DNA of 64,000 bases from positions 759 to 64,758 of the forward strand of contig SVBE01000007.1 of NCBI GenBank assembly GCA_015059065.1. The letters run 5' to 3'. The notes under the pieces were generated by a model. The model did not search any database. It worked only from the letters and a program-made list of their open reading frames with translations, and was not told the origin of the DNA. How positions within the stretch are numbered: position 1 is the stretch's first letter; every line of letters begins with the position of its first letter. The position numbers and the translations under genes are program-made. Source of the stretch: Erysipelotrichaceae bacterium (GTDB taxonomy: Bacteria; Bacillota_I; Bacilli_A; RFN20; CAG-826). Positions 1 through 64,000 of the stretch are shown one piece after another.

Positions 1-2
1 TG

Positions 3-914
3 TCCACTTTAGTGACTATCACTAATGAATATAAGGTTATGTATATCTTATGTTTCTTATTGTTATTACTAAACATATACATATCATTCATATATCTACT
101 CAACCATATACATTTTAAAAAGCAGTTTATGTGGCTATGTATAGCTGGTATAGCAATTGGATTCTTTATGCTTATATATTCATATATCAAAGAATGGGAG
201 ACATATAAGTTGTTCATTGAAAATATGTCCACGACTGTTAGAACATATAACCCAAGGAGTCTCACTAATAATCAGAATAGCTTCGCTGCTATTCTTTTAG
301 GGGCGGCGTTCTGTTCATACGGATTATATGCTATTACTAACAAACACATATGTTGGATAATTGGATTATTCTTTTGTATCAATACATTCTTCCCAATGTC
401 GAGGATATGTTTAACACTATCTATTATTCTTTCTTTAATGATATTTGCCTATAAGATGTTCGTGACTTATAAAGGAAATGAAAAGAGGAATAATATCGCT
501 ATCATATCAGTTGTTGGAACAATATTAACGTTACTCATCCTATACCTTTCAGTAAATGTCATCAGAAATTATATCGATAATGTTATCTTCACTAAAAATA
601 GTTCACTTAGCTCCAGACTACCTCTAATTGAACTCACTTTAAATATGACAGAGGGTGTTCATTCCATATTTGGTAATGGGCATGGATATTTCAACACTGC
701 GTTTTCTATTATGAATGGATCAGTTAAGATGCCACATAATCTATATGTTCAAACATACGGATCCCTTGGCATTGTTGGATTAGGCGCATTGATTGCGTTA
801 ATCATCTATGCTGTATATAGAATCGTTAGATTATATAAAGAAAATAAGGAAGCATCATTAATCTCCCTTATTGGTTTAGTTACTGTATTAATCTATTACA
901 TTGTCGAAGGATAA
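3..914 (+). CDS. O-antigen ligase/polymerase (Wzy_C-like) family polytopic membrane protein, probably 5'-truncated by the window edge
   Basis: The frame stays open from nt 3 (no stop before the GTG at 12), so the gene probably starts upstream of the window. It has multiple hydrophobic spans. A central NPRSLTNNQNSFAAILLGAAF loop is followed by further TM helices, as in O-antigen ligase/Wzy-type proteins. The call rests on motif recall only. Confidence 0.5.
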   Translation, partial: STLVTITNEYKVMYILCFLLLLLNIYISFIYLLNHIHFKKQFMWLCIAGIAIGFFMLIYSYIKEWETYKLFIENMSTTVRTYNPRSLTNNQNSFAAILLGAAFCSYGLYAITNKHICWIIGLFFCINTFFPMSRICLTLSIILSLMIFAYKMFVTYKGNEKRNNIAIISVVGTILTLLILYLSVNVIRNYIDNVIFTKNSSLSSRLPLIELTLNMTEGVHSIFGNGHGYFNTAFSIMNGSVKMPHNLYVQTYGSLGIVGLGALIALIIYAVYRIVRLYKENKEASLISLIGLVTVLIYYIVEG

Positions 915-919
915 TATAG

Positions 920-2032
920 CTATTTATGCTTATTGATCTCTTTTAACTCATTACGTGTTTTATCGTGTTGTTTAAAAAGTCCTCGGAACAATCTGAATGT
1001 CCAAGCGATAGGAATTAATATATGATGTTTGTACGCCCACGGATAAAGGATTTTATATTCTGTTACAGGCGGGAAGATACGAGAGAATATATATTTAAGC
1101 CTTCCTTTATTTTTAACACCTTTTTCAACCTTATTTCCTAATGTTCCGTACGTACTAGAAGAAGCAATATATAATAAGATGTCCTTCTCATTATCATCTA
1201 ACTCTTTATTAGAGAACAATTTAATAGATAAAGAATTAATCTCTTTAGAGAATTCTAATAATTCTAATTTCTCTAATTCTTTATCAATATAATCAATATT
1301 TAATTTATTGTTTTTTATGAATACATAGCAATCAATTAAATTTCTAAGCCCGCATCCGGCATTTTGATAATGCTTATGCAAATGTGCAATGTAATAAATG
1401 TAAAAATCTTCATTAGATAAATAATGTTCGTGGTCACTTTTTATTGGAGATCGTTCTAATAAACCTTCATAATAAGGAACCAACAATTCAAATTCTTTTA
1501 TGTGTTCAAACAAATAACGATGCATTTCAAAGTTATAAAAAGGGTCTTTCAAGTAAACATCATCTTTATCTACATCGTATGACTTAACTTTATACCCCCT
1601 ATCCGCAAAGAACCGTTTTACTAATTCTTTTTTACTGTCATCAAAAAGGATATCGTTGTCCGCGAATTCCCTTGTCGCGGGATCAGGATAATAATCTTTG
1701 ATGATGATGCCTTTTAAAGGCAGATAATCTATCTTGTTATCATTTAGGTATTTATATAATTCATTTCTCTCTTTATCAAAAAGCACTGTTTTACGGACAT
1801 TTGATAAATATGCTTCTTCTAATCTTGGTAGATATTCTTTATTGATCTTTATACCTGTATCTACTATAGCCTTATATAACAATGCTGATAAAGAATGGAA
1901 TTTAGAAAATTTGATGTAGAATGATAACTGTTTATCATCAATATCCATATCATCTAATTTCTCATTATTTAGATATGATGATAGTAGATGGATATAATCA
2001 TATAGATATTTGTTAAATACTTCTTTATCCAT
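920..2032 (-). CDS. Nucleotidyltransferase family protein (PF14907/NTP_transf_5-like); last gene of the PqqD/HprK-like cassette
   Basis: 370 aa. The segment LPLKGIIIKDYYPDPATREFADNDILFD fits the KG...Y.P...R...D.D.L signature of the 'uncharacterised nucleotidyltransferase' family that co-occurs with PqqD/HprK-like genes. It lies 5 nt downstream of the ABC gene. Confidence 0.65.
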   Translation of the reverse strand: MDKEVFNKYLYDYIHLLSSYLNNEKLDDMDIDDKQLSFYIKFSKFHSLSALLYKAIVDTGIKINKEYLPRLEEAYLSNVRKTVLFDKERNELYKYLNDNKIDYLPLKGIIIKDYYPDPATREFADNDILFDDSKKELVKRFFADRGYKVKSYDVDKDDVYLKDPFYNFEMHRYLFEHIKEFELLVPYYEGLLERSPIKSDHEHYLSNEDFYIYYIAHLHKHYQNAGCGLRNLIDCYVFIKNNKLNIDYIDKELEKLELLEFSKEINSLSIKLFSNKELDDNEKDILLYIASSSTYGTLGNKVEKGVKNKGRLKYIFSRIFPPVTEYKILYPWAYKHHILIPIAWTFRLFRGLFKQHDKTRNELKEINKHK

Positions 2033-2037
2033 AACAT

Positions 2038-3678
2038 CTATTCGCCTAAATCAATCACTTTATCAAAAAGTTTATCATCATATTTATGATGTGATATCAA
2101 TATGATAGTTCTATCACTTAAAGATAATATATTGTTCATCACTTTCTTTTCTGTTGATTCATCAAGAGATGCACTGCATTCGTCTAATAATAGGATTGGG
2201 GAAGAAGAATATATTGCTCTTGCAATCGCGATTCTTTCCATCTCTCCTAAAGATAATCCACTGCCTTTGACATTAAGGACTGTGTTTTCTTTATCATTTA
2301 ATTTATTGATGAAATCATATGATTCAGATATATGTAATGAACTGTTGAATAACTGTTCATCAACATCATTATCATATAATGTGATCACATCTTTAATTCT
2401 ACCTTCCATCAATAAATTATCTTGAGGGACATAGGCAAATAATCTTTCATATCTTTTAGATAATGGTTCACCGTTAATTAATATCTCTCCGTCATCAGGT
2501 TTAATTAAAGATAATAATAATTTAAATAAAGTAGTCTTTCCTCCCCCAGAATGACCTTTAATCAATATCTTGTCATTCTTATTAATTGTTAATGATAAAT
2601 CTTTAATCGCTTCAACTTTATGATCATATTTATCAAGATATGAATATGAGATATGCTTTATCTCAATACTATTAAATTCACCTCGATAATATTGATCAAT
2701 CTCACTCTTAGATAGATAAGATATATCATCATCTCTATCTATCATTATTCTCTCTCCAGATGCGATTAATGAATAATATCTTGGTATGATATTAGTGATA
2801 TTCCCTAATGGTCCTGTTAACTGAGTTAATAAAGCGATTAAGGCGGTTAATAGACCAATAGTCATATTGTTATCAAGGATCGCTCTTCCGCAGAAGATAA
2901 TGGCTAATATATAGAAAGAATAATAAACAACAATATATCCAATCGAGCAAGCGATAGAGAAGAGATTCCTCTTCATCCTCGCTTTCTTATAGTTAGATAA
3001 ATTATCTTCATTCTTTTTAGAAAAGATATCTTCTTTAACAAAGCTATGAATGATAGATAAGCCCTGTAAAGATTCAAAGAAGAAGATCTTGACCTTACCG
3101 TCCTCTTCTTGCATCTTTTTATGATATAGCTTAAGTCTCTTTCTAAGTAGATAAGTAAGAAGGATTACAAATACGATAGAAGGTAATAAAGATAAACCAA
3201 ATATTGGATATAGATAGATGATCGCCGCGATAGCAAGTACAAGCTGGACTACCATACGACATAAAGAAGGTAAGATGGAAAGAATGGATGATGATATCAC
3301 TGATACATCACTAGTGAGTCTATGTATCCATTCTTCATCATGAATCTTTTTAATCTCACTGTAGTCTTTGGATAATATGGTTTTATATAGATTATCTTTT
3401 AATTTGTTCTCGATATCGACATAACAATATTCATAATAGATGCGATAGAAGATTTGTAGTCCTACAAGTAATAAAGCAATAGAAGACATCGCTATCACAT
3501 AGATGATAAATAAATCATTATTCTTCTCTTCTAATGACGATATTAAAAAGCGAAGCATAAAAGAGAACGCTACTGTTAATGTCCCTAATATTATCTGAAT
3601 AATAGAAAGAAGAACAATCTTTCTTTTATTGCCCTTGATATTATTAGAGATGAAATGTAGCACTTCTTTATTCTTCAT
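2038..3678 (-). CDS. ABC transporter, fused permease + ATP-binding protein (exporter type, no C39 peptidase domain)
   Basis: 546 aa. An N-terminal ~6-TM domain is followed by Walker A GHSGGGKTT, signature LSLGEMERIAIARA and Walker B ILLLDECSASLD. It overlaps the upstream peptidase gene by 4 nt. Confidence 0.9.
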   Translation of the reverse strand: MKNKEVLHFISNNIKGNKRKIVLLSIIQIILGTLTVAFSFMLRFLISSLEEKNNDLFIIYVIAMSSIALLLVGLQIFYRIYYEYCYVDIENKLKDNLYKTILSKDYSEIKKIHDEEWIHRLTSDVSVISSSILSILPSLCRMVVQLVLAIAAIIYLYPIFGLSLLPSIVFVILLTYLLRKRLKLYHKKMQEEDGKVKIFFFESLQGLSIIHSFVKEDIFSKKNEDNLSNYKKARMKRNLFSIACSIGYIVVYYSFYILAIIFCGRAILDNNMTIGLLTALIALLTQLTGPLGNITNIIPRYYSLIASGERIMIDRDDDISYLSKSEIDQYYRGEFNSIEIKHISYSYLDKYDHKVEAIKDLSLTINKNDKILIKGHSGGGKTTLFKLLLSLIKPDDGEILINGEPLSKRYERLFAYVPQDNLLMEGRIKDVITLYDNDVDEQLFNSSLHISESYDFINKLNDKENTVLNVKGSGLSLGEMERIAIARAIYSSSPILLLDECSASLDESTEKKVMNNILSLSDRTIILISHHKYDDKLFDKVIDLGE

Positions 3679-4100
3679 TTAACTCTCCTCAGATGGAGTT
3701 TAGATAATAGATATTGTATCGGCATCCTGATATAGATGAAATTAGAGTAGAAGAACTTTCTCATCTTCTTGTCTTTATTTAGATTAATTACTCTTCCATC
3801 CTTCTTTCTAATTTCAATTAATTTACCTAATAATAAAGATCGATCAATCTTCTTATCAATAAAATAATTATAATCCCCTGCCGTAACGATAATATTATCT
3901 TTTATTTTAATAATGCGATGGAGGATATATTTATCATTATATTTATATAGAACGATATCACCTTTATGATATATATCAGTCTTTATGATATATAAGATAT
4001 CCTCTCTTTGACGAATGAGAGGATACATCGAAAACCCTACATTCGTGAAATATAGTTCTCCGTCTTTATCTAATACATCTTCAAATTTACTTAATGGCAT
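3675..4100 (-). CDS. S24/S26 (LexA/signal-peptidase-like) serine peptidase family protein
   Basis: 141 aa. GFSMYPLI matches the G-x-S-M-x-P nucleophile motif. It is followed by GDIVLY and ILHRIIKIK, which could supply the Lys general base. It overlaps both flanking genes. Confidence 0.6.
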   Translation of the reverse strand: MPLSKFEDVLDKDGELYFTNVGFSMYPLIRQREDILYIIKTDIYHKGDIVLYKYNDKYILHRIIKIKDNIIVTAGDYNYFIDKKIDRSLLLGKLIEIRKKDGRVINLNKDKKMRKFFYSNFIYIRMPIQYLLSKLHLRRVK

Positions 4101-4374
4101 TGATCTCTCTTAATTTATTCACAAAATCATTCACTGATTGATTGATAAGGTCTTTATCTTCATCTGGATAAGAATTATAGAAATGAGATAATAATTCATC
4201 CATCGTTAAATCATTATCATCAAGGAGATGAACAATCTCACTTCCCGTTTCATTAAGCTTAATAATTCCATGGAATGATTTGCTCTCTTCTTCTACTGGG
4301 ACTAGTATCTCCCCAGAAGAAGTCTTATGAATCAAAAAATTATTGTTCAGTCTCATATCTAATAATCCTTTCAT
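4087..4374 (-). CDS. PqqD family protein (RiPP-recognition-element-like peptide chaperone)
   Basis: 95 aa. The pattern ...GEILVPVEEESKSFHGIIKLNETGSEIVHLLDDNDLTMDELLSHFYNSYP...DLINQSVNDFVNKLREINAI matches the PqqD family layout (beta strands, L-N-x-T/S-G, winged helix). The start could instead be the Met at 4356. Confidence 0.7.
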   Translation of the reverse strand: MKGLLDMRLNNNFLIHKTSSGEILVPVEEESKSFHGIIKLNETGSEIVHLLDDNDLTMDELLSHFYNSYPDEDKDLINQSVNDFVNKLREINAIK

Positions 4375-5065
4375 ATGTCATCTTCGCGGCATCTATATCC
4401 ATATTGACATTAATATTATAGAAATTAATTTCTTCTAATATTATATCAATGATCTTAAGAGCCTTTTCTCTTTTATCTTTACCAGTTGGTAAATATATCT
4501 GAGATAAGAGATTAGTATATATATTGTCTTTATTATTTATCTTCTTATAACTATTCTCTATCCCCCGATTAAGGAATATCACAGTAGAAAGAGGGGCAGA
4601 TATATTATTCCCCCTTCTTTCTTTCCCGTTCCACGGGGAAGAATAAATAACGATATCATCCCCTACTTCAAGTAAAGGCTTATCATCATTGATATAAATA
4701 AATTTATCTCCTAATAATTCAGATAATAATCTAGCATGTGTTGTTTTACCTGTACCACTTCTTGCTGCGAGAAGAAAAGCATAACCATTCACCATAAAAG
4801 AAGAAGAATGGAACACGACGATATTATGATCAACAAGGATATCTGCAATCTTTCTATATAAGGCTGATATCTCTTCATTAACATAAACCTTACCATCACT
4901 TTGATAAGTAGTTTCAGCTTTTAAATCATCCTCAGTTAATGTAATTAGATAATCCGCTTTAACATCATCATCCACAAGATAATCTTTACAGTATCTTTTA
5001 GTCGTCATATTAAAAGCATTTATCTCAAATACATATCTTACTAGTTTTATTTTGAAATTAACCAT
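4340..5065 (-). CDS. HPr kinase C-terminal-like (HprK-related) P-loop protein; first gene of the cassette
   Basis: 241 aa. FHSSSFMVNGYAFLLAARSGTGKTTHARLL matches the H-(G/S)-S-x-h-x4-G-x-A-x-L-h-x-G-x-S-G-x-G-K-(S/T)-T block of HprK-related kinases found in RiPP and HPr-rel-A loci. There is no Shine-Dalgarno (SD) sequence upstream. Confidence 0.6.
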   Translation of the reverse strand: MVNFKIKLVRYVFEINAFNMTTKRYCKDYLVDDDVKADYLITLTEDDLKAETTYQSDGKVYVNEEISALYRKIADILVDHNIVVFHSSSFMVNGYAFLLAARSGTGKTTHARLLSELLGDKFIYINDDKPLLEVGDDIVIYSSPWNGKERRGNNISAPLSTVIFLNRGIENSYKKINNKDNIYTNLLSQIYLPTGKDKREKALKIIDIILEEINFYNINVNMDIDAAKMTYERIIRYETEQ

Positions 5066-5079
5066 AACTATATGGGTCT

Positions 5080-5108
5080 ATTATACATTTTTGTATAACT
5101 CTTGAGAA
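5080..5108 (-). promoter_or_regulatory. Candidate sigma-70-type promoter of the cassette (TTCTCA-17 nt-TATAAT)
   Basis: On the minus strand the -35 TTCTCA is at 5108-5103 and the -10 TATAAT at 5085-5080, with a 17-nt spacer. The -10 ends 14 nt before the ATG at 5065 and no SD intervenes. This implies a very short-leader or leaderless mRNA. Confidence 0.4.
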
Positions 5109-5245
5109 TAACAACCCAATATTCACCCGTGGGAACATATAGTTCGGACGAAGAGTCATCTACATCCTCAGAAGAACAGGCAAGTTCTGAGATGGAGGTT
5201 GATAGTGATGATGAAACAGGGTGGAGTCCAATAATTTGGTTCTAG
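5099..5245 (+). pseudogene. Remnant of the 3' end of a Ser/Glu-rich lipoprotein gene (paralogue of 9608-10186)
   Basis: The open frame after the TAA at 5096 reads ...YSPVGTYSSDEESSTSSEEQASSEMEVDSDDETGWSPIIWF*. This parallels the acidic S/E-rich tract and the ...DSDSGWGSIRWPD* C-terminus of 9608-10186. It occupies the equivalent position upstream of a small peptide gene. It has no signal peptide, lipobox or repeat domain. Confidence 0.35.
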
Positions 5246-5247
5246 CA

Positions 5248-5274
5248 GTACAAGAGTTTTAGGAGGAATTGTAC
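5248..5274 (+). promoter_or_regulatory. 6-bp stem (GTACAA/TTGTAC) enclosing the Shine-Dalgarno (SD) sequence, abutting the ATG of the 45-aa peptide gene
   Basis: 5248-5253 pairs with 5269-5274. The 15-nt loop contains AGGAGG. The same geometry, with a different sequence, occurs at 9588-9613. Confidence 0.4.
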
Positions 5275-5412
5275 ATGGGAGAAAAGAAAAAGAAGTTTAT
5301 TATACCAGAAGCTGAACTGGTTGATTTCACAAATGATGACATCATCACAACTAGTGTTGGTACAGACCAATTACAATGGGGTGATGGTGGTGCCAATACG
5401 GATGATTTCTAG
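5275..5412 (+). CDS. Unannotated 45-aa peptide (conserved K-rich F-x-x-P-E-x-E...NDDIIT-x-S N-terminus, acidic Trp/Gly C-terminus)
   Basis: The sequence is MGEKKKKFIIPEAELVDFTNDDIITTSVGTDQLQWGDGGANTDDF*. AGGAGG (5261-5266) lies 8 nt upstream of the ATG. The stop TAG overlaps the SD of the next gene, whose ATG follows 13 nt later. 19 of the 27 N-terminal residues are identical to the paralogue at 9441-9587. It is absent from the ORF track because it is under 60 aa. Confidence 0.75.
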   Translation: MGEKKKKFIIPEAELVDFTNDDIITTSVGTDQLQWGDGGANTDDF

Positions 5413-5425
5413 GAGGTAGTTTGAG

Positions 5426-7492
5426 ATGAAAAGAAAATTATTATTAGGAATACTTCCAGTTTTAATGAGTTTGTCCGCATGTGGAGGTGCAAACCAAAAA
5501 GCAAATGATTATTTCCAAGAAGACGCTTTGCTTCATGAAGAAATCTTTGGATCTGTTGAGAGCGCAATAGAATCAAAAGCATTTCGCAACCTTGATCCAA
5601 TTGGCCCAGCAGTTCCATTAATTGGTGTTCAACAACAAACATATACAGATTCAAGAGATTCTAAGCAATATCTTGCTGTTAGGTTTGTTGCTGTTGTCAA
5701 TCTTCCAGATTTATCAACAACCATTAAATGGGATAGAGGTATATACGAAGATGATGGAGACTGTCATAAAGCATTTGATAAGCCATTAGTAGCTACAACG
5801 GTATATGAATCTATTTATGATGGTAGCAGTTTAGTCAACATTTCAGCTTATGAAGGGTATACACATTTTGCAACATATACAGTCAGAAAAATACCAACAA
5901 ATAAGACAGGCTATTTTATCAAAGCATCATTAACTATTGGCAATGGCGAGCCTAGTAAGCAATATGCAACATCTGTTGATTTAACTAAGCAGGTTTCATT
6001 TAAGTTTAACACACCATATTCAGGATATTTCTTACAAGGAAAACGCGGTGAAGAACCAAACGCTACCACTTATGCTGACGACGGTGAAATCCCTGCTGGT
6101 AATCAAGCTCGTTTTACTACTTCTTTAGCAGCAAGTGACAACTTCTTTGTTGTTTATAATTATGAAGGTGCTACACCAGAAGAATCTAAATTTAAAATTC
6201 TTGGTTCTGAAATTTTAACTGGTAGTGAATACGCTAATATATTCTTTGAAGACACAGAAGGAACTAGTGCAAAGATTAATGTTAAAGCATCAAATGACTA
6301 TGTCTTATATTTAGATAATAGTAATATCTTACAATCAGATGAAATACATACAACAGCTATCGCTTTACAACATGGCGGTGTTGCTTGTTCTTCTGCTGAT
6401 TTATATCTCGGATTAGACGAAGATGCAACTTTTGAATTAACTGCAGTCACTACTCCAGCTGTGGTATCCGATAATGTAACTTGGGAATCTAGTGATACGA
6501 ACGTTGTTACTGTTTCAAACGGAACAGTTGCTCGTGTTGGTGCAGGAACAGCAACGGTCACAGCAACATCTAATGGCCAAACAGCAACATGTGCTTTCAC
6601 TGTACATAAAGTTTATGAAGGTGCAGTATATAGATCTGATGTTAAAGTTGGATCGTTTGATTTTGGCGAAGGTGCTGACAAAGGAGATTATACCGAATAT
6701 GCCTCATTGGTAAGCACCGTTAATACTGATGACATTATTATAATGTATAAAAATGGCGTGCAAATTTATCCAGGTGCATCTAATTCGGATGGAAACCTAG
6801 AGTATAATAATGAACATTTATTAAGAGTAAAAGATGGCGGTGCCAACTTAAGCTTATACCTCAAAGACTATGGGTCAGGTTATGATACATGGTTTGATAA
6901 TCCAGTATATACGATTAATAGATCTGCGAGCGGTGTCCGTACATTATGGTTCAAGTCAGCTACAAACGAATGGTGTGGAACCCCAGCCGTTTTTAAAGCT
7001 GGTGAATCATTCAGTGCTTATGATAAATGTGGCAACTTGTTAGAATATGGTCCAGACGAATGGTCGTTTGGAACAAAGGATTCTTACAAGTCCTACATTT
7101 CATATAATGATGGTGTTTATACCGCACTTAAAGATTTTGAAGTAGATGTTTATGTAAAGATTGACCAAAAAATCATATATTTCGGTACTCAGTATCCTTA
7201 TTATTTCTTATCAGGTTCATTTAATTCATGGGCTTACCAAGATAGCAATTATAAATTGGTCATAACCGATAATGCTGAATATAAGTTAGCTTTTAGCGTT
7301 TCAAAATCAGAAACATTCAAAGTTACTTCTGATAGTGATTCGCCAACTTGGTACCCTGATGGTAAAGATAATAACTACTCAATTGACTCAGAAGGCAATT
7401 ATATCATCTACTTTGACCCAAATAAAAGAACTGATCAAGGTTGGTATTATGATTATTTCTATGTGCAAAAAGTAGTTACAAGTAACTCATAA
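5426..7492 (+). CDS. Large surface lipoprotein with a Big_2 (bacterial Ig-like) domain; paralogue of 7582-9426
   Basis: The signal and lipobox are MKRKLLLGILPVLMSLSAC-GG. The N-terminal ~250 aa align with 7582-9426 (HEEIFG, PLIGVQ, RFVAVV, YEDDGD, GYFL.G, ARFTTSL..DNF.VVYN). A Big_2-like segment ATFELTAVTTPAVVSDNVTWESSDTNVVTVSNGTVARVGAGTATVTATSNGQTATCAFTV lies at about 6424-6610. The C-terminal GSFNSW-type module may be glycan-binding. Confidence 0.85.
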   Translation: MKRKLLLGILPVLMSLSACGGANQKANDYFQEDALLHEEIFGSVESAIESKAFRNLDPIGPAVPLIGVQQQTYTDSRDSKQYLAVRFVAVVNLPDLSTTIKWDRGIYEDDGDCHKAFDKPLVATTVYESIYDGSSLVNISAYEGYTHFATYTVRKIPTNKTGYFIKASLTIGNGEPSKQYATSVDLTKQVSFKFNTPYSGYFLQGKRGEEPNATTYADDGEIPAGNQARFTTSLAASDNFFVVYNYEGATPEESKFKILGSEILTGSEYANIFFEDTEGTSAKINVKASNDYVLYLDNSNILQSDEIHTTAIALQHGGVACSSADLYLGLDEDATFELTAVTTPAVVSDNVTWESSDTNVVTVSNGTVARVGAGTATVTATSNGQTATCAFTVHKVYEGAVYRSDVKVGSFDFGEGADKGDYTEYASLVSTVNTDDIIIMYKNGVQIYPGASNSDGNLEYNNEHLLRVKDGGANLSLYLKDYGSGYDTWFDNPVYTINRSASGVRTLWFKSATNEWCGTPAVFKAGESFSAYDKCGNLLEYGPDEWSFGTKDSYKSYISYNDGVYTALKDFEVDVYVKIDQKIIYFGTQYPYYFLSGSFNSWAYQDSNYKLVITDNAEYKLAFSVSKSETFKVTSDSDSPTWYPDGKDNNYSIDSEGNYIIYFDPNKRTDQGWYYDYFYVQKVVTSNS

Positions 7493-7511
7493 TATCGTAT
7501 TGAAAACAATT

Positions 7512-7545
7512 AAAAGGACCTCGCGTCGTTTGCGAAGTCCTTTTT
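7512..7545. terminator. Bidirectional rho-independent terminator between the convergent lipoprotein genes
   Basis: AAAAGGACCTCGC (7512-7524) pairs with GCGAAGTCCTTTT (7532-7544) with one C.A mismatch and a 7-nt loop. There is an A-run on one side and a T-run on the other. Confidence 0.7.
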
Positions 7546-7581
7546 ATAATTTGTTTTTAGAGATTAATATGTTTGTTTGAT

Positions 7582-9426
7582 TTATTCTGCAGGTGTTTCT
7601 GGGGCAACATATACATAATGACCTATTTTCTGTGCCCAATCAGCGCTTTCATCATACCAAACATAAAAACCATTTGTTGTGATATCGCTCAAACTAATAT
7701 TGCTCGTTTGAATAGAATATGAATTCTTGCTGCCGTTAAAAATAATATAGTCATATGTGTTAAAATCTACATTGTCTAATTTGTAAACGGCTTGATCAAA
7801 CTCATTATAGTGATCGACCGTCATAGCGATTCCTGGCCACTCTGCGTTCTTAACTTCAGGGTTTGCATCTGCTTTCCAGGCATACAAATTAACATTTGAC
7901 CAGCCATCTGAGTTAGTAAAGTAAACAGTAATTGAACTTGTAATAATAGGACCGCTTACATATAATTTATAACTTTTGTTCACATAGAATGTATGAGTCC
8001 CGCTTTCTAACGCGACATAAGATTTGCTACTACCACAATCTGGGAATTCGAGAATAACGTCATACCCTCTAATAAACGCAATTCTTTCGCCTTTTTCTAA
8101 AGGTATCTCATACTGGGCAATATTGTTGTCGGTATCTTCAACTTCAACAGAATAACTATCTAGATTTATTGATTTACCACCTTTGGTAGCGGATAAATCT
8201 GTTGGATAATCCAGCCACAACGCATAACTTACATAATCATATGTTTTAAACCATAACCCAAGATTTGATCCTCCGTTAACTATGTAACCCGATTCATTAA
8301 TGTTTGCTCCTTCATCTGGAGTAATAGAAGCAGTTGATATTACATTGCCATCATATGAGAAAATCAATTGAGTGTTGGTCTTAGGAGAAATGTTAACGTT
8401 AAAATTCTTTAGATTATTATTACCAAAACCCCAAAATGGTAAAGGAATCGTGTTAGATGAGCTATCATTAGCCGTATACGTTAATGTAAATCCTGTTTCG
8501 ACATCGATTTCACCACTGTTATTAAGATAAAAAACATAATCACGGGTTGTCCATGTTTTTATTTTCGTTGTAGACCCATCATCTTTAAAGAAATATGGAT
8601 TGGTGCTAAGACAGTTAGAATCATAAACGATAAACTTAGATTCGCCTAATGTATTAACATCGTGATTATACACAAGATAGAAATTATCTTCAGAAGTGAG
8701 CGATGTTGTAAAACGAGCTACTTTACCATCTGGTAAAGGGTTAGTGTCATAGTCATCATCTTCACCCAACACTTCTCCTGGCTCACCACCTATTTGTCCT
8801 TTAAGGAAATAACCAGTCTGTTCAGCAGGGAATAAAAACTGTTTTGATTGGTCAACCAATGTTGCCAACATGTCAGTTTTAACGCCATTAAGAGTTAAAT
8901 ACGCGTTTAAAAAATAATCTTTGTAAGTAGTTTTGGGGATATTAAGTATTGTATAAGCCAAGAAATGAGTATAGCCAGACGCCTCTGCTAAACCTTGTTC
9001 TTCGTCGAATGCAGACATATCGTACTCAACGTTGTTGTTGTAAACACTAGTATAAGCTTTTGTGCACTCGATTACTGCTTTTTCTTGTCCGTTTACCACA
9101 AACACATCACCGTCTTCATCATACATTCTTCTAGTCCAAGAAGCGGACGTAGATGTTAAATCAGTTAATTTAACAGCAGCAATAAACCTAAGAGAAATTT
9201 TACCATCTGCTTCTTTTGTTTGAACACCAATTGTCGGAACGCCTGGATACCCTGGATTGATTGCATTCTTACGAACCTTCTTTAATCCGTCTTGGATGTT
9301 GCCAAAAATTTCTTCATGGGCTAATGTGTCTTCGTGGAATAATCCGTTTTCGACTTGTGGTTGGGCTCCTGCGCAAGATCCTAAGAGCATTAAAGCAGGA
9401 ACCAAAGTTAATAATAATTTCTTCAT
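7582..9426 (-). CDS. Large surface lipoprotein, paralogue of 5426-7492, with a C-terminal CBM25/26-like module
   Basis: The signal and lipobox are MKKLLLTLVPALMLLGSC-AG. It shares its N-terminal domain with 5426-7492. The C-terminal ITVYFTNSDGWSNVNLYAWKADANPEVKNAEWPGIAMT...YIIFNG (about 7600-7935) matches the VYF..W..V..Y.W......WPG..M pattern of starch-binding CBM25/26 modules. Confidence 0.85.
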   Translation of the reverse strand: MKKLLLTLVPALMLLGSCAGAQPQVENGLFHEDTLAHEEIFGNIQDGLKKVRKNAINPGYPGVPTIGVQTKEADGKISLRFIAAVKLTDLTSTSASWTRRMYDEDGDVFVVNGQEKAVIECTKAYTSVYNNNVEYDMSAFDEEQGLAEASGYTHFLAYTILNIPKTTYKDYFLNAYLTLNGVKTDMLATLVDQSKQFLFPAEQTGYFLKGQIGGEPGEVLGEDDDYDTNPLPDGKVARFTTSLTSEDNFYLVYNHDVNTLGESKFIVYDSNCLSTNPYFFKDDGSTTKIKTWTTRDYVFYLNNSGEIDVETGFTLTYTANDSSSNTIPLPFWGFGNNNLKNFNVNISPKTNTQLIFSYDGNVISTASITPDEGANINESGYIVNGGSNLGLWFKTYDYVSYALWLDYPTDLSATKGGKSINLDSYSVEVEDTDNNIAQYEIPLEKGERIAFIRGYDVILEFPDCGSSKSYVALESGTHTFYVNKSYKLYVSGPIITSSITVYFTNSDGWSNVNLYAWKADANPEVKNAEWPGIAMTVDHYNEFDQAVYKLDNVDFNTYDYIIFNGSKNSYSIQTSNISLSDITTNGFYVWYDESADWAQKIGHYVYVAPETPAE

Positions 9427-9440
9427 ATATTTTCTCCTAC

Positions 9441-9587
9441 TTATTCTCCAAATGTCTCACCGTCTTCGTCAGTCCAACCGGCGTTACCTTGAGCTTCAGC
9501 TAAACCTGACCCCGTTATAATGTCATCGTTTTTAAAATCGAATATTTCTAATTCTGGTTTTAAAAACTTCTTTTTCTTTTCCTCCAT
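9441..9587 (-). CDS. Unannotated 48-aa peptide, paralogue of 5275-5412
   Basis: The sequence is MEEKKKKFLKPELEIFDFKNDDIITGSGLAEAQGNAGWTDEDGETFGE*. The ORF track lists it as a 64-aa ORF (to 9635), but the extra 16 codons overlap the upstream gene. GGAGG (9604-9600) precedes the ATG at 9587. The stop lies 14 nt before the lipoprotein ATG, and AGGAG sits between them. Confidence 0.75.
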   Translation of the reverse strand: MEEKKKKFLKPELEIFDFKNDDIITGSGLAEAQGNAGWTDEDGETFGE

Positions 9588-9613
9588 GATTAAGATTTTC
9601 CTCCATGTTAATC
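9588..9613 (-). promoter_or_regulatory. 6-bp stem (GATTAA/TTAATC) enclosing the SD, abutting the ATG of the 48-aa peptide gene
   Basis: In minus-strand sense the sequence is GATTAA-catggaggaaaatc-TTAATC-ATG, with a 14-nt loop containing GGAGG. The left arm includes the TAA stop of 9608-10186. It is the structural counterpart of 5248-5274. Confidence 0.4.
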
Positions 9614-10186
9614 TGGCCATCGGATTGAGCCCCATCCACTGTCGCTATCTTTCTCAACAGCGTAATATGTTGCTGTTACCGTTAGGTCTGAGGTTACCGA
9701 TGAACAATCCTTATCCCATCCTTTAAATGTATAAGAGACAGTATCAGTTCCCTCTCTTGTAGGTGTGTCGCCTACATATATTGCATTACCGCCTTCACCA
9801 ACATCCGTTTCATATAACGTAGTTCCATCATAGTTTTGGAAAGTTACATGATATGCTACTGGTGTTGACTCACTCGAATCCTCTGTGTAGGAACTATATG
9901 TTCGCTCGGGGTCTGAAGAACTGATTTCTTCGACTGAGGATTCCTCTTCCTCACTTGAAGAGATAGGTTCATCGGAAGAATATTCAATTTCACTAGAACT
10001 TGACGTTTCTATGCTGAATTCTTCCCCTTCATCAGAGCTTATAGTCTCTATCGATGATTGAGTGGACATATTCGTTGTCGTGTTACTGGTAGTAGATAAT
10101 TCACTAGAAGTAGTATTACCACTACCACAGGATGCTAAAGAAAATATTGCGAACAAAACAAAAGTAACGCTTAAAGCTTTTTTCAC
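9608..10186 (-). CDS. Ser/Thr/Glu-rich lipoprotein with one Listeria-Bacteroides (Flg_new / InlB B-repeat-like) domain
   Basis: The start is GTG with GGGGGAAA upstream. The lipobox is FSLASC-GSG. A ~90-aa S/T/E low-complexity linker follows. The C-terminal YHVTFQNYDGTTLYETDVGEGGNAIYVGDTPTREGTDTVSYTFKGWDKD...TVTATY is typical of the Flg_new repeat. Confidence 0.8.
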   Translation of the reverse strand: MKKALSVTFVLFAIFSLASCGSGNTTSSELSTTSNTTTNMSTQSSIETISSDEGEEFSIETSSSSEIEYSSDEPISSSEEEESSVEEISSSDPERTYSSYTEDSSESTPVAYHVTFQNYDGTTLYETDVGEGGNAIYVGDTPTREGTDTVSYTFKGWDKDCSSVTSDLTVTATYYAVEKDSDSGWGSIRWPD

Positions 10187-10315
10187 TTCTTTCCCCCAAT
10201 CCTGTTTCTTATCATGACACGAATATGCATGTGCGTTGCACTATTAATATATATTATATTATTACAAATCTAGGAAAAATAGGAAAAAATAATAAATGTA
10301 GTATAAATAATCAAT

Positions 10316-11734
10316 CTACTCTTTGTTTTTGCCAAGTAAATAAGCGTATGCTAATGCAGGTATACGATATAATTTAGTACCATTTCTATCAAATAGACCA
10401 AAATCATCAACTTCTTTGCTAACTACATATCCTGGCACATCTTTCATGCCATAGACGATAATACCGTCACTATCCTTGATATGAGCCTTGTGTCGATATT
10501 TAGCCTCAACATACTGGATATCTCTACCATTTTCCTGGATAATAATATCAATCTCTTGCCCTTTGTCATTCCTAATATAACCGACATTATATAATTCGTT
10601 ATCAACCGATAAGAAATAATCTCTCGTGTGTTTTAATGATACGGTTTCAATAGCCATACCAAGTTCATTATCATCGGTAACGATATCGTTAATGCGTGTT
10701 ACTGCACATCTAACACCATAATCAGATATGTATATTTTTCTTTTTGGTTTCAACGCTTTTTTGCCACTAGCGTCAAGCTGATCAGAGATATAGATGAGAT
10801 TAGCTTTTTCTAAAGCATCGATATAAAGGTTGCATGTGCTTCGATCAATACCAATGCTACTAGAAATAGTCTCAATCTTTATAATGTCGCCACTATGATA
10901 ACAGAAATAGGCGTAGAGATTAGCCAAAGCATCAACATCTCTAATAGGATGGGAACTAGGAATATCCTGTCGAATAGCTTTGCTCACCACTTGATCACGG
11001 ATAAGACGAGAAACATAATTATAGTCCTCGCTCAAAGCATATTCTGGAAATCCGCCTAAACGAAGATAGCGATAAAACTCACTATTAAGAGTGGCTATAT
11101 TGTTATAAATCATCGTTTGTTCATCAAGAGGCAAAGCATGAAGTTTGAATACATCAACATTAGGAAGATTTAAATGTTTGCCATTAATTTCACAAAATTC
11201 ATAGAAAGAAAAAGTCGGTATTTTGATCGTCAAAAATCTGGCAGCCCCAGATTCACCGCTATCTCTTTCAATTTCTACAGAAGAAGAGCCACTAATCATT
11301 ACTAAGCATTTCTTATTGAGGTCATATATCTCTTTGACATAACTTTTCCAAGTCTTATCTTTTTGAGCCTCATCAATGAATAGATAATAATCTTGATCTG
11401 GATAGACAAACTTTTGATACACCCTCACCACTTCTTTGATGGTTACATTATCGTTTGGAAAATCATCAAGGGTGTAAAACAATATTCTCGATGGCTTAAC
11501 TCCTTCGCTTAATAATTCATCAATTATTTGAAACATAATAGTTGATTTACCAACACGTCTAGGACCAGAAAGAACAGGGAAGCGTCTAATCTTATTAAAG
11601 AAAACATACTTCACTCTTTTATATTCATTACGCTTAAAAGATGGAGCTAGTTCTGTATCAACTTTGCCAGTAATCCACCACCTATTTTGCTCCTGAATAT
11701 TTCTTAATATTAATTGTTCTTCATTCATCACCAT
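10316..11734 (-). CDS. AAA ATPase, AAA_14 + DUF4143 type (orphan)
   Basis: 472 aa. It has Walker A GPRRVGKST and Walker B YLFIDEAQ. The C-terminal region has the DUF4143-like layout. It is monocistronic. Confidence 0.8.
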   Translation of the reverse strand: MVMNEEQLILRNIQEQNRWWITGKVDTELAPSFKRNEYKRVKYVFFNKIRRFPVLSGPRRVGKSTIMFQIIDELLSEGVKPSRILFYTLDDFPNDNVTIKEVVRVYQKFVYPDQDYYLFIDEAQKDKTWKSYVKEIYDLNKKCLVMISGSSSVEIERDSGESGAARFLTIKIPTFSFYEFCEINGKHLNLPNVDVFKLHALPLDEQTMIYNNIATLNSEFYRYLRLGGFPEYALSEDYNYVSRLIRDQVVSKAIRQDIPSSHPIRDVDALANLYAYFCYHSGDIIKIETISSSIGIDRSTCNLYIDALEKANLIYISDQLDASGKKALKPKRKIYISDYGVRCAVTRINDIVTDDNELGMAIETVSLKHTRDYFLSVDNELYNVGYIRNDKGQEIDIIIQENGRDIQYVEAKYRHKAHIKDSDGIIVYGMKDVPGYVVSKEVDDFGLFDRNGTKLYRIPALAYAYLLGKNKE

Positions 11735-11785
11735 TGGATCCCGCCTCTAGCACTTTAATTGTAATTTAATAGAGAAAGAAATCAA

Positions 11786-11847
11786 GGAAAATGTAGATTA
11801 TATTCAGCATTTTATATATGGAAAATGTAGATTACATTCCACATTTT
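11786..11847. repeat. Two 28-bp direct repeats (25/28 identical, 34-bp period), each with an internal AAAATGT...(A/G)CATTTT inverted repeat
   Basis: The repeats are GGAAAATGTAGATTATATTCAGCATTTT (11786-11813) and GGAAAATGTAGATTACATTCCACATTTT (11820-11847). They sit between the stop of 11848-12396 and the start of the DUF4143 ATPase gene. Confidence 0.6.
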
Positions 11848-12396
11848 CTAATAATGATATCTTTCTCTTTGCTTTTTGATGACATCTGTATGGATAATCG
11901 CAGATGACACTAATCCGACAAATACACCAGTGATGATCGCAGATAAACCAATCACAGGAAGATATAAAACAACATATGATGTTCCTAAATATATCATCGC
12001 TACTAATATTTGACCGATGACATGGGCTAATGCACCTAATACAGATACGCCTATAATAGAAAACTTCCTAATTAATAAATAAAAGATAATCATTACTAAT
12101 AAGGATAAGAACGCACCTGATAGAGACATTAAAAAGCCATATGACATAAATGTCCCTCTCACTAGTCCCACTACTACGACACGGATAAGATTAACGATAA
12201 TCGCATCTAATATCCCTAGTTCATATAGAGTCACTAGTATCACAATATTCGCGAGGCCTAATTTGATACCAGGAATGCCGATAGAAGGGATGAATGATTC
12301 TAATATGGCTATCACTACTGCTCCCGCGGTTAAAACGCCTAATAAGGCAATCTTATGAACGTTAAAAGTTGATGACTTCTTATTTTCTTCCATCAT
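11848..12396 (-). CDS. Gx transporter family membrane protein (heptaprenyl-diphosphate-synthase-component-I-like, PF07456)
   Basis: 182 aa with 5-6 TM helices. The position downstream of a NusG-II-domain gene and apbE is the usual arrangement for this family in Firmicutes. Confidence 0.65.
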   Translation of the reverse strand: MMEENKKSSTFNVHKIALLGVLTAGAVVIAILESFIPSIGIPGIKLGLANIVILVTLYELGILDAIIVNLIRVVVVGLVRGTFMSYGFLMSLSGAFLSLLVMIIFYLLIRKFSIIGVSVLGALAHVIGQILVAMIYLGTSYVVLYLPVIGLSAIITGVFVGLVSSAIIHTDVIKKQRERYHY

Positions 12397-12770
12397 CCTA
12401 ACTCCACATCATAATTAGACTGTCCTTCTATCACGATATATACCGCGTTATACGCGCATATAATCGGATGATTAGACTCTTTTATATACCCCATCTTTAC
12501 ACAGTCTTGATGAGGGCAGTTTGATTCGATAATCGCGATCGCCCCATCTTTGCTGTGGACATGTACTTCACCTTTAAGACCTTTGATATAAAAGTCCTTC
12601 TCTTCATTACGAGATAAATCAACTTTCTCTACCACATTATTCTGTACTGATATACTGGCAACTAAATTAGTTCTATTCGCATTGACATTGATAATAACTA
12701 AAGAAACAACTGTAATGAGAAGCAAAGAAACAACAAGGATGATATCATTACGTAATTTCTTCTTATCCAT
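12393..12770 (-). CDS. NusG domain II-containing membrane-anchored protein (DUF1312)
   Basis: 125 aa. An N-terminal TM is followed by ...IIESNCPHQDCVKMGYIKESNHPIICAYNAVYIVIEG, which fits the C-P-x-x-x-C...G-W/Y-I...I-x-C-x-P-N pattern of this family. It has 4-nt and 8-nt overlaps with its neighbours. Confidence 0.7.
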   Translation of the reverse strand: MDKKKLRNDIILVVSLLLITVVSLVIINVNANRTNLVASISVQNNVVEKVDLSRNEEKDFYIKGLKGEVHVHSKDGAIAIIESNCPHQDCVKMGYIKESNHPIICAYNAVYIVIEGQSNYDVELG

Positions 12771-13710
12771 GATAAAGTTCTAACCATTCATTGCAGTAGA
12801 TGACTTGTCTATTACGTACCACGACAGTTTTTACATTCTGTTTCTTTTCTATTTCTTTGATTTCATCCACTGTATTCATCATCATCGATGTGGATAATGC
12901 GTCTCCAATATAGCCTAAAGAAGATACCACTATTACTGCGTCATTAATATTGATCGCTGATCCATCAAGAGGATTGATGATATGGGAATAAGTAATATCC
13001 CCAATCTTCACCCCTTGGACGGATTTAGATGAGGTGGTGATAAAACAATTTTGTAATTTGATATAGGCATTATCTAAATCAGATATCTTTACTGTAAAAT
13101 ATCCATCACTAGTATCTTTCTTACCTAATAAGATAGAAGAGAATCCGGCATTGATTAAATATTTCTCAATATGTTTATTAGATAGATATTCTTTTATCTT
13201 ATCTAAGGAATAGCCTTTCACTATTCCTCCTAAATCAATCTCCGCTTCTCCTTTTTTAGAGATGATATAATCATCATCAAATATTAATGAAGAATTATTA
13301 ATCTTCTCTAATTCACTATTAATCACATCAGTTGATAATAATTCATTCTTTCCTAATGCTTCTTTCCATTTCTTCGAAAGAGAGCCACATAAAGGATTAA
13401 AATATGTCGCGCCTAAGTTAGAGACATCCACTGATGTTTTTAATAAATCATATAACTCTTGTTCTACTTTAATAGGAGAAGTAGATATATTCCTAATAGT
13501 GATTCCTTCTCTAACGTTATAGTTATCAGACACCCTATCGTAATAAAGTAAGATATCTCTAATATCATCTAAATTAGATTGATCCCCTTCATATAACTGA
13601 GATATCACTGTCGTATCAAAACAAAAAATCCTGTTCTCAATAGGGACTCTATTAACGGAACAAGATGTTAAGGTTGTAATTAATAATATTGGGAATAATT
13701 TCTTGCTCAT
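12763..13710 (-). CDS. apbE: FAD:protein FMN transferase (ApbE family) lipoprotein
   Basis: 315 aa with lipobox LTSC-SV. It has the ApbE-like layout (FDT.V......, IDLGGIVKGYSLDK, GDALSTS). It lies next to its expected substrates RnfG and RnfD. Confidence 0.85.
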   Translation of the reverse strand: MSKKLFPILLITTLTSCSVNRVPIENRIFCFDTTVISQLYEGDQSNLDDIRDILLYYDRVSDNYNVREGITIRNISTSPIKVEQELYDLLKTSVDVSNLGATYFNPLCGSLSKKWKEALGKNELLSTDVINSELEKINNSSLIFDDDYIISKKGEAEIDLGGIVKGYSLDKIKEYLSNKHIEKYLINAGFSSILLGKKDTSDGYFTVKISDLDNAYIKLQNCFITTSSKSVQGVKIGDITYSHIINPLDGSAININDAVIVVSSLGYIGDALSTSMMMNTVDEIKEIEKKQNVKTVVVRNRQVIYCNEWLELYHG

Positions 13711-13711
13711 A

Positions 13712-14029
13712 TTATAGATGGGCTTTTATTTTACTACCATCCTCGTTTGGATGAGAATCAAGATATTCTAAAATCGGTTTAAAGTTATTATCTTCTTTGC
13801 CAGGTTTACATTTTCTTAAATTAGTTTCTTCACCTTTAATGATCGCTTCTGCCATATCATGACAACCCGCATAGCCACATGAACCGCAGTTATAATTAGG
13901 AAGTCTTTTTGCCACTTCTTCAATTCTTTCATCTTCTTTTACATGTAATACCTTCGCGGCAATCGCGAGTCCTAAACCTAAAAGAAGTCCTAAACCTAAT
14001 AAGATAAGTATCGCCCATAATATTTCCAT
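13712..14029 (-). CDS. rnfB: Rnf complex subunit B, minimal form (N-terminal TM + single Cys-cluster domain only)
   Basis: 105 aa. The N-terminal TM MEILWAILILLGLGLLLGLGLAIAA is followed by NCGSCGYAGCHDMAEAI...C, the RnfB N-terminal Fe-S motif. No ferredoxin-type CxxCxxCxxxCP domains follow. Confidence 0.7.
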   Translation of the reverse strand: MEILWAILILLGLGLLLGLGLAIAAKVLHVKEDERIEEVAKRLPNYNCGSCGYAGCHDMAEAIIKGEETNLRKCKPGKEDNNFKPILEYLDSHPNEDGSKIKAHL

Positions 14030-14031
14030 AA

Positions 14032-14226
14032 TTATTCACTCTCCTTATCTCGATTAAATTGACAGGTATGATTGCTGCATGATGCACATTTTTCTTCACT
14101 AGCGACAATATCTTCACATCCTTTAGGAACAGGTGTTCTACGATATATCACAAAAGAAACCATAAAGATGATAAGTAATCCGACAAGAATAGATATCGCA
14201 ATAATTAAATAACCGGTCTGACTCAT
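14032..14226 (-). CDS. Small single-pass Cys-rich membrane protein inserted between rnfA and rnfB
   Basis: 64 aa. It has one TM, then RR (positive-inside), then C-x10-C-x2-C-x4-C (CEDIVASEEKCASCSNHTC). Gaps to both neighbours are 2 nt, so it is probably co-translated with the operon. Confidence 0.5.
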   Translation of the reverse strand: MSQTGYLIIAISILVGLLIIFMVSFVIYRRTPVPKGCEDIVASEEKCASCSNHTCQFNRDKESE

Positions 14227-14228
14227 AA

Positions 14229-14834
14229 TTATTTAATCACTCCCGTAAATAATCCTTGTAAGCCCATCATGGCAATCGCCATAATCGCGGCAGTAATAAG
14301 TGCAATTGGTAAACCTTTAAAGGCTTTAGGAGTATTCGCACTTTCTAGTCTCACTCTAATACAAGAGAAAGTGACGATGATAAGAAGGAAGCCAATTGAT
14401 GTCCCTAAGCCGTTTGCAATGGCTTGAAGGAAATCAAGTCCTTGATCTGTATTACCTTGAGCAACACCTAAAACCGCACAGTTAGTAGTGATAAGCGGTA
14501 AATAAATACCTAAAGACTTATATAAAGAAGGAGAATATTTCTTAATGAAAAGACCCACTAATTGGACTAAAGAAGCAATCACTAAGATATAAGCCACTGT
14601 ATCTAAGAATGGAATACCAGCAGGAACAAGAATGAAATGATATAAAGGCCAACAGATTAAAGTCGCTAAAAGAATAACAAAGACAACGGCAATACCCATG
14701 CCTAAAGAAGACTTCACCTTCTTAGAAACACCTAAGAATGGACAGATGCCGTAGAAACGCGAAAGGACAACGTTATCAATTAACATTGAAGAAACAATCG
14801 CAAGAAGGAAAGAAACAATGCCTTGCATCACCAT
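14229..14834 (-). CDS. rnfA: Rnf electron transport complex subunit A
   Basis: 201 aa and polytopic. It carries the NVVLSRFYGICPFLGVSKK and TNCAVLG motifs typical of RnfA/NqrE. Confidence 0.9.
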   Translation of the reverse strand: MVMQGIVSFLLAIVSSMLIDNVVLSRFYGICPFLGVSKKVKSSLGMGIAVVFVILLATLICWPLYHFILVPAGIPFLDTVAYILVIASLVQLVGLFIKKYSPSLYKSLGIYLPLITTNCAVLGVAQGNTDQGLDFLQAIANGLGTSIGFLLIIVTFSCIRVRLESANTPKAFKGLPIALITAAIMAIAMMGLQGLFTGVIK

Positions 14835-15574
14835 TATTTGTTACCTCCATTAGCCTCAGCAGCTTTTAATTTTGCCTCTTGAGCTTTTCTAATCTTTTCT
14901 TTTTTATCCATCGCGAATTTATATTCCGCTTTTCTATTCTTAATAAAGGCAATCACTGCAAGGATAAGAGCAAAGACGATAAAGGCCCCAACAGGAGTTT
15001 GGAATAAAGATATCTCATATCCTTTAGGAATGATTTGTAATTTAACAGCAGGGATAAAGGTAAAGATCGTCCCAAAAGAGAAACCACCTGTACCTAAAAA
15101 TTCTCTAAATATCGCCATTAACATGATCGCTAAGGTATAACCAACACCCATGCCTAAAGCATCGATGAAGGAATCAAAGACATTATTTTTAGATGCATAT
15201 GCTTCTGCTCTACCAAGAACGATACAGTTAACAACGATTAAAGAGATAAATACACCTAATGTGGAATATAGTTCTGGTAAAAAAGCATTGGTGAACATCT
15301 TCACCATTGTGACAAATGTGGCAATGATGACGATATAAGAAGGGGTTCTAATCTCTTCTGGTATTAATTTTCTTAATAAAGAGACTAAGACATTAGAACA
15401 GATTAAAACCACTGTAAATAATAAGCCCATACCAATCGCCGCTTCTAAGGTCTTGGTTGTCGCTAAAGCAGGACAAGTACCTAAGATAGAGACAAACAAA
15501 GGATTCTCAATGAATAAACCCTTGAGGAAATTAGCCTTAGTATAACCTTTTTCTCTTTTGATCTTATCAGTCAT
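14834..15574 (-). CDS. rnfE: Rnf electron transport complex subunit E
   Basis: 246 aa. It carries the ENPLFVSILGTCPALATT and VVNCIVLGRAEA motifs typical of RnfE/NqrD. Confidence 0.9.
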   Translation of the reverse strand: MTDKIKREKGYTKANFLKGLFIENPLFVSILGTCPALATTKTLEAAIGMGLLFTVVLICSNVLVSLLRKLIPEEIRTPSYIVIIATFVTMVKMFTNAFLPELYSTLGVFISLIVVNCIVLGRAEAYASKNNVFDSFIDALGMGVGYTLAIMLMAIFREFLGTGGFSFGTIFTFIPAVKLQIIPKGYEISLFQTPVGAFIVFALILAVIAFIKNRKAEYKFAMDKKEKIRKAQEAKLKAAEANGGNK

Positions 15575-16094
15575 ACATCGTCTCTCCTACTGCTTCTGTC
15601 GCTTCGTTAACCATGTCTCTCACAAGCTTCGCTCCGTATGTCGCTCCACAGCTCACATCGCTTAAATCTCTTTCCCCTGCATTAAGAGGAATGATATAGT
15701 TATCCACTAATGTGGTCGCATATGTCTGTTCATTAGTGACAATGGATAAACCTTTAAAGACTTGGCTACTACCTGTAAAGCCCACCATTAAAGATATTTT
15801 GCCGTACATATTACTACCACTGGTTCTAAAGACTTGGCCAACTAATTCGTCACCCTTTTTCACCTCATAATAATATTGGACATATTTATAAGTATTAGAT
15901 AAAGATTTCTCTTCACTGACAGTGATGTTATCACCATATATCGCAGTGATACCTTGATTGATCTTATTCTTCTCATTTTGGATGATTCTATCTTTAGTGA
16001 TCATATTGGTGAGACCGATGATACCACCTGCGACTGCAGCGATGCATCCTAAAGTGATCGCGGTGATCATATAATGTTTCTTAGTTTTATCCAT
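15567..16094 (-). CDS. rnfG: Rnf electron transport complex subunit G (FMN-binding)
   Basis: The start is moved to the ATG at 16094 (MDKTKK...) because GGAGG (16107-16103) lies 8 nt upstream. The track's TTG at 16109 falls inside that SD. The protein has an N-terminal TM, an FMN_bind-type domain and a C-terminal S-C-G-A-T-Y flavinylation-type motif. Confidence 0.85.
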   Translation of the reverse strand: MDKTKKHYMITAITLGCIAAVAGGIIGLTNMITKDRIIQNEKNKINQGITAIYGDNITVSEEKSLSNTYKYVQYYYEVKKGDELVGQVFRTSGSNMYGKISLMVGFTGSSQVFKGLSIVTNEQTYATTLVDNYIIPLNAGERDLSDVSCGATYGAKLVRDMVNEATEAVGETMYD

Positions 16095-17223
16095 TATAGA
16101 CACCTCCAAAATAGATGCATAAGAAGAGGATTAAAGCAGGTATTACCACTAGACATACCATACCGATAATCTTCTTTCTTGTATACCTCGATGATGACCA
16201 TTCATAATGGTCTAACACGCAGGCTAACATATTGGCGATTAAGATGGAGAAACCCACACCTTCTGGAAGAGCGGCTAAAAATCTAATAAATACTGTGGAT
16301 ATCGCGGCAATCATTCCAAACATCACCCTGGAAGGTGGATTGATTGGAGAAGTGACTGGATCAGTAAGCATAAATACCGCGCCAAAGAGAACACCACCAG
16401 AGAATAAAGAATATAAAGTGAACATCCATGGGTTCACATTGTTGTTCTTGCCATATACGCTTAAACCAACGATTAAAGATAATAAAGTAAACGTTCCTAA
16501 ATAAGAAAGAATGATGCGGTAATCCGCGCTTCTTCTAATTAATAGATAAACCATACCGACTAAGATAGTAATCTTATATACTTCACCAAGCGTACCAGGA
16601 ATTCTTCCTAAGAATAAATCTCCTAAGGAATAATAATCCATATTGCTCACAAAATTATCTAAAGTAGAAGATAAGCCACCTGATAACATTGATGGTCCTG
16701 CTACTGCATCAGGCGCATTATAGAACCAAGTTGGAACATATTTAACATATTGACTACCAAAGCAAAGCTTCGCGAATAACATACCAACCACTGCGGGGTT
16801 AAAGATATTGCTACCAAGTCCACCGAAGACGAGCTTACCAAAGACGATACCCACTAACGCTCCAATGATAACCGCATATATAGGCGCGCCGGCTGGCATC
16901 ACTAAAGTGAATATCGTCGCCGTAATAGAAGCGCTTAATACATTATTTCGATTAAAATGATGATCCTTATATGCATATTTAAACCACTCTTTAAACGTTC
17001 TCTTCTCTCCATCCTTTGGAGGCATATTACGTAAGCCCACATAGATGAATTCAGAAAGAATCATTATAGATAAAGATATCGCATAGAAGATAAGCGTGTT
17101 GATTGGATAGACGACAAAGGAAAAGATTAATGTCGGGAATAATGCAATCAAGACATCAAGCATCATTCTACTAACATCCGCTTTTTTTCTTAGATGTGGG
17201 GAATTCTCTTTTACTATCGTCAT
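16087..17223 (-). CDS. rnfD: Rnf electron transport complex subunit D
   Basis: 378 aa and polytopic. It carries the FMLTDPVTSP flavinylation motif characteristic of RnfD/NqrB. Confidence 0.9.
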   Translation of the reverse strand: MTIVKENSPHLRKKADVSRMMLDVLIALFPTLIFSFVVYPINTLIFYAISLSIMILSEFIYVGLRNMPPKDGEKRTFKEWFKYAYKDHHFNRNNVLSASITATIFTLVMPAGAPIYAVIIGALVGIVFGKLVFGGLGSNIFNPAVVGMLFAKLCFGSQYVKYVPTWFYNAPDAVAGPSMLSGGLSSTLDNFVSNMDYYSLGDLFLGRIPGTLGEVYKITILVGMVYLLIRRSADYRIILSYLGTFTLLSLIVGLSVYGKNNNVNPWMFTLYSLFSGGVLFGAVFMLTDPVTSPINPPSRVMFGMIAAISTVFIRFLAALPEGVGFSILIANMLACVLDHYEWSSSRYTRKKIIGMVCLVVIPALILFLCIYFGGVYNG

Positions 17224-18521
17224 AACTTCGCCATGATCTTCGCTTTCCTGATAAAATCAGTAACATTTATCTTTGAGGTACATGTATAGGAACATAGACC
17301 GCATTCAATACATTTAAGAGGATTGAGCTTCTTCACTCTTTCTTTATCCATCGCTTTCACCGCATTCATAATCTGCACTGGTTCTAGATGGGTTGGACAA
17401 GCTAAAACACATGAACCACATCTGACACATGGTTCTTCATGATATTCAGTCTTATCTAAGACGATGATGGATGTCACAGTTTTCGAGATGATAACATCAT
17501 CATTAGGAACAGAAGCCCCCATCATCGGTCCACCTAAGATGAACACTTTTTCTTTATCTGGATTTTTATATCCGCCACATAATGGAATTAATTCTTTAAT
17601 CGATGTACCCACACGAACTCTGAAGTTCTTTGGATAATTGATGCCATCCCCAGTGATAGTGATATTTCTTTTAATGACTGGCATGTTATATTTAACAGCC
17701 TTATATAGACCAACTATGGTAGAGACATTGAAATTGATAATTCCTCTATTAGATGGGAGTTCACCTTGGTTGAGCTTGATACCAGTGGCATTCTTAATCA
17801 TCTCCACTTCCCAACCTTGTGGATAATAATTGCCCACTAAACAGAGTTCAATACCTGAACCAGCGTATTCTTTTATCACTTGGTCATAGACCATCTTGAT
17901 ATCATGATATTTCTTTTTAATACAAATCTTCGCGTGTTTGCAGTTAAAAGCCTGCATCACATATTTAATGCCGTCCATAATGCGATATGGATATTCAAGC
18001 ATCAATCTATGGTCTGCTGTAATATATGGTTCACATTCGATACCATTGATTAAAATCATATCGATTGGTTTATCCGTTTGTAATTTGATATAGGTTGGGA
18101 AAGAAGAACCACCTAAGCCCACTAAGGCGCAGTCTTTGATAATCTGTGTTATCTCTTCTTTAGATAATGAGGCAATCTCTTCTGGTGTTCTTGTTCTCAC
18201 AGATGGGTCATATGTTTCTTGAAAATCATTTTCAATCTTCATGAAATCGACGAGCTTGCCGTTACGATGATAATGCTTTTCAAGTCCAATATATGTTCCA
18301 GAACAAGGCGCGTGAATAGGTTGGTCAAAGAATGGTCCATGACGCACCCCAATCTTTTGACAGCAATTGACATGTTCACCTTCTTTAATAAGGATATCCG
18401 CGGATGCACATCTTGCATTTGTCACAGGACAAAAAAGATATTTGGGATCCACATATCTAATAGAAGGTAATAAACTAGTCAGATTTTTGCTATCTTCAAT
18501 ATATCTAGTTTTAGATATCAT
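17220..18521 (-). CDS. rnfC: Rnf electron transport complex subunit C
   Basis: 433 aa. It has the GLGGSSFPT nucleotide-binding motif and two 4Fe-4S motifs (CVRCGSCVLACP and CIECGLCSYTC). Confidence 0.9.
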   Translation of the reverse strand: MISKTRYIEDSKNLTSLLPSIRYVDPKYLFCPVTNARCASADILIKEGEHVNCCQKIGVRHGPFFDQPIHAPCSGTYIGLEKHYHRNGKLVDFMKIENDFQETYDPSVRTRTPEEIASLSKEEITQIIKDCALVGLGGSSFPTYIKLQTDKPIDMILINGIECEPYITADHRLMLEYPYRIMDGIKYVMQAFNCKHAKICIKKKYHDIKMVYDQVIKEYAGSGIELCLVGNYYPQGWEVEMIKNATGIKLNQGELPSNRGIINFNVSTIVGLYKAVKYNMPVIKRNITITGDGINYPKNFRVRVGTSIKELIPLCGGYKNPDKEKVFILGGPMMGASVPNDDVIISKTVTSIIVLDKTEYHEEPCVRCGSCVLACPTHLEPVQIMNAVKAMDKERVKKLNPLKCIECGLCSYTCTSKINVTDFIRKAKIMAKL

Positions 18522-18565
18522 ACCTAATTATTGTAGCACAGTTATTTTATAAATAAATAAAAGGG

Positions 18566-19495
18566 TTAAAGAATTATCTTTCGTCTAATATCAAGAGTCT
18601 CTATGTAATATTTCTTTCTTATATCGCTCATCACCTCAATACCCATATAGGAAGAAGGGATGCTATTAATAAAATCCACTATTTCATCAAACTTTTGGTA
18701 GACGAGTTCTTTGACTCTTAAGATTGCATCTTCTAAGTCTTTGTTTTTTATTTTTACAATGTCTTCATTACGGATGGATTTGTCGTTGTCGTCATCATAA
18801 GCAGTAATGCCGTTCAACGCACTGCTTAGAAGTTTGTTTTCGTCACTCAACGTATATGCTAATTGTTCATCGCCTTTTTTGCTATAAAAGCAATTGCCAC
18901 AATCATAGATTGGAGCGAGTCTGTAGGAATTATCTAATTTGTTTTTGATAACTCCCCAGTTGTCTTCGTTACGGTCGTTATTGTTGATTAGCATATCAAT
19001 TAGAACAACATCCCAGAATCTTTGTTTAGCATTAGGTATCTTGCTCAAGATTGTATTGTGATCAAGCTGATAAATAATATCGTTGATGTTGGACGCCGAT
19101 TGAGACATCTCTTCATCGCGATGGCTCATAATATCTGGATTTGTATCATTTCTTAATGCTGTATATGGGATCAATAATTCGTTCTTATCATCTTTGATGA
19201 AATCTTTGCAGGCACAGACCACTTTATATCTTTTCCCATCAAAACAAACACCTAACTTAGTTTCATGAACATCATATCCAAGGATGCGGTAGATGTTGCT
19301 ACCAATATATTCACTGAGTGGAGAGGTTACATATGATAACCCTTTTATGTTATTCATTCCGTTTGTATTTTTTGGGAATTTCAAAAACCAGAAATCACCA
19401 TTATAAATAATTCCCTTCTTCTCACCCGCTCTTCCACCATATTCGAGGTTTCTTGGGCTGAGTTCACAATTTGTAAAATCTATCATTTCAATCAT
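18566..19495 (-). CDS. HipA-family (HipA_C-like) Ser/Thr kinase, short form; putative toxin
   Basis: 309 aa. It has GGRAGEKKGIIYNGDFWFLKFPK (nucleotide-binding Lys region) and VLIDMLINNNDRNEDNWGVI...YRLAPIYDCG, matching the HipA catalytic D-x-x-x-x-N and ...L-(A/S)-P-x-Y-D motifs. An ATGA overlap joins it to the upstream gene. Confidence 0.65.
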   Translation of the reverse strand: MIEMIDFTNCELSPRNLEYGGRAGEKKGIIYNGDFWFLKFPKNTNGMNNIKGLSYVTSPLSEYIGSNIYRILGYDVHETKLGVCFDGKRYKVVCACKDFIKDDKNELLIPYTALRNDTNPDIMSHRDEEMSQSASNINDIIYQLDHNTILSKIPNAKQRFWDVVLIDMLINNNDRNEDNWGVIKNKLDNSYRLAPIYDCGNCFYSKKGDEQLAYTLSDENKLLSSALNGITAYDDDNDKSIRNEDIVKIKNKDLEDAILRVKELVYQKFDEIVDFINSIPSSYMGIEVMSDIRKKYYIETLDIRRKIIL

Positions 19496-19878
19496 ATGCC
19501 GTACCTCTTATTTAATTTCTTCCACTCATTCTCTCTCATTCGATGATGGGCAACTTCTTTTTTTGCTCTAACGTCAATCGCATCTACGATATTGGAAAAT
19601 AGTTCGTAGTCGTTTAGCATATCAGCTTTTTCTGCATCGTTAACAAGGTTTTGAATAACCTTTGGAAGCTCAAAATCTATCTCCACTTCATTATTTATGA
19701 AATGGTAGACTCTATGCTTATATATATCTTCAATAATCAAAGAAGTAATATAAGCATTAACGTTATCAACCTCATTAATCTTTTGCATAAGGAGTTTGTT
19801 GTCTTTCCTTATCCTTATTTTTAAAGTCTTATAATTATCTTTTATGAAGCTATTAATATATTTCTGCTGGTCAAACAT
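19492..19878 (-). CDS. Putative antitoxin/partner of the HipA-like kinase, with an N-terminal ribbon-helix-helix (Arc-like) pattern
   Basis: 128 aa. Residues 17-50, TLKIRIRKDNKLLMQKINEVDNVNAYITSLIIEDI, fit the strand-helix-helix pattern of Arc/CopG RHH repressors. It is translationally coupled (ATGA) to the kinase. The fold assignment is an inference only. Confidence 0.45.
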   Translation of the reverse strand: MFDQQKYINSFIKDNYKTLKIRIRKDNKLLMQKINEVDNVNAYITSLIIEDIYKHRVYHFINNEVEIDFELPKVIQNLVNDAEKADMLNDYELFSNIVDAIDVRAKKEVAHHRMRENEWKKLNKRYGI

Positions 19879-19952
19879 AAAGAGCCTTTCTAACCCAAGA
19901 ATAAGACATTTGGGGGCAAATGTAAATATCGCAAGAGTGCCTCCTGAATTAT

Positions 19953-20756
19953 CTAAAGCAAATCTATAAAATTTAATATGGTTTGTTTAATGTCATTGAT
20001 GTCCTTATCAATCCATCTTGAGGCTGGTTTAGAGGCTTCTTCAATAAAAGTTCTGTTGCCTAACGCAGCTTCAACAGCGTTCCTTAAATCAATTATATTT
20101 TTTGGCTTCTTTTTTGAATTAGTAAAAAACAAATCTAAGATATCAAACACTTTCTTTGGTGATATTTTGCATTCTTCAATTAAAAAATAAAAATCATAGA
20201 TATCTTTATATCTGGTTGAGATTGCCCCTAGACGAGCCAATGAAATCAATTTTTCAGCGAATATTTGTTCTGGTGGATTGGCTTTAATAGAAACACCTTT
20301 GTCATTTGAAGAAAAGCAAAACACCATTTTCTCTTGTTCAATAGCGGTATAAGAATGCACTCCGATATCAAGTTTGATTCTTAAACTATTTTTGTATTTA
20401 TCTTTTATAAGAAGATGAACCCTCACCCCTCGATAATCTTCCTGATGCAAATTTTCAATATTGCCTTCTATCGATATCAAAAGCCCGTCGTTCACTTTAT
20501 TCATGTTGCTTATAAAAGCTTTAATCGATTCTTCTTCAATAGAGTATCTAATTAAATCAAAATCTATATCTTGGGTTACTCTTCTATCGCTTTTAGAGAG
20601 GTTGTATATTACAATACCTCCTTTTAGTGTGACGCGCTCAGCCATCTCTGAAGAGGATATTTTCTTTATAACTATTTCTTCGGCAACTAAATTACGAGCA
20701 TCTTTCAGTTCATATCCGTACGACATTTTCTCTTTGACCAATTCTTTAAGATTCAT
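19953..20756 (-). CDS. abiEii: Nucleotidyltransferase AbiEii/AbiGii toxin family protein (type IV TA / abortive infection)
   Basis: 267 aa. LKGGIVIYNLSKSDRRVTQDIDFDL matches the KGG...R.T.DIDF signature. It lies 2 nt downstream of an AbiEi-like gene. Confidence 0.8.
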   Translation of the reverse strand: MNLKELVKEKMSYGYELKDARNLVAEEIVIKKISSSEMAERVTLKGGIVIYNLSKSDRRVTQDIDFDLIRYSIEEESIKAFISNMNKVNDGLLISIEGNIENLHQEDYRGVRVHLLIKDKYKNSLRIKLDIGVHSYTAIEQEKMVFCFSSNDKGVSIKANPPEQIFAEKLISLARLGAISTRYKDIYDFYFLIEECKISPKKVFDILDLFFTNSKKKPKNIIDLRNAVEAALGNRTFIEEASKPASRWIDKDINDIKQTILNFIDLL

Positions 20757-20758
20757 TT

Positions 20759-21301
20759 TTAGATCGCCTCCTTTATCTTTTTCTGTAATGACTCGCCGTT
20801 CTTAAATTTTTCTAGATATTTATTAATCTTATAAAAATCCAATTTATCCTTAATTTTTCTAAAAGAATTAATCACTTCATAATATAGTTCAGGAGGATAT
20901 TTTTCTCTTAGTCTTATTAACTCGATCAACATTCTTTCTAAATCATAAATTGCAATATAACTATTTCCATACCTCATTTTCTTTTTCCCAACAGAAAAGA
21001 AGGAAGAATCTTGGTAAGACTGTACAACATCATTTCTCCTAATTGGGAAACTGTGCTGCTCTGACACTAAATGAAACTTATTTGGAATAATGTCAGTTAG
21101 TCCATAAATATAAAAAGCTGATAAACCAGTTAAGATTGTTTGTGGATATTTTTTACAGATATATTCTTCGTCTATAAATGGCTCCGGATCACTGCTATAT
21201 AATCCATGTTCAAGGCAAAAAAGGTCTCCTTTAGAAATTTTATTTCTAATAGAGTACTGTGTCTCCCCATTCTTAAACAATTCTTTAGCGCTATATATCA
21301 T
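20759..21301 (-). CDS. abiEi: AbiEi antitoxin-domain protein (type IV TA system)
   Basis: 180 aa. The N-terminal ...IRNKISKGDLFCLEHGLYS matches the winged-helix AbiEi_4 pattern (l.rLv.~G.l.rl.rGlY). It is paired with AbiEii. Confidence 0.7.
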   Translation of the reverse strand: MIYSAKELFKNGETQYSIRNKISKGDLFCLEHGLYSSDPEPFIDEEYICKKYPQTILTGLSAFYIYGLTDIIPNKFHLVSEQHSFPIRRNDVVQSYQDSSFFSVGKKKMRYGNSYIAIYDLERMLIELIRLREKYPPELYYEVINSFRKIKDKLDFYKINKYLEKFKNGESLQKKIKEAI

Positions 21302-21406
21302 ATTAATAATTTATATTTTTCTAGGTCTTTTGTCAATAAATACCTAGTTTTATATAAATATTTATGTATATTGTCTTTTTTAGAATATAAATATATCTTT
21401 AGATAT

Positions 21407-21430
21407 AAAAAAAGCGCCGCAGCGCTTTTT
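21407..21430. terminator. Rho-independent terminator downstream of cysK (bidirectional shape)
   Basis: The sequence is AAAAAAAGCGC-cgca-GCGCTTTTT, with A- and T-runs on either side. It lies 21 nt after the cysK stop. Confidence 0.5.
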
Positions 21431-21450
21431 CTCTAAATTTTTTTCTATCA

Positions 21451-22380
21451 CTATTCCTGGAACATTGGAGTGGACAAATATCTTTCACCAGTGTCTGGCA
21501 AGATTACCACAATTGTTTTGCCAGCATTTTCTTCTCTTTGCGCTAATTTGATAGCCGCTTTAATAGCAGCGCCGCTAGAAATACCAACTAACAATCCTTC
21601 TGTTCTTGCGGATTCTTTGCCCATTTCCATCGCTTCTTCATTACCGATTGTGATAATTTCATCGTAGATGGATGTATCTAGTGTTTGAGGAACAAATCCC
21701 GCACCGATACCTTGAATCTTATGTGGACCTGGTGTGCCTTTAGATAAAACTGGGGAAGTTTCTGGTTCAACTGCCACTACTTTAATGCTTGGTTTGTTTT
21801 CTTTTAAATATTTACCCGTACCCGATAAAGTACCGCCTGTACCTACGCCTGCTACTAGGTAGTCAATATTACCATCTAAATCTTTGAAAATTTCTGGACC
21901 AGTTGTTAAATAGTGGATATTTGGGTTAGCCATATTGGTGAACTGTGAAGGAATAAAGGAATTAGGAATTTCTTTAGCGAGTTCTTCCGCTTTTGCAATT
22001 GCGCCTTTCATGCCTTTACTACCATCAGTTAAAACGAGTTCGGCCCCATATGCTTTCATCAAGTTTCTTCTTTCTATCGACATCGTCTCTGGCATGCAGA
22101 TGATAATTCTCATCCCTTTAGAGGCTACCACCATAGCTAAACCAATACCAGTGTTGCCACTTGTTGGTTCAATTAAAACTGTATCTTTATTGATTAAGCC
22201 TTCTTTTTCCGCTTTTTCAATCATGGCTTTAGCAATACGGTCTTTCACGCTTCCACCTGGATTAAAATATTCAACTTTAGCAATAATTCTTGCTTTTAAA
22301 TCATATTTATTCTCAATGTTCTTGAGTTCAACGAGAGGAGTGCCTCCAATCGTATCAATAATTCTTTCATATACTTTCAT
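21451..22380 (-). CDS. cysK: Cysteine synthase A (O-acetylserine sulfhydrylase)
   Basis: 309 aa. It has GGSVKDR (PLP lysine), [10 protein letters not shown] and GTGGT motifs, and is collinear with CysK over its full length. Confidence 0.95.
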
Positions 22381-22438
22381 ATTAGTTGCCTCTATATTTT
22401 GATTATAATCAATAAGATGATAAGAGAAAGCGATTTGA

Positions 22439-23008
22439 CTATTTTTTTATCATTATTAATTTGTAATAATTGTCGCTTTCAGTGAGTTCGATAGGTTTGA
22501 AATATTTAAGGAAGGGAATCATCTCTTCTTCTGGTGTCTTTAATCTACGCGATATCCCCATCGCCTGTTGCTTATGATGCGCGTTTAATTTATTTCTACC
22601 AATATCATGTGCGATCACTAATAAGCCATCATCTTTTAATAATTGGTCGGTCTTCTCTACAAATCCTTCAACATCAAGAAAATGAGGGAAAGCATCAAAG
22701 CACACGATTGCATCAAATGGTTCCACGTTAAATTCGTAATAATCCTGATTGATAAAAGTAACACGTGGATCATTTACTTTTTCTTTAGCAAGTCTAATCA
22801 TCTCGCTAGATAAATCTAAAGCGATCACTTCTCCGTTATTTCTATCCGCGAGCTTTTTCGAGATGATGCCTTTACCACATGCAAGGTCAAGAATTCTCTT
22901 ACATGTAGAAAAGTACATAGAATCTAATAACTCGTCGATTAAAGAAGTGTCATCATGGACATAATTAATCGCGATTTCATCAAAGAATTGTTTTACGTTT
23001 TCGTTCAT
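22439..23008 (-). CDS. Class I SAM-dependent methyltransferase
   Basis: 189 aa. It has motif [10 protein letters not shown] and a post-I acidic residue (ALDLS). Its start overlaps the stop of the SBP gene by 1 nt. Confidence 0.8.
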
Positions 23009-24141
23009 TATTCGTTTACGATACTTTTAAGATCAACTTTCTTATAGCCACCCATCCCATATTGATGCGCTTTGATATCATTATACATTTCTGCACCTAA
23101 GAGTTTGTCAGTTATTTCATTCATCTTCTCATCTAAATTCACCTCGAAAGAAGAATGAGCAACAGAAGCTACATAATAAGTGGACATAAGTTGAATTTCT
23201 AAATTTGAATAATAAGCATTATATGGCATTAGTTGATAAGTCTCACCAGTCGTGAACGCTTTTAAAGCATCATATTTAGCTTGATTACCTTCTTTTTTGT
23301 AATCAGCGATGAAGCCGTTGATACCCGCTGTATCCATGAAGATGTGGTCTGGATTAGCGGCTTGTAATTTTTCCATATCTAATGTTACTTGACCTTTAGA
23401 GATGACCTTACCGTCTTTATCTTTGAATTCCATATCGTCGATCGCGGATTTCACTTTCGCATATTTAAACACTGGGAAGCCGAGGAAAGAACCATACATG
23501 CTAGTTTGACCCCAGTTACCAATGCCACCAGCATAATAAGTATCCGCAGTTAAAGTTAAATCTTTGAAATCATCTGCACAATCTTCAATATAGCTGGTGA
23601 GTTGATGCGCTCTTTCATTTTTATCAAATAACAAACCTAAAGCGAGGAAGGAATTCATTGTCACTGTATCAAAGACACCATCTGGTCCTTGTTTTAAACC
23701 AAAGACTGGAACATTGATCGTCTTTTGTAATTCATCATTCGCGTCCGCAGATAAGAAAGAGACGACGACATCTGGTTTAGCCGCGGCTATTTTCTCCGCA
23801 TCCGCTACCTGAGCCATTGGGCCACCCTTACCGATAATTGGTAAGTTCTTAAATGTTTCATATCCTGCCATATAGTACGGTCTAAGAGCTTGACCAACAC
23901 CGAATGTTGTCCCACTATCAATCTCTTCCACACCGACGAGTTTATTTAAATCGCCGATATACGAATAATAACGAAGAGCGCCCGCGCCGATACAAACTAC
24001 ACGGTTAGTCTTACCTTTGACGATTTCGACATTTCTGCCTTGTCCATCAAGAATAACCACTCTTTCTGGTTCTGGATTGTTGCTACCACATCCCACTAAG
24101 AATGGGATTAATAGCACTGTTAATAAAGATTTACTTTTCAT
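23008..24141 (-). CDS. ABC transporter substrate-binding lipoprotein (Peripla_BP_2, iron-siderophore/heme/cobalamin type)
   Basis: 377 aa with lipobox FLVGC-GS. It sits in an operon with a FecCD-type permease and a FepC-type ATPase. Confidence 0.8.
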   Translation of the reverse strand: MKSKSLLTVLLIPFLVGCGSNNPEPERVVILDGQGRNVEIVKGKTNRVVCIGAGALRYYSYIGDLNKLVGVEEIDSGTTFGVGQALRPYYMAGYETFKNLPIIGKGGPMAQVADAEKIAAAKPDVVVSFLSADANDELQKTINVPVFGLKQGPDGVFDTVTMNSFLALGLLFDKNERAHQLTSYIEDCADDFKDLTLTADTYYAGGIGNWGQTSMYGSFLGFPVFKYAKVKSAIDDMEFKDKDGKVISKGQVTLDMEKLQAANPDHIFMDTAGINGFIADYKKEGNQAKYDALKAFTTGETYQLMPYNAYYSNLEIQLMSTYYVASVAHSSFEVNLDEKMNEITDKLLGAEMYNDIKAHQYGMGGYKKVDLKSIVNE

Positions 24142-24883
24142 ATGTTATAAACTCTCCTTTTTCTGTTTTGTTTATATGTGATTTGACGTTATAAACTTCG
24201 TCAATAATCGCTTCTTTTATTTCATTTTTATTGCAAATCGCGAATATTTTGCCGTTTTTCATGAATATAAATCGATCCCCGATTTCTAAAGCTTGATTGA
24301 TATCATGCATAGATACTAAGAAGCTCTTGTTATTCTTCTTTTCTTTCTTGATGATATCGAGTACTCTCAGCTGCGCGTTGATATCAAGGTTATTAGTCGG
24401 TTCATCAAATATCAATAATTTGCTCTGTTGAATTAAGCCTCTCACCAGAGATACAATCTGTCTTTCTCCACCAGATATTTGATTAGTTTGTTTATCTCTT
24501 AACTCCTCTAATCCAAACTGTGATAAATATTCATTCGTGAGTTTGATATCTTCTCTTGTTGGATAGATTTTGTAATATGGTAATCGTCCAAGTAACACCG
24601 TATCATAAACTGTTAAATCATTACCCGCGATGAGTTGAGGAACATAAGAGATATAACTCGCTTTCTCTTTGGCTTTTAACTCTTTAACATCGATATCGTT
24701 ATAGCTGATATAACCTGCCTTTGGTTTGTTGTTACCAAGGAGCAAAGATAATAAGGTTGTCTTGCCGACTCCATTAGGGCCAAGAAGGATGACACACTCC
24801 CCTTCTTTAACATCAAAAGTGACATCATCTAAAACGAGTTTGTTTTTAAGATAGTAGAAAGAGACATTATTAACTTTAAGCAT
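24131..24883 (-). CDS. ABC transporter ATP-binding protein (iron-complex/B12 import type)
   Basis: 250 aa. It has Walker A GPNGVGKTT, signature ISGGERQ and Walker B LLIFDEPTNNLD. Confidence 0.9.
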   Translation of the reverse strand: MLKVNNVSFYYLKNKLVLDDVTFDVKEGECVILLGPNGVGKTTLLSLLLGNNKPKAGYISYNDIDVKELKAKEKASYISYVPQLIAGNDLTVYDTVLLGRLPYYKIYPTREDIKLTNEYLSQFGLEELRDKQTNQISGGERQIVSLVRGLIQQSKLLIFDEPTNNLDINAQLRVLDIIKKEKKNNKSFLVSMHDINQALEIGDRFIFMKNGKIFAICNKNEIKEAIIDEVYNVKSHINKTEKGEFITYEK

Positions 24884-25928
24884 GTTTCTTCCTCCCCATT
24901 AATAAGATGATGATGAATATAGGCGCGCCTAATATAGACGTAATCGCTCCTACAGGTAGAGAGAAGCCACTTAATAAAATGCGCGAGATGATATCGCTGA
25001 ACAGTAAAACAACTGCCCCCATTAAAGAAGAACTAATAATCAAAAATCTATGATCATTACCAACAAGCTTTCGCATTACTTGAGGAACGATTAAGCCAAT
25101 AAAACCAATAATGCCCACTAAAGAGACACATACCGCTGTTAATAATGAGGCCAATAACAAGGAGATGAATCTAAAGACATTGAGATTGATACCTAATGTT
25201 GAAGAAGTATCTTCTCCAAGCAGCATCGCATTATAGCGATAAGAAAATATGAGGAAGAATATTAACGATATCGCCGTGACCACAAGGATGATCAAGTCAT
25301 CGATATAATTCGCTCTACCAAGGTCACCAAAAGACCAATACACCGCTGTCGCTAATGTTGTGTCACTTGCAAAATATTGAATCAAAGTTGTGATACCTGT
25401 ACAGAATGTACCAAAAGTAATACCCACTAAAACAGTCGTCGCGTTATTAAACTTATTAATCCTCGATAAACCTAATACTAATAATATTCCTAATAAGGCA
25501 AATAAGAACGCCATCCCAGAAGTGAAATATGGGTTGGTGATTGTGATATTACCACCATTAAAAGCAATCGTCCCGCCACCGATGATAATAATCGCGATAT
25601 TCGCACCTAGTACAGCCGCGTTAGAAACACCCAATGTGGTAGGTGAAGCCATCACATTGTTGCTCATCGTCTGCATGATGACACCAGAAATAGATAACGC
25701 CACACCAACAAGCACCGCAGCTATCACTCTTGGTAAACGAATATTTTGGACGATGATGACATTAGTCTGATCACCAATTCCAAACAATCCTTTTAAGCCA
25801 TCAATAAAGGACATATGTGATGAACCAATAAAGATAGAACCGATGAATAAAACCACTAACAAAATGGAGAGAATCAATAATGTTAATGTTCTCTTTTTTG
25901 TTAATGTCATGATTCTAGTTTCGTTCAT
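24876..25928 (-). CDS. FecCD-family ABC transporter permease
   Basis: 350 aa with ~9-10 TM helices. RLPRVIAAVLVGVALSISG and the C-terminal GAITSILGAPIFI are typical of BtuC/FecCD permeases. Confidence 0.9.
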   Translation of the reverse strand: MNETRIMTLTKKRTLTLLILSILLVVLFIGSIFIGSSHMSFIDGLKGLFGIGDQTNVIIVQNIRLPRVIAAVLVGVALSISGVIMQTMSNNVMASPTTLGVSNAAVLGANIAIIIIGGGTIAFNGGNITITNPYFTSGMAFLFALLGILLVLGLSRINKFNNATTVLVGITFGTFCTGITTLIQYFASDTTLATAVYWSFGDLGRANYIDDLIILVVTAISLIFFLIFSYRYNAMLLGEDTSSTLGINLNVFRFISLLLASLLTAVCVSLVGIIGFIGLIVPQVMRKLVGNDHRFLIISSSLMGAVVLLFSDIISRILLSGFSLPVGAITSILGAPIFIIILLMGRKKHA

Positions 25929-25994
25929 AGCATATCTATCTTATAAGATACAAATGATAAGCGCCTAGTAAAAAAGAAACAAAAATAGTATAAT

Positions 25995-26570
25995 GTGTTC
26001 GATTATTTTATGAGATACAGAAAAGATGAATTAAGCGCCTTAGATAAAATCTATGTCGCGACTGCCCTATTAATCAAAAACAAGAATTATAACGATTTTA
26101 ATTGTTCCACGATTATTGCCTCTTCTGGAGTGTCTCGTTCCACATTCTATTCCTATTTCAAAAACAAGGATCAAGTCGTGATGTATATCTGTGACGATAT
26201 CTTTAATAAGATATTCACTCAATCTTTAACCAAAGAAAAGAATCACGATTTCAATAAAGATAAAGCTGATAATTTAAAAGCGATGTTAGTCAAATCCTTC
26301 CAATGTTTTTTAGATGAAAGAGAGATTGTTCTAGCAATCCTCAATAGCAACGCATCAAGCATTTTCATGTCCAGACTTAGAAAAAGGCTTAAACCATTTA
26401 TTCTCGCGATGGTTAATAAAAAAATAATCGGCAATAATCCTATTCCCGAAGAAATTAAAATTCATCAATATATCAATGGTTATACGGCTTTACTTCAATA
26501 TTATCTCCGACATGGTTATGAACTAAGCCCAGAGAAGATCACTGAATATTATTTTCAATTTTACAAATGA
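25995..26570 (+). CDS. TetR/AcrR family transcriptional regulator
   Basis: 191 aa. The N-terminal HTH ...FNCSTIIASSGVSRSTFYSYFKNKDQVV fits the TetR_N pattern. The start may be the ATG at 26010. It is divergent from the ABC importer operon. Confidence 0.75.
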   Translation: MFDYFMRYRKDELSALDKIYVATALLIKNKNYNDFNCSTIIASSGVSRSTFYSYFKNKDQVVMYICDDIFNKIFTQSLTKEKNHDFNKDKADNLKAMLVKSFQCFLDEREIVLAILNSNASSIFMSRLRKRLKPFILAMVNKKIIGNNPIPEEIKIHQYINGYTALLQYYLRHGYELSPEKITEYYFQFYK

Positions 26571-26574
26571 GGTA

Positions 26575-28545
26575 TTATGCCTCTTTTTGTAAGTATCTTT
26601 CAAATTCATATTCGAATAAGAAAGTTTGCTGATTATTTGGACTATATTTGCATAGCAAGATAAATGGTACAAGAACGAACATCCAGTAATTATGACCTAG
26701 CCCAAGATAATGAGCTTGTTGATTATGGACAAAAATGAAATCTAAAGAAGCAACTAAGATAATCAAAGAAGCGCATACGACATTTTGGAAAAATGAAAAT
26801 TTATCCCCATGGAAGAAAATTTGGGAGTTGTGCATGCCGTATTTCCTTTCATAAAAAAGTCTGAGGAAAAACACGATATACATGAAAACCACACTGACAA
26901 CAGAGAGAAGCAAATATGCGTTAGGGAACCAGAAATTGATAAGGAGATTTTCTTCAACCCCATACACCATCGCATAACGATTTGAAAAATAATATATAGT
27001 TATCAATACTCCTAAAGGAATTAAAGAAAGGGAATGCCATAAAAAGCGAACATATTTCTTTTTGTTATCAAGGAAGGCAGGCTGGAAGAATAAAAACAGC
27101 AAGATGATGTAATTAATTGCGACGACTTGGAAAACGTTACCAGGAACATATTTATAAACGAGCCCTTCTAAATCGTATCCCCATGCGGTAACGATGGCTA
27201 AAACAACAGTTTCAACTGTCGCAATATATAGAAACATCGCGAGATTATAAAGAAGTTTACGAATAAGATCTGTGGGCTTTCTAACTCGGCTAACCGTGAT
27301 AAAGAAATCTAAGAAAATCGACAAAGCCCATGCCGTTTTAAACGTCTCAAGCAAAACAGGATTTGCTAAAGCAGAAAGGGCTGGAATCTTAAGAGTCGCT
27401 AATAAAGCAAGTATGAATAAAATAATTGAAGCTGCACGAACAATTCTTCCAAAAATGATAATTACTGCATCTGGGATACCAACATGGATATTCCAATCGT
27501 CTGGCACTTCGCTATTTTCTTCACTGGTCGGTGTTGCACTAATAAGTCGTGGTTTGATATTAGCAAATAATAATCTAAGGAAAATAGAGAAGAAAATAAA
27601 GAAGAAAGTGATACCGACAAATAGGAGAACCAAACCAACTATTTGAAGAACGAAATTCATCGTACGACCTTGCTCACGAGCTGGTAAAAAGTCACTATAA
27701 AAATCTACGGATTTACCAGAAACATTACTGAGAAGTTGTGAAAATGCGGCATTTATTTCACCTGCACCTTTATTTACTTTATTAAGCAAATATTTTTGAT
27801 CAATCTCCGTGGATAATCCTTCCGTAACAATTTTGACTTTACTAACTTCATTAACCGCATTCCCATCAAACACAAAGCTACATGTGAAGTGTGTACCAAA
27901 AAGCACATCTCCAAATGTGAAACGACATAGATAAGAATTAACTCCAAGGTTTCCACCAAATTGGTACACAAACCTTTCAAAAGTTAAAGTCAATTCATCA
28001 ATGATGGTCTTTGAATATGTAAAATCATTAAAATACAAGATATTGTTGCTTTGGTAAAACATGATAGTAGAACCATCGGCCTCATTAACACTATCATTAA
28101 CATAATAATACTCCATGCCAGTAACAATATCGTGCCCAGTTGATCCTTTGGAAATGACTGCGTTTCTTACATCTTGATATGTCTGACCATAAAATTCGTT
28201 GGTGTTATTTACTGATCTTGAAAATAGCAAAGCACCTGCAGTAATGACTAACGCAAAAAAAGCAGAAACAATTCCAAAAGCAATTCTTTTGCCTTTGAGA
28301 TTCTTACTACGTTTGCCCATGAGATGTTCTTTGCTGGCGGCAGGATACCCATCAAGCCCTTTTAAGGATAGTTCTATTTCATAAAACTTATTTATTTTTT
28401 CGAGATTCTTTTTATTCGGACGAAAATAGCCTTTTTCATAACAAAAAAGCGTCGTGCGGAACATGCCCATCTGCTTGGCCGCCTCTTTGATTGTGAGACC
28501 CTTATTTTCTCTTAAAGAAATCAAATATAGATTATAATTTTTCAT
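26575..28545 (-). CDS. XRE-type HTH domain fused to a large polytopic membrane protein
   Basis: The start is moved to the ATG at 28545 (MKNYNLYLISLRENKGLTIKEAAKQMGMFRTTLFCYEKG...). The track's start at 28656 would overlap the divergent gene at 28575. The layout is HTH, one TM, a ~200-aa extracytoplasmic segment, then ~8 TM helices. Confidence 0.6.
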   Translation of the reverse strand: MKNYNLYLISLRENKGLTIKEAAKQMGMFRTTLFCYEKGYFRPNKKNLEKINKFYEIELSLKGLDGYPAASKEHLMGKRSKNLKGKRIAFGIVSAFFALVITAGALLFSRSVNNTNEFYGQTYQDVRNAVISKGSTGHDIVTGMEYYYVNDSVNEADGSTIMFYQSNNILYFNDFTYSKTIIDELTLTFERFVYQFGGNLGVNSYLCRFTFGDVLFGTHFTCSFVFDGNAVNEVSKVKIVTEGLSTEIDQKYLLNKVNKGAGEINAAFSQLLSNVSGKSVDFYSDFLPAREQGRTMNFVLQIVGLVLLFVGITFFFIFFSIFLRLLFANIKPRLISATPTSEENSEVPDDWNIHVGIPDAVIIIFGRIVRAASIILFILALLATLKIPALSALANPVLLETFKTAWALSIFLDFFITVSRVRKPTDLIRKLLYNLAMFLYIATVETVVLAIVTAWGYDLEGLVYKYVPGNVFQVVAINYIILLFLFFQPAFLDNKKKYVRFLWHSLSLIPLGVLITIYYFSNRYAMVYGVEENLLINFWFPNAYLLLSVVSVVFMYIVFFLRLFYERKYGMHNSQIFFHGDKFSFFQNVVCASLIILVASLDFIFVHNQQAHYLGLGHNYWMFVLVPFILLCKYSPNNQQTFLFEYEFERYLQKEA

Positions 28546-28574
28546 TTTTTCTAAATATAGTATACTAGATTTAA

Positions 28575-30347
28575 ATGAGAAATAAATTTGGTTTTTTACT
28601 ATTAGTTCCCGTTCTACTAACTCTAAGCGGATGTCAGCAAAGCGATAAACTATCATTCACAACTGGTAAGTTTACTTTTGATACATATTATAATGACAAC
28701 TATTTTTTGCTTGATAATAAAGAAGTCCATGAAGAAATTGCTTTAGCAAGCCACGCGATGGCGCTTTCAACATTTAAAAGTGGTCCAGAATACGAAACCC
28801 ACAACCAATACTTAAAAGAATTATGGGAAAAAGAAGGTTTTACTAATTTATATTTTAACGATTATTTCTTTGTTAAACCTGAAACCGACAGTATCGCTTT
28901 TGGGATTGCTAGTAAAACGATAGGTGATTTTACTTTAATTGCTATTGCCGTTAGAGGCGGTTATTACGAAGCAGAATGGACCAGCAACTTCACACTTGGA
29001 GAAAAAGGCAACTCACAAGGTTTTGATGAGGCTAGTGACAAAGTAGTCGCAGGTTTTGACCAGTATGTGGCAACAAATCAAATTAACGGGCATGTTAAAG
29101 TGTGGATATCCGGATATTCTCGCGCGGGTATCACATCTAATATGACTGCTGGTAAATTATTAAACCGTACCGAAAACGGACAATATTCCACTGACAAATA
29201 TAATTATTCAACAAGCGATATATACGCATATTGCTTTGAACCACCAATGGGGGTTGACGCATCGCTTGAAGAAGCGCGTTCCCCTTTATATCAAGGAATC
29301 CATAATTTCGTCAATTTTAATGACCTCGTTCCCCTTGTTGCTCCTTATCAATGGGGCTTTGTAAGATATGGCACTGACCATTATTATTCAGACCGAATAA
29401 ACGATATTTATTTTGATACAACTGAAAGAGAGAAAATACTTAGTTTGTACCACTTCACTTATGGCGCAGACAAATTCCATAGCTACACTGTTGACGACTG
29501 GAAATTCTTTGATGTCGGTGAATCCCTTGCTACTGAATACGAACTCCCACGCAAAAGTATTCACCCGTCGCTAGGCCGTTTTGTTCACACTTTGATAGAC
29601 AATATTGCTTTATATGGTTTTATTGATAGAGACACCTATTATGAAGATATTCAAAGCGGATTAAGAGAATTAATAGCAACAATGTATGGTGCAAATCCAA
29701 AAATTGAAAAGATAGACACTAGCGCAATTATTGACATCATCTTTGAATATAGCTTTGTCAAGAATCTATTTATCGAACTAGGAACCGACAAAAGCGTTGA
29801 ATTCGCGACCGATGTGCAACTTTTATTACTACAAATCTTTGGTGCGAATAAAGAAACATTTGAAGACGTGCAGGATTTATATATTAACAACCTTGATTTC
29901 TTTGCATATCTTCCTGGCTCATTCATCGAAAGAAAAGATATATTAGCCCAACTTCTATATCGCGACAACGCGATGGGGCTCATGATTACTCACCAACCAG
30001 AAGTAAGTTATTCTTTGCTCTGCACATGCGATTCGCGCTTCCTCGGTGAAAATAAATGCAAATTCAATGATGGAACATATTATATTCTTCACATTCAAAA
30101 ACCAACATCATTCTCACTATTTGAAAATAACCTCAACAAAGTAGTTTTTGAATATAAAGATAGCACCATGATTAGCAATATATTATCCGCAGAAGAATAC
30201 GCTGACGGAAGTGTAGACATTTATCTTCCTAAAAACGGATCATACAGCTACGAAGCTGCTGCGGAAGGTATTTCCCTCCTCAACGTCGATCCACTGATGG
30301 GTGAAAACATTATTAACAACTCTCTACCACTAAAAGGAAATATCTAG
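28575..30347 (+). CDS. Lipoprotein, putative lipase/esterase (alpha/beta-hydrolase, class-3-lipase-like)
   Basis: 590 aa with lipobox LTLSGC-QQ. VWISGYSRAGITSN contains a G-x-S-x-G nucleophile elbow in a lipase_3-like context. The family call is tentative. Confidence 0.45.
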   Translation: MRNKFGFLLLVPVLLTLSGCQQSDKLSFTTGKFTFDTYYNDNYFLLDNKEVHEEIALASHAMALSTFKSGPEYETHNQYLKELWEKEGFTNLYFNDYFFVKPETDSIAFGIASKTIGDFTLIAIAVRGGYYEAEWTSNFTLGEKGNSQGFDEASDKVVAGFDQYVATNQINGHVKVWISGYSRAGITSNMTAGKLLNRTENGQYSTDKYNYSTSDIYAYCFEPPMGVDASLEEARSPLYQGIHNFVNFNDLVPLVAPYQWGFVRYGTDHYYSDRINDIYFDTTEREKILSLYHFTYGADKFHSYTVDDWKFFDVGESLATEYELPRKSIHPSLGRFVHTLIDNIALYGFIDRDTYYEDIQSGLRELIATMYGANPKIEKIDTSAIIDIIFEYSFVKNLFIELGTDKSVEFATDVQLLLLQIFGANKETFEDVQDLYINNLDFFAYLPGSFIERKDILAQLLYRDNAMGLMITHQPEVSYSLLCTCDSRFLGENKCKFNDGTYYILHIQKPTSFSLFENNLNKVVFEYKDSTMISNILSAEEYADGSVDIYLPKNGSYSYEAAAEGISLLNVDPLMGENIINNSLPLKGNI

Positions 30348-30394
30348 CATCATCTTTCTTGCTAAGTTAAGCAAGAAGAATATAATTATTTCGC

Positions 30395-31810
30395 ATGACT
30401 AATTATTTGAAAAAATTTTTCCATCAAGATACTGATATGACCGAAGGTAATCTTTTTTGGAAAATTATTTTATTTGCGCTTCCTATTATGCTCACTCAAG
30501 TGATGCAGCTATTATATGTCACAGTTGATTTAACCAGCGTCCATTATGGCGATTCTGCTGAGTCCATGGGAGCGATTGCTTCTAACTCGGCTTTAATCAA
30601 TTTAATCGTCGTTGTCTTCATGGGTGTTTCTATCGGCGCGAACGTCATTCTCTCCGAAGCTAAAGGAGCAAAAAACCATGAAAAAGCCGAAAAGGTCCTG
30701 CATTCCTCGATGATTTTTGCTTTTATCACCGGAATTATTGTCGGCGTTATTGGTTTCTTTATTTCTGATAACTTATTAGAACTAATGGGTACTGAGGAAC
30801 ATTATTTTGCAAAGGCTACCTTATATTTAAAAATCTATTTTGCCGGATTGCCATTCCTCATGATTTATAACTACTCCGCTCAGTTGTTAAGAGCCCAAGG
30901 TGATTCCCATTCTCCCTTCATCGCTTTGTTTGTCGCTGGTCTTTCTAACATCGGATTAGACTTAATATTTGTCTTCCCACTTCATATGGGTGTTGCGGGT
31001 GTTGCCCTTGCTACAATCATCGCTGAAGCCATCAGTGCGATTATCTGCATGTTAGTCCTCATCTTCAGTAAGAAAATTTATGTGAACTTCTCATTCAAGA
31101 AATTAAAGATTGATTTCCCAGTTTTAAAAGAAGTCCTTAGAGTTGGTATCCCAGCAGGCTTACAAGGATTCTTCTTCTCTTTGCCAAACGTCTTTATTCA
31201 ATCTTCTTTATATACGATTGATCCCGGCAATGTGAATCTAGAAAATGGAGCAACTGCTTCTAGCAATATCGAAGGCTATTTCTATGCGATAGTCGATGGT
31301 ATCGGCGTTGCCACGATGACCTTCATCGCTGCTAATATCGGCGCGAAGAAGCCAGACAACATTAAAAAATGCATCCTCTATGGAGCGATATGGGGAAGTA
31401 TTGGCTGTGTCATCATCGGACTAGTTACTGGATTCTTATATCGTCCGTTATTATCTTTATTTGTCACTAATGAAGAATCGATACAAGCAGGAAGAACAAG
31501 ACTATATGTTATGGGTCTATTCTATTTCTTTGACTTCACGATGAATTATTCTGGCCATGTCCTTAGAGGTATGAAGAGGTCGACTTATCCGATGGTCACT
31601 ACCCTATTATCCTGTACTGTACTGAGAATTATCTTAATCTTAACAGTATTCCCACTTCCTTATTTCCATACGATCATGTGGTTATACGCTTTATTCCCCA
31701 TCACATGGGTAATCGCGACAATCAGTAATGCAATCGCGATGAGTATCTACATTCCAAAAGATTTGAAGGTATTACGAAAAATAGCAACAGATCCAGCAGG
31801 TCCGAGATAA
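30395..31810 (+). CDS. MATE family efflux transporter
   Basis: 471 aa with 12 TM helices. The N-terminal GNLFWKIILFALPIMLTQVMQ pattern is typical of MATE/NorM proteins. Confidence 0.9.
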   Translation: MTNYLKKFFHQDTDMTEGNLFWKIILFALPIMLTQVMQLLYVTVDLTSVHYGDSAESMGAIASNSALINLIVVVFMGVSIGANVILSEAKGAKNHEKAEKVLHSSMIFAFITGIIVGVIGFFISDNLLELMGTEEHYFAKATLYLKIYFAGLPFLMIYNYSAQLLRAQGDSHSPFIALFVAGLSNIGLDLIFVFPLHMGVAGVALATIIAEAISAIICMLVLIFSKKIYVNFSFKKLKIDFPVLKEVLRVGIPAGLQGFFFSLPNVFIQSSLYTIDPGNVNLENGATASSNIEGYFYAIVDGIGVATMTFIAANIGAKKPDNIKKCILYGAIWGSIGCVIIGLVTGFLYRPLLSLFVTNEESIQAGRTRLYVMGLFYFFDFTMNYSGHVLRGMKRSTYPMVTTLLSCTVLRIILILTVFPLPYFHTIMWLYALFPITWVIATISNAIAMSIYIPKDLKVLRKIATDPAGPR

Positions 31811-31836
31811 GGGGTATAAGGATATACATCCAGAAA

Positions 31837-32877
31837 TTATTCCTTAAGAAGATACGCCATTAATAGTTCATAGGTATTCTTTAATCCATCAACATGGGTT
31901 CTTTCATATCCATGACTATTCATCGTCCCAAAACCAATCGCCGCATGACGGACATCATGTCCTGCGACTAAAGAAGTATCACAGTCCGTTCCATAATGTG
32001 GAGTGAAGATATCAATCACATAATCTAAATTATTATTTCTAGCTGCGTCTCTAAGTTCATTGGTCATTTCATAGTGATATGGGAAACGAGAATCCTTCGC
32101 GAAGATGGTTACTTTTCTTTCATCAGAAGTTTGTTCATCTCCAGTAGGGGCAATATCAATCGCCAAGATATCTTTAACACCGTCTGGGAGCCAAGAAGTA
32201 CCGTGTCCAATCTCTTCATATTCAGCGAAATAGAAATAGACCTTGCGGCTTAATTTAATATCATTCTCTTTAATTGCTTTCATCGCATTAAACATAATTG
32301 CCACGGCAGCTTTATCATCGATGAATCTTGATTTAATATAACCGTTGACGAATTCTGTTCTTGGTTCAAGAGCGATTACGTCCCCAGTTTCAATGCCGAG
32401 CTTTCTTACATCAGAAGCATTATGAACATCTTCATCTAAAACGATGCAGACATCTTTAGCAAAATCCGCAGGTTGTTTTCTTAATTCATCTTCAGAGACG
32501 TGAACGGAATTTGGTTTACGACCAATTTGACCAGTATAGACTTTGCCGTCTCTAGTGTAAATTCTTACATTCTCTGTCACCGAATAAGTTGGATATAATC
32601 CTCCAACTGTCACGACCTTTAACGTGCCGTCATTATTGATATGTCTCACCATTAAACCAATCGCATCTAAATGGCCAGTCACCACAAGTGGATTACCTTC
32701 TCCACCAAGGTCGACAATCACTCCGCCTTTTTGACATAAATATGGTTTATAACCTAATCCTTCAACTAGCTTCACAACAAGCTTTTCAATGTCGTCACAT
32801 TTGCCAGTTGTCGAATCAACATCAACTAATTTCTTAAATGCTTCTAAAGTGTAATTTTCATTAAATGATGGTTTCAT
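31837..32877 (-). CDS. M42 family metallopeptidase (glutamyl aminopeptidase / FrvX-like)
   Basis: 346 aa. It has the GHLDAIGLMV, FIDDKAAV and EEIGHG metal-ligand motifs of family M42. Confidence 0.85.
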   Translation of the reverse strand: MKPSFNENYTLEAFKKLVDVDSTTGKCDDIEKLVVKLVEGLGYKPYLCQKGGVIVDLGGEGNPLVVTGHLDAIGLMVRHINNDGTLKVVTVGGLYPTYSVTENVRIYTRDGKVYTGQIGRKPNSVHVSEDELRKQPADFAKDVCIVLDEDVHNASDVRKLGIETGDVIALEPRTEFVNGYIKSRFIDDKAAVAIMFNAMKAIKENDIKLSRKVYFYFAEYEEIGHGTSWLPDGVKDILAIDIAPTGDEQTSDERKVTIFAKDSRFPYHYEMTNELRDAARNNNLDYVIDIFTPHYGTDCDTSLVAGHDVRHAAIGFGTMNSHGYERTHVDGLKNTYELLMAYLLKE

Positions 32878-32941
32878 AATCTTTCCTCACCCTCTAAAAT
32901 ATTTGATTTTTGTTATTATTTTTACTGCAAATCTCGATTTT

Positions 32942-34642
32942 TTAGCAATCCACACTGCTATAATATTCTTCTAGTTTATCACGACATGCTAAATATATCT
33001 TCTCTAATCGTGGATCAAATTGTTTGCCCATCTCAGAAAGGATGATTTCATTAGCCTGTTCAAAAGAGAATTTCTCTTTATAAACACGCTTACTAATCAA
33101 AGCATCATAAACATCCGCGAGGGCCATGATACGGGCTTCAACAGGGATTTGTTCTCCCGCTAATTTATCAGGGTAGCCAAGGCCGTTATATTTCTCATGA
33201 TGATAATGAGCGACATTAACAGCAATACTCTTTAATTCTTGATCATCAAAGCCTTCTAAGATACGAGAAACGATTCTTGCTCCTTCGGGGGCGTGGGTCT
33301 TCATAATCTCATATTCTTCAGGAGTGAACTTTCCTGGTTTTCTTAATATTTGATCATCGACTGTGATCTTTCCTAAGTCATGCATAGGCGCGGCTTTAAT
33401 CAGTTTATTACAGAATGAGTCAGAGAGATTGAATAAACCTTGTTTCTTAATCTCCTCAACGATGATTCTAATCGCGTCGCTTGTCCTTTTAATATGGCCG
33501 CCTGTAGAATTGTCTCTACCTTCAACCATCGTGGCCATGCCTAAGACGAGTTGGTCTTGCATCTCGATGATGTGTTTGGTCTTCTCCACCACTTCTTCTT
33601 CAAGCTGGGTATTATAGTTAGTAATCAGTTTGATATATTCTTGGTTCTTTGTGTCGTCTGTAACCAAGAATTGATATCCATGGGAGAAGAATCTTCCAAG
33701 GGTGAGTTTACCCACTCTCACGAGATAAGTTTTATCGTTATGCTCAACATAAAATTTATCATGAGAATTATCGTTTTTATATTCTTCAACCCAACGTGGG
33801 AAGTTGTCGTTGATCCACTTGTTATTTGATTTATGGTCAACCACTAATTCATTGAGTTCTGGGAACATCTCTTTCGCCGTTAAATTGCTATCTAGATATC
33901 TCATCTTCACATCAAAAGATATAAAGCCAGTATCGCCCTTTTCCACTAAGGCATCAACCACGGAATCAGAAGCGTTATATAGTCTTAATCTAGAAGCGAT
34001 GATGATATAGAGGATAAGCCCTAAATTATATGTCGCAGGAAGGATCTCTAACTTATTAGAGAATATCTTGCTTCCAAAGAAACCAAATACAGCGATAGAA
34101 ACAGAGACGATAATCATCACTAATATTGTTAACGGAACTTGTTTCTTTTTAATAAAGCAGTAGATAATTGCTCCAAAGGTGATGAGATAATAAACGATCA
34201 CCATCGCATAGAATACCGTGTGCATCGGCCCATAATGACGGTTAGCGAGATAACTAGCCCCACCATAGGTATCTAAAGTTGGTAAGCCTTTATAAAATAA
34301 GTCGTTATAGCCAATTGTTAAAGTGGTCGCATAAACACCCGTGGAGATCAATAATATTAACACTCTTAACCACGGATTAAGCTTTATGCCACATATATTA
34401 AAGATGAGGAACATCACTGCCACTAATAGATAGCATCCCCCAATATATGTGATACGTAAACCGATCAATGCTTCTTGCACCACCGTGGCTTTTGCCATCA
34501 CTACAAAGCCTAAATTGATGATGGGGACTAATACGGCAATAATTGTCAAATTCGTGTCGAAATGCTTATGAAAGATAAAAGCATAAACCACAACTGTGAC
34601 TAACGCGACTGCAAACATCAGATAATAAAACACAAGCGCCAT
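32942..34642 (-). CDS. Membrane-anchored HD-GYP domain c-di-GMP phosphodiesterase
   Basis: 566 aa. An N-terminal ~7-TM domain is followed by HDLGK and HHEKYNGLGYP (HD-GYP signature). Confidence 0.85.
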   Translation of the reverse strand: MALVFYYLMFAVALVTVVVYAFIFHKHFDTNLTIIAVLVPIINLGFVVMAKATVVQEALIGLRITYIGGCYLLVAVMFLIFNICGIKLNPWLRVLILLISTGVYATTLTIGYNDLFYKGLPTLDTYGGASYLANRHYGPMHTVFYAMVIVYYLITFGAIIYCFIKKKQVPLTILVMIIVSVSIAVFGFFGSKIFSNKLEILPATYNLGLILYIIIASRLRLYNASDSVVDALVEKGDTGFISFDVKMRYLDSNLTAKEMFPELNELVVDHKSNNKWINDNFPRWVEEYKNDNSHDKFYVEHNDKTYLVRVGKLTLGRFFSHGYQFLVTDDTKNQEYIKLITNYNTQLEEEVVEKTKHIIEMQDQLVLGMATMVEGRDNSTGGHIKRTSDAIRIIVEEIKKQGLFNLSDSFCNKLIKAAPMHDLGKITVDDQILRKPGKFTPEEYEIMKTHAPEGARIVSRILEGFDDQELKSIAVNVAHYHHEKYNGLGYPDKLAGEQIPVEARIMALADVYDALISKRVYKEKFSFEQANEIILSEMGKQFDPRLEKIYLACRDKLEEYYSSVDC

Positions 34643-34693
34643 ACTGAAACTATTCTATATCCTTTTTTATACTTTATATAAGATAATAATTAT

Positions 34694-35356
34694 ATGAAGT
34701 ATATCGTGTTCTCTCTTGATGATGGAACAATCTGGGATGTCGACACCATCTCTTTGTTTAATAAATACGGATTTAAAGCTACCTTCAATCTCAATTCAGA
34801 ACTACAGGATTTCGTTTGGTATCTCAACGACTTACCAATCAGAAGACTTAATTTAGAAAAAGCCAAACATCTTTATGATGGACATGAAATTGCTTCTCAC
34901 ACTTTAACTCACCCTTATCTCGATAGCTGCGATGACGGAAGAGTGATTTATGAAGTCGCTCAAGATGTGGAGAATCTCGAACATATCTTTAATAGAGAAG
35001 TCGTGAGTTTTGCCACTCCCTTTACCACCTGTGGAGATAGAGAAATATACCTCATCTCTAATCATACAAAGATAAAAGATATTAGATTAAGTGAGATTGA
35101 TGAATCGTTTGCTTTACCAAATGACCCCTATCACATTAAAGTCACTGCTTTAGACATAAATAGAGCCTTAGAATTATTCGATGACTTTGTAAATAACAAA
35201 GAAGCTAAATTATTCGTCTATGCGGGTCATAGCTATGATTTCTATGTGAACAACACCTTTGATAAATTAGAAGAATTATTAAATAAAATATCCTCCTATA
35301 AGGAAGATATTAAAGTTGTGACAATGTCAGAGATGGTAGACGAACTATTCGTCTAA
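34694..35356 (+). CDS. Polysaccharide deacetylase (NodB homology) family protein
   Basis: 220 aa. It has FSLDDG (motif 1) and HEIASHTLTHP (motif 2). Confidence 0.75.
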   Translation: MKYIVFSLDDGTIWDVDTISLFNKYGFKATFNLNSELQDFVWYLNDLPIRRLNLEKAKHLYDGHEIASHTLTHPYLDSCDDGRVIYEVAQDVENLEHIFNREVVSFATPFTTCGDREIYLISNHTKIKDIRLSEIDESFALPNDPYHIKVTALDINRALELFDDFVNNKEAKLFVYAGHSYDFYVNNTFDKLEELLNKISSYKEDIKVVTMSEMVDELFV

Positions 35357-38026
35357 ATATTCACGTCTAGAGAATAATAATTTATCGACAAGTTTAGAAA
35401 CGAATTTCATCGTTAATAGATATAAAGGATAAGCGAGCAAGATGAAGCCGACAAAGAATAATAATTGTTCTAATCTCATCGTGCGGTAGAAGGCTAAAGT
35501 GATATTAGGCCATAAGTGGTTGATGACATAACTTGGAATCTTTAAGAAACCACCTGTCATTTTTAACATATCTGTACCAGAGACGATGAAATATTCAGGG
35601 GCAAGATATAACACTAATAAGACAAGAGCAAGAGTTCCACCAAAGAGAATCTTTCTAAACTTGGTAAACGGCTTACAGTTCATAAAGAAGATGATGAAGC
35701 CTGCGACAGTGACACATAATGCCATCACCGGAATCCAACCGAATTCCACAATCTCTCCACCACTAAAGACTGTTAACAGTTTGCTAGCATCAAATGATTG
35801 AGTGGTAGCAAGTTGAGAGATGATGCTATAAATCATGATGAGAAGAACAGGGATAAACATGTAGAAACCTGATAATAAAGCCTTCTCCACAACGTTGCGA
35901 TAGAAGTTACCTTTAACCCTGGTCTTATCTGGTTCAAGAGAGATGAACAAAGAGGCGAGACCGGTGATGAAGACGTTGACGATAGTCATCACTGTTGGTT
36001 GAATCATATGTGGTAAACCAAATAAGATTGGCATGATAGTAATGAATAACCATAAGAAGTCTTTCATCACAAACAAAGTGGAAGAACGTTGAATATTATT
36101 AACCACTCTTCGACCTTGGAAAACCGCTTCTTTCATATTCGCAAAATTGGAATCTAATAAGATTAAATTAGCCACGTTTTTCGTCGCCGCGGCACCATTA
36201 GCCAAAGCGATAGAACAATCCGCTTGTTTAAAGGCTAATAAGTCATTTAAACCATCACCAGTCACACCGGTAACACGACCATTTTTCTTGAGAATTGCAA
36301 TGATTTCTGCTTTTTGATCAGGAGAAACACGAGCAAATATCCAGTTATTCATCACGATTTCTTCTAAATCATCTTCTGGGGTTAATTTGCTCATATCAAA
36401 GCCTTTATCCCAGTTAGCGATACCTGATTCTTTCGCGATATAACTAACTGTTCCTAAATTATCACCAGAGATGACTTTGATATCGACATCATTTTCTCTA
36501 AACCAAAGCATTGTGTCTTTGACTTCTGGTCTAATCGTATCTCTAATCACAAACATCGCGACGTTATGACGTTTAGCAGGTAATTTTTCTTTATCGGTCA
36601 CTAGCCCATCAATCTTCACGAGTAAGACGACGCGGAGACCGTGTTTCGCGTATTCATCAACTTTGCTAAGGATAGCTTGATCAGTAGTTAAATAATCAGG
36701 AGCTCCTAAGATGTACCAACCACTATTAAAGAATTCGACACCGGAATATTTTCTCGCAGAGGAGAATTGAATAGTGTCTGCAACTTTGAGTTCGCTCTTC
36801 ACAGTAAAAGCGTTAGATAAAGCTGATGAAGTATCTTGATGTTGGCCTGGGTTAGTTACTTTATTCTCCAACTTTCCAAAGCGTTGAATTAAGGCTGTAG
36901 AAGTTTGGTTCGTGCTCTTAAAGGCAGAGAGATAACTCGCCATTAAGACTTGAAGTTGTTCATCGTTAATAGATTTGTCTAATATCTCATATTGGTCTAA
37001 AGACATCGTCCCATCAGTTAATGTACCAGTCTTATCTAAACATAAAGTATTAACTCTACTTAATGATTCAACAGAATATAAGTTCTGGGCTAATGTTTTT
37101 GATTGTCCTAATTTCACTACACCAGTAGCCATCGCAATAGAAGCTAATAAAGCCATACCGCACGGAATCATATAGGCAATGGTTGTCCCTGAATAAAACA
37201 CTGCATCTGAGATAACGTTTTCTTCACCCCAATGATGTGGGAATAAAGGTAAGCCGCTGACATTATTAGTAACCCCATGGATATATTCATTAATAAAGAC
37301 GATAACCGCGAGAGGAATCGCGATAAATGTCATGACATGGATCACTTTATAAATGGCAAGCATCAAATGGGATTTTGGTTGCTTGGCTAATTTAGCTTTA
37401 TTTTCAATAGATGAAATATAGGTATCATTCGCGATCTTATCCGCGCGTGCCACTGCGACACCACTGACGATAAATGAACCAGCGAATAATTGGTCACCTT
37501 TGTTCTTCTTCACTGGAACTGATTCACCAGTTAATAAGGATTCATTGACCTCAATCACACCTTCTTCAAGGATGATACAGTCCGCGGGAATTTGATCCCC
37601 TGGAGAGAGCACTAAGACATCATCGAGGACAATCTCTGTAGAAGCGACGCCTAATTCCTGTCCACTTCTTCTCACCTTAATCTTGTTATCGGATAATAAT
37701 TTGAGCTTCTCAATCGTATGTTTACTCTTACATTCTTGAATCGTGCCGATAAGGATGTTGAAAACGATGATGAGAAGGAACATCAAGTTGGTGATGACCT
37801 TTGGTCCAACAATTAAAAGAAGAACAATCGCCACCACGAACATCAAAATGTTAAATCCGGTGAAGATATTACCTAAGATAATCTTCGTATAAGATTTATT
37901 TGTCGGATTGTTATTGATATTGAATAATCCATCAGCTTGTCTAGAAGCTACTTCTTGAATAGAAAGACCCGTCTCAGAAGAAGGGGAGAACCTAACGATT
38001 TCTTTGTTGATAACTTTTTTCTTCAT
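35345..38026 (-). CDS. Cation-translocating P-type ATPase (type II-like)
   Basis: 893 aa. It has LTGESVPV (TGES), CLDKTGTLT (the phosphorylated Asp) and TGDGLND. The ion specificity cannot be determined from the sequence alone. Confidence 0.9.
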   Translation of the reverse strand: MKKKVINKEIVRFSPSSETGLSIQEVASRQADGLFNINNNPTNKSYTKIILGNIFTGFNILMFVVAIVLLLIVGPKVITNLMFLLIIVFNILIGTIQECKSKHTIEKLKLLSDNKIKVRRSGQELGVASTEIVLDDVLVLSPGDQIPADCIILEEGVIEVNESLLTGESVPVKKNKGDQLFAGSFIVSGVAVARADKIANDTYISSIENKAKLAKQPKSHLMLAIYKVIHVMTFIAIPLAVIVFINEYIHGVTNNVSGLPLFPHHWGEENVISDAVFYSGTTIAYMIPCGMALLASIAMATGVVKLGQSKTLAQNLYSVESLSRVNTLCLDKTGTLTDGTMSLDQYEILDKSINDEQLQVLMASYLSAFKSTNQTSTALIQRFGKLENKVTNPGQHQDTSSALSNAFTVKSELKVADTIQFSSARKYSGVEFFNSGWYILGAPDYLTTDQAILSKVDEYAKHGLRVVLLVKIDGLVTDKEKLPAKRHNVAMFVIRDTIRPEVKDTMLWFRENDVDIKVISGDNLGTVSYIAKESGIANWDKGFDMSKLTPEDDLEEIVMNNWIFARVSPDQKAEIIAILKKNGRVTGVTGDGLNDLLAFKQADCSIALANGAAATKNVANLILLDSNFANMKEAVFQGRRVVNNIQRSSTLFVMKDFLWLFITIMPILFGLPHMIQPTVMTIVNVFITGLASLFISLEPDKTRVKGNFYRNVVEKALLSGFYMFIPVLLIMIYSIISQLATTQSFDASKLLTVFSGGEIVEFGWIPVMALCVTVAGFIIFFMNCKPFTKFRKILFGGTLALVLLVLYLAPEYFIVSGTDMLKMTGGFLKIPSYVINHLWPNITLAFYRTMRLEQLLFFVGFILLAYPLYLLTMKFVSKLVDKLLFSRREYLDE

Positions 38027-38223
38027 AATATTTTTTAATTATAACACAATCAGAATATATAATATCTGATTATTATTCATAGCAAAACAAAAACTATTTA
38101 ATAAATAAAGTTCGTTCTCATATAGATAGCAGTTATTGTTTGTTGTTCATTTCATCAAGTTTTTTAACGATATCTTTTACCATTTTCCCTAAGGTAACAT
38201 TTATGGTAGTAGTTTTTCACATG

Positions 38224-38244
38224 AAAAAGGACCCAAAGGTCCTC
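38224..38244 (-). terminator. Rho-independent terminator of the giant gene
   Basis: In minus-strand sense the sequence is AGGACC-tttg-GGTCCT followed by TTTTT. It lies ~25 nt after the stop at 38269. Confidence 0.55.
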
Positions 38245-38268
38245 TTTCAATTATTTTTATAAAAACTC

Positions 38269-41200
38269 TTAGCGCGCCTTCTTTTCTTTTGCAAGGCCTT
38301 GTTTGACGAGCTCTTCATTTGATTCAAATGGCATTCTGTAATCAACATCAGGTAGTTCGCCTTTGCTAACGCCTTGGCTTTTAGCGGAACGAGCAATTAG
38401 CCTTTTAGCTTTTGCCACATCACCTTTATTTTTGATGCGAAGCATGCATGGCGCGTTTTTATATTTAGCTGCCTGAGCCTTTTCCACATTGATCTTGTTT
38501 GAATCAAAACCATCGGGATTAAGGGCGAAATAAGCGCATAAAGTTGTTCCACGTAACGAGAATTTCACAACCTGTTTTCTACCGACTACAATCGAATCAT
38601 TACTCCAGCTAAGACGGCTTTTTGCACCGTTATATGCCATGCCCTCGTTTTTAAGGATGGAATAATATTCTTTGTTCTTTTCATTAGATTGGCTCATCCT
38701 TGCTAAGAAAGATTTCTTATAGCCATGTTTCGAGTCATCAATATCGGTAGATGAAATTACTTCTTCAATAGCTTTTTCTTCCACTACTGGATTATTATCT
38801 AAGGATTCAGTTGGCTTATCATCCTCTAAAGCTTCAACTTGATTATTTTCCATAGAAGTAGCATTAGAATCTTTTTCCTTAGGAGTTTCTTCCGCTTTTA
38901 AGCTATTTTCTTGGATAGGCTCATCTAATTCGTTTTCACTTTCTTTTTTAGCTATTGAACCATTATCTTCTAATGATGCGGCTATTTTGTTTTCTTCTGA
39001 TTTATTGTCTTTTTTGGATAAAAGGAAGAAAACGAGGAAGAGAATAAGTAAGAGAACAGATAAGACTAAACCAATAATCGATTCATAACAAATATGGAAG
39101 ATTAATACTATAACAGCGAAGATTGTTACCGCTCCAGAAGTTCCAAGACCAATAGTACCAAGGAGTTTCTTTCTCTTCAAAATCATGTAAACCACGAAAT
39201 ATGCGGCTAAAAGGATATCGAAGATTAGAGTGAGCCAGCCAAGGCAGAAACCACCATGATTCATCTCTTCGCTTGCTTTGAGATTAACGAATGCAAAATC
39301 GGATAGACGATTAACCTTGACATATACATAACCATCCTTGATTTGGAGGTTAGAGGCATCAACGTATTCAATATCGCTTTGTGAATGAATATGGAGAATT
39401 CGGAAATTACGACCCACGAGATATTCAGGAATCTCAATCTTGATGATGAGGTTAAGGCCTTCTTTGAGATCAGAAGGTTGAATCTCAACCATCTTTTCCA
39501 CGCCATCGACGATTTCTGTACGATAAAGAGTAATGCTATAAACTTCACTGATTTCACTTCGACGATCGACATATTGACTAGAGATTTGACTGTAATCTAA
39601 TGATGAACCTGTTGCTTCAGCAGGTGTCGTAACATCAATGGAGACAGATACATTATAATCAAAGGCTTCATTTTCGTTTTCAAGAAGGATTTCTACACCA
39701 GTCGCAGTATCATTGCTATTATCAGTTAAGACACTAGTAAGGACATAGAGATTTCCTTCTTCTAAAGTGACTACATAATTATCAAGGATGCTTTCACTAG
39801 TAACACCTTCTTTAAAGGATAAGGTAATCGGATATTTACCGGTAGCTGAAACATTTCCGTTACAAGCAAGGTTGATATTTTCTTTGATAAGCGCAAGTGC
39901 TTCCGCGGATAATTCCTCATTTACCGTAAGCGTTAAAGCAGGTATTTGTTCACCTGATTTAATCGTCTTATCTTCCGCTTTAGCGGTAATTGGACGTCTA
40001 GTAACTATATAAGCATCTTCACCACCAACGAAGGTCACGACATAATTATCACTTATATCAGTACCAACGATATCGTAGCTACCAATATTACTAGTCTTAG
40101 AAACTTCAGAAGTGAGACTATAGACGTTTTCATCGCTCGCAAATATGTCTTCAGAAGATCCAGTTAAAGCGACTGGTTCATCACCGTAATGTGAAGTCTT
40201 CTTATCGATAGTGACAGTAACTTCCTTAGGAGAAACTGTTAAGACACCACTAACATAATTAAAGGAATAATTATCGCTTTCTAAATTCTTTGGTGTGATG
40301 GTATAAGTTCCAACATCATCGTATTGGGCATAAGAGAAAGTATAATCAAGAGTACCACCAAGCACACTTTCGTCTTCTCCTGGAAGGAAGCCTTCGTAAA
40401 TAACACCAGCGCCTGTTGGAACATCTCCATAAACGATGTTATTTGGGTTAGCGCTAACCGTCAAAACCTTTTTAGCGATGGTATAAGTTACACTGGCAGT
40501 GACATCAGCATCTTGACCGATATCTTCACCCTTTAAGGTAATAAAGGCTGTATAAGTGCCAGCGCCTGTTGGAGCAGATGATAAAACTGTATCGCCTTGT
40601 TTATAAACAATAGTTGGAATGACAATGTCATCGATATCGTTATTAACTGTAGCGTTAGCATTACCAGTACCACCATAAACATTTAGAGTTGGAGCAACGA
40701 TAGTCATTGTTGCATCTTTTTCATCTCCATGTCCCTCGTCACTGTCGGCGCAGGTCGCGGTAATAGTATTTCCAGTAACCACGAAATTAACCCATTCGTG
40801 ACTATGGTTTGTGGTAAAGAAATTAATAGATGCACTAGAAGGAGAAGCATACTGATTGTCTGTTTCCTTAAGGCGTTGATAGAAAGTGTATTCACTATTT
40901 TTGCTAAGTCCAGTGAATGTCGCACTATCTTGCCAATTAGTACCATCTCTGCTGTATTCATAGCCTTCTTTTGCCACTAAAGTAATCGTGTTACCTGAAG
41001 CACGGCTTAGTGTTGGCGCGGATGGTGCATCTTGAGTGCTCTTATGCATGACAATCTCGAAGCTACCATAAGCATCTTCATGGTTTGGTGCACTGGCTTT
41101 GAAATAAATAGTTCCGGCTTCGGAAACATTGGTGAAACTTGGCATCGACCCGTAGGTGCCGTTTTCGCTTAGGCTATAAGTGAATGTGATTGGCTGACCG

Positions 41201-44200
41201 TTCACGGTTTCAGCGTTACCGTTAACTATTGGAGTTTGAGCAGCACCATTATATACAAGGATTCCGACTGGCTCGACACTGGCATTAGTAATCTTGGCAG
41301 GTTTGATTTCGTAATCAACATAAGCAGTAACAGCGTTTTCACCTTCTCCAATGGTAATACTTGCGCGGTAAACACCAGCGTTTACTGGGGAAGATTCAGA
41401 AAGTGGAGCAAAGCTTCCATCTGTTCCTTTAACGGCATAGACAATCTTGGCTTCGCCAGCAATGCCGTATTCATCGGTGATAGTTGCTAAATGAGCAGCA
41501 CCATTATATACAAGGTTGCCACTAGGAGCGTTGATGACTAAGACTGCTTGACGACCAGGTAATGGACAATCATTTCCAGCACAAGTCGCAGTGATTGTAT
41601 TGGCTTTTTCACCGCTTCCTACAGTGTAAGTAAAGTTATGGGAATGGCTTAATAGAGTTAAAGTAACACTACCAGTAACCGTTTCATAATTATCAGCAGT
41701 AACACGATAATAAACTGTTAATGTACCAGGTTCTTCTAATGTTGGGCTAGTGAAGAAAGCATATTTTCCTTCGGTAAAGCCATATTTAATGGTATATCCT
41801 TCTGTAGGTTCATTTACGCTCACACTAACGCCGTGTGGCTTACCATCTTCGGTAGCTTGAATATCATTAGCGGTGACGCTCATGGCTTTGCCTTTGACTG
41901 TCACATTGATAGTTTTAGTTGTTTCGGCATAAGTATCAGTTTTAGAAGCTGTTATTTCAACGACAGCATCACCAATCTTCATAAATGTAAGATTACCTTG
42001 TTCATCAACAGTTACAGCATCGCCACTAATAACTTTATAACTAAGCGTTCCATCACCAGTAATAACCTTTGCACCGATATTAACGCTTTCGCCATAAACA
42101 CCGGTAATATCGTTAGCCTCAATAACTTGAGATTTACCAAGAATGGTGAATGTGCCATTTTTCACAACCTGTACATCATAATTAGGATTATTGCCTGCGT
42201 TAACAGTGATGGCATATGTACCTTTATTCTCACCAGCTTCGCGTGCAATAGAATAATCGAGCTTATCGTTAGAAGCGATACCACCAATCGAATTAATCGC
42301 GTGAGCAAATGTAACATCTCCGTCATTAGCGTCTTCTTCTTGAGTGACACTACCTTCAGTTTCAATCAATATGTTATCTAAACTAAGGTAGTCTCTATCA
42401 ATTGGCCAGTCAGAAGTAACTTCATATGACCATTTAATAACATGGCTGCCCGCTGCAAGTTGATAAGAGTAGGATTTCCAATCGGTATTGGAATATTCTT
42501 TAAAGATTTCGTTTCCATCCACGATGAAGCGGCTTGGGCAAGTCTGATACCAAGAATTTTGTCCTGTACGATAATCAAATTTCAAAGTACCGTCTTTAGA
42601 TAAATTAACATTTAAAGTTAATGTAGAAGTAGTGTTGTTCCTTCTAGCATTTCCAGATATAGCGTAATCACGTCCACCTTCATTAACAATTTTCCAAGGA
42701 TAAGTGCTATCGTTAACGAAACAGACATCATTACTAACACCGTCATAATGGACAGTGAGTTCAGGATCTTCTTGACCTTCATATTTCTTAATATCATCAG
42801 CAATGATAGAAACAACACGTTTAGTGATTTGGAATTCACCAACATTAATTTCATGATCATTAAGCGATACTTTCGCTGTATAAGTACCAACATCTTTTGC
42901 TTCGCTTACTTTTTCGCCGTTAACGTAATAAGTAATGGTTGGCATTGGAAGACCATTTTCTTCGCTCCAATCTCCATCAACAGTGTAAGGTAAAGCATTT
43001 TCACCATCGTAAATCTTGCTAACTGCTTGTGGTCGGAGAACGACTGTGGCGTAATGACCTTCAACTTCACATCTTGCCTCAAATCCCCAGGAGTAGTAAT
43101 TAATATTCCATTGATGGATATATTTCCAAACTGGATATAATTCGAGACTGCTAGTGATTTCAATCTCTTGACCAGGCAAATAAGCAATAGAAGTATCATT
43201 AGGACTACGCTTCCATCCCACTAAAACCTTATCTGATGATGCGAATTCGGCACCATCGTAAAGTTTGATGATTGATTTAGTGTAGTAACTCATACTAACA
43301 GCCACGTGTTCCGCCTCGTTCATAACATAAGTAACGGTGTGTTTTGAATAAGGGTTGACCTTATCAGTATGTTCAGGAAGGAAGACAGGCCCAGAAGCGT
43401 TAGCAAAAGGATCGCCGAACCGTATTTCAGCGCGAAGAGGGCTATATTCGAAATAAACATATGAGTTATCCAATGAATCAAGTAGTACTCTTCCTCGTGG
43501 GAATTCTTTTTCGTGGACAGCAATCCAAGCAAGAACATCGTTTAAATTGCCTCTATTCAAAGAAGTAATTTCTTCAGGACTATTAATTTGATGGAACTCA
43601 GCAAAGGAAGGCGTCTTTTCAAAAGTGCCATCCATAATGTAAACTTCAATTTCACCTTCGTTCATTTGTTCAGCAAATTCATCTAAAGGCAAGCTGTCAC
43701 CATAAATTTCACCCCAAGGTAGATTGAGCCTTAGATAATAGTAATAATTCATCCTTTGGTCATATGAATAGATGACAACAGGGGCGACATCTGAACCAGA
43801 CCTCATGAAAGATTCTTGGTTTTTGCTCATCCATGCATATGCAAGGCTGGCACTGCAGCTTTGACTATTAATGATTAAAGATGGATTATCAATCTTTGCA
43901 AAATTTGGTAAATCAGCGATCGGAGCGCCAGCAGTAAGATCAGGAATTTCATATACTGTAGAGGCAGTAACAGAACCATTTTCTCCTTCGAACGTGAATT
44001 CAGCCCAATATTTACCAGGAGCACCAGGGGCTTGGCTAAGTGCTTTGCCGCGTTGACCATTTCCTGTTGCTTCATAATAAGAGATGCGGAGATTATCGGT
44101 TAATTCTTCAGGGCCTATGATTTTAGCGTCAGGCGTACCATATCCACTTTCAGCGCGTTGCGGTGCTTCAATGGTTAAAGTTATAACACGATCATGGTCT

Positions 44201-47200
44201 TCAAAAGTGCATTTATCATTGACAGTGCTCACACACTTAACGAGGATAGTATCATCGTCGCCTTTACTTAATTCAAGGACGTGTTCATGTTTAGTGTAAC
44301 GTGCATAAACAGTCAAATTACTTTCAAAGACAGTTTCTCCATTAACTTCTTTACCGCCTTCTTGGCTAGTATACCAACCACGGAAGAATACTTCTGGGGT
44401 AGCTTTTGGAGGGACTGGACTATTTTCTGGCATTACAATATGACCGTCTAAATCAGTAGTGAGAACGCCATATTCACCCTCTCCACCATTGACATTGAAA
44501 GATATATTATAAATGAATTTGATATCAGCATAAGCTGGAGTGTGTCCCTCTTCAATATCAGAACTCAAGAATGCAGCATCAACTGTCATTTGTGATTCGC
44601 CTTTTATGAGACTAGAAGAAGACATTTCCTTTTTGGCAATGAGATTTCCATCAGCGTCATAAAGCACGGCAACAGGGGTACCAGTGGTCACATCACTGAT
44701 AGAGTTATTTGTGATTAATCCATGGACGACATATCCATCATTATTTTGTTCTAAAGTGCTATCGATAGTATAACGAGCACCATTGTTGCGGCTAAGCAAA
44801 CCATCAACAGTAACACTTGCTTCGTTATTACGGGTGTTTGGTTCATCAACATCAACGACATATGCGCGAGCATATAAAGTCACACCACCATCGGGTAGTT
44901 CTTCCCCTTTGCCAATTTTGGCAATATCTGCAGCCTTAAGTGTCGCGACATAATTATATGTACCATTATCGATTTCTGCATATGCAGATTCAGGAATTGT
45001 AATAGTCTCCCCAACTTGTGTTTTTTGAATTGGATCAGTCATGAAGACTAATTCGACTTTTTTACCACTACCCGCTAGTGGGATGTTAGATGAATTATTT
45101 AATGTTACGCGCACATCACGCATACCTTCGTATTCTTTAACAATCTTAATAGTGGAAATACCAACATCAGGACGATTGAATGCTAAAGTGCCAGATGCAA
45201 GTTCGGCACTATCAAAAATAAGCGAATACTTCACATCTTTAACTTCTTCAGGAACATCATATGAAGCAAGTAATGTTGTGGATTGGTTAGGAAGGAGATT
45301 TAAAGCATATTCTTTACTTTGTTCTCCAATCTTCACACTGACTGTGCCAAGAGTGTCACTACCAGTATTAGTGATAGTGAATTTTACTGGAGTAGAGAAG
45401 CCAGGCATTACATCTTTGATAAAGATTTCAGCATTCACATCAGCGGAATATGTTGGGAATGTACCAGTTGCTAATTTAAGTGAAGAAATCGCTTCACCAT
45501 CAAGAATATCGAGATTATCTGGCTCACTGGAATTTTCTTCTGTAATAACTTTATTTCCAGCGGCATTTAAGTCGATAGAGTCATAAACGTGGATACCTTT
45601 AATAGCGTTATAGTCACTGCCAAGGATGATAGCGTGAACAGCGCCTTCACTATCGGTAAAGACATCATAATTATCAATTGTATAATTTTGATCTGTTTCA
45701 CCAAGAGTAGTCACTGAAGTAACACCGATGTTTCCATCATTGCGGAAGAAACGAACACCGTTTAATTGATATTTGCCAGCATCTTGAGCTTCTTCACTGT
45801 TTTTACGCTGTGACCAGACAATAGAAACCTTAGTTAGGTCAGTATTATTAATTGGAGAAGAGAAACGGAAATCAGAAGTAATGGAGGAACTAGAATTACC
45901 GCCAATACTTTCAAGGAAGTTGACATCATAGCTACCATTAGCGTTGATACGAGCAAGGCGGATATCATGAGCAACTACTTCTTTAGTGCTAGAACTTCCG
46001 TCTTCATCATAATCAGTAGATGCACCGCTTCCATCACTATGTTCGGAATACCAGCCAATGACGAAATATCCATCGCCTTCATTCACTGCTGTTGCCTTAG
46101 CATTAGTGTCTGTAAATGAATCATTAGTCAAACGGCCAGTAGTTAAGATGGTACCATCCGCTTTAATCACAGTATAGAAAGTTTCAGTACTAGTGACTTC
46201 ATTACCAGTACGAACTGTATATGTAATTATGGCTGTGCCGTCACTAAGCATCGCAGAATCAATAGCATTGACTGTTCCGGCGCTACCATTATAAGCCACT
46301 TTGGCATCAGTCCATATGGAGCCGTTATAGATGCGATAATTGATGTTATTTTCTTCGTTAAAAACAGAAGTGATATCGCTTGAATCACTTGCATCCATAG
46401 ATGTAGCGTTCATGCTACGCCATGCGACAATAGCTTTGTTTCCATAGCTCGCGATAGTTGGTGACATATCGGCGACAGTGTTATCAGTCAAACGAGTTGT
46501 CGTCCATTCTGTACCGTTATAGTAAGAGCCATAGATTTCAGTAGCGTTGAACATCATGCCAAGATCATCGTTAGATGTTGGGGTATTCCAAATTGGATCA
46601 ACTGTTTCAACTTGTTTCACCCACGCGGCAAAGGCATTATCCTTGCTACCACTAGCAACAACATCAAGGTCGGAAAGAACATTATCCTTAGACGTATCGA
46701 TGCGTCCTTTGTCATCATAGCCTGTGCCATTACTTAAAGCATAAGAGGCGACACTTTCGACATTTTTAGCGTTATCGTTATCAGAAATATATAAGAACAT
46801 TTCACCATCATCGGTAAAGACTGGGTGGGAATATGGGTAAGCATTATTTTGAACAGAACTTATTGGGGAAGAAGCTCTTAATAAACGTGTATTATTATTT
46901 ACTCCGTTATTCCAAGCTCTTTCTTCTAATTCTAAATAATCACGGGTTTCGAGTTCAGCCTCGCCATCAATAGCAACTACTGCATTACCATCAGGCATTA
47001 GTAGCATCGTATATGCTCTACCACTACGAGTTAGCCCAAATAGTTGACCATAGCCTTGATCACTCCAGTTATTGAGGATTTGATCGTATTTATTCCATTT
47101 TTTGGTCCAGTTGAACCCAGTGGAAGCGAATTTCTTACTATAAGAGATGAAGAGAACTTTAATCTTCACTTTGATGCCAATTTCACCGGCAATGGTAAGT

Positions 47201-50200
47201 TTAGTACCAGTGCTGGTTCCACCATCGCTTTGACTTAAAACCAAGAAATTAAGGTCAGCTCCAATTTGGCCGTAAATGCCAAGTTGGAATGCGACAATAG
47301 AAAGGTCAAAGCCAAGTCCAGCAAAGGCTTCAATAGAAACACCTAATGCGATATCTAATAACATCGCACGGGCTGAATCTTTGCTACCAAACGAAACTTC
47401 TAAATCAGCGTGGAAACCAGCTTCTAAAGAAATGAAGATTGGGTATGGGCCACACATGAAAGTTTGGCTCCATTCATATTTGCCTTTAACGTTAGTGCCA
47501 ACGCTACCACCGCGGAAAGAGATATCCCATTTTCCGTCGTTAATTCCAGCGCGGGCTTCAAGGATAACAGTTCCATAGAAATTGAATTCTAATGAGCCTT
47601 TACCGTTATCTTTGCTATCTTTTTCATCCTTACCAGAATCCTCAAGTTCTTCGATGAGATCATTTATATTCTCGGCCATTTCATCTGGATTAAATTCCGC
47701 TGAAACGCCATCTTCTTCTTCATCACCGCCACGAGCATTCTCACCAACCATAGCGATAATGCGGAAAACAGCAGGATCTTGAGTAGGAATAATCATTAAA
47801 TCAACAGGGTTATCACCACCGACACCAGTGAGGTTACCGAGGAAGAGGAAACCTTTTTTGATTATGTCGTTGACATTGATACTGCGGAAAATTTGACCGA
47901 TATCAGTTGTTTCGCGTAGTTCATCACGAATTTCTTTTCCGACAGCGATTGCACCTTCTTTACTATCAACGAGACTTGTATGATTAGAAACATTAGTTAA
48001 ACCAAACGGCATGTTAAAGCTTGCCACGGTTAGTTCACCACGCGTAAAGACAGCTTTGACACGGGTTGTTGGAGTATTAGTTGTATCATCAATCCCATCA
48101 GCTTTCATGCCATCATTAGTCATCGTATAAGTACTACGAAGCATTGGCACAGTGGAGAATGGGAAGAGGAAATATGTTGCGTTTTTAAGTTGATCGAGAT
48201 TTAAAATCTGGGTAGCGTTAACACTTTCTCCTGATAAATCAGTTTGACCAGTGAGTTTTTTGCCATCAATCGTTTGTAGCGCAAACTTCACGACATCATC
48301 ACCTGAATATGTGGAATAGCCTTTATCATCAGAAGTGACAGTAACTCCAGGTAAAGCGATATCAGTATATAAAACGGCTTTGCTGAAATTAGGTGAAATA
48401 CCAATATTACCTGTCGCGTCAATCACATTACGAATATTGCTAGAAGGTCTATTTCCATTTAAATATTGTTGATATTCTTGACGGGTAATTTGTGGAGAAG
48501 TGGCTTGACCACGAACATATTGAAGATTGATTGAAGAGGCTGAAGGGTCTTTTGATAAAGAATCAACGACAATGTATCCAGGTTGATAGCCTTTGACACG
48601 ATATTCGTAAACATAAGTGATTCCACGTCTAATACCGTTATCAGCTTTGAGTTGAGTGATATCGTAATAAAGGCTCACTTTACCATTATTCACGTTGACT
48701 TCAACATCTTCGCGTACGATTGGAGTACTTTCATCCTTTGTAGGGCGCACACCGACATCAGGACTATAATCTTTACCTTTATAAACACCGACGCGGAGAG
48801 TTGCAGCACCAGTATATGGTCTACCATCTGGAGTAAAAATAGATAATACTTGATCAGAAATAGGTGCTAAAGAGAGATTGTTACATGGGTAAATCTGGAG
48901 TTGAGTGATATTGCGTTCACCAGAGACGAGTTTGGAATTAGGTATCGTACCAGCGTAAGTTTTATTGTCGTAGTCGCTCATCGTGAAGACATCACTAGCG
49001 ATGCCGTCCGGTTCGTAGACGATGAGTTCGCCGTCATCATTACTGTGGATTTCACGTAATACGCCTTTTCCGTTAGTGTAAGTCACATAAGTTTTCACTT
49101 TAGGCGAGAAGCGGAAAAGATAGAGTTTGTTATGAAGAGTTGTTACCGTCAAATTGACGCTTTGGGTCATACCAGTTGTCGCATGAGTTGCAGTAATAGT
49201 AACTGGAGCGTCAGCACTACGGTCTTCAGTAGCCACGATTAAGAAGTTCGTGGATGGAATATAGGATGTATAACTATAGTTACGAAGATCAGAATATTTG
49301 CCGTTTTCTTCGTGATTTAAAGTAACAGCATCACTGGCTTTGCCATCGGCTTCTAAAGATGCCCAACGCATTCTATCAGAAATCGCACCCCAAACACCAT
49401 CACCGTAGTTAACAGAAATAACACGTTGGAGTCCGACATCGCGTCTAAGAGCATCAAAATCGTAATTACTGATTTGGTAGCCAGCACCTTCACCATCTTC
49501 ATCTAATAAATCTTGGATTTTCGGATTGTTATCAATATTGATGGTACCAGTGGCTACATCAACACCTTCTGTCTTGCTTCCACCAGTGGAACCACCGATT
49601 TGACCAAGGGCAACATCCTTGATAAGTAATTTTAAAATATTGAGGTTATAAACAGTAAGCACCATAGAATCTACACTCCAAGGATCGGTATCCTTGTTAC
49701 GAGCGTAAACTGTGATAGTATAGGCTTTGCGTAACCCTTCAAATGATTCTGGAGCGAATGGAATTACACCATCAGTTGCATCTTTCATCTCGCTGACTTC
49801 TTCGCCAGATCCTTGAATAGTATATTTAACTTCAGCATTTGCTGTAGCGTTTTCTAATTGGTAAGTAATAGTTGGGATATTTCCGGTATCAATTGAAGCA
49901 GAATCCACCTCACCAAGCTTCACACGCGCTGGGGATTGCTTGACGTTGATATAAATTATCGTGGAGAAATTCTGTGTTTCAGTTCCGTCGCTATAATCAG
50001 CGCTGATTTTCACCGCATATGTCCCAGCTTGACTTAAAGCTGATCCTGGTACGGTGATATGAGTCTTCAAATTATCTTTGGAAGCAGGGAATTCACCCCA
50101 ACCTTCCACCGTCACTTTTTTAGCGTTAGAAGGTAATGTATCAGGATTGCTGCTATCAATGCCTCCAACTTGGTATAATTCGGCATTAAAAACAGTGCCA

Positions 50201-52503
50201 CCTTCTAATTTGTTATATTGGGCAATATTCGATGAAAACATGATATCAGTATCAAGCCCAACAGTGGTTTGTCTAATTCGTGAAGAAGCTAAAACCTTCA
50301 AATATGGTTCATACTTAGGTTCTAAAACACGGAAAAGGATAGGAATTTCAAAATCTGGTGTGTATTTATCGTCTACTGGATCAAGATAAGCTGGAAAAAG
50401 CTCGGCCTTAAAATGTTCTTGAGAGGTTATTTCCGCATCTGATGTTGTGAGTTTGAGCGGATTGATTGTGGCTATCCACAAATTGTCCTCGTAACTAGCC
50501 TCAATTTCATAAGTACCATTAGAAGGTTGTTGCCAGTTCACAGTTTCAATAACTTTTCCAGTCGGTCCTGGAGTAAACGTGGTACGATCGCTAACGCGAA
50601 GTGCAACACGAAGGTCACTGTCCCACAAATGGATTGGGGCGATAAGCGCCTCTTCTCCTGTGCTGAGTGTTGTCTTTTGCGCTTCTGCGTAGGCGTTATA
50701 AAGATCTTCCGTCACCATCAGTTCAATATCCATTTGACGTTCAGGACGAGTTGAATAAGTCGGATAAACATAAGGGAAGTCTGGATTTTCTGGATTATTA
50801 AGTTTCAAAAAGCCATTGGCTGCCACTTCATAACTGCCTTCAGGTCGCGTAACATACTCTCGGTATTCCGCCTGTCCAGACCCCCACCATAAATTGTCTA
50901 CTGTCGTAACCGGTGGAACATAATAACGGAGTACTCTTCCATAAATTTCTGGGGCTGTAGCAGGGTAATCATACATTTGCCACGATTCATTACCAGAAAC
51001 TTGCCAATAATGGTTCCCAGCTTGATCAATTCGTGTTTCATCCCAGCTGAGAACATGTTTTTTTGGCTCAGCCGAAGCCCAATCATTAAGGTTGCCAGTG
51101 AGATTTCCTTCGGGATCCACGAACAAGCTGAGACAATCTCTACGGAAAGATTCAGCTATTGATGGTTCTTCATCAACGCGCTTTGTCACCATCTGCACCT
51201 CGGTAGGGTTCAAATCTATTTCTATTTCGTTTCGATCATAAAGATTTATGGGTTTTCTACCACCATGGCATGCATTAGCGGGCGCAGTGTAACGCGTGGC
51301 AACCGCCACAACTCTTTCCGCGTTTCCTACCTTTTGTTCAATTAAATAAACAGGGAAACGGTAAGGTCCATTACTATATCCGCCATGGCGGTTATAGAAA
51401 TAAGCAAAATACATGTATGCAAAATAATATCTGATGTTGACCTTACCATAAATAGGTAGTTCCATTTCTAGACCTATACCATTTTTTGAAAAGTCAACCA
51501 CTCTGCCTGCATCAACATCGCTAGCGATAAGGTTTTGAAGCGCATCATCTTCTATTAACGGCAAAACGGCAGTCACTACAGGGTGCCCACGGTCTTTATC
51601 ATCAACGCCGACGATGGCTTTTGACCAATCAAACATATCTCGTCTGAGATTGCCTTCAGTCTGTGCATGTTTAACTACTGATGAATCTGGCCAATACAAA
51701 TATGGAGTGGCTATGCCAGAGGTATCATCATACATTTTTACTATATGGGTGAAAGATTTGTTAGGCGAAATAAAAGCGTGGTTTGGCTCATAAACACTAC
51801 CGCTAATATAAGGTGCGTAAGTCGTTGTCCACCCATCCCCAGTTAGTTCTAGCTTTTCGTTCTCTAAAAGTGTGTAATCCTTTTCGCTCTCCTCCCCTTC
51901 GGTGGATTGATCCTCAGTAGAATTCAAGGTGACAGAGCTTTTCTTCAAGGTGTTTTTGAGATCAGAATTCCCACCTTGGATGCTACGAACTAAAGCTTCT
52001 AAGTTTTTAACATGTTCGTCTGTAACATCGATATCTTGTTTTAGTAGTTCAGCAATTTCTAGCGCGGTGCTCACCTGCGTAATTTTAAGAATTTGATCAG
52101 TTGTAGCGGGTTTTCCATTAACAGTAATATTTCCTACTTCTTCACCGCTGGAGATACGTTTAGCAAGTTCAGAGAGTTCGACATTTTTACCATTTTCACG
52201 TAAATCAAGTTCTTTCATCGTTCCATTTTGGTCGATGATTCCGGCTTTATACATCGCTTCTAAATCTTCTTGGGCGCGTGTTTTGTCGTTGTAGGCTTGG
52301 CCTAAAGCACTAACTAAGGAGTCTGGGAATTCGGTTTCGCCATTCAAATTAGGATACACTCTGTTAGGATCCATCTGGGCAATGTTTTCCGAATCAAGCG
52401 TTTGAACGCTAGGGAAGGCGTGATAGTCTCCTCCTGTGCCACAAGCACTCAAAGAAAATGCCAATAAACCAATAAATGATAATACGTAGTTCTTTTTCTT
52501 CAT
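38269..52503 (-). CDS. Giant (4,744 aa) cell-surface adhesin-like lipoprotein with a C-terminal 3-TM anchor and cytoplasmic tail
   Basis: This is an uninterrupted 14.2-kb frame. The start is set at the ATG at 52503 (MKKKNYVLSFIGLLAFSLSAC-GTGG, lipobox) rather than the TTG at 52563. Recognisable modules are: Flg_new repeats (about 44290-44515 and 43130-43345); a jelly-roll/lectin-like domain (~42400-42750); Ig-like/Big_2-like segments; an Fn3-like domain (~40810-41030); MBG-type repeats (~39940-40490, e.g. KVLTVSANPNNIVYGDVP...YTITP...NYSFNYVSGVLTV); three TM helices (39015-39262); and a ~247-aa tail (38269-39014). Confidence 0.9.
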   Translation of the reverse strand: MKKKNYVLSFIGLLAFSLSACGTGGDYHAFPSVQTLDSENIAQMDPNRVYPNLNGETEFPDSLVSALGQAYNDKTRAQEDLEAMYKAGIIDQNGTMKELDLRENGKNVELSELAKRISSGEEVGNITVNGKPATTDQILKITQVSTALEIAELLKQDIDVTDEHVKNLEALVRSIQGGNSDLKNTLKKSSVTLNSTEDQSTEGEESEKDYTLLENEKLELTGDGWTTTYAPYISGSVYEPNHAFISPNKSFTHIVKMYDDTSGIATPYLYWPDSSVVKHAQTEGNLRRDMFDWSKAIVGVDDKDRGHPVVTAVLPLIEDDALQNLIASDVDAGRVVDFSKNGIGLEMELPIYGKVNIRYYFAYMYFAYFYNRHGGYSNGPYRFPVYLIEQKVGNAERVVAVATRYTAPANACHGGRKPINLYDRNEIEIDLNPTEVQMVTKRVDEEPSIAESFRRDCLSLFVDPEGNLTGNLNDWASAEPKKHVLSWDETRIDQAGNHYWQVSGNESWQMYDYPATAPEIYGRVLRYYVPPVTTVDNLWWGSGQAEYREYVTRPEGSYEVAANGFLKLNNPENPDFPYVYPTYSTRPERQMDIELMVTEDLYNAYAEAQKTTLSTGEEALIAPIHLWDSDLRVALRVSDRTTFTPGPTGKVIETVNWQQPSNGTYEIEASYEDNLWIATINPLKLTTSDAEITSQEHFKAELFPAYLDPVDDKYTPDFEIPILFRVLEPKYEPYLKVLASSRIRQTTVGLDTDIMFSSNIAQYNKLEGGTVFNAELYQVGGIDSSNPDTLPSNAKKVTVEGWGEFPASKDNLKTHITVPGSALSQAGTYAVKISADYSDGTETQNFSTIIYINVKQSPARVKLGEVDSASIDTGNIPTITYQLENATANAEVKYTIQGSGEEVSEMKDATDGVIPFAPESFEGLRKAYTITVYARNKDTDPWSVDSMVLTVYNLNILKLLIKDVALGQIGGSTGGSKTEGVDVATGTINIDNNPKIQDLLDEDGEGAGYQISNYDFDALRRDVGLQRVISVNYGDGVWGAISDRMRWASLEADGKASDAVTLNHEENGKYSDLRNYSYTSYIPSTNFLIVATEDRSADAPVTITATHATTGMTQSVNLTVTTLHNKLYLFRFSPKVKTYVTYTNGKGVLREIHSNDDGELIVYEPDGIASDVFTMSDYDNKTYAGTIPNSKLVSGERNITQLQIYPCNNLSLAPISDQVLSIFTPDGRPYTGAATLRVGVYKGKDYSPDVGVRPTKDESTPIVREDVEVNVNNGKVSLYYDITQLKADNGIRRGITYVYEYRVKGYQPGYIVVDSLSKDPSASSINLQYVRGQATSPQITRQEYQQYLNGNRPSSNIRNVIDATGNIGISPNFSKAVLYTDIALPGVTVTSDDKGYSTYSGDDVVKFALQTIDGKKLTGQTDLSGESVNATQILNLDQLKNATYFLFPFSTVPMLRSTYTMTNDGMKADGIDDTTNTPTTRVKAVFTRGELTVASFNMPFGLTNVSNHTSLVDSKEGAIAVGKEIRDELRETTDIGQIFRSINVNDIIKKGFLFLGNLTGVGGDNPVDLMIIPTQDPAVFRIIAMVGENARGGDEEEDGVSAEFNPDEMAENINDLIEELEDSGKDEKDSKDNGKGSLEFNFYGTVILEARAGINDGKWDISFRGGSVGTNVKGKYEWSQTFMCGPYPIFISLEAGFHADLEVSFGSKDSARAMLLDIALGVSIEAFAGLGFDLSIVAFQLGIYGQIGADLNFLVLSQSDGGTSTGTKLTIAGEIGIKVKIKVLFISYSKKFASTGFNWTKKWNKYDQILNNWSDQGYGQLFGLTRSGRAYTMLLMPDGNAVVAIDGEAELETRDYLELEERAWNNGVNNNTRLLRASSPISSVQNNAYPYSHPVFTDDGEMFLYISDNDNAKNVESVASYALSNGTGYDDKGRIDTSKDNVLSDLDVVASGSKDNAFAAWVKQVETVDPIWNTPTSNDDLGMMFNATEIYGSYYNGTEWTTTRLTDNTVADMSPTIASYGNKAIVAWRSMNATSMDASDSSDITSVFNEENNINYRIYNGSIWTDAKVAYNGSAGTVNAIDSAMLSDGTAIITYTVRTGNEVTSTETFYTVIKADGTILTTGRLTNDSFTDTNAKATAVNEGDGYFVIGWYSEHSDGSGASTDYDEDGSSSTKEVVAHDIRLARINANGSYDVNFLESIGGNSSSSITSDFRFSSPINNTDLTKVSIVWSQRKNSEEAQDAGKYQLNGVRFFRNDGNIGVTSVTTLGETDQNYTIDNYDVFTDSEGAVHAIILGSDYNAIKGIHVYDSIDLNAAGNKVITEENSSEPDNLDILDGEAISSLKLATGTFPTYSADVNAEIFIKDVMPGFSTPVKFTITNTGSDTLGTVSVKIGEQSKEYALNLLPNQSTTLLASYDVPEEVKDVKYSLIFDSAELASGTLAFNRPDVGISTIKIVKEYEGMRDVRVTLNNSSNIPLAGSGKKVELVFMTDPIQKTQVGETITIPESAYAEIDNGTYNYVATLKAADIAKIGKGEELPDGGVTLYARAYVVDVDEPNTRNNEASVTVDGLLSRNNGARYTIDSTLEQNNDGYVVHGLITNNSISDVTTGTPVAVLYDADGNLIAKKEMSSSSLIKGESQMTVDAAFLSSDIEEGHTPAYADIKFIYNISFNVNGGEGEYGVLTTDLDGHIVMPENSPVPPKATPEVFFRGWYTSQEGGKEVNGETVFESNLTVYARYTKHEHVLELSKGDDDTILVKCVSTVNDKCTFEDHDRVITLTIEAPQRAESGYGTPDAKIIGPEELTDNLRISYYEATGNGQRGKALSQAPGAPGKYWAEFTFEGENGSVTASTVYEIPDLTAGAPIADLPNFAKIDNPSLIINSQSCSASLAYAWMSKNQESFMRSGSDVAPVVIYSYDQRMNYYYYLRLNLPWGEIYGDSLPLDEFAEQMNEGEIEVYIMDGTFEKTPSFAEFHQINSPEEITSLNRGNLNDVLAWIAVHEKEFPRGRVLLDSLDNSYVYFEYSPLRAEIRFGDPFANASGPVFLPEHTDKVNPYSKHTVTYVMNEAEHVAVSMSYYTKSIIKLYDGAEFASSDKVLVGWKRSPNDTSIAYLPGQEIEITSSLELYPVWKYIHQWNINYYSWGFEARCEVEGHYATVVLRPQAVSKIYDGENALPYTVDGDWSEENGLPMPTITYYVNGEKVSEAKDVGTYTAKVSLNDHEINVGEFQITKRVVSIIADDIKKYEGQEDPELTVHYDGVSNDVCFVNDSTYPWKIVNEGGRDYAISGNARRNNTTSTLTLNVNLSKDGTLKFDYRTGQNSWYQTCPSRFIVDGNEIFKEYSNTDWKSYSYQLAAGSHVIKWSYEVTSDWPIDRDYLSLDNILIETEGSVTQEEDANDGDVTFAHAINSIGGIASNDKLDYSIAREAGENKGTYAITVNAGNNPNYDVQVVKNGTFTILGKSQVIEANDITGVYGESVNIGAKVITGDGTLSYKVISGDAVTVDEQGNLTFMKIGDAVVEITASKTDTYAETTKTINVTVKGKAMSVTANDIQATEDGKPHGVSVSVNEPTEGYTIKYGFTEGKYAFFTSPTLEEPGTLTVYYRVTADNYETVTGSVTLTLLSHSHNFTYTVGSGEKANTITATCAGNDCPLPGRQAVLVINAPSGNLVYNGAAHLATITDEYGIAGEAKIVYAVKGTDGSFAPLSESSPVNAGVYRASITIGEGENAVTAYVDYEIKPAKITNASVEPVGILVYNGAAQTPIVNGNAETVNGQPITFTYSLSENGTYGSMPSFTNVSEAGTIYFKASAPNHEDAYGSFEIVMHKSTQDAPSAPTLSRASGNTITLVAKEGYEYSRDGTNWQDSATFTGLSKNSEYTFYQRLKETDNQYASPSSASINFFTTNHSHEWVNFVVTGNTITATCADSDEGHGDEKDATMTIVAPTLNVYGGTGNANATVNNDIDDIVIPTIVYKQGDTVLSSAPTGAGTYTAFITLKGEDIGQDADVTASVTYTIAKKVLTVSANPNNIVYGDVPTGAGVIYEGFLPGEDESVLGGTLDYTFSYAQYDDVGTYTITPKNLESDNYSFNYVSGVLTVSPKEVTVTIDKKTSHYGDEPVALTGSSEDIFASDENVYSLTSEVSKTSNIGSYDIVGTDISDNYVVTFVGGEDAYIVTRRPITAKAEDKTIKSGEQIPALTLTVNEELSAEALALIKENINLACNGNVSATGKYPITLSFKEGVTSESILDNYVVTLEEGNLYVLTSVLTDNSNDTATGVEILLENENEAFDYNVSVSIDVTTPAEATGSSLDYSQISSQYVDRRSEISEVYSITLYRTEIVDGVEKMVEIQPSDLKEGLNLIIKIEIPEYLVGRNFRILHIHSQSDIEYVDASNLQIKDGYVYVKVNRLSDFAFVNLKASEEMNHGGFCLGWLTLIFDILLAAYFVVYMILKRKKLLGTIGLGTSGAVTIFAVIVLIFHICYESIIGLVLSVLLLILFLVFFLLSKKDNKSEENKIAASLEDNGSIAKKESENELDEPIQENSLKAEETPKEKDSNATSMENNQVEALEDDKPTESLDNNPVVEEKAIEEVISSTDIDDSKHGYKKSFLARMSQSNEKNKEYYSILKNEGMAYNGAKSRLSWSNDSIVVGRKQVVKFSLRGTTLCAYFALNPDGFDSNKINVEKAQAAKYKNAPCMLRIKNKGDVAKAKRLIARSAKSQGVSKGELPDVDYRMPFESNEELVKQGLAKEKKAR

Positions 52504-52707
52504 ATGACGTACGTTTCCTTTCAATTTTGTGATTACCACTTTAAAAAGTGGACCAATTGACAAGAAAAAAATATCAAAAAAAACATATGAAATAAATAAT
52601 TTATTAATGGAATTATACTTTTTTTACATAGATGTAACTCAGTAGTTCACTTTTATTGAAACTAAATGCATTTTGCTTCTGCAATAATAAATGATTTTTT
52701 TCTACCC

Positions 52708-54081
52708 TTAATATTTGAGTTTATATATGGCGTCACCATCTATTTGTTTATAAGGCAAATCATTATTCGTAAAGCCATTAACGTTCACAAGCGAAATACG
52801 TTCTACTTTAATTTCTTTGATTTTGAATATCTGATCAACTTCGTGGTTGATGAGATCAACACTTAATGGGTCTTTATAATATTTCACTTCGCATATTTCA
52901 TAACCATCATTGCAGTTAATAACGACATCAAATTGTCCGTTTGTTTGGCTGATTGGGTCATCATAATAATAGGTGCCAATTTCTTTTATATCGTTTCTAA
53001 TATTGTTTCTGCTGAGAAGAGAATAATATTCTTTCACTTGGTCTTCAAAACGAAGTGAAACAAAGGATATAAGTGTGTCCTTAATGTAATTGTTATAGAA
53101 ATTGCGTGTTCCAATATCCTGAATGATATTTTTATTTTGATAGATATATGTGTAATAAAACCTCAACACATTATCACTTATTTCATAATATCCTTTTTTC
53201 TTATCGGTTTTCTTATTGATAGGTTGAACTTTTCTCACTAGTTCAAGTTCCACGAGTGAATCTAAAGCGCGGTTGATGATTCCGGTGTTTTTATTGTCTA
53301 ATTTATCTTGAATCTCTTTATATTTTTTTCTGCTATTTCCTAAATAAGACAATATCCTTCTCGCTTGAAGCTCTCCACTCACATCGGTGAGAAGCACTTT
53401 ATCCGCATATTGATAAATCATGCTATTTTCGTCAAGAAGCGTGTGGATGATATTATCTTCATAATTAAGCGAATCATCAATTTCTTGATTAACAAAAGGA
53501 GACCCACCAAAAATAGATCTCATAATTATCGAATCATATATTGAATAACTAGGATAGAACTCCTTTGCTTCGATATAATTTAATTCCCTTAATTTAATAA
53601 TTTTATTAAAACGACCAAATAAAGGGTTTCCTTCTTTTAACACCGTTTCCATCATCCTTACTTGGGAACCGGAAATGATTAGATTTATGTTAGAAAGGTA
53701 ATTATCTATGATCGATTGAAAATGACTATCAATAGTTTGAGAATCGTTTAATTCTTTTAAATAAGGATATTCATCAACTACAATATAGAACCTATCATCT
53801 AATGTATTTAAATATTGAAATAAGCTGACAAAAGAATCTCTAGACACATATTCGGGTATCACAATACCTTTATTGACACATAAATTAACAAACGACTTAA
53901 CGTTTTCTATAAGTGTATCTTTTAAGCATTCAAAACAAATGAAATTCTTTTTGTTATTTAATGCATGATTAATAAGGGTGGTTTTTCCCACTCTACGCTT
54001 GCCGTAAACGAGCAAAGCTTGGTTGCGTTTATCAGCAAACTCTTCAATTATTTGAATCTCTTTTTGACGGCCAACAAACAT
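52708..54081 (-). CDS. AAA ATPase, archaeal-ATPase/DUF234 type (orphan)
   Basis: 457 aa. It has Walker A GKRRVGKTT and Walker B YIVVDEYPY, plus a C-terminal winged-helix/DUF234-like region. AAGGAA SD lies 7 nt upstream of the ATG. Confidence 0.75.
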   Translation of the reverse strand: MFVGRQKEIQIIEEFADKRNQALLVYGKRRVGKTTLINHALNNKKNFICFECLKDTLIENVKSFVNLCVNKGIVIPEYVSRDSFVSLFQYLNTLDDRFYIVVDEYPYLKELNDSQTIDSHFQSIIDNYLSNINLIISGSQVRMMETVLKEGNPLFGRFNKIIKLRELNYIEAKEFYPSYSIYDSIIMRSIFGGSPFVNQEIDDSLNYEDNIIHTLLDENSMIYQYADKVLLTDVSGELQARRILSYLGNSRKKYKEIQDKLDNKNTGIINRALDSLVELELVRKVQPINKKTDKKKGYYEISDNVLRFYYTYIYQNKNIIQDIGTRNFYNNYIKDTLISFVSLRFEDQVKEYYSLLSRNNIRNDIKEIGTYYYDDPISQTNGQFDVVINCNDGYEICEVKYYKDPLSVDLINHEVDQIFKIKEIKVERISLVNVNGFTNNDLPYKQIDGDAIYKLKY

Positions 54082-54091
54082 ACGTTATTCC

Positions 54092-54128
54092 TTACTGACA
54101 TTTTTGTTACTAACATTTTTGTCAGTAA
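54092..54128 (-). promoter_or_regulatory. 9-bp perfect inverted repeat TTACTGACA-N19-TGTCAGTAA abutting the SD of the DUF234 ATPase gene
   Basis: 54092-54100 pairs with 54120-54128. The direct repeat ACATTTTTGT (54098-54107 and 54113-54122) is embedded in it. No U-run follows, so it does not look like a terminator. Confidence 0.4.
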
Positions 54129-54187
54129 AATTATAACTTAGTTATTTCTCTTTTTCAACACCTGTTTGGTGCCATGTTTTGTTGTAA

Positions 54188-55084
54188 TTAGAAGAAAAAC
54201 AACGACATTCCAATTAAGGCTACAACAATCTGGGCGATATCTTGTAATTTTGGTTTCTTTCTATAGGCAATGCAGCCAATGATGAGGGAGAAGACAATAC
54301 ATCCAGCGTTAGATAATGGGAATAAGATAGAAGCAGGTATAGTATCCGCGAACATATACTGCATAAACATCCCAAAGCCGTTAAGTAAACCATACAACAC
54401 GCCGAATAAAACTGGTTTATAATTCCATAATTCCTTTGCTTCTTTTTTGTTGAACATCGCTAAAAAGAAAAATGATAAAGTGGATATAATAAATATCCAA
54501 CTATACATATAGAACATATATTCTTTAATAGATAAGCCGTTCCCGGAAACGATATGCATCTTATTGATCGTGCCAAAGAAACCATTCGCGAGGAACACCC
54601 CGATACACAATATCCAGAAGATCCAAGAGGATTTCTTATCCCCTTTCTTTTCAAATATTACAGGGATTAATAAACATAAAAGGATGAGAACTAAACCGAT
54701 GATATGCCACCACTTAATCGCTTCTTGGAAATAAGTGATACCAAAGATATAGGCAACCGACATTCCACCAGCCACATTGAATAAAGAATAGATTTCTACT
54801 CTCCCTAAAGAAAGAGCTTTTAATCCCGCGAATTGAAGCAACATCTGAATGCCTGCCGCTAATAAGGACATCAACAAAGTATAAACTGAAAAGCCAATTA
54901 TAAAACCATTAAGGGCTAAGAATATAAAGGCTCCAGTAAAGGCAAACAAACTACAGAACAATAAGATGCTCTTATATGATTTGCCGTTTTTTGCTTGATA
55001 GGCATCAAGAGCGATAAACTGCCCACCGAATAATACTGTTGATAATACGATTAAGAAATATTCCATAGCAAAAATATATAACAA
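54188..55084 (-). CDS. 10-TM membrane protein, DMT/EamA-superfamily-like transporter
   Basis: 298 aa. Two ~5-TM halves are visible by eye. No diagnostic motif was recognised, so the superfamily call is tentative. Confidence 0.4.
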   Translation of the reverse strand: MLYIFAMEYFLIVLSTVLFGGQFIALDAYQAKNGKSYKSILLFCSLFAFTGAFIFLALNGFIIGFSVYTLLMSLLAAGIQMLLQFAGLKALSLGRVEIYSLFNVAGGMSVAYIFGITYFQEAIKWWHIIGLVLILLCLLIPVIFEKKGDKKSSWIFWILCIGVFLANGFFGTINKMHIVSGNGLSIKEYMFYMYSWIFIISTLSFFFLAMFNKKEAKELWNYKPVLFGVLYGLLNGFGMFMQYMFADTIPASILFPLSNAGCIVFSLIIGCIAYRKKPKLQDIAQIVVALIGMSLFFF

Positions 55085-55154
55085 TATTAATTATATTGAT
55101 AAGAAGAAAAATAAGATAAAATAGTAAACGCTTAAAGAAGTGAGAAAAAAATAT

Positions 55155-56918
55155 ATGAAGAAGAATGTATGTATCATATTAATGACAATTGGAGCCTTAT
55201 TACTAACTGGTTGTGATTCCACCCCAAGAAGAGATACGGATAGACTGATCAACATGAGTGTCATCAGTCCAACTCCAGACTATAAAGGAATTGTCTCAGA
55301 AGGTAGCTTCAATATCTTCTTTAAAGCCAACAGTGATATCCCTTATTTCTCCATCAAAGATGGAAAAGATCTTTTAGAATCATACCGAAAAGTCAGAATA
55401 TCAGAAAAGTCATATATCAATTACACAGTCGATAATAACAAAGTTATCTTAAAAGATGATTTTGACTCATCAGTCACATTTGATATGGCCACTCAAAAGA
55501 TTACCTTCAGTGACTTTGATGCCTTTAATAACTACTCCTATCAATATAACGGCACTCTCGCATTATTCGCTAATAGCAACAAGGATTATATCTCCGCAGA
55601 AGATATCACTTATACAAAAGGAGAGGAGTACGTCATCGATTTATCACTATACGACAAGGTCGATATCTGTAAATATGGGGATAACTTCTATATCCCTTTA
55701 ACGACATTTAACGACTTATTTTTAAGCGTTTATACATTCTCTAATCTCGTCTATTCTCCTAACGGATTATTCCATCTCCACGATGGAGTTAAATTCTATA
55801 CTGAAACTCCGTTTGGTATAGAGTATACCCCAATTGGAAGAGCGTATTATCGTAGCAAAGAAAATAACCCAACTGTCAGTCAAGAATACGCTGCATTTAA
55901 CTATCAAAGCATCTGCTTAAATTTTGATTATACCTATGGGGTGAAAGGTCTTAAAGGTCGTGACTATGAAACATTTGACGACTATTTAAGTCAACGTGGA
56001 TATAAAGAAGATATGTTAAGCGGCGATGTCCATAAAATGGATAACGCATTCGCTTATGCTTTATCATATCTAAATGATTTCCACACTAGCTATAACACCT
56101 TGTCACCTTTATACCCTGCTGGGGAGGGCACATTAGATAGAAGCGAATTTAATCCTGCAAAAATTCTAAATGAAGAAGGAGAAGAACTCCTTAAAAAACT
56201 AAGAATGATGTCACAAGCAAACTTAGGCTTAACCATTGATACGAATAGCAGAACGGCTTTTATCGCTTTTGATTCCTTCGATAGCATCGATGCTGAACTA
56301 TTAGGAAAGCACGAATTCACTAGAGATGAAATATTATCCAATAGCCCAGCCTTATTTGCCTGTGCATACGACATAATCACCACTCAATATAATGACAAAA
56401 TCGACTATATCATCGTTGATATGGCCACGAATGATGGAGGATCATCTGACGCGCTTATCTATATCTTATCCACATTAGTGGGAGCCTTTACTTTAGAAAC
56501 TCAAAACCCATACACTGATGGTCATTCAATCGCTCACTACCTCGCTGACATCAATAGAGACGGCAAATATGATGAAAACGATAAATCGTTTAGAGAACTT
56601 GGCAAAAAGATCGTCTTTGTAAATACCTCCTATGCCTTTAGCTGTGGTAATGCCTTACCCGTATTAGCGAAAAATAATTATCCAGATGATGTCATCACTA
56701 TGGGTGAGACTACAGGTGGAGGCGCTTGTGTACTTAGAACAGCCTATAACGCGATCGGCGCGAGCTATTTTATGTCCGGAACGATGATGCTCTCTGAACG
56801 CGATGAAGAAGGCAATCTAGTCGGTATTGAATATGGAGTGGATCCAGATATCCCTCTTAAAAAAGAAGAAACAATTAATAGAAAATTAGTCCTTCTAGAA
56901 CTATTCAACAATTATTAA
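55155..56918 (+). CDS. S41 (tail-specific/C-terminal-processing peptidase-like) family lipoprotein
   Basis: The signal and lipobox are MKKNVCIILMTIGALLLTGC-DS. The track's GTG at 55140 is an alternative start. IIVDMATNDGGSSDAL fits the DxRxNxGG-like block. IVFVNTSYAFSCGNALP and MGETTGGG fit the S41 catalytic-domain pattern. Confidence 0.6.
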   Translation: MKKNVCIILMTIGALLLTGCDSTPRRDTDRLINMSVISPTPDYKGIVSEGSFNIFFKANSDIPYFSIKDGKDLLESYRKVRISEKSYINYTVDNNKVILKDDFDSSVTFDMATQKITFSDFDAFNNYSYQYNGTLALFANSNKDYISAEDITYTKGEEYVIDLSLYDKVDICKYGDNFYIPLTTFNDLFLSVYTFSNLVYSPNGLFHLHDGVKFYTETPFGIEYTPIGRAYYRSKENNPTVSQEYAAFNYQSICLNFDYTYGVKGLKGRDYETFDDYLSQRGYKEDMLSGDVHKMDNAFAYALSYLNDFHTSYNTLSPLYPAGEGTLDRSEFNPAKILNEEGEELLKKLRMMSQANLGLTIDTNSRTAFIAFDSFDSIDAELLGKHEFTRDEILSNSPALFACAYDIITTQYNDKIDYIIVDMATNDGGSSDALIYILSTLVGAFTLETQNPYTDGHSIAHYLADINRDGKYDENDKSFRELGKKIVFVNTSYAFSCGNALPVLAKNNYPDDVITMGETTGGGACVLRTAYNAIGASYFMSGTMMLSERDEEGNLVGIEYGVDPDIPLKKEETINRKLVLLELFNNY

Positions 56919-56938
56919 TCCCCCAAAAAGGTAGATAT

Positions 56939-57040
56939 ATGTCTATAGCGGATACCACTGATACATTATTTAGAAAAGCTGATAAAGCTTTATGTCGCGT
57001 TAAAAAACAGGGACGTGACGACGTCTCTGTTGCTGAATAA
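56939..57040 (+). pseudogene. Remnant of the last ~33 codons of a GGDEF (diguanylate cyclase) gene
   Basis: The 102-nt frame reads MSIADTTDTLFRKADKALCRVKKQGRDDVSVAE*. This matches the C-terminal s-I-G-i-A...l..AD.ALY.AK..GR(N/D).v consensus of GGDEF domains. No upstream GGDEF sequence is present. Confidence 0.5.
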
Positions 57041-57550
57041 TTATAAGACTTCAATATTATCTTCTTTATATTTATCTTTTACCCTGCTCTTATCATCTTT
57101 ACTAGGATAGCCAATATAAATTGCAGAGAACGGGGATAGACCAACTGATAGGCCCAATGCTTTCTTAATGTTCTTAATCCTCTGTTTAGACGGATAAATC
57201 GCGCACCACACTGCGCCAAGACCAAGAGCATGCGCTGCTAATAAGATATTTTCTGTTGCCGCGGATAAATCGCAGTATGCAAGATCGTGATTAAGAGGAA
57301 CAGTCGCTAAATCCCTCACACAAGGGATAATAATGATTGGAGAATTATATTTACCAAACGGCATCTCCTTAATCACTTTTTCTTTATTTTCTTTTGATTT
57401 CACAACGATGAATTTCCACGGTTGTTTATTTACTCCACTAGGCGCGGCCATCGCAGCCTTTAAAAGAATATCAATCTTTTCTTCTTCTATTTCTTGATCA
57501 GCGAATTGACGAACAGACTTTCTCGTTAAAATGTTCTCTAAAGCATCCAT
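57041..57550 (-). CDS. Nitroreductase family protein
   Basis: 169 aa. ILTRKSVRQF...APSGVNKQPWKFIVV is typical of the NfnB/nitroreductase fold. Confidence 0.8.
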   Translation of the reverse strand: MDALENILTRKSVRQFADQEIEEEKIDILLKAAMAAPSGVNKQPWKFIVVKSKENKEKVIKEMPFGKYNSPIIIIPCVRDLATVPLNHDLAYCDLSAATENILLAAHALGLGAVWCAIYPSKQRIKNIKKALGLSVGLSPFSAIYIGYPSKDDKSRVKDKYKEDNIEVL

Positions 57551-57579
57551 AATAATTCTCCAACTTTATTTAAAAAACC

Positions 57580-58011
57580 TTATTTCTGCGCGAATTTCTT
57601 TGCAAATTCCTTAGATTTTGGTTTTCTGTTAGCAATATTTAACATGTGCGCGTAGAAATATTCATCTTCCACTTCTATCCCTTTGTTTTTAAGGATCTTC
57701 TTTAAACTTCTCACTGTTCTTCTAGACCAATTTGAGGTTGTAAACAATACCACTTTCTTCACTAAATTAGGGTCAAGTTCATTCGCATAAGTTCTTAGTT
57801 TTTCATCCATCACATTCGCATAAGGCGCGCCCCCTAAAAAGAGAACATCTACAGCCTTATCAAGCTTTGGTTCATCAACGATGGATATCGCTTGGATACC
57901 AAGCTCTTCTCCCATCGCTTCGGCAATGTCTTTCGTGTGTCCTAATTTTGAATAATATCTAATTGCTATTTCTATATCTATCGCCTTAGCCACATTGTAA
58001 CAAAAAGGCAT
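57580..58011 (-). CDS. Flavodoxin-like domain protein
   Basis: 143 aa. IAIRYYSKLGHTKDIAEAM (the FMN phosphate-loop position) and VLFLGGAPY...VVLFTTS give a flavodoxin-like alternation. The N-terminus is atypical. Confidence 0.5.
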   Translation of the reverse strand: MPFCYNVAKAIDIEIAIRYYSKLGHTKDIAEAMGEELGIQAISIVDEPKLDKAVDVLFLGGAPYANVMDEKLRTYANELDPNLVKKVVLFTTSNWSRRTVRSLKKILKNKGIEVEDEYFYAHMLNIANRKPKSKEFAKKFAQK

Positions 58012-58054
58012 ACCAGCATTAACTGATATGCACTTATTTATTTATATAGATATA

Positions 58055-59086
58055 TTAAGCAACGGTCTTGTTCTTGCCGCTTCTTTTACCAGAATACATC
58101 TTCTCATCAGCAAGGTCGACCCATTTCTGAAGGTCTTTCCCACCGATATATTCCATCATACCAATCGTGATGGTGAGATTAATGTTCATATCTTCAAAGA
58201 TGAACTGTTCTTTCTCCACCGTTTTTCTAAACGTATCTAATCTTTCAAATGGGGTGTTGAGTTTATTGTCTTCAAGAACGACGACAAATTCTTCTCCGCC
58301 ATAACGACAGATGAAACAGTCCTCTAATGTCTCTTTAGTGATCTCTGCAATTCTCTTTAAGACATAGTCACCAGCAACGTGGCCATATGTATCGTTGATC
58401 TTTTTAAAGTCATCAATGTCAAACAAGGCGAGAACTTTCTTAGACTTATCAGCTTCTTGTTCGAAATAATCATATAAACCATATCTATTCGCGATCTGTG
58501 TTAATTCATCAGTTCTTGATTCCTTTAATATCTTCTTTTCAAGAGACATCGCATATTTAATGAAGATAGCGAGGAAGAATGTGATAAGCGCGAAGACAAT
58601 CACCGCGTGAATAGTAAACAAAGTCATTTCTAGCCATTTATCAATAGTATAGAAAGGCGCGTTAAATTCACTGACAAAGAACAAAGTGAGGTATATCACT
58701 AATGAGAGGGCAACCCAAATATATGAGTTTTTGATATTCTTTTTGTTGGAGAAATATGTCGTAAAGAAAGAGACGACACAGAATGCGATTAAGAAGAAAT
58801 GGAACCCTGTTGAAAAGCCAATCATCAAAGATGAAAAGATGATGAAGGCGAAGAATTCATTCCCACAGCATAAAGCGTAAATATAGTATTTCTTATATTT
58901 GATGAGCAAAAAGAATAATAGATAGATACCGACGATAGCCGCGGTCACATAGACCATGACATAAAGTTTAGCGATCAAGAACAAAGTTAAGTAGAAAAGA
59001 TGCAAAATCAAATAGCCGATATTTGCGGCGTAGCAGGTTTTATCAATCGTCCTATAGCGACGGGCTTTTTCGTTAGTTACTGGCAT
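58055..59086 (-). CDS. Membrane-anchored GGDEF diguanylate cyclase
   Basis: The start is set at the ATG at 59086 (MPVTNEK...) because GAGGAGG lies 7 nt upstream. It overlaps the end of the upstream HD-GYP gene by 14 nt. The protein has ~6 TM helices, then DELTQIANR...DIDDFKKINDTYGH.AGD...RYGGEEF. Confidence 0.85.
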   Translation of the reverse strand: MPVTNEKARRYRTIDKTCYAANIGYLILHLFYLTLFLIAKLYVMVYVTAAIVGIYLLFFLLIKYKKYYIYALCCGNEFFAFIIFSSLMIGFSTGFHFFLIAFCVVSFFTTYFSNKKNIKNSYIWVALSLVIYLTLFFVSEFNAPFYTIDKWLEMTLFTIHAVIVFALITFFLAIFIKYAMSLEKKILKESRTDELTQIANRYGLYDYFEQEADKSKKVLALFDIDDFKKINDTYGHVAGDYVLKRIAEITKETLEDCFICRYGGEEFVVVLEDNKLNTPFERLDTFRKTVEKEQFIFEDMNINLTITIGMMEYIGGKDLQKWVDLADEKMYSGKRSGKNKTVA

Positions 59087-62000
59087 GGTTATCCTCCTCG
59101 TTATCTTTCTCACTGATGCGGTGAGTCTTACCGTCTTCACCTAAATATGTGCTTTCTACGGTATATGGTTTTAATTTTCCTGTTTCAATCATATTGACTA
59201 CGACTTTCGCGATCTCTGGATCAAACTGTGTTCCCGAACAACGCTTGAATTCGCTGACAATTGTTTCAAGGGAGAAGGATTCTTTATAAACTCTCTTAGA
59301 AGCCATCGCATCAAAGCAGTCCGCGCAGCAGATGATACGGGCGACAAATGGGATGTCTTCACCTTTTAATCCTTCTGGGTAACCAGTACCATCATATTTT
59401 TCGTGATGATATTTAGCGCCTTCCACGATATGTGGAATAGTTGAGATGCCTTTTAAGATCTTTGCCCCTCTCACCGTATGGCTCTTCATCACCGCGAATT
59501 CTTCATCTGTTAATCGACCTGGTTTATTTAAAATCTTATCTGGGATAGCAATCTTACCAATATCGTGTAATAAAGCGATGTAATAGATGTTATCGACATC
59601 ATCTTGACTCATTCCTAAATTCTCCGCGATGAGCTTAGAATAATAACCAACACGCGTGGAGTGACCATTCGTATATTCATCCTTCGCATCGATAGTCCTC
59701 GCGATAGCTTGAATGGATTCAAGGGTGATGTTTTTATATTCGAGTTGCTTTCTTAAGGCTTTTCTTGTTTTGAAGTTTGTATATAAGAAGGCTAAACCCA
59801 CGACGACACCTAAGGCCAAGGCTCCAACGATAACCCAGAACCAAACCTCTTCATAGATGTGTTTTTGTTTATTTAATTGGATGTTGATCTCATTAGATTT
59901 CTGTCCAAATTCATCGACAGCATAGGCGCGGAAAGTATATTCCCCACCTGGGAGATTAGTGTAGTTGATACTTCGATCATTGTCGGATATTGAATGATAA
60001 TAACCATCGACTCCATCCATTTTATAATAAACGGTATAACCCTTATGTGGTTTGAAGCCAAAGATTGCTAAATTGATGGTGACACGGTATGTGTTTTTAT
60101 CGATATTGATCAAATTACCATAATTATCAACTCCGTCTAAACCGATGGAAGCAAGACTGATTTTCACGGGCGTAGTCGTGCTTTTTGTTTCGTTGAAATC
60201 ATAAGCAAAAATACCGTTAGTGGTTTGGAAATAATATTTCTGTTCATCGCTGTCATAGAATCCGGATGTATTTGCAGCGATTGGTTTTAAACCATTCGTG
60301 CCGTCATAGAATTCATAATTCTCTAATTGAGCAACATCTAAAGTATCCGCGATATAAATCTGCGTTTGAGAGGCGATGACATATTTACGGGTAAGGACGC
60401 TATTTTTATTTTTATATTCAATCTTAGAGAGTTCCACTAATGAGCCTTTAACATATGGGATGATGATTTCTGTAGAAACGTATTTACCGTCCACTTCTTC
60501 TAATTTGAATAATCTACTATTAAGGGTGTAATAAATATAATCACCATCGACTAAGAATTTAAGTCTATTGCCTGTCGCAGTTTTAATCGTTTCAATTTCT
60601 TTGATGGTGGAGAAATCATCGTCAACTTCAAAGATACCTTGGGTTCTGACGAATAATAATTTTCCTTCTTTAGATTTTTGGAAATATAGGACGTTATTAG
60701 GAGAAGCAATCGCTGAGAAATTAGTTCCATCAAATTTTAATAAACCACGGCCGTATCCAATCGCAAGATAGGAGCCAAAGCTTCTAAGCGATCTCACTGT
60801 ACTAGTGAGAGCTAAATCGACAGAGCCAACAGTCTTAATGATGTGGTTAGAGATATAATCAACATCATAGATCTTCACGTTTTCATTTGAGGGGTCGTAT
60901 TCCACAAGACCGATGCCGTTAACCGCGAAATATAATTTGTTATTATGAGCTTCAACATCACGAGGAGAATAAGAGATGGTCTTACCTTCTACATATTCTT
61001 CAATCGCTTTCATAATCGCATTATCAGGAAGAATCTTATTTGTCTTTAAATCGAACAAGTAGATGCGCTTAACAGACATGATATATAAAACATCACCATA
61101 TCTCTCAATCGCATAGATGCCGCGGTCATCACTGATAACTTCTTTCCAAGTTGGATCATCATATAGCAGCTCAGTTAAAGCGTTCTTTGTGATGATGGAA
61201 ACACCAGAAGAACCGACGAAATGAGAAGCAATCCATAAATTGCCTTCATAGTCGATCATGAGGTCAACTAATTGGTTTTTATTTTGTAAATCACCTGCTA
61301 AAGAAATAACTGGGGATTCACCTGCTAAATTGACGCAGTATAAGCCGTTTTTCTCACAAGCCACAAATAAAGTCTTATCCATTTCTGAATAAAGCATCTT
61401 ATTGACTTGGTCAGGAATGATGACATCACTTAAGAATGATTCAGTAGCCATGTTATAACGATGAATCTTTCCGTTATCTTCACCAATATATAAGAGGTCT
61501 CCAAAACTATAAATTTCATAAATCTTTGGATATAAATAAATTTCTTTACCGTTTTTGTCATAGACACCAGAATCGAGTTGATAATAGTAATTGTTTCTTT
61601 TGGTATCTAAAGCGATATCGTTAATCGTCACATCGCCGACATTAGGTAATCTAGATGAGGTGTTGTTTTTAAGATCATAGATAGTCGCACCTTTATCGTA
61701 AGAGGAGATGTAGAGCAAGTCATTAACTTCATCTAAAGCGATATCTCTAATCGTCCCTGCATTAACATCTAAATGGGAGAAGCTATTATCCTGATGGACG
61801 AAAACATTCTCACTAGTTGCCACATATAATGTGTCGCCCTTAGACGCTAACGCGCGTACGTTAAGGACTGAATATTCGTTATTACCTTCAACAAAGCTTT
61901 TATATGTAACGAAATCATTGGAATCGTATCTTGTTAAACCAGAATATTGGGCAATCCAAACATAGCCATCATCAGTCTGGCATAACGCTTCCGCGCCGGA

Positions 62001-62132
62001 AACCTCAAGGTCAACCGCCACTTCAGTCTTATCACTCATATAAGACTTCGAAGTCGAAGATGTGTCCGGTTCCCCAAGAGAGAGGCCAAGAGCCGATGGA
62101 ATTAAAGCAAGTAAGAGCAATAAACTGTTCAT
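59073..62132 (-). CDS. Sensor HD-GYP phosphodiesterase with an extracytoplasmic beta-propeller + Y_Y_Y domain
   Basis: 1,019 aa. The layout is: signal peptide; ~700 aa of propeller-like repeats; a Y_Y_Y-type segment (YTVYYKMDGVDGYYHSISDNDRSINYTNLPGGEYTFRAYAVDEFG); one TM; then HDIGK...HHEKYDGTGYP. Confidence 0.85.
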   Translation of the reverse strand: MNSLLLLLALIPSALGLSLGEPDTSSTSKSYMSDKTEVAVDLEVSGAEALCQTDDGYVWIAQYSGLTRYDSNDFVTYKSFVEGNNEYSVLNVRALASKGDTLYVATSENVFVHQDNSFSHLDVNAGTIRDIALDEVNDLLYISSYDKGATIYDLKNNTSSRLPNVGDVTINDIALDTKRNNYYYQLDSGVYDKNGKEIYLYPKIYEIYSFGDLLYIGEDNGKIHRYNMATESFLSDVIIPDQVNKMLYSEMDKTLFVACEKNGLYCVNLAGESPVISLAGDLQNKNQLVDLMIDYEGNLWIASHFVGSSGVSIITKNALTELLYDDPTWKEVISDDRGIYAIERYGDVLYIMSVKRIYLFDLKTNKILPDNAIMKAIEEYVEGKTISYSPRDVEAHNNKLYFAVNGIGLVEYDPSNENVKIYDVDYISNHIIKTVGSVDLALTSTVRSLRSFGSYLAIGYGRGLLKFDGTNFSAIASPNNVLYFQKSKEGKLLFVRTQGIFEVDDDFSTIKEIETIKTATGNRLKFLVDGDYIYYTLNSRLFKLEEVDGKYVSTEIIIPYVKGSLVELSKIEYKNKNSVLTRKYVIASQTQIYIADTLDVAQLENYEFYDGTNGLKPIAANTSGFYDSDEQKYYFQTTNGIFAYDFNETKSTTTPVKISLASIGLDGVDNYGNLINIDKNTYRVTINLAIFGFKPHKGYTVYYKMDGVDGYYHSISDNDRSINYTNLPGGEYTFRAYAVDEFGQKSNEINIQLNKQKHIYEEVWFWVIVGALALGVVVGLAFLYTNFKTRKALRKQLEYKNITLESIQAIARTIDAKDEYTNGHSTRVGYYSKLIAENLGMSQDDVDNIYYIALLHDIGKIAIPDKILNKPGRLTDEEFAVMKSHTVRGAKILKGISTIPHIVEGAKYHHEKYDGTGYPEGLKGEDIPFVARIICCADCFDAMASKRVYKESFSLETIVSEFKRCSGTQFDPEIAKVVVNMIETGKLKPYTVESTYLGEDGKTHRISEKDNEEDNHASN

Positions 62133-62257
62133 ATCAATGAGTGTCTATATTTTATAATAATTATTTATTTTTGATTATAAACAAAAAAATAAATATCTGA
62201 CCTAAATAGGTAAGCGGAAGTTACGTCGTAAAATATGTTTTTATATATACGTCTAGA

Positions 62258-63814
62258 TTATTTTTCTTTTACTTTGTTTCTAGAATTGATTTCATCAACA
62301 ATCTCTTGATATTTCTTTTCATCAATCTTGAAGACGAATATTGAAAGAATCAAACTGACAACAAGCAAGAGCAAGGGAACCCAAAGCATACCGATAGAGA
62401 ATACAAACCATTGACCATTACTGATACCATCTCTTGCCTGATTGATTTCTTCTATTAATTGTTCAGTTGTAGTGCTGCCACTCGCGAGTTCCGCTTCTGC
62501 ATTTGAGATAACTTGTGATATCGCATATAAGCCAGAAATTAACAATGTTAAGAATATCAATAGTCTTTGAATCGCGGACGCAAATTTCGCGGATAAGGCA
62601 CGCATAGAGGAGACGAGAGCTTCTTTTCTTTCTCCGTATTTATATTCGTTATATTCAATCGTGGACTGCATCTGCATAATGATCGCCACAGAGAATAAAC
62701 CTTGCCCAAAGAACATCACTACTCCCGCGCCATATAATAGCCAAATAGTCCAACTAGATGGGTCAGCAATAATGTTATTACCAAACACTGGGAAACCGAC
62801 AAAGAATAAGGTGAGATAGCCAATTAAAATAGTGATAAAAGATATCATCAATATCTGCTTTCGCTTTAATCCTTTGGATAAGAATGGATAAAGGACCTGC
62901 GCTAATAAAGTGCCAATTGCATACATCACGGTAAAGAGGAATTGGATAGAACCACCAGCTTCTGAACCATATCCAAAACGGAGATAGAAATAATACATGC
63001 CAAAGCCTACAACTGTCCCACTACCGAGATAGTTGAGAAGAAGGGCGATGATGTTAACTCTAAATTGATCATTCTTTTTAAACAGAAGAAGCATGTCTTT
63101 AAATTTGACTTCTTCTGGCTTATCTTCGTTTTCATCCCTTTTATGTTCTTTGCAGAATAAGACGAGAACAATTTGAGAAATGAGATATAAACTGACCACC
63201 ACTACAGCAATTAAACCATATGTTGTCTGCGCGGACACTCCAGGGAAAGCACCAACAAGCATTGGGACTGCCCCGTAGACACCAAAGACACCGACAGAGA
63301 TGCAAATCTGCATAATCGCCGTAATCTTGTTACGACGCTTTTCGTCTTTGGTTAATGATGGAAGCATGCTCCAATAAGCGATATCATTAATCGTCCAAGC
63401 GATATCCCACAAGAAATAGAAAACAGCGAATAACGCCACAAAGCCCCAACCACGTGGATGGGCTAAGAATAAGACGAGAACCACAACCGTGTTAAGAAGT
63501 CCGCCAATTAATATCCAGGGTTTATATTTACCCCATTTGAGATGAACCTTTTCAATTATCCACCCCATGATTGGATCGTTAATCCCATCCCAGATTAAAC
63601 AGATAATCGTGATGACGCTGATCGTCGCAATCTGAGCCATGAAGGAGGTTGGATCAGAATCGAGAACGCCTGATAATGTGATATAGGTGACTAAGAATGC
63701 GGATACGAGCTGATAACACGCATCACGAAAAACAGAGACCCCACAGTATATCCCACTCGTACTTCTAGGAGGGATATCACCTTCGTAAGTCTTGTTGATG
63801 TTGAATAATCCCAT
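62258..63814 (-). CDS. GPH-family (MelB-like) glycoside-pentoside-hexuronide:cation symporter
   Basis: 518 aa with 12 TM helices. GINDPIMGWIIEKVHLKWGKYKPWILIGG matches the GPH signature (D-P-x-x-G-x-h-x-D-x-T...G-K-x-x-P-W). Confidence 0.85.
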   Translation of the reverse strand: MGLFNINKTYEGDIPPRSTSGIYCGVSVFRDACYQLVSAFLVTYITLSGVLDSDPTSFMAQIATISVITIICLIWDGINDPIMGWIIEKVHLKWGKYKPWILIGGLLNTVVVLVLFLAHPRGWGFVALFAVFYFLWDIAWTINDIAYWSMLPSLTKDEKRRNKITAIMQICISVGVFGVYGAVPMLVGAFPGVSAQTTYGLIAVVVVSLYLISQIVLVLFCKEHKRDENEDKPEEVKFKDMLLLFKKNDQFRVNIIALLLNYLGSGTVVGFGMYYFYLRFGYGSEAGGSIQFLFTVMYAIGTLLAQVLYPFLSKGLKRKQILMISFITILIGYLTLFFVGFPVFGNNIIADPSSWTIWLLYGAGVVMFFGQGLFSVAIIMQMQSTIEYNEYKYGERKEALVSSMRALSAKFASAIQRLLIFLTLLISGLYAISQVISNAEAELASGSTTTEQLIEEINQARDGISNGQWFVFSIGMLWVPLLLLVVSLILSIFVFKIDEKKYQEIVDEINSRNKVKEK

Positions 63815-64000
63815 ACATTATTCTCCTTTGATATATATTCGACATTCGAATGGTTGGAATATATCTTGATGAGTTTTGTAATTGGATAAAAGAAGTTTAT
63901 ATTCACCCAAATTATTAAGTGGGCACTTCACTTCTTTTTTCGAGAAGGAACAGATTACTAATAACTGCTGTTTATCCAAAGTTCTGGTATAGATGAATAA

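Follow-up and report, generated by a model that had tools for sequence, protein, structure and literature searches.

The five minus-strand genes at 920–5065 of the window, the 64,000-nt stretch of DNA analysed here, probably (about 75%) form an lppK-B-S-D-N cassette of the type found in "linear polyphosphorylated peptide" (LPP) clusters (Nat Commun, May 2026; PMC13381572). They would produce linear phosphorylated ribosomal peptides from the precursors encoded at 5275–5412 and 9441–9587. In favour of this reading, gene content and order in the window are those of the lppA-K-B-S-D-N cluster that was experimentally dissected in Paenibacillus alginolyticus DSM5050 and has relatives in Bacillales (PMC13381572). 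Phosphorylation, cut site and nucleotidyltransferase product are what we infer for the window cassette.

Gene organization and recurrence of the cassette

The features of the locus are as follows.

12–914: Wzy_C gene adjoining the cassette (Pfam match)
920–2032, minus strand: NTP_transf_5 nucleotidyltransferase-fold protein, LppN/PsmN-like (PF14907, E = 4.6e-39)
2038–3678, minus strand: MsbA-like ABC exporter, LppD-like, lacking a C39 peptidase domain (ABC_membrane, residues 24–291; ABC_tran, residues 359–502)
3675–4100, minus strand: cytoplasmic archaeal/ER-type signal-peptidase-I-like leader peptidase, LppS-like (TIGR02228, E = 1.2e-9)
4087–4374, minus strand: discrete PqqD-type RiPP recognition element (RRE), LppB-like role (PF05402, E = 4.9e-10)
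4340–5065, minus strand: HprK/ScmC-like P-loop kinase, LppK-like (motif, homologue family, AlphaFold2 fold)
5080–5108, minus strand: candidate promoter-like site, TTCTCA and TATAAT separated by 17 nt, located 14 nt ahead of the kinase start codon
5102–5245, plus strand: 47-aa ORF, C-terminus GWSPIIWF
5275–5412, plus strand: precursor peptide 1, 45 aa, MGEKKKKFIIPEAELVDFTNDDIITT / SVGTDQLQWGDGGANTDDF (predicted cut site at the slash)
5426–7492, plus strand: lipoprotein, 688 aa, Big_2 domain, lipobox LSAC; associated gene outside the core machinery
7582–9426, minus strand: 614-aa lipoprotein with a CBM26 domain, paralogue of the preceding lipoprotein, immediately 3' of precursor 2
9441–9587, minus strand: precursor peptide 2, 48 aa, MEEKKKKFLKPELEIFDFKNDDIITG / SGLAEAQGNAGWTDEDGETFGE (predicted cut site at the slash)
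9608–10186, minus strand: small lipoprotein, Listeria-Bacteroides repeat, C-terminus GWGSIRWPD, directly upstream of precursor 2

The five cassette genes are real. In the ORF list of the window all are intact, with overlaps of 35, 14 and 4 nt and a single gap of 5 nt, which reproduces the operon-like packing described in the initial annotation. The promoter-like site matches 10 of 12 consensus positions; such sites are no commoner around the cassette than in shuffled sequence (41 found vs 53 expected), so it stays a candidate only. Since cassette and precursor 1 are divergently oriented and precursor 2 is 4.4 kb away, which counts against the LPP reading, co-expression of cassette and precursors is only presumed.

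Pfam scanning of every window ORF from 110 aa upwards gave no match to Asn_synthase or Transglut_core3, and neither the window nor the 48 related genome loci used for comparison (labelled L001–L052) had a real ORF with the SGGxDS PP-loop. The sole match, in a 72-aa ORF (L046, 599–817), was read as chance. Neither a lasso cyclase nor a B2 protease was thus present in the 64 kb, as had been noted, or in the 48 loci. The cassette recurs in this form: the kinase-RRE-peptidase trio occurred in 35 of the 48 loci and all five genes in order in 18, the NTP_transf_5 gene being last in 18. The loci with all five in order came from Erysipelotrichaceae/Bacilli MAGs and from MAGs whose label is Bacteroides/Bacteroidales or just "bacterium". 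In Clostridia the trio occurred with the exporter, and in Izemoplasmatales/Tenericutes with the nucleotidyltransferase, the exporter lying upstream. Both the absence of the lasso pair and the recurrence count in favour of the LPP reading.

Cassette proteins and the precursor family

The kinase contains the motif FHSSS..SGTGKTT..NDD, and the P-loop, His and Asp-Asp motifs typical of HprK are all invariant among its homologues, which are assigned to the precomputed family PF27840 "ScmC". Its AlphaFold2 model (pLDDT 88) matches PEPCK (E = 4e-6) and HprK/P (E = 1e-4), a fold that speaks for the LPP reading. The HprK-like placement proposed initially is borne out by this fold and the ScmC homologues; the expected family PF07475 gave no match in the Pfam profile search. 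In the NCBIfam search TIGR04249 matched weakly (E = 0.031), which counts against the LPP reading; the "HprK kinase" group of the LPP paper consists mostly of TIGR04249 and TIGR04352 matches (PMC13381572).

The peptidase is 28–35% identical to proteins of the LppS cluster (SSN cluster 1) and 28% identical to LppS. Residues S24, H61 and D82 are invariant in 16 homologues and align with S29, H68 and D93 of LppS, a further point for the LPP reading, and the AlphaFold2 model matches LexA/UmuD, SpsB and SipA. The earlier reading of the protein as a serine leader peptidase is supported, but its triad is Ser-His-Asp instead of the supposed Ser-Lys dyad, and the expected Peptidase_S24 profile scored 21.4 bits, under the cut-off of 23.3 bits, the family match being to TIGR02228 instead. 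It has no membrane segment (maximum 19-residue hydropathy 0.54). The exporter, annotated as peptide-exporter-like, has both ABC domains and no peptidase domain, and its top NCBIfam matches include TIGR02203 and TIGR02204, the models used for the exporters of the LPP paper (PMC13381572). The PF14907 and PF05402 placements of the nucleotidyltransferase and the RRE also held.

The two small ORFs, suggested earlier as precursor candidates, are members of a conserved family that accompanies the cassette and adjoins it in 24 of the 48 loci, which favours the LPP reading. They are mutual paralogues with good Shine-Dalgarno sites; precursor 1, the top match of the precursor profile, has AGGAGG 7 nt ahead of its ATG. 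The family motif is KK[F/Y]xxPExEIIxFxxEDIIxTS, after which comes a short acidic core; it is common to 143 of 149 unique relatives, and complete in 126 of 136 members from a new sample. Hardly any variation occurs at P, F and D-I-I. The Ser at the leader/core junction, present in 87–90% of members, is the only conserved nucleophile and the sole hydroxyl residue in 31 of 141 cores. Cores have a median length of 17 aa and a median net charge of −4, and no conserved Asp or Glu at positions 7–9. The family is without any annotation; one database contains 131 clusters of it at 90% identity, and a second has no fewer than 6,035 at 50% identity. Some homologues are separated from the nearest cassette by over 10 kb, which counts against the LPP reading. 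So does the leader, which does not fit the published motif YxxPxVLxHQxIxFETxxS / Px9Fx[T/A]; a profile comparison of the two leader families was insignificant (hhalign probability 16%).

In the RRE, all 39 homologues keep the Asn that corresponds to LppB N33; at the position of LppB D70 the window protein has Ser. D70 hydrogen-bonds the leader Tyr in LPP (PMC13381572). Asp at this position accompanies Tyr leaders, and Gly or Ser accompanies Phe leaders (Fisher p = 0.013, without phylogenetic correction). This covariation ties the RRE to these peptides and argues for the LPP reading. Against it, the window RRE falls outside the LppB clade (21–36 bits) and is nearest to the "other RRE" set of the LPP paper, SSN cluster 4 (74–88 bits).

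From homology and the RRE-leader covariation, the PqqD-like RRE would bind the [F/Y]xxP leader motif. The kinase is then predicted to phosphorylate, possibly several times, the conserved junction Ser, Ser27 in both precursors. Ser27 is proposed as acceptor by analogy, as well as from the cores in which this Ser is the sole hydroxyl: LppK polyphosphorylates Ser3 of LppA, a residue close to where leader and core meet (PMC13381572). With the leader presented by the RRE, the cytoplasmic peptidase would cut beside this Ser, most likely directly before S in I-x-[T/x]-S, parallel to the cut between T and A of F-E-T-A in LppA; this placement may be off by one to three residues. The NTP_transf_5 protein is predicted, again by analogy, to decorate the phosphate with a further group, and the ABC transporter would export acidic peptides of about 19–22 residues.

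Relation to known systems and alternative explanations

LPP clusters and the window agree in the identity and order of five genes for enzymes and transport, and in having no cyclase. Common to both are also a discrete RRE that keeps the conserved Asn, a leader peptidase of SipW-like Ser-His-Asp type, and a [Y/F]xxP leader with a conserved junction Ser. The initial annotation, which knew of no characterised system of this kind, has been overtaken since May 2026 by the LPP cluster (PMC13381572). What it had proposed, namely RRE-guided tailoring by an HprK-like kinase and a nucleotidyltransferase, leader removal by a serine peptidase replacing B2, and export of a linear peptide without a cyclase, is supported, having been shown experimentally for lppAKBSDN. 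Judged from sequence, the window locus lies outside the published LPP clade because of its RRE group, leader motif, short acidic cores and placement beside surface-protein genes. Its RRE belongs to the unclassified "other RRE" group, and its leader is P-x6-F instead of Px9Fx[T/A], the full window motif being absent from the tables of the LPP paper (PMC13381572). Phe often replaces the leader Tyr, with the RRE Asp lost in step. Cores of the window type contrast with those of LPP (18–47 aa, charge −3 to +4), and several precursor genes occur, each directly before or after the gene of a surface protein and at times a long way from the cassette. LPP hosts are Bacillales, whereas the window type occurs in uncultured Erysipelotrichaceae/Bacilli, Clostridia and Acholeplasma/Izemoplasma-like MAGs. 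The locus would represent a much larger, unannotated sister branch of LPP in uncultured gut and rumen bacteria.

Firmicute lasso clusters of the paeninodin/pseudomycoidin type consist of genes A, C, B1, B2 and D with kinase K and nucleotidyltransferase N. They too have an HprK-like kinase for (poly)phosphorylation of a Ser in the linear precursor, a B1-type RRE, an ABC exporter and a [Y/W]xxP leader; the NTP_transf_5 protein of pseudomycoidin adds a hexose to the phosphate. These shared parts, and the fact that one third of published LPP clusters adjoin lasso clusters (PMC13381572), could suggest a decayed lasso cluster whose cyclase and B2 were lost and whose remaining genes are relics. This is extremely improbable: the ORFs are intact and overlapping, the peptidase triad is retained, trio or full set is kept across many species, none with a cyclase, the cores lack the conserved acidic residue at positions 7–9, and the published lpp cluster functions in the absence of a cyclase (PMC13381572). 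The window further differs in its predicted leader-removing serine peptidase, in a phospho-acceptor predicted at the N-terminal end of the core instead of a C-terminal Ser, and in the RRE Asn, which is Gly in paeninodin B1 proteins. It is unlikely, too, that the locus is a RiPP pathway with different chemistry, in which the ScmC-like protein is no Ser kinase or acts on another residue, and the product carries another modification. The kinase is only remotely like curated models, RRE and leader lineages are distinct from LPP, and even LPP is without a defined nucleotidyltransferase product (PMC13381572), but the HprK-typical motifs are invariant, and no nucleophile other than the junction Ser is conserved.

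SynChlorMet (TIGR04249, ScmC) and HPr-rel-A (TIGR04352/TIGR04353) systems likewise pair an HprK-like P-loop protein with a PqqD-like protein. An envelope or polysaccharide system of HPr-rel-A type with a non-peptide target, the small ORFs being incidental, was the alternative offered initially. It would accord with the abutting Wzy_C gene, with a weak TIGR04353 (PqqD_rel_X) match (E = 0.012) and with the frequent location of LPP clusters in capsule loci (PMC13381572). We consider it very unlikely and found it unsupported, as a Wzy_C neighbour was seen only in the window and, among the 48 related loci, in L001, TIGR04353 scored 16.6 bits where the cut-off is 35, and no match was obtained with TIGR04352. 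The conserved neighbour of the cassette is the precursor family, to whose leaders the RRE is tied by covariation. Compared with the SynChlorMet and HPr-rel-A systems, radical-SAM/SPASM partners and a conserved exosortase/polysaccharide gene link are lacking, and scores are far under the curated cut-offs. Of similarly slight probability is a dedicated signal peptidase for the neighbouring surface proteins and lipoproteins, with the small peptides as by-products or regulators. The peptidase is of the SipW/archaeal type, and SipW of Bacillus subtilis (tapA-sipW-tasA) belongs to a TIGR02228-like subfamily with His replacing the catalytic Lys; large secreted proteins are, moreover, the most constant neighbours of precursor genes. 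SipW, however, is membrane-anchored and cleaves signal peptides of exported proteins, whereas the window peptidase, having no membrane segment, would have no access to exported substrates. The genes for peptidase and RRE overlap, and the characterised relative of the peptidase, LppS, cleaves its cytoplasmic precursor only with the RRE present (PMC13381572).

Neighbouring surface-protein genes

Precursor genes adjoin surface-protein genes and almost always follow large ones. The lipoprotein gene at 5426–7492 starts 13 nt past the precursor 1 stop and is translationally close-coupled to it, and a lipoprotein gene likewise follows the precursor gene in L001, L002, L006 and L010. Precursor 2 lies in a three-gene module between two lipoprotein genes; the larger product is 39% identical to the N-terminal ~300 aa of the 5426–7492 lipoprotein. 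The tight coupling points to a cell-surface function. The 47-aa ORF at 5102–5245 has neither a lipobox nor a repeat domain; its C-terminus fits the family motif NWG[SP]I[IH]WF, and it is probably the 3' remnant of a second small-lipoprotein gene copy upstream of precursor 1.

The cassette and its small peptide genes

ORF calling reproduced the five tightly packed minus-strand genes of the initial annotation, with overlaps of 35, 14 and 4 nt and one gap of 5 nt. The 14 nt overlap is that between the RRE (RiPP-recognition element) gene and the peptidase gene. The PqqD and NTP_transf_5 families that had been expected for two of the products were both matched by profiles. The cassette and the two small peptide genes near it are:

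4340-5065, minus strand, kinase gene, 241 aa
4087-4374, minus strand, RRE gene, 95 aa (PqqD profile, E = 4.9e-10)
3675-4100, minus strand, peptidase gene, 141 aa (TIGR02228, E = 1.2e-9)
2038-3678, minus strand, ABC exporter gene, 546 aa, without a peptidase domain
920-2032, minus strand, NTase gene, 370 aa (NTP_transf_5, E = 4.6e-39)
5275-5412, plus strand, candidate precursor 1, 45 aa
9441-9587, minus strand, candidate precursor 2, 48 aa

The cassette combines a kinase of the HprK-like type with an NTP_transf_5 protein and an exporter resembling MsbA, and its order is kinase, RRE, peptidase, exporter, NTase (K-B-S-D-N). The kinase had no match in the local Pfam copy, and for its homologues the precomputed family assignment is PF27840 'ScmC'. 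Its AF2 model (pLDDT 88) matched ATP-dependent PEPCK and HprK/P, two families with a common fold. Comparison of the kinase with the PDB by sequence returned only P-loop noise such as midasin. Literature searches on 'ScmC' found only unrelated acronyms, and no paper was found on PF14907 and PqqD together. Similarity to PADLOC defence models was confined to generic ABC ATPases, and an Rfam scan of positions 1-12000 gave no match.

The 141-aa protein had been described as an S24/S26-type Ser-Lys peptidase. By sequence it is a serine peptidase, with a sub-threshold match to Peptidase_S24 besides that to TIGR02228 (archaeal-type signal peptidase I). The Ser-Lys assignment was not upheld, as the motifs GFSMYP, ILHRI and GDYNYFID indicate a Ser-His-Asp enzyme of the ER/archaeal type. 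Residues S24, H61, D76 and D82 were invariant in 16 homologues. The AF2 model (pLDDT 75) matched LexA/UmuD and the signal peptidases SpsB and SipA. The window derives from the MAG of an uncultured Erysipelotrichaceae bacterium, and the protein is 100% identical to one annotated 'hypothetical protein E7181_03275'.

Kinase relatives numbered 869 at 90% clustering, and the five genes were found in the same order in an NCBI MAG neighbourhood and in metagenomes. A scan limited to one genome per species yielded 48 loci, all from MAGs. Their labels were Erysipelotrichaceae, 'Bacilli', Clostridia (Christensenellaceae, Lachnospiraceae, Oscillospiraceae) and Acholeplasma/Izemoplasmatales; two were labelled Bacteroides/Bacteroidales and a few only 'bacterium'. 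This neighbourhood survey, which the initial annotation had called for, showed that the gene set recurs without a cyclase. Kinase, RRE and peptidase genes were adjacent in 35 of the 48 loci, all five genes were in order in 18, and a PP-loop protein was encoded in none. Most of the remaining loci run into a contig edge. In some otherwise collinear cassettes, genes for Fic-domain, Phd-antitoxin-like or AAA_14/DUF4143 proteins lie between peptidase and exporter (L005 11421-11720; L007 11488-12408; L011 4815-6235; L012, L016 and L017 at about 11465-12370). Four Christensenellaceae MAGs (L032, L033, L034 and L037) have only the kinase-RRE-peptidase trio, whose neighbours are housekeeping genes (dnaE, pfk, polysaccharide deacetylase). 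In these four, neither an exporter nor an NTase nor a precursor that could be recognised was found near the trio, and a convergent gene codes for a membrane-anchored protein, about 830 aa long and without annotation.

The small ORFs 5275-5412 and 9441-9587 are paralogues with strong ribosome-binding sites. A profile was built from both peptides and four neighbours in two related loci (L001 and L002), and in 24 of the 48 loci it detected a peptide of this type next to the cassette, in agreement with the earlier proposal that these two genes encode precursors. The consensus reads M..KK[F/Y]xxPExE[I/V][I/V]xFxx[E/D]D[I/V]IxTS, and the tail behind it is variable. The spacing P-x6-F, anchored on Pro, was found in 143 of 149 unique precursors, D-I-I was conserved in 96%, and the Ser at the junction with the tail in 87-90%. 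Tails are rich in Gly, Asp and Glu (median length 17 residues) and net negative in 99% of cases, with a median charge of -4. The junction Ser is the sole Ser/Thr/Tyr in 31 of 141 tails.

A profile search of one database gave 131 precursor clusters at 90% identity, none with a Pfam family and named, if at all, 'hypothetical'. In another, at 50% identity, there were at least 6,035 clusters (E ≤ 0.001; 1.84 billion representatives searched), the best 150 of which are all 36-83 aa long. The full motif was present in 126 of 136 newly fetched sequences. Fusion of the motif to a large protein was not seen in L001-L052, and a literature search with peptide strings (EDIITTSG and similar) found no paper.

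Relationship to linear polyphosphorylated peptides

Linear polyphosphorylated peptides (LPP) were defined by Popov et al. (Nat Commun, 20 May 2026; PMC13381572) from about 100 Bacillales clusters. The products of these clusters are the precursor LppA, the HprK-like kinase LppK, the discrete RRE LppB, LppS as a SipW-like signal peptidase of archaeal type (triad S29/H68/D93), the MsbA-like exporter LppD and the NTP_transf_5 protein LppN (PMC13381572). In B. subtilis, core Ser3 receives one to four phosphates from LppK, and LppS cleaves after Thr-1 in an LppB-dependent manner with preference for the phosphorylated precursor; LppN showed no activity in this heterologous host (PMC13381572). Capsule loci are a frequent location of the clusters, one third of which adjoin paeninodin-type lasso clusters (PMC13381572).

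The roles K, B, S, D and N are all matched in the window, so that in both gene set and gene order the cassette corresponds to the published clusters. This agreement supports the main interpretation of the initial annotation, a linear RRE-guided RiPP with a serine peptidase and no cyclase. The accompanying statement that no characterised system with this architecture was known has been overtaken: the class was described in May 2026, and the architecture is thus not categorically new. The peptidase is 28% identical to LppS and 28-35% identical to LppS-cluster proteins (sequences from the PMC13381572 supplement), and its S24, H61 and D82 align with S29, H68 and D93 of LppS.

The precursors share the [F/Y]xxP motif and the junction Ser with the published leaders. 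However, the published leader YxxPxVLxHQxIxFETxxS, or Px9Fx[T/A], was not found in the window family, where the spacing is P-x6-F. Reciprocal HMM searches and hhalign between the two sets of leaders were not significant, and we therefore claim no leader homology beyond [F/Y]xxP. EDII[T/R/V/L] was absent from all precursors listed in PMC13381572, and neither Erysipelotrichaceae nor Clostridia appear in the supplementary files of that paper. The cores of the published peptides have greater length and a neutral to basic character, whereas the tails of the window family are acidic with a median of 17 residues.

The RREs differ as well. BLAST of the window RRE against LppB was not significant, whereas it matched 'other RRE' proteins of SSN cluster 4 with E = 1e-10 to 1e-13. 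This set, from Desulfosporosinus, Dehalobacter and Anaerocolumna, was not studied in the paper that lists it (PMC13381572). A profile of 39 family RREs scored 74-88 bits against the cluster-4 set, 21-36 bits against LppB-type proteins and 20-28 bits against lasso (paeninodin) B1 proteins. Profile scores and BLAST thus did not place the window RRE within the monophyletic LppB clade. The cluster-4 proteins are 36-42% identical to the RREs of three Izemoplasmatales/Acholeplasmataceae loci, two of which have kinase, RRE, peptidase, NTase and precursor, the third ending at a contig edge. For the peptidase, the family profile was about equally close to both published clusters (85-107 bits vs 55-80 bits).

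Taken together, the sequences suggest that the locus is part of a sister lineage of LPP that is distinct and far larger, with its own RRE clade, leader motif and acidic cores. The lineage also shows systematic coupling of precursor and surface-protein genes, a pairing not described for LPP. The same machinery would then operate in a separate, far larger lineage of uncultured gut and rumen anaerobes whose proteins are annotated only as 'hypothetical'. Genome mining that relies on lasso cyclases or on the motif Px9Fx[T/A] would overlook this precursor family.

Other explanations of the gene set were weighed. Lasso clusters carry B2 in the slot after the RRE gene, and a serine peptidase occupies that slot here. 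As the initial annotation had read for the 64 kb, neither Asn_synthase (lasso cyclase) nor Transglut_core3 (B2) was matched by Pfam in window ORFs of at least 110 aa. An SGGxDS PP-loop was found in no real ORF of the window and L001-L052, the single match, a 72-aa ORF in L046, being read as chance. Counted from Ser27 as 1, the core of precursor 1 has Asp at 5 and 11 and that of precursor 2 has Glu at 5; no conserved Asp/Glu column for lasso ring closure (core 7-9) follows the junction Ser in the precursor family. A decayed lasso cluster is excluded, because intact genes without a cyclase are conserved in dozens of species. The envelope alternative of the initial annotation, a polysaccharide-directed HPr-rel-A system, is not supported: the window scored 16.6 bits with TIGR04353 (cut-off 35) and had no match to TIGR04352, and among L001-L052 a Wzy_C neighbour was found only in L001, as it is in the window.

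SipW-like action of the peptidase on the neighbouring exported proteins is unlikely, since the enzyme has no membrane anchor (maximum 19-residue Kyte-Doolittle hydropathy 0.54, no stretch above 1.6). Housekeeping SipW-type signal peptidases, in contrast, have a membrane anchor and an active site outside the cell. It is possible that the chemistry differs and that the ScmC-like enzyme does not phosphorylate Ser in this lineage. In the SynChlorMet cassette, ScmC is accompanied by two radical-SAM/SPASM proteins (ScmE and ScmF), whereas no Radical_SAM domain was found among the window ORFs scanned; the window kinase scored 13.6 bits with TIGR04249 (cut-off 125). The 'HprK kinase' category of the LPP paper consists largely of matches to TIGR04249 (ScmC) and TIGR04352 (PMC13381572).

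Proposed leader recognition and maturation

In LppB, N33 fixes the kink at the leader Pro and D70 hydrogen-bonds the leader Tyr (PMC13381572). The Asn equivalent to N33 was invariant in all 39 family RREs, where paeninodin B1 proteins have Gly. The residue equivalent to D70 was Asp in 8 of 23 precursor-bearing loci, 7 of which have Tyr leaders. It was Gly, Ser, Thr or Pro in the other 15, whose leaders comprise 19 with Phe and 6 with Tyr; the window has Ser at this position and Phe in both leaders. The covariation (RREs of L005-L050 and window 4087-4374) gave a Fisher p of 0.013, uncorrected for relatedness, and is suggestive but not proof because the loci are related. It suggests that the RRE may read these [F/Y]xxP leaders. 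Leader Phe or Tyr, which tracks loss or presence of the RRE Asp, could serve to predict RRE specificity.

The steps of the pathway have been demonstrated in LPP and pseudomycoidin systems, and we infer them for the window by analogy. The RRE would bind the [F/Y]xxP leader, and the kinase would phosphorylate the invariant junction Ser (Ser27 in both precursors), possibly repeatedly. The cytoplasmic peptidase would then take off the leader, the NTP_transf_5 protein would decorate the phosphate (the pseudomycoidin counterpart adds a hexose), and the ABC transporter would export the peptide.

The preferred cleavage site, uncertain by a few residues, would lie directly before Ser in I-x-[T/x]-S. 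It is preferred because the Ile (96%) matches F-3 and the Thr (72%) matches T-1 of LppA. F-3 of LppA sits in a hydrophobic cleft of LppS (PMC13381572). The phospho-Ser would thus be at core position 1, vs 3 in LPP. An alternative in which the invariant Phe is aligned to LppA F-3 and the cut falls two residues later was rejected, as its -1 residue is Thr in only 12% of peptides. With the cut before Ser, the predicted products are SVGTDQLQWGDGGANTDDF and SGLAEAQGNAGWTDEDGETFGE, each with phosphate(s) and a further group.

Precursor genes, surface-protein genes and other window genes

Both precursor genes lie in modules with lipoprotein genes:

9608-10186, small lipoprotein gene; followed by precursor 2 and 7582-9426, large lipoprotein gene
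5102-5245, plus strand, putative small-lipoprotein remnant; followed by precursor 1 and 5426-7492, large lipoprotein gene

The large lipoproteins have a common 300-aa N-terminal domain (39% identity) and different C-terminal parts, with CBM26 in 7582-9426 and Big_2 in 5426-7492. The ORF at 5102-5245 encodes 47 aa ending in GWSPIIWF, without lipobox or Listeria-Bacteroides repeat, and seems to be the residual 3' part of a small lipoprotein gene of which 9608-10186 is the intact paralogue. Small-lipoprotein homologues end in NWG[SP]I[IH]WF, a conserved aromatic C-terminus encoded directly before precursor genes.

Across loci, about 28 of 37 precursor genes start no more than 50 nt after the gene for a protein of about 120-2,200 aa, and nearly all these proteins have a signal peptide or lipobox. 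When peptide homologues were looked up, a surface or secreted protein gene ended 13-66 nt upstream in six of seven cases; in the seventh, a large gene begins 11 nt downstream of the peptide. FIVAR/Big_2/Laminin_G, Flg_new or nuclease domains occur in these proteins. The cassette was located within 10 kb of the peptide homologue in 4 of the 7 and was absent in 3; the cassette-free contig L054 and the cassette-bearing L025 are from the same MAG. A spacing of 13-66 nt after a large surface or secreted protein gene was observed in L053 (7580-10153), L054 (9087-10144), L055 (6767-10141) and L057-L063, and it holds even without a kinase, RRE and peptidase cassette within 10 kb. In L057, three precursor genes are interleaved with those for proteins of 872 aa, 718 aa (Endonuclease_1) and 1545 aa (Y_phosphatase). 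Large neighbouring proteins matched no Pfam or NCBIfam family, and their only PDB match was a weak one, to a 'surface protein' and a glucanase fragment.

The gene pairing is the main lead on the function of the predicted phosphopeptides. We consider it rather unlikely that the phosphopeptides are dedicated extracellular partners of the upstream surface proteins and not free antibiotics. If they were, they might act, for example, in anchoring or assembly or as metal-binding cofactors. The dyad of surface-protein gene and precursor gene would then be the unit, with a single cassette servicing all dyads of a genome. Such partners would give the LPP-like class its first biological role. With more than 6,000 peptide clusters, they would also amount to a surface-decoration system that is widespread among Bacillota of the gut and rumen.

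Several other genes of the window were recorded. A Wzy_C gene (O-antigen ligase/polymerase-like; 12-914, plus strand), clipped at the start of the window, and the NTase gene point towards each other, with stop codons 5 nt apart. On the minus strand, a 128-aa ORF without a Pfam match comes after a gene for a HipA_C-like kinase (18566-19495), and an AbiEii-type nucleotidyltransferase toxin gene (19953-20756) stands beside a 180-aa ORF, also without one. The region 18566-21301 (minus strand) probably consists of toxin-antitoxin modules, beside the Rnf operon at 14229-18521. A 590-aa ORF without a Pfam match (28575-30347, plus strand) overlaps by about 80 nt with the start of the opposite gene, which encodes a 693-aa HTH_3 protein. 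The 4764-aa ORF at 38269-52563 (minus strand), with MBG_2 and Listeria-Bacteroides repeat domains, presumably encodes a giant surface protein.

Follow-up and report, generated by a model that had tools for sequence, protein, structure and literature searches.

The window (the whole stretch of DNA analysed, 64,000 nucleotides) carries near its left end two gene modules that face each other as mirror images, as an earlier note on this DNA had claimed, and all of their open reading frames were recovered where that note had placed them. The right copy, on the minus strand, starts with a gene for a 192-aa lipoprotein (9608-10186), continues with a gene for a 48-aa peptide (9441-9587; ATG start behind GGAGG) and ends with a gene for a 614-aa lipoprotein (7582-9426). 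The left copy, on the plus strand, comprises a candidate 3′ remnant of the first gene (5102-5245), a gene for a 45-aa peptide (5275-5412) and a gene for a 688-aa lipoprotein (5426-7492). A bidirectional intrinsic terminator, which the note had also proposed, is common to the two convergent operons (7512-7544, both strands) and is well supported by a 13-bp stem flanked on either side by T-runs, with -22.2 and -21.6 kcal/mol (z = -6.0 and -6.6) on the two strands. The mirror image may be pictured as a duplication in which two peptide/lipoprotein operons were set tail to tail and one of them lost its first gene. At the left edge of the window lies a gene for a Wzy_C / O-antigen-ligase-like membrane protein (12-914, plus strand; Pfam Wzy_C, E = 1.3e-7), a polysaccharide-locus neighbour outside the core parts, which was also seen at loci L001, L002 and L004 and was absent from L025-L029.

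Proteins of the two modules

The 688-aa and 614-aa lipoproteins have a 316-aa N-terminal region in common (39% identity, E = 7e-57), a highly significant alignment that confirms the similarity noticed earlier, while no significant similarity was found in the alignment beyond about residue 310, in line with the further claim that the C-terminal halves differ. The conserved N-domain of the 614-aa protein consists of two beta-sandwiches (residues ~63-312), and the C-terminal part that follows it contains a CBM26 match (Pfam, E = 2.7e-11). In the 688-aa protein the N-domain is followed by Big_2 (Pfam, E = 3.6e-8) and then by a C-terminal GSFNSW-type module. C-terminal halves of N-domain lipoproteins appear, from their sequences, to be shuffled between loci.

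The 192-aa first-gene lipoprotein has a lipobox (LASC), an S/T/E-rich linker, one Flg_new-type domain and a conserved tail, SGWGSIRWPD. Its Flg_new match in Pfam reached E = 0.0047 only, which is below the cutoff; the domain is nevertheless clearly conserved, since the final 100 aa of nine homologues are 46-84% identical. The open reading frame at 5102-5245 keeps only an acidic stretch and a GWSPIIWF tail, and it matches the C-terminus of the 192-aa protein with E = 0.003 (BLASTP); at the DNA level one 30-nt stretch is 80% identical to the first gene. Both share the tail motif GW(S/G)(P/S)I.W and sit just 5′ of a peptide gene. The open reading frame lacks both a signal peptide and a convincing ribosome-binding site. 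That it is a degenerate remnant of the first gene, as had been suggested, is plausible from the tail motif, the position and the E value but unproven, and it is the weakest part of the observation.

Candidate maturation cassette and putative precursor peptides

LPPs (linear polyphosphorylated peptides), a class of RiPPs, became known only in 2026, when they were found in 80 out of 9173 complete genomes of Bacilli and neither a final product nor a biological role was reported; their clusters, ordered lppA-K-B-S-D-N, have been described from Paenibacillus alginolyticus and further Bacillales (Popov et al., Nat Commun 2026, PMC13381572). Five minus-strand genes to the left of the modules resemble lppK to lppN. 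The one closest to the modules (4340-5065) encodes a candidate HprK-like, LppK-like P-loop kinase (SGTGKT) of matching size and position; it gave weak matches only (ScmC, E = 0.031; HprK_rel_A, E = 0.18), its L001 orthologue matched Hpr_kinase_C (E = 0.0034), and weak or faint PF27840 matches on homologues were present in precomputed data. Metagenomes contained 869 homologues of the kinase. A discrete PqqD-type RiPP recognition element (RRE), LppB-like, is encoded at 4087-4374 (Pfam PqqD, E = 4.9e-10) by a gene that overlaps both of its neighbours, and its profile similarity to published LppB is weak (8-15 bits). The gene at 3675-4100 encodes an LppS-like leader peptidase of the archaeal/ER signal-peptidase-I-like type (TIGR02228 sigpep_I_arch, E = 1.2e-9), which is 33-35% identical to four published LppS proteins over ~105 aa (E = 1e-13 to 6e-9). 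Its Ser24, His61 and Asp76 align with the catalytic triad of LppS, where they are invariant and where catalytic mutants S29/H68/D93 have been described (PMC13381572). An LppD-like ABC exporter of the MsbA type, with fused permease and ATPase (2038-3678; Pfam ABC_membrane, E = 2e-30; ABC_tran, E = 2e-24), has MsbA-related NCBIfam matches and lacks a C39 peptidase domain, and an LppN-like NTP_transf_5 nucleotidyltransferase (920-2032; Pfam PF14907, E = 4.6e-39) completes the cassette.

The order K-B-S-D-N is the same at the window, L001, L002, L004 and L025-L029, with the NTP transferase as the last gene at 9 of 9 cassette loci, and the polysaccharide-locus neighbours Wzy_C and Wzz are present near the cassette, as reported for LPP. 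Since this content and order, with the kinase as a candidate, equal the published lpp core and the peptidase is homologous to LppS, we read the cassette as lpp-type. A lasso peptide cluster was rejected, as the Asn-synthetase-like cyclase (C) and the transglutaminase-like leader protease (B/B2) are absent at the window and at all nine cassette loci; in the window, no Asn-synthase match was found among the large ORFs of the 64 kb, and the region from 1 to 12 kb has no gene for a B2 protease or a macrolactam cyclase.

The first 27 residues of the left and right peptides are 70% identical (E = 5e-12), and the tails differ. For the left peptide, which matches the family profile with E = 5e-21, we propose a leader of M1-T25 followed by Ser27 and an acidic 18-aa tail. 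These peptides belong to a family without previous annotation that numbers at least 753 clusters; all members are 32-69 aa long, with a conserved N-terminus and a variable tail. The leader consensus is [F/Y]xxPx[A/L]...DIIT-x-S, in which 99% have F or Y at P-3, 95% have A, L, I, V or M at P+2, and the distance from Pro to Ser is 16 in 153 of 154; the Ser is conserved in 100% and a Thr at Ser-2 in 83%. Cores are Gly/Asp-rich and nearly Cys-free, with a mean net charge of -4.5. The leader motif is, by its pattern of residues, an LPP/lasso-like RRE motif with a different spacing. Because the conserved leader fits both the RRE motif [Y/W]xxPx[L/V/I/F/A] and the logic of cleavage and phosphorylation at FET|xxS, the peptides are best read as putative LPP-type RiPP precursors; no other candidate precursors were found near the cassette.

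A peptide gene lies immediately upstream of each of the 19 N-domain lipoprotein genes (19 of 19) and immediately downstream of each of the 12 distinct first genes, which are present once per operon. Gaps between peptide genes and their neighbours are 2-30 nt, and one natural in-frame peptide-lipoprotein fusion was found (P0009). These data show what looks like translational coupling of each precursor gene to a surface-protein gene. The order of Flg_new lipoprotein, peptide and N-domain lipoprotein recurs at L001 (twice, also mirror-image), L002, L003, L004, L025, L027 and L028, which agrees with the conserved three-gene order put forward in the earlier note, but the minimal unit is smaller than the triad: the repeated core, as seen at L013, L025 and L027, is a peptide followed by a lipoprotein. 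At other loci the peptide lies between a secreted Big_2/Big_3 protein before it and an endonuclease I protein after it, and at type B loci the peptide gene is the last before the terminator. Partner proteins of the peptides are either nucleases or proteins of 400-950 aa that contain CBM26, CBM_6 or Big_2 modules, and peptide cores that are nearly identical occur with different C-terminal modules. The cassette was present at four of the five loci found through the lipoprotein (the window, L001, L002 and L004); L003 has a complete triad, yet no cassette was found within 8 kb of it. Conversely, of the cassette loci found through the kinase alone and selected solely by the length of their contig, 4 of 4 distinct ones had 1-3 peptide genes right beside the kinase gene, either divergent, co-directional or with Wzy_C interposed, and at L029 peptides lie beside the cassette though their partner proteins are unrelated (Big_2/Big_3, endonuclease I). 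In an AF2 model of the natural fusion the peptide stayed undocked on the N-domain, with peptide pLDDT below 50-52, and a direct complex of the two therefore has no structural support.

Proposed system and alternative readings

We consider it probable, by analogy with the published clusters, that positions 920-10186 of the window form one system, a divergent LPP-type RiPP cluster of uncultured rumen Bacilli. The earlier note had treated the role of the module as unknown and the PqqD/HprK-like genes as adjacent. The adjacency and the conserved unit stand, but the peptide reads as an LPP-type precursor and the cassette as its machinery, which changes the role and the extent of the finding; the latter is best read as reaching left to about position 920, since the cassette would belong to the same system.

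If the system works as the characterised lpp system of P. alginolyticus does, the RRE would bind the [F/Y]xxPx[A/L] motif of the ~25-residue leader, the kinase would phosphorylate, probably more than once, the invariant Ser that lies two residues past the conserved Thr, and the SipW-type peptidase, with the leader presented by the RRE, would cut after that Thr (IIT|xS). The NTP transferase may further decorate the phosphoserine, and the exporter would secrete a short, acidic, Gly/Asp-rich, Trp-containing product. In the sequences the small Ser/Glu-rich Flg_new lipoprotein heads the operon, and the surface partner here is a lipoprotein whose tandem beta-sandwich N-domain is specific to the family and whose carbohydrate-binding C-terminal end is interchangeable. 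The exported phosphopeptide and the lipoprotein may act together at the cell surface, where the conserved N-domain could have the peptide as its ligand or tether. Because every N-domain lipoprotein in this lineage is encoded immediately behind its own precursor, we tentatively suggest, as a possibility rather than an expectation, that LPP-type phosphopeptides are dedicated partners of cell-surface proteins and not free antibiotics or signals: a polyanionic peptide, phosphorylated and perhaps glycosylated, might be bound by or tether the N-domain on a probably wall-poor rumen bacterium, or link these proteins to the capsule.

The strict adjacency, the fusion P0009, the L003 triad without a nearby cassette and a beta-strand-like alternation in the conserved part of the peptide would also suit a peptide that assists the lipoprotein structurally, as its partner or chaperone (it might complete a beta-sheet, for instance), with the cassette serving another substrate. 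We find this improbable: the lipoprotein domain is extracellular, but the peptide lacks a signal peptide; unrelated proteins, too, are accompanied by peptides, which at L029 still lie beside the cassette; the cassette has no other precursor candidate nearby and the leader has an RRE motif; and AF2 left the peptide undocked. Equally improbable in our view are bacteriocin-immunity pairs, in which the peptide would be an antimicrobial RiPP, the lipoprotein a LanI-like immunity protein and the cassette shared as in blp/pln. As in blp, pln and LanI loci, several pairs of precursor and downstream gene adjoin one maturation/export cassette and the partners are lipoproteins; both cores and partners vary here, and lantibiotic immunity proteins are lipoproteins. 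However, the strongly anionic, nearly Cys-free cores are unlike typical membrane-active bacteriocins, the very large, multi-domain partners with carbohydrate-binding modules, or the nucleases, are far from known immunity proteins, and different C-terminal modules go with nearly identical cores.

It is very unlikely that the peptide gene is a regulatory upstream ORF, that is, a leader peptide controlling translation or transcription of the lipoprotein gene. The gap or overlap from peptide stop to lipoprotein start is very short and the peptide is always 5′ of N-domain genes, but conservation at the amino acid level over the 753 clusters, in which the Ser is invariant and its spacing from the Pro fixed, the position of the peptide last before the terminator at type B loci, and the linkage to an RRE cassette all argue against it. 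Least credible of all is an invertible shufflon in which recombination between the inverted sequences of the peptide or first genes decides which lipoprotein gene follows the promoter and the intact first gene. Inverted arms do exist (5274-5348 and 9514-9588), one first gene is degraded, and the window is chimeric with respect to L001, its 192-aa protein being closest to the right copy there and its peptide and lipoprotein to the left copy. A DNA-inversion shufflon was nevertheless rejected: instead of near-identical inverted repeats with a site-specific recombinase, the best pair of arms is 75 nt long and only 77% complementary, without a long exact core, no recombinase gene is nearby, modules are co-directional at most other loci, and rare homologous exchange over evolutionary time explains the chimerism equally well.

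A divergent LPP-type cluster coupled to surface proteins remains our preferred reading. If the surface-partner role is true, it gives LPPs their first functional context and defines a new kind of two-gene surface module. The strict coupling of the genes in itself offers a concrete clue, open to testing, to what LPPs do at the cell surface. Both the ~45-aa peptides and the lipoprotein N-domain are large, previously unannotated families that can now be named.

Comparison with known systems

SipW of Bacillus subtilis is likewise an ER/archaeal-type signal peptidase I encoded beside its substrates, TasA and TapA. Unlike SipW, the window enzyme has no N-terminal membrane anchor, its substrates are ~45-aa peptides and not Sec signal peptides, and it would work with an RRE on a leader without a hydrophobic core. 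Phosphorylated lasso clusters of the paeninodin, pseudomycoidin and Bsf types have an NTP transferase, a discrete RRE and an ABC exporter in common with the window, and an HprK-like kinase for which the window has a candidate; they also have a YxxPxL-type leader with a Thr near the cleavage site, and Ser phosphorylated on the linear precursor. They differ in having a macrolactam cyclase and a B2 cysteine protease, whereas the leader peptidase here is of the serine SPase-I type, and the cores here have no Asp/Glu at positions 7-9 from any plausible first residue.

The LPP clusters of P. alginolyticus and other Bacillales are the best match. They share five maturation/export genes in the same order, of which the kinase gene of the window is a candidate, a SipW-type leader peptidase (33-35% identical, with the triad), a discrete PqqD RRE, the lack of a lasso cyclase, a polysaccharide-gene neighbourhood, and precursors whose conserved N-terminus bears aromatic-xx-Pro, whose conserved Ser closely follows a Thr, and whose C-termini vary but are rich in Gly/Asp/Asn. 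Published LppA precursors have the consensus YxxPxVLxHQxIxFET|xxS (PMC13381572), whereas the leader here reads [F/Y]xxPE[A/L]E..F..DDIIT|xS, with 14 residues from Pro to Thr versus 12, Ser at +2 versus +3, and mostly Phe as the aromatic residue. The window peptides thus depart from the LppA consensus and keep only its logic of aromatic-xx-Pro-x-aliphatic, Thr and Ser; published LppA precursors went undetected by the profile of the window family (at most 2.8 bits), and the RRE is barely similar to LppB. This distinct leader dialect bears on how RREs discriminate precursors. The cluster here comes from an uncultured Bacilli lineage of the rumen and not from Bacillales, and its precursors are interleaved with surface (lipo)protein genes, an association that is absent from the published LPP set, where Big_2 occurs in 2 of 126 and Flg_new or CBM in none. 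The family here is also much larger and appears abundant in rumen metagenomes (at least 753 peptide clusters and 869 kinase homologues), a divergent LPP branch that seems hard-wired to secreted nucleases and to surface lipoproteins whose modules bind starch or glycans.

Two facing modules in the window

The earlier note had described two mirror-image copies of a three-gene module across a shared terminator, and the ORF list together with the sequence places every element of both copies. On the minus strand, the right-hand module starts with a first gene for a 192-aa lipoprotein (9608-10186; lipobox LASC, a linker rich in Ser, Thr and Glu, and a single Flg_new-type domain), followed by a 48-aa peptide with its own GGAGG (9441-9587) and a 614-aa lipoprotein carrying a Pfam CBM26 domain (7582-9426). 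The plus-strand copy consists of a short ORF (5102-5245), a 45-aa peptide (5275-5412) and a 688-aa lipoprotein with a Pfam Big_2 domain (5426-7492). Between them lies the bidirectional terminator, a stable hairpin at 7512-7544 with about -22 kcal/mol on each strand, a z-score of about -6 and U-runs on either side.

Formal alignment established the proposed common N-terminal domain of the large lipoproteins (39% identity across 316 aa, E 7e-57), and no significant similarity was found past this region, in agreement with the differing C-terminal halves, Big_2 versus CBM26. Identity between the two peptides is 70% in the N-terminal 27 residues (E 5e-12), after which they diverge; the peptide had no family match in Pfam or NCBIfam. 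The softest claim is the one on ORF 5102-5245, a candidate remnant of the first gene judging by its sequence. It matched the 192-aa protein by BLASTP (E 0.003), had 80% DNA identity to the first gene in one 30-nt stretch and shared the tail GW(S/G)(P/S)I.W, although it has neither a signal peptide nor a good ribosome-binding site.

AlphaFold2 modeled the N-domain as two beta-sandwiches with pLDDT of 75-93. A metagenome protein of 483 aa, P0009, is a natural in-frame fusion of peptide and lipoprotein, in which the stop codon is gone and the ribosome-binding-site region reads SAQEGRI. In its model the lipoprotein part reached pLDDT 80-93, while the peptide part, which had no alignment depth, stayed below 52 and showed no docking on the N-domain; MAFFT had misplaced the separate peptide rows. 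When both models were compared with the PDB by Foldseek, only generic tandem Ig-like folds and weak matches to arrestin, isoamylase and pilin structures came up (TM ≤0.17). Arrestins recurred among the weak matches of both searches (probability ≤0.35, TM ≤0.16). Arrestins are two-beta-sandwich proteins that bind phosphopeptides, and with a phosphopeptide predicted as the partner here, this weak resemblance may serve as a lead, not as evidence. Conservation in the lipoprotein family is highest at the motif F.EDTLAHEEIFG, which directly follows the lipobox (9300-9341, residues 29-42 of the 614-aa protein; 5513-5554, residues 30-43 of the 688-aa protein) and was modeled with low confidence.

Elsewhere in the window, a 4764-aa ORF (38269-52563, minus strand), presumably encoding a huge surface protein, contains three MBG_2 domains and a Flg_new repeat. 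Two minus-strand ATPase genes are of the AAA_14/DUF4143 and ATPase_2/DUF234 types (10316-11734 and 52708-54081), the former directly adjoining the right-hand module. HD_5 (HD-GYP-like) proteins are encoded at 32942-34642 and 59073-62132, both on the minus strand, the larger one with a Y_Y_Y domain.

Recurrence of the module in metagenomic loci

The N-domain gave 15 word-index matches, all metagenomic and none with a Pfam domain, and a single match, the rumen MAG 'Bacilli bacterium', in 185,579 species genomes. The gene order of the triad is conserved in the other loci reached through the lipoprotein: locus L001 contains a mirror-image pair of triads as in the window, and L002, L003 and L004 contain one triad each. 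HMM scans found 39 peptide genes across all fetched loci. Each of the 19 N-domain genes whose 5′ flank was covered was directly preceded by a peptide gene, and each of the 12 distinct first genes was directly followed by one. The first gene is single and heads the operon, leaving peptide and lipoprotein as the repeated core; of the four peptide genes in L013, three precede an N-domain gene on the DNA that was fetched, and L025 and L027 have two peptide-lipoprotein modules apiece. The large proteins have C-terminal modules that are swapped between loci, and the 688-aa protein has one in common with a 471-aa protein of L001, yet their N-domains are not the closest pair.

The nearest relative of the 192-aa protein was the right-hand first gene of L001 (64%), and those of the adjoining peptide and lipoprotein N-domain were in the left-hand copy of L001 (85% and 55%). 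Modules of the window and L001 are thus chimeric with respect to each other, which suggests exchange between inverted modules. An invertible shufflon is less well supported as an explanation of the inverted duplicate; a shufflon or phase variation was rejected as a current mechanism, since identity between the inverted peptide arms reaches just 77% and no recombinase is encoded nearby. A 3006-nt JGI metagenome contig (Ga0307902_100915, L009) encodes a first gene, a peptide and a lipoprotein whose ORF lengths equal those of the right-hand module, with a 100% identical peptide.

Five loci (L005, L015, L020, L024 and L029) have another arrangement, type B, in which a large secreted Big_2/Big_3 protein comes first, the peptide begins 4-30 nt further on, and a terminator separates it from a protein of the endonuclease I family. 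The C-terminal domain of the upstream protein was considered as a homolog of the lipoprotein N-domain and rejected (hhalign probability 0.1).

Linkage of the peptide family to the cassette

A profile of seven peptides, searched against 1.84 billion representatives at E ≤1e-3, matched at least 753 proteins, all of 32-69 aa. Alignment A2 served for the metagenome scan in place of the wide peptide alignment A4, whose diversity was too high. Among 154 family representatives, the residue three before an invariant Pro was Phe in 77% and Tyr in 22%, the residue two after it was A/L/I/V/M in 95%, the Pro-to-Ser distance was 16 in 153, and Thr stood two residues ahead of the invariant Ser in 83%. The tails had a median of 18 aa and a mean net charge of -4.5, were rich in Gly, Asp, Glu and Asn, contained Trp in 59% and almost never Cys. 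An aromatic residue occurred within the last six residues of 77% of the tails, which tend to close with acidic residues plus Trp or Phe, and [E/N]WG[S/P]I.WF is the C-terminus of every first-gene lipoprotein (window 9608-9640; L001, L002, L003, L004, L025, L027, L028). The two kinds of ends may share a C-terminal recognition motif.

Left of the modules, five minus-strand genes form a cassette encoding an HprK-like P-loop protein (the kinase), a PqqD protein (RRE), an S24/S26-like peptidase, an ABC exporter and an NTP_transf_5 protein. The kinase had a weak NCBIfam match to ScmC, a SynChlorMet cassette protein, and 869 homologs. The cassette was present in four of the five loci reached through the lipoprotein, L003 being the exception. 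In the reverse direction, cassette loci were chosen on contig size only, giving four distinct ones (L025, with its duplicate L026 counted once, L027, L028 and L029). One to three peptide genes lay immediately upstream of the kinase gene in all four; three had N-domain lipoproteins, and L029 had a type B module directly beside the cassette. Peptides and cassette may be divergent, co-directional or separated by Wzy_C, and the linkage is constant.

The cassette is part of the same system as the modules. That the peptide is a partner of the lipoprotein independent of the cassette is less well supported. Bacteriocin-immunity pairs, in which peptide and neighbor would be toxin and protection, and a regulatory upstream ORF ahead of the lipoprotein gene, are likewise less well supported readings of this adjacency. 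The observation of the earlier note stands, and its interpretation, which holds in part, needs widening: 920-10186 is probably one system, a divergent cluster of the linear polyphosphorylated peptide (LPP) type, a RiPP class.

Comparison with published LPP clusters

LPP clusters have the order lppA-K-B-S-D-N, often within capsule loci, and encode precursor LppA, HprK-like LppK, RRE LppB, SipW-type LppS, MsbA-like LppD and NTP transferase LppN (Popov et al., Nat Commun 2026; PMC13381572). Experimentally, LppK puts one to four phosphates on core Ser3, and LppS cleaves after Thr-1 solely when LppB presents the leader, whose consensus is YxxPxVLxHQxIxFET/xxS (slash, cleavage) ahead of variable C-termini; the function is given as unknown (PMC13381572). 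A divergent family peptide (MKNKFEKPELEIVLFESDLETDFIDVSG...; L025 9784-9924, L026 2881-3021) is encoded after a 945-aa secreted protein gene and immediately upstream of the kinase gene, the position of canonical lppA. The lipoprotein motif F.EDTLAHEEIFG loosely resembles VLxHQxIxF of the published leaders, without YxxP.

We compared the window with Supplementary Data 1 of PMC13381572. The published LppA were not detected by our peptide-family profile, and that dataset held no 'DIIT' precursors, no non-Bacillales taxa and no Flg_new or CBM neighbors. Neither the window RRE nor the peptide profile matched LppB/LppA (9x8z) in a PDB sequence search. A lasso peptide was rejected: neither a cyclase nor a B2 protease is encoded, and positions 7-9 lack an acidic residue that could form the ring. 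Cleavage after Ser27 (T-x-S/, by the (-3,-1) rule) was also set aside, because in LPPs the cut falls after Thr and Ser is the phospho-acceptor (PMC13381572); IIT/xS is now favored for the window peptides.

Beyond the observed peptidase homology, cassette content and order, peptide conservation pattern and genetic linkages, analogy with LPPs suggests that the RRE would bind the leader motif [F/Y]xxPx[A/L], invariant Ser27 would be phosphorylated, the leader would be cut after Thr25 and the product exported. The exported acidic phosphopeptide may then act jointly with the co-encoded surface protein, a step we infer from the coupling alone and for which the structural models give little backing.

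As in LPP clusters, the window peptidase retains the Ser/His/Asp triad of LppS; its identity to four LppS proteins is 33-35%, with E down to 1e-13. In contrast, the RRE is only weakly similar to LppB, window leaders have two more residues from Pro to Thr, the family Ser is at +2 and the aromatic residue is mostly Phe. The same machinery and logic with another leader dialect indicate a divergent LPP branch, and its coupling of precursor to lipoprotein, unrecognized before, gives a lead on LPP function that can be tested.

Follow-up and report, generated by a model that had tools for sequence, protein, structure and literature searches.

A small peptide with a leader-like N-terminus encoded in an invertible lipoprotein locus of an Erysipelotrichaceae bacterium

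We find that a 45-residue open reading frame (ORF), here called pepA, is a real gene that belongs to a large, so far unnamed family of gut and rumen bacterial peptides, whose members repeatedly lie beside a cassette encoding a PqqD-family protein, a kinase-like protein, a peptidase and, in some loci, an exporter. In the DNA studied here, pepA also lies inside a segment that flips to swap surface lipoproteins. The window analyzed is a 64,000-nucleotide stretch of contig SVBE01000007.1 (assembly GCA_015059065.1, positions 759 to 64,758 of the forward strand). On present evidence, we regard the locus as a probable new RRE-dependent, lasso-derived but cyclase-less peptide system, in which both the chemistry and the function are inferred.

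The pepA ORF starts with an ATG at position 5275 and terminates with a TAG at 5410–5412, encoding MGEKKKKFIIPEAELVDFTNDDIITTSVGTDQLQWGDGGANTDDF. The stop codon overlaps a TAGGAGG that precedes the lipoprotein ATG at 5426, leaving a 13-nt gap. The paralogue, pepB, reads MEEKKKKFLKPELEIFDFKNDDIITGSGLAEAQGNAGWTDEDGETFGE, and a tblastn search finds no third copy in the 64 kb. The two leaders share 19 of 27 identical residues and are 70% identical in DNA, with six synonymous and eight non-synonymous codon differences, whereas the tails are divergent, acidic and Trp-containing. The flanking lipoproteins are only 39% identical over their shared 300-residue N-terminal domain, which bears out the claim of the first-pass annotation that the leader is more conserved than the lipoproteins. 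The end of the PqqD-family gene lies 901 nt from the pepA ATG. The observation of that annotation, a short ORF with a Shine-Dalgarno site 8 nt upstream, a paralogue at 9441–9587 and a conserved N-terminus followed by a variable tail, is confirmed, with two corrections. The ORF is not wholly unannotated, as had been stated: metagenome gene callers called pepA on 17 contigs, and a 59-residue version of pepB is listed at NCBI as a hypothetical protein of an Erysipelotrichaceae MAG. The neighbor labeled HprK-like has no significant sequence match to HprK in the libraries searched; that label rests on fold and on Pfam ScmC hits to its homologues.

Features of the pepA/pepB locus and the adjacent cassette (window coordinates)
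Position	Strand	Feature	Basis
5275–5412	+	pepA, 45-aa family peptide; leader residues 1–27, ending T-T-S, then an 18-aa acidic, Trp-containing tail	Sequence, family profile search, codon-position pattern
5261–5266	+	Shine-Dalgarno AGGAGG, 8 nt upstream of the pepA ATG	Read directly from the sequence
9441–9587	-	pepB, 48-aa paralogue with the same leader and a different tail	Sequence; identical copy in locus L026; NCBI hypothetical protein
5426–7492	+	lipoA, 688-aa lipoprotein (Big_2), starting 13 nt after the pepA stop	Sequence, family libraries
7582–9426	-	lipoB, 614-aa lipoprotein (CBM26); N-terminal 300 aa 39% identical to lipoA	Sequence, family libraries
9608–10186	-	Small Ser/Glu-rich lipoprotein (192 aa) with a weak Flg_new repeat, ending GWGSIRWPD; its 5′ part is the inferred fixed expression site of the invertible locus	Sequence, family libraries, inverted assemblies
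5126–5245	+	Alternative 3′ end of the small lipoprotein gene (...DDETGWSPIIWF), with no start or promoter of its own; in the flipped state it fuses in frame to give a 131-aa protein	131-aa gene in loci L006 and L007
5133–5145	+	Left crossover core GAACATATAGTTC	Only two copies in the window, in inverted orientation
9891–9903	-	Right crossover core GAACATATAGTTC	As above
7504–7552	.	Bidirectional terminator-like hairpin between the convergent lipoA and lipoB genes	Inverted-repeat and consensus match
4340–5065	-	P-loop protein of predicted PEPCK/HprK fold, first gene of the cassette; homologues carry Pfam PF27840 (ScmC)	Structure model and fold comparison; hits of homologues
4087–4374	-	PqqD-family protein, putative peptide-recognition element	PF05402, E = 4.9e-10
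3675–4100	-	Soluble S24/S26-like peptidase with GFSMYP and LHRII motifs of the archaeal/ER-type signal peptidase; putative leader peptidase	TIGR02228, E = 1.2e-9, below the curated cut-off; motifs read from the sequence
2038–3678	-	ABC exporter (transmembrane plus nucleotide-binding domain, no C39 peptidase domain)	Family libraries
920–2032	-	NTP_transf_5 nucleotidyltransferase-family protein	PF14907, E = 4.6e-39
5080–5108	-	Promoter-like site for the cassette operon, just outside the invertible segment	Consensus match only
10307–10335	-	Promoter-like site upstream of the small lipoprotein gene; putative single expression site	Consensus match only

An exhaustive profile search of 1.84 billion proteins identified 309 clusters (50% identity) of 37–56-residue homologues at E ≤ 1e-3, and a word-index search returned 440 clusters at 90% identity. 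The N-terminus is conserved family-wide, with Pro11 and Ser27 near-invariant and a T-x-S motif, while the tails are variable and rich in Gly, Asp, Glu, Asn and Trp. Among 164 members, Ser occupies position -1 in 163, Thr position -3 in 138 and Gly position +1 in 50; the median tail is 18 residues long, with 6.2% Trp and a mean net charge of -4.5. The tails are conserved within orthologous groups and carry sub-family motifs such as W-x-D-D-N-x-E-x-W and PGDI..GWW. Over 64 distinct DNA versions of the leader, entropy at codon positions 1, 2 and 3 is 1.17, 0.89 and 1.67, respectively, which shows that the ORF is coding. Pfam and NCBIfam scans of both peptides gave no family at E ≤ 1, and structure prediction of the peptide alone gave no secondary structure, as expected for a leader that folds on its partner. 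A genome-collection scan with the five closest peptides, whose patterns were too narrow, confirmed nothing, but a 19-sequence subset of a 138-sequence alignment worked. We rejected the idea that leader conservation reflects gene conversion between the inverted copies, because the two leaders are only 70% identical in DNA and carry synonymous differences.

In 11 of 19 non-redundant loci of at least 8 kb, a family member lies within 10 kb of the same cassette, which consists of a P-loop protein of predicted HprK/PEPCK fold (Pfam ScmC), PqqD and a soluble S24/S26-like peptidase, with or without an ABC exporter and NTP_transf_5. The cassette is present in the window itself and in loci (numbered L) L014, L016, L020, L024, the L044 group and L056. 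Starting instead from homologues of the P-loop protein, L059 and L060–62 both have peptides upstream, and starting from further peptides, L063 and L064 have the cassette while L065 does not. In human-gut contigs and a Collinsella MAG, the peptide directly abuts the cassette with no lipoprotein involved: in L044 the order is peptide, S24, P-loop, PqqD, and in Collinsella L016 the peptide is divergent from the full five-gene set. The P-loop family gave only 869 matches in a word-indexed search of 5.8 billion proteins, a lower bound, and chance adjacency looks negligible. The remaining 8 of 19 loci show no cassette within 10 kb, which is compatible with trans-acting cassettes, as in MAG RGIG9687, where L010 lacks one and L014 has one, although this explanation remains unproven for the Clostridia loci. 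The first-pass annotation had named the absence of homologous small ORFs, or of their co-occurrence with PqqD/HprK-like genes, as grounds for refutation; instead, homologues are numerous and co-occur with the cassette across Bacilli/Erysipelotrichaceae-like MAGs, human-gut contigs of unknown taxon and Collinsella.

The P-loop protein contains a Walker-A-like SGTGKTT motif, and its AlphaFold2 model (pLDDT 89) matches ATP-PEPCK and HprK/P (1knx, 1kkl) in a Foldseek comparison against the PDB, with E = 3e-6 to 1e-4 and probability 1.0; kinase activity is inferred only. Fold comparison was needed, since PDB sequence searches with the P-loop protein, its profile and PqqD gave only P-loop noise.

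The relation to lasso peptides was examined in several ways. NCBIfam lasso-leader models gave no hit at E ≤ 1, and a plain HMM of the family scored 29 Firmicutes lasso precursors, from published rumen clusters, no higher than shuffled controls, while a profile-profile comparison (hhalign) against the same number of precursors aligned residues 1–20 with P = 2.2e-4 and a probability of 45%, a modest signal. No Asn_synthase-type Pfam family, expected for a lasso cyclase, and no transglutaminase-like B2 protease appears among the called genes within 10 kb in L004/L005 (the window's own locus), L059, L060, L063 or L064, and neither was found among the window ORFs examined; an S24/S26-like peptidase is present instead. 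After T-T-S, the pepA tail reads VGTDQLQWG..., starting with Val rather than Gly, Ala, Ser or Cys, with Asp at position 4 and the next acidic residue at position 10, leaving none at positions 7–9.

The segment 5133–9903 is inverted in independent assemblies. L004, L005, L008 and L009 have the window's orientation, whereas L006 (JGI) and L007 (ENA) are 100% identical to the window but join 9891 to 5126, and L002, a 92%-identical relative, has the same junction. The 13-bp crossover core occurs only twice in the window, against 0.12 matches expected by chance. The proximity of pepA to PqqD thus depends on the state of the inversion, a point missed by the first-pass annotation. In the window's orientation, pepA is inferred to occupy the promoterless slot and pepB the expressed one, although the promoter and terminator calls are consensus matches that are not enriched over shuffles. 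Neither a tyrosine-recombinase pattern search nor a Pfam scan of 10 unassigned ORFs found a recombinase among the window ORFs examined; an IS110-family DEDD transposase lies just beyond the window start in L004 and is only a candidate.

Taken together, we propose with moderate confidence that pepA and pepB are the dedicated substrates of the adjacent five-gene cassette. In this model, the N-terminal 20 residues, (F/Y)-x-x-P-E-(A/L)-E-(I/V)-(I/V)-x-F, predicted to be unstructured, would be bound by the PqqD-family protein, as a lasso B1 or RiPP recognition element binds a leader. The P-loop protein and, where present, the NTP_transf_5 enzyme would modify the bound peptide, which by analogy with lasso tailoring would be phosphorylation, with or without a sugar or nucleotide added to the phosphate. 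The soluble S26-like peptidase would cut after the near-invariant T-x-S, whose small residues at -3 and -1 fit the signal-peptidase rule, and the ABC protein would export the acidic, Trp-rich tail. In this lineage, the peptide genes are built into three-gene modules of small lipoprotein, peptide and large lipoprotein; here two such modules face each other and are exchanged by site-specific inversion, so that one peptide/lipoprotein pair, in the window's orientation pepB/lipoB, would be expressed at a time while pepA/lipoA would be silent. Our data establish that the gene is real, that the family exists and co-localizes with the cassette, that the P-loop protein, as modeled, has the HprK/PEPCK fold, and that the inversion occurs, whereas binding to PqqD, the chemistry of the modification, the cleavage site, export and the identity of the expressed module are inferences made without biochemical or expression data. 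The kinase target poses a particular difficulty: 36 of 164 tails have no Ser or Thr and only 10 end in Ser, so the paeninodin-type reaction on a C-terminal Ser cannot be general. The reading of the first-pass annotation, a RiPP precursor with a lasso-like leader recognized by the PqqD-like protein, is partly supported; its statement that a classical lasso is not predicted is right, as is its caveat that the gene is coupled to the lipoprotein gene, since the peptide is tied to surface-protein genes in nearly every locus.

The system is a testable candidate for a new RiPP-like class and would define a widespread family of processed peptides, with at least 309 clusters, in gut and rumen Firmicutes and Coriobacteriia. 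Literature searches on the cassette (PF14907, PqqD with HPr kinase, ScmC/SynChlorMet) and on leader strings such as EDIITTS returned only lasso papers or irrelevant hits. It would provide a first substrate candidate for the uncharacterized ScmC/HprK-fold proteins and for PF14907 nucleotidyltransferases outside lasso clusters, and would show a soluble S26-like peptidase acting as a leader peptidase. The physical coupling of the peptide to paralogous lipoprotein modules, exchanged together by a simple inversion, points to a connection between small exported peptides and surface variation in uncultured gut bacteria, and the components are few enough to reconstitute. A bolder possibility, which we hold only tentatively, is that this is a new class of ribosomal peptide system, which descends from Firmicutes lasso machinery, keeping the leader motif, the PqqD/B1 protein, the HprK-fold enzyme, the nucleotidyltransferase and the exporter, but has lost the cyclase and uses a soluble signal-peptidase-like enzyme as leader peptidase, and that its exported acidic, Trp-rich peptides act together with variable surface proteins. 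The paired switching of peptide and lipoprotein would then be phase or antigenic variation extended to a processed small peptide.

Of the alternatives, the one we consider possible, though less likely, is that the peptide is above all a component or partner of the variable surface-lipoprotein module, such as a small subunit, chaperone or ligand, with the cassette serving only as its export and processing route or being unrelated, and with the variable tail co-evolving with the lipoprotein and being swapped together with it by the inversion. The near-universal adjacency to secreted proteins is not explained by a simple RiPP model, and the trio of small lipoprotein, peptide and large lipoprotein recurs in L010, L020, L021, L024, L025, L026, L059, L060, L063, L064 and L065, while L029 has four peptide genes, each before a lipoB-like gene. 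Peptide sub-families pair with specific neighbor families, the upstream proteins carry class-specific conserved C-termini, peptide and lipoprotein lie 13 nt apart and invert as one unit, and the conservation of tails among orthologues fits a binding partner at least as well as a natural-product core. However, the peptide has no signal peptide, so that reaching the surface needs a dedicated exporter, which again points to the cassette; L016 has peptide and cassette with no adjacent surface protein, and in L044 the peptide is followed directly by the cassette. The neighboring surface proteins are also heterogeneous (DUF285/LRR, transglutaminase-like, Endonuclease_1, Big_2, F5/8-C) and share no single binding domain.

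It is unlikely that the conserved 27 residues are the product and the tail a disposable follower, with cleavage after T-x-S exposing a C-terminal Ser for phosphorylation by the HprK-fold enzyme and extension by NTP_transf_5. Ser27 is the one near-invariant hydroxyl residue, many tails lack Ser and Thr altogether, and lasso HPr-kinase homologues specifically phosphorylate a C-terminal Ser with little regard for the rest of the peptide, the nucleotidyltransferase PsmN adding hexoses to that phosphate (PMC8498205); yet in the profile-profile comparison residues 1–20 align, with modest support, with lasso leaders, not cores, and conserved tail motifs are unexpected for a discarded follower. A classical lasso precursor is very unlikely and was rejected: the N-terminal resemblance and the PqqD, kinase-like, nucleotidyltransferase and exporter genes, all accessory genes of Firmicutes lasso clusters, stand against the missing cyclase and B2 protease in the loci examined, the unsuitable pepA tail and the lack of NCBIfam lasso-leader matches. 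We likewise rejected, as highly improbable, a chance or non-functional ORF or a purely regulatory upstream ORF. Although pepA is short, inferred to be silent in this orientation and directly upstream of a lipoprotein gene, its strong Shine-Dalgarno site, its conservation across hundreds of clusters and at least two phyla, and its codon-position pattern argue otherwise, the last two contradicting this reading.

Among known systems, Firmicutes lasso clusters with tailoring genes (paeninodin, pseudomycoidin and predicted rumen Butyrivibrio and Lachnospira clusters) share a short precursor with an aromatic-x-x-P-x-hydrophobic-x-E-hydrophobic N-terminal motif, Thr at -3 and often Gly at +1 (PMC7533575, Table 3), together with a discrete PqqD/B1 protein, an HprK-fold kinase-like protein, in the lasso clusters an HPr-kinase homologue, a nucleotidyltransferase (PF14907-type) and an ABC exporter (PMC8498205). 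They differ in having the cyclase and B2 protease, in place of which an S24/S26-like serine peptidase stands here; in addition, a conserved (D/E)-D-I-I-T-x-S block follows the leader motif, there is no conserved C-terminal Ser for the kinase, the tails are strongly acidic, rich in Trp and Gly and without a ring-forming pattern, and the genes are embedded among surface-protein genes. The in-silico HPr-rel-A system (TIGR04352/TIGR04353) and the SynChlorMet protein ScmC (TIGR04249/PF27840) also pair an uncharacterized HprK-related P-loop protein with a PqqD-family peptide chaperone, but the three NCBIfam models score far below their curated cut-offs (HprK_rel_A, 10.9 against 200 bits; PqqD_rel_X, 16.6 against 35; and 13.6 against 125), no radical-SAM ScmE/ScmF partners are present, and no precursor family is known to have been defined for those systems. 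As in PQQ biosynthesis, a small peptide predicted to be unstructured, with an aromatic-x-x-P motif near its N-terminus, is encoded next to a PqqD-family protein, whose best NCBIfam hit is PQQ_PqqD (E = 4e-5, below the cut-off); PqqE, PqqB and PqqC are absent, and the peptide appears to lack the Glu/Tyr pair that becomes PQQ. Finally, phase-variable surface loci such as the Mycoplasma vsa/vsp/hsd-type loci, shufflons and the Moraxella Piv pilin inversion share the convergent paralogous surface-protein cassettes, the fixed 5′ gene part with alternative 3′ parts exchanged at a short inverted core, and the presence of both orientations in natural populations. In the present locus, the switched unit carries a leader-bearing small peptide gene as well as the lipoprotein and lies directly beside a putative peptide-maturation cassette.

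The first-pass annotation had placed an unannotated 45-aa ORF, here called pepA, with a Shine-Dalgarno-like AGGAGG 8 nt before its start, and this observation holds. Its stop codon overlaps a TAGGAGG that serves the lipoprotein gene (lipoA) starting 13 nt later. A tblastn search of the 64 kb returned only one other copy, the paralogue pepB. The first 27 residues of the two peptides are 19/27 identical, yet at the DNA level they are only 70% identical, with 6 synonymous and 8 non-synonymous codon differences. The two downstream lipoproteins (lipoA and lipoB) share only 39% identity over a 300-aa N-terminal domain. Neither peptide matches any Pfam or NCBIfam model, including the lasso-leader models, at E<=1. 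The interpretation attached to the ORF, that of a RiPP-like precursor with a lasso-leader-like N-terminus, is partly supported.

A word-indexed search with pepA alone identified only three close relatives, but an exhaustive HMMER search with a five-sequence profile against 1.84 billion cluster representatives found 309 clusters at E<=1e-3, nearly all 37-56 aa long, and a later profile search of the 90%-identity collection listed 440. The family consensus is M-x-(D/E)-K-K-K-(F/Y)-x-x-P-E-(A/L)-E-(I/V)-(I/V)-x-F-x-N-(D/E)-D-I-I-T-x-S, followed by a tail. Among 164 members, Ser closes the conserved block in 163, Thr sits at -3 in 138, and Gly follows at +1 in 50. The tails are 6-36 aa long, with a median of 18, a composition of 18% Gly, 16% Asp, 12% Glu, 8% Asn, and 6.2% Trp, and a mean net charge of -4.5. 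Across 64 distinct DNA versions of the leader, variability by codon position is 1.17/0.89/1.67 bits, the signature of purifying selection on a protein. The tails are not random: orthologues keep them, for example AGDTA(Q/E)WxxGxEWW, and sub-families share motifs such as W-x-D-D-N-x-E-x-(W/F) or PGD(I/V)...GWW. A few family members (P0037, P0045, P0079, and that of locus L031) instead have tails with two Cys residues, for example GDGTHGDTECVPGDFGYPNCL, in place of the Trp-rich acidic type, and may form disulfide-cyclised products. Members come from rumen and gut metagenomes, and source organisms include MAGs labelled Bacilli, Bacillales, Oscillospiraceae, Ruminococcus flavefaciens, Ruminiclostridium, and Collinsella. 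A longer, 59-aa call of pepB is an NCBI 'hypothetical protein' of an Erysipelotrichaceae MAG.

To the left of pepA lie five minus-strand genes, the first four of which overlap one another, suggesting an operon. The first encodes a P-loop protein for which sequence searches gave only P-loop noise, although its homologues carry the precomputed Pfam family PF27840 'ScmC'. An AlphaFold2 model of this protein (pLDDT 89) matches ATP-dependent PEP carboxykinase and HPr kinase/phosphorylase at E about 1e-5, so the label 'HprK-like' given in the first-pass annotation is right at the level of the predicted fold. The remaining genes encode a PqqD-family protein (PF05402, E=5e-10), a 141-aa S24/S26-like peptidase, an ABC exporter, and an NTP_transf_5 protein. 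The peptidase has no N-terminal membrane anchor and carries GFSMYP and LHRII, which we read as the Ser and His boxes of archaeal/ER-type signal peptidases; its best NCBIfam hit is TIGR02228 (E=1.2e-9, below the cut-off). A Wzy_C (O-antigen ligase/PglL-like) membrane protein gene recurrently flanks the cassette, in the window as well as in the related loci L059 and L064, and the small lipoproteins encoded near the peptides have long Ser/Glu-rich stretches that could be O-glycosylation targets.

To ask whether the peptide belongs with this cassette, we took the loci retrieved from the genome and metagenome collections with a 19-sequence family alignment and searched their ORFs with the window's proteins. 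The same cassette lies within 10 kb of the peptide in six of these loci or locus groups. L014, from a Bacilli MAG, contains two peptides, a secreted nuclease-like protein, and then P-loop, PqqD, S24, a Fic/DOC-family protein inserted between the S24-like peptidase and the ABC exporter, ABC, and NTP5. The cassette is also present in L020 and L024 and partially in L056. In L016, from Collinsella, the peptide is divergent from NTP5, S24, P-loop, PqqD, and ABC, and in the L044 group of human-gut contigs of undetermined taxon the order is simply peptide, S24, P-loop, PqqD. The test was then run in the other direction. Two homologues of the P-loop protein picked for long contigs (L059 and L060-62) both have peptide genes upstream, one of which lies 74 nt from the P-loop gene. 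Three further peptides picked for long contigs gave two more cassettes (L063 and L064) and one locus with an IS element where the cassette would be (L065). Counting non-redundant loci of at least 8 kb, 11 have the cassette and 8 do not. The P-loop family gave only 869 matches, a lower bound, to a word-indexed search of 5.8 billion proteins, and chance adjacency looks negligible. MAG RGIG9687 has one peptide locus with the cassette (L014) and one without (L010); one cassette can therefore plausibly serve several peptide loci. None of the annotated neighbourhoods contains a lasso cyclase or a B2 protease.

Firmicutes lasso clusters are the only published context we found that combines an HPr-kinase homologue, PqqD/B1, a nucleotidyltransferase, and an ABC exporter (PMC8498205; PMC7533575). 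We compared the family with the 29 distinct predicted rumen lasso precursors in Table 3 of PMC7533575. A plain family HMM does not score these precursors above shuffled sequences, whereas hhalign aligns family columns 1-20 to lasso-leader columns 1-20 with P=2.2e-4 and a probability of 45%. Those leaders also have Thr at -3 and Gly at +1 of the predicted cut. The apparent resemblance is modest and is limited to the part that a B1/RRE would bind; the (D/E)-D-I-I-T-x-S block and the tails have no lasso counterpart. The paeninodin-type reaction, which phosphorylates a C-terminal Ser (PMC8498205), cannot be general here because only 10 of 164 members end in Ser and 36 tails lack Ser and Thr altogether. 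The peptide alone is predicted to be unstructured.

A feature that could not be seen in the first-pass annotation is that the segment carrying pepA, lipoA, lipoB, pepB, and the 3' end of the small lipoprotein gene is inverted in independent metagenome assemblies. Contigs carrying exactly pepA come in two arrangements. L004, L005, L008, and L009 match the window, while L006 (JGI 3300023710) and L007 (ENA ERZ27247004) are 100% identical to the window but join 9891, reading leftwards from 18113, directly to 5126, reading rightwards. L002, a 92%-identical relative, has the same junction. The crossover lies in a 13-bp core, GAACATATAGTTC, which is GAAC-N5-GTTC and occurs only twice in the window, in inverted orientation, against 0.12 matches expected by chance. 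The inversion exchanges as one unit the 3' end of the small lipoprotein gene, the peptide gene, and the large lipoprotein gene, and is interpreted as a phase-variation switch for surface lipoproteins. In the window state, the small lipoprotein is 192 aa long and ends in a Flg_new-like repeat, whereas in the flipped state an in-frame 131-aa protein ends ...GWSPIIWF. Only one promoter-like site was found upstream of the small lipoprotein gene, a bidirectional terminator-like hairpin lies within the segment, and the left copy of the 3' end has no start or promoter of its own. On this weak evidence, pepB/lipoB would occupy the expression site in the window and pepA/lipoA the silent slot. The 0.9-kb distance between pepA and PqqD noted in the first-pass annotation is thus a property of one orientation, as which peptide lies there depends on the switch. 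A relative (L064) has the same convergent pair of modules beside the cassette, with 226-nt, 90% identical inverted repeats. No recombinase is encoded among the window ORFs examined. The only recombinase-like gene seen near the invertible segment is an IS110-family DEDD transposase (PF01548 + PF02371) next to the Wzy_C gene in L004, just beyond the window start. Piv, the Moraxella pilin invertase, belongs to that superfamily, but the gene is only a candidate Piv-like invertase and could be just an IS copy, since it sits at a contig end as repeated IS copies do.

Coordinates of features in the window and in related loci (prefixed by the locus name)
Feature	Position	Strand	Remark
pepA	ATG 5275, stop 5410-5412		45-aa peptide
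Shine-Dalgarno AGGAGG of pepA	5261-5266		8 nt upstream of the ATG
lipoA	start 5426		lipoprotein gene downstream of pepA
pepB	9441-9587	-	paralogue of pepA
P-loop protein gene	4340-5065	-	predicted PEPCK/HprK-like fold
PqqD-family protein gene	4087-4374	-	PF05402
S24/S26-like peptidase gene	3675-4100	-	141 aa
ABC exporter gene	2038-3678	-	
NTP_transf_5 protein gene	920-2032	-	
Wzy_C membrane protein gene	12-914	+	O-antigen ligase/PglL-like
Wzy_C membrane protein gene	L059:8565-9953		
Wzy_C membrane protein gene	L064:18794-20138		
Invertible segment	5126-9910		
Left crossover core	5133-5145	+	
Right crossover core	9891-9903	-	
Small lipoprotein gene	9608-10186		192 aa in the window state
Left copy of the small lipoprotein 3' end	5126-5245		
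Promoter-like site	10335-10307	-	upstream of the small lipoprotein gene
Terminator-like hairpin	7504-7552		bidirectional
IS110-family DEDD transposase gene	L004:3-1028	-	0.6-1.6 kb beyond the window start
Fic/DOC-family protein gene	L014:14467-15387		within the cassette
AAA_14/ATPase_2-type ATPase gene	10316-11734	-	
AAA_14/ATPase_2-type ATPase gene	52708-54081	-	
Toxin-antitoxin-like genes	18566-21301	-	
HipA_C-like kinase gene	18566-19495	-	
AbiEii nucleotidyltransferase toxin gene	19953-20756	-	
Probable AbiEi partner gene	20759-21301	-	
Giant surface protein gene	38269-52563	-	single ORF

Almost every family member sits directly beside a gene for a secreted protein or a lipoprotein. In the Bacilli/Erysipelotrichaceae-like group, the unit consists of a small lipoprotein ending WG(S/P)IxWF, then the peptide, and then a lipoprotein with an EDTLAHEEIFG N-terminal domain; L029 has four such peptide genes in 8 kb. 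The conserved C-terminal motif of the small lipoproteins encoded just upstream of the peptide genes, (E/D)-x-W-G-(S/P)-I-x-W-F, was noted in the window (the small lipoprotein gene and the left copy of its 3' end) and in L010, L020, L021, L025, L028, L038, L059, and L060. Other sub-families follow proteins with their own conserved C-termini. A second sub-family (leader KFEKPELEIIEF, tail PGDI..GWW) lies between large proteins ending GSLxNL..QQA and Endonuclease_1-type proteins, while Clostridia members have short tails and follow large surface proteins ending AAYDY. The domains of the neighbours are otherwise heterogeneous, including DUF285/LRR_5, transglutaminase-like, Big_2, F5/8 type C, and Flg_new.

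Our analysis establishes the gene and its family, the linkage to the cassette, the fold of the P-loop protein as predicted by modelling, and the inversion, whereas the steps of maturation are inferred. In the most likely mechanism, the PqqD-family protein would bind residues about 8-18, and the HprK-fold enzyme and NTP_transf_5 would modify the bound peptide, in which Ser27 and Thr25 are the only universal hydroxyl residues. The soluble S26-like peptidase would then cut after T-x-S, where small residues at -3 and -1 fit the signal-peptidase rule, and the ABC protein would export the product. SodX-type S26 peptidases, which trim a cytoplasmic propeptide, would be a precedent for such a cleavage, and a weak TIGR02754 hit points the same way. 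A variant in which residues 1-27 with a phosphorylated C-terminal Ser are the product cannot be excluded. A plain natural-product model does not explain the pattern of adjacent surface proteins, which is the main reason we retain, as a tentative alternative, the reading that the peptide is a partner of the surface-protein module.

We found no curated family and no paper for the peptide or for this cyclase-less cassette. The system is best regarded as a probable case of RRE-dependent peptide maturation related to the tailoring sets of Firmicutes lasso clusters; it is not a lasso peptide. The family is large, the composition of the cassette is unusual, and the coupling to an invertible surface-lipoprotein switch is unexpected; the chemistry and function proposed here remain inferences, although every step is directly testable.

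Elsewhere in the window, two AAA_14/ATPase_2-type ATPase genes (DUF4143/DUF234) were identified, one of which directly flanks the expression side of the invertible locus. A group of toxin-antitoxin-like genes comprises a HipA_C-like kinase, an AbiEii nucleotidyltransferase toxin, and a probable AbiEi partner. A single ORF of 4,764 aa with a lipoprotein-type signal peptide encodes a giant surface protein.
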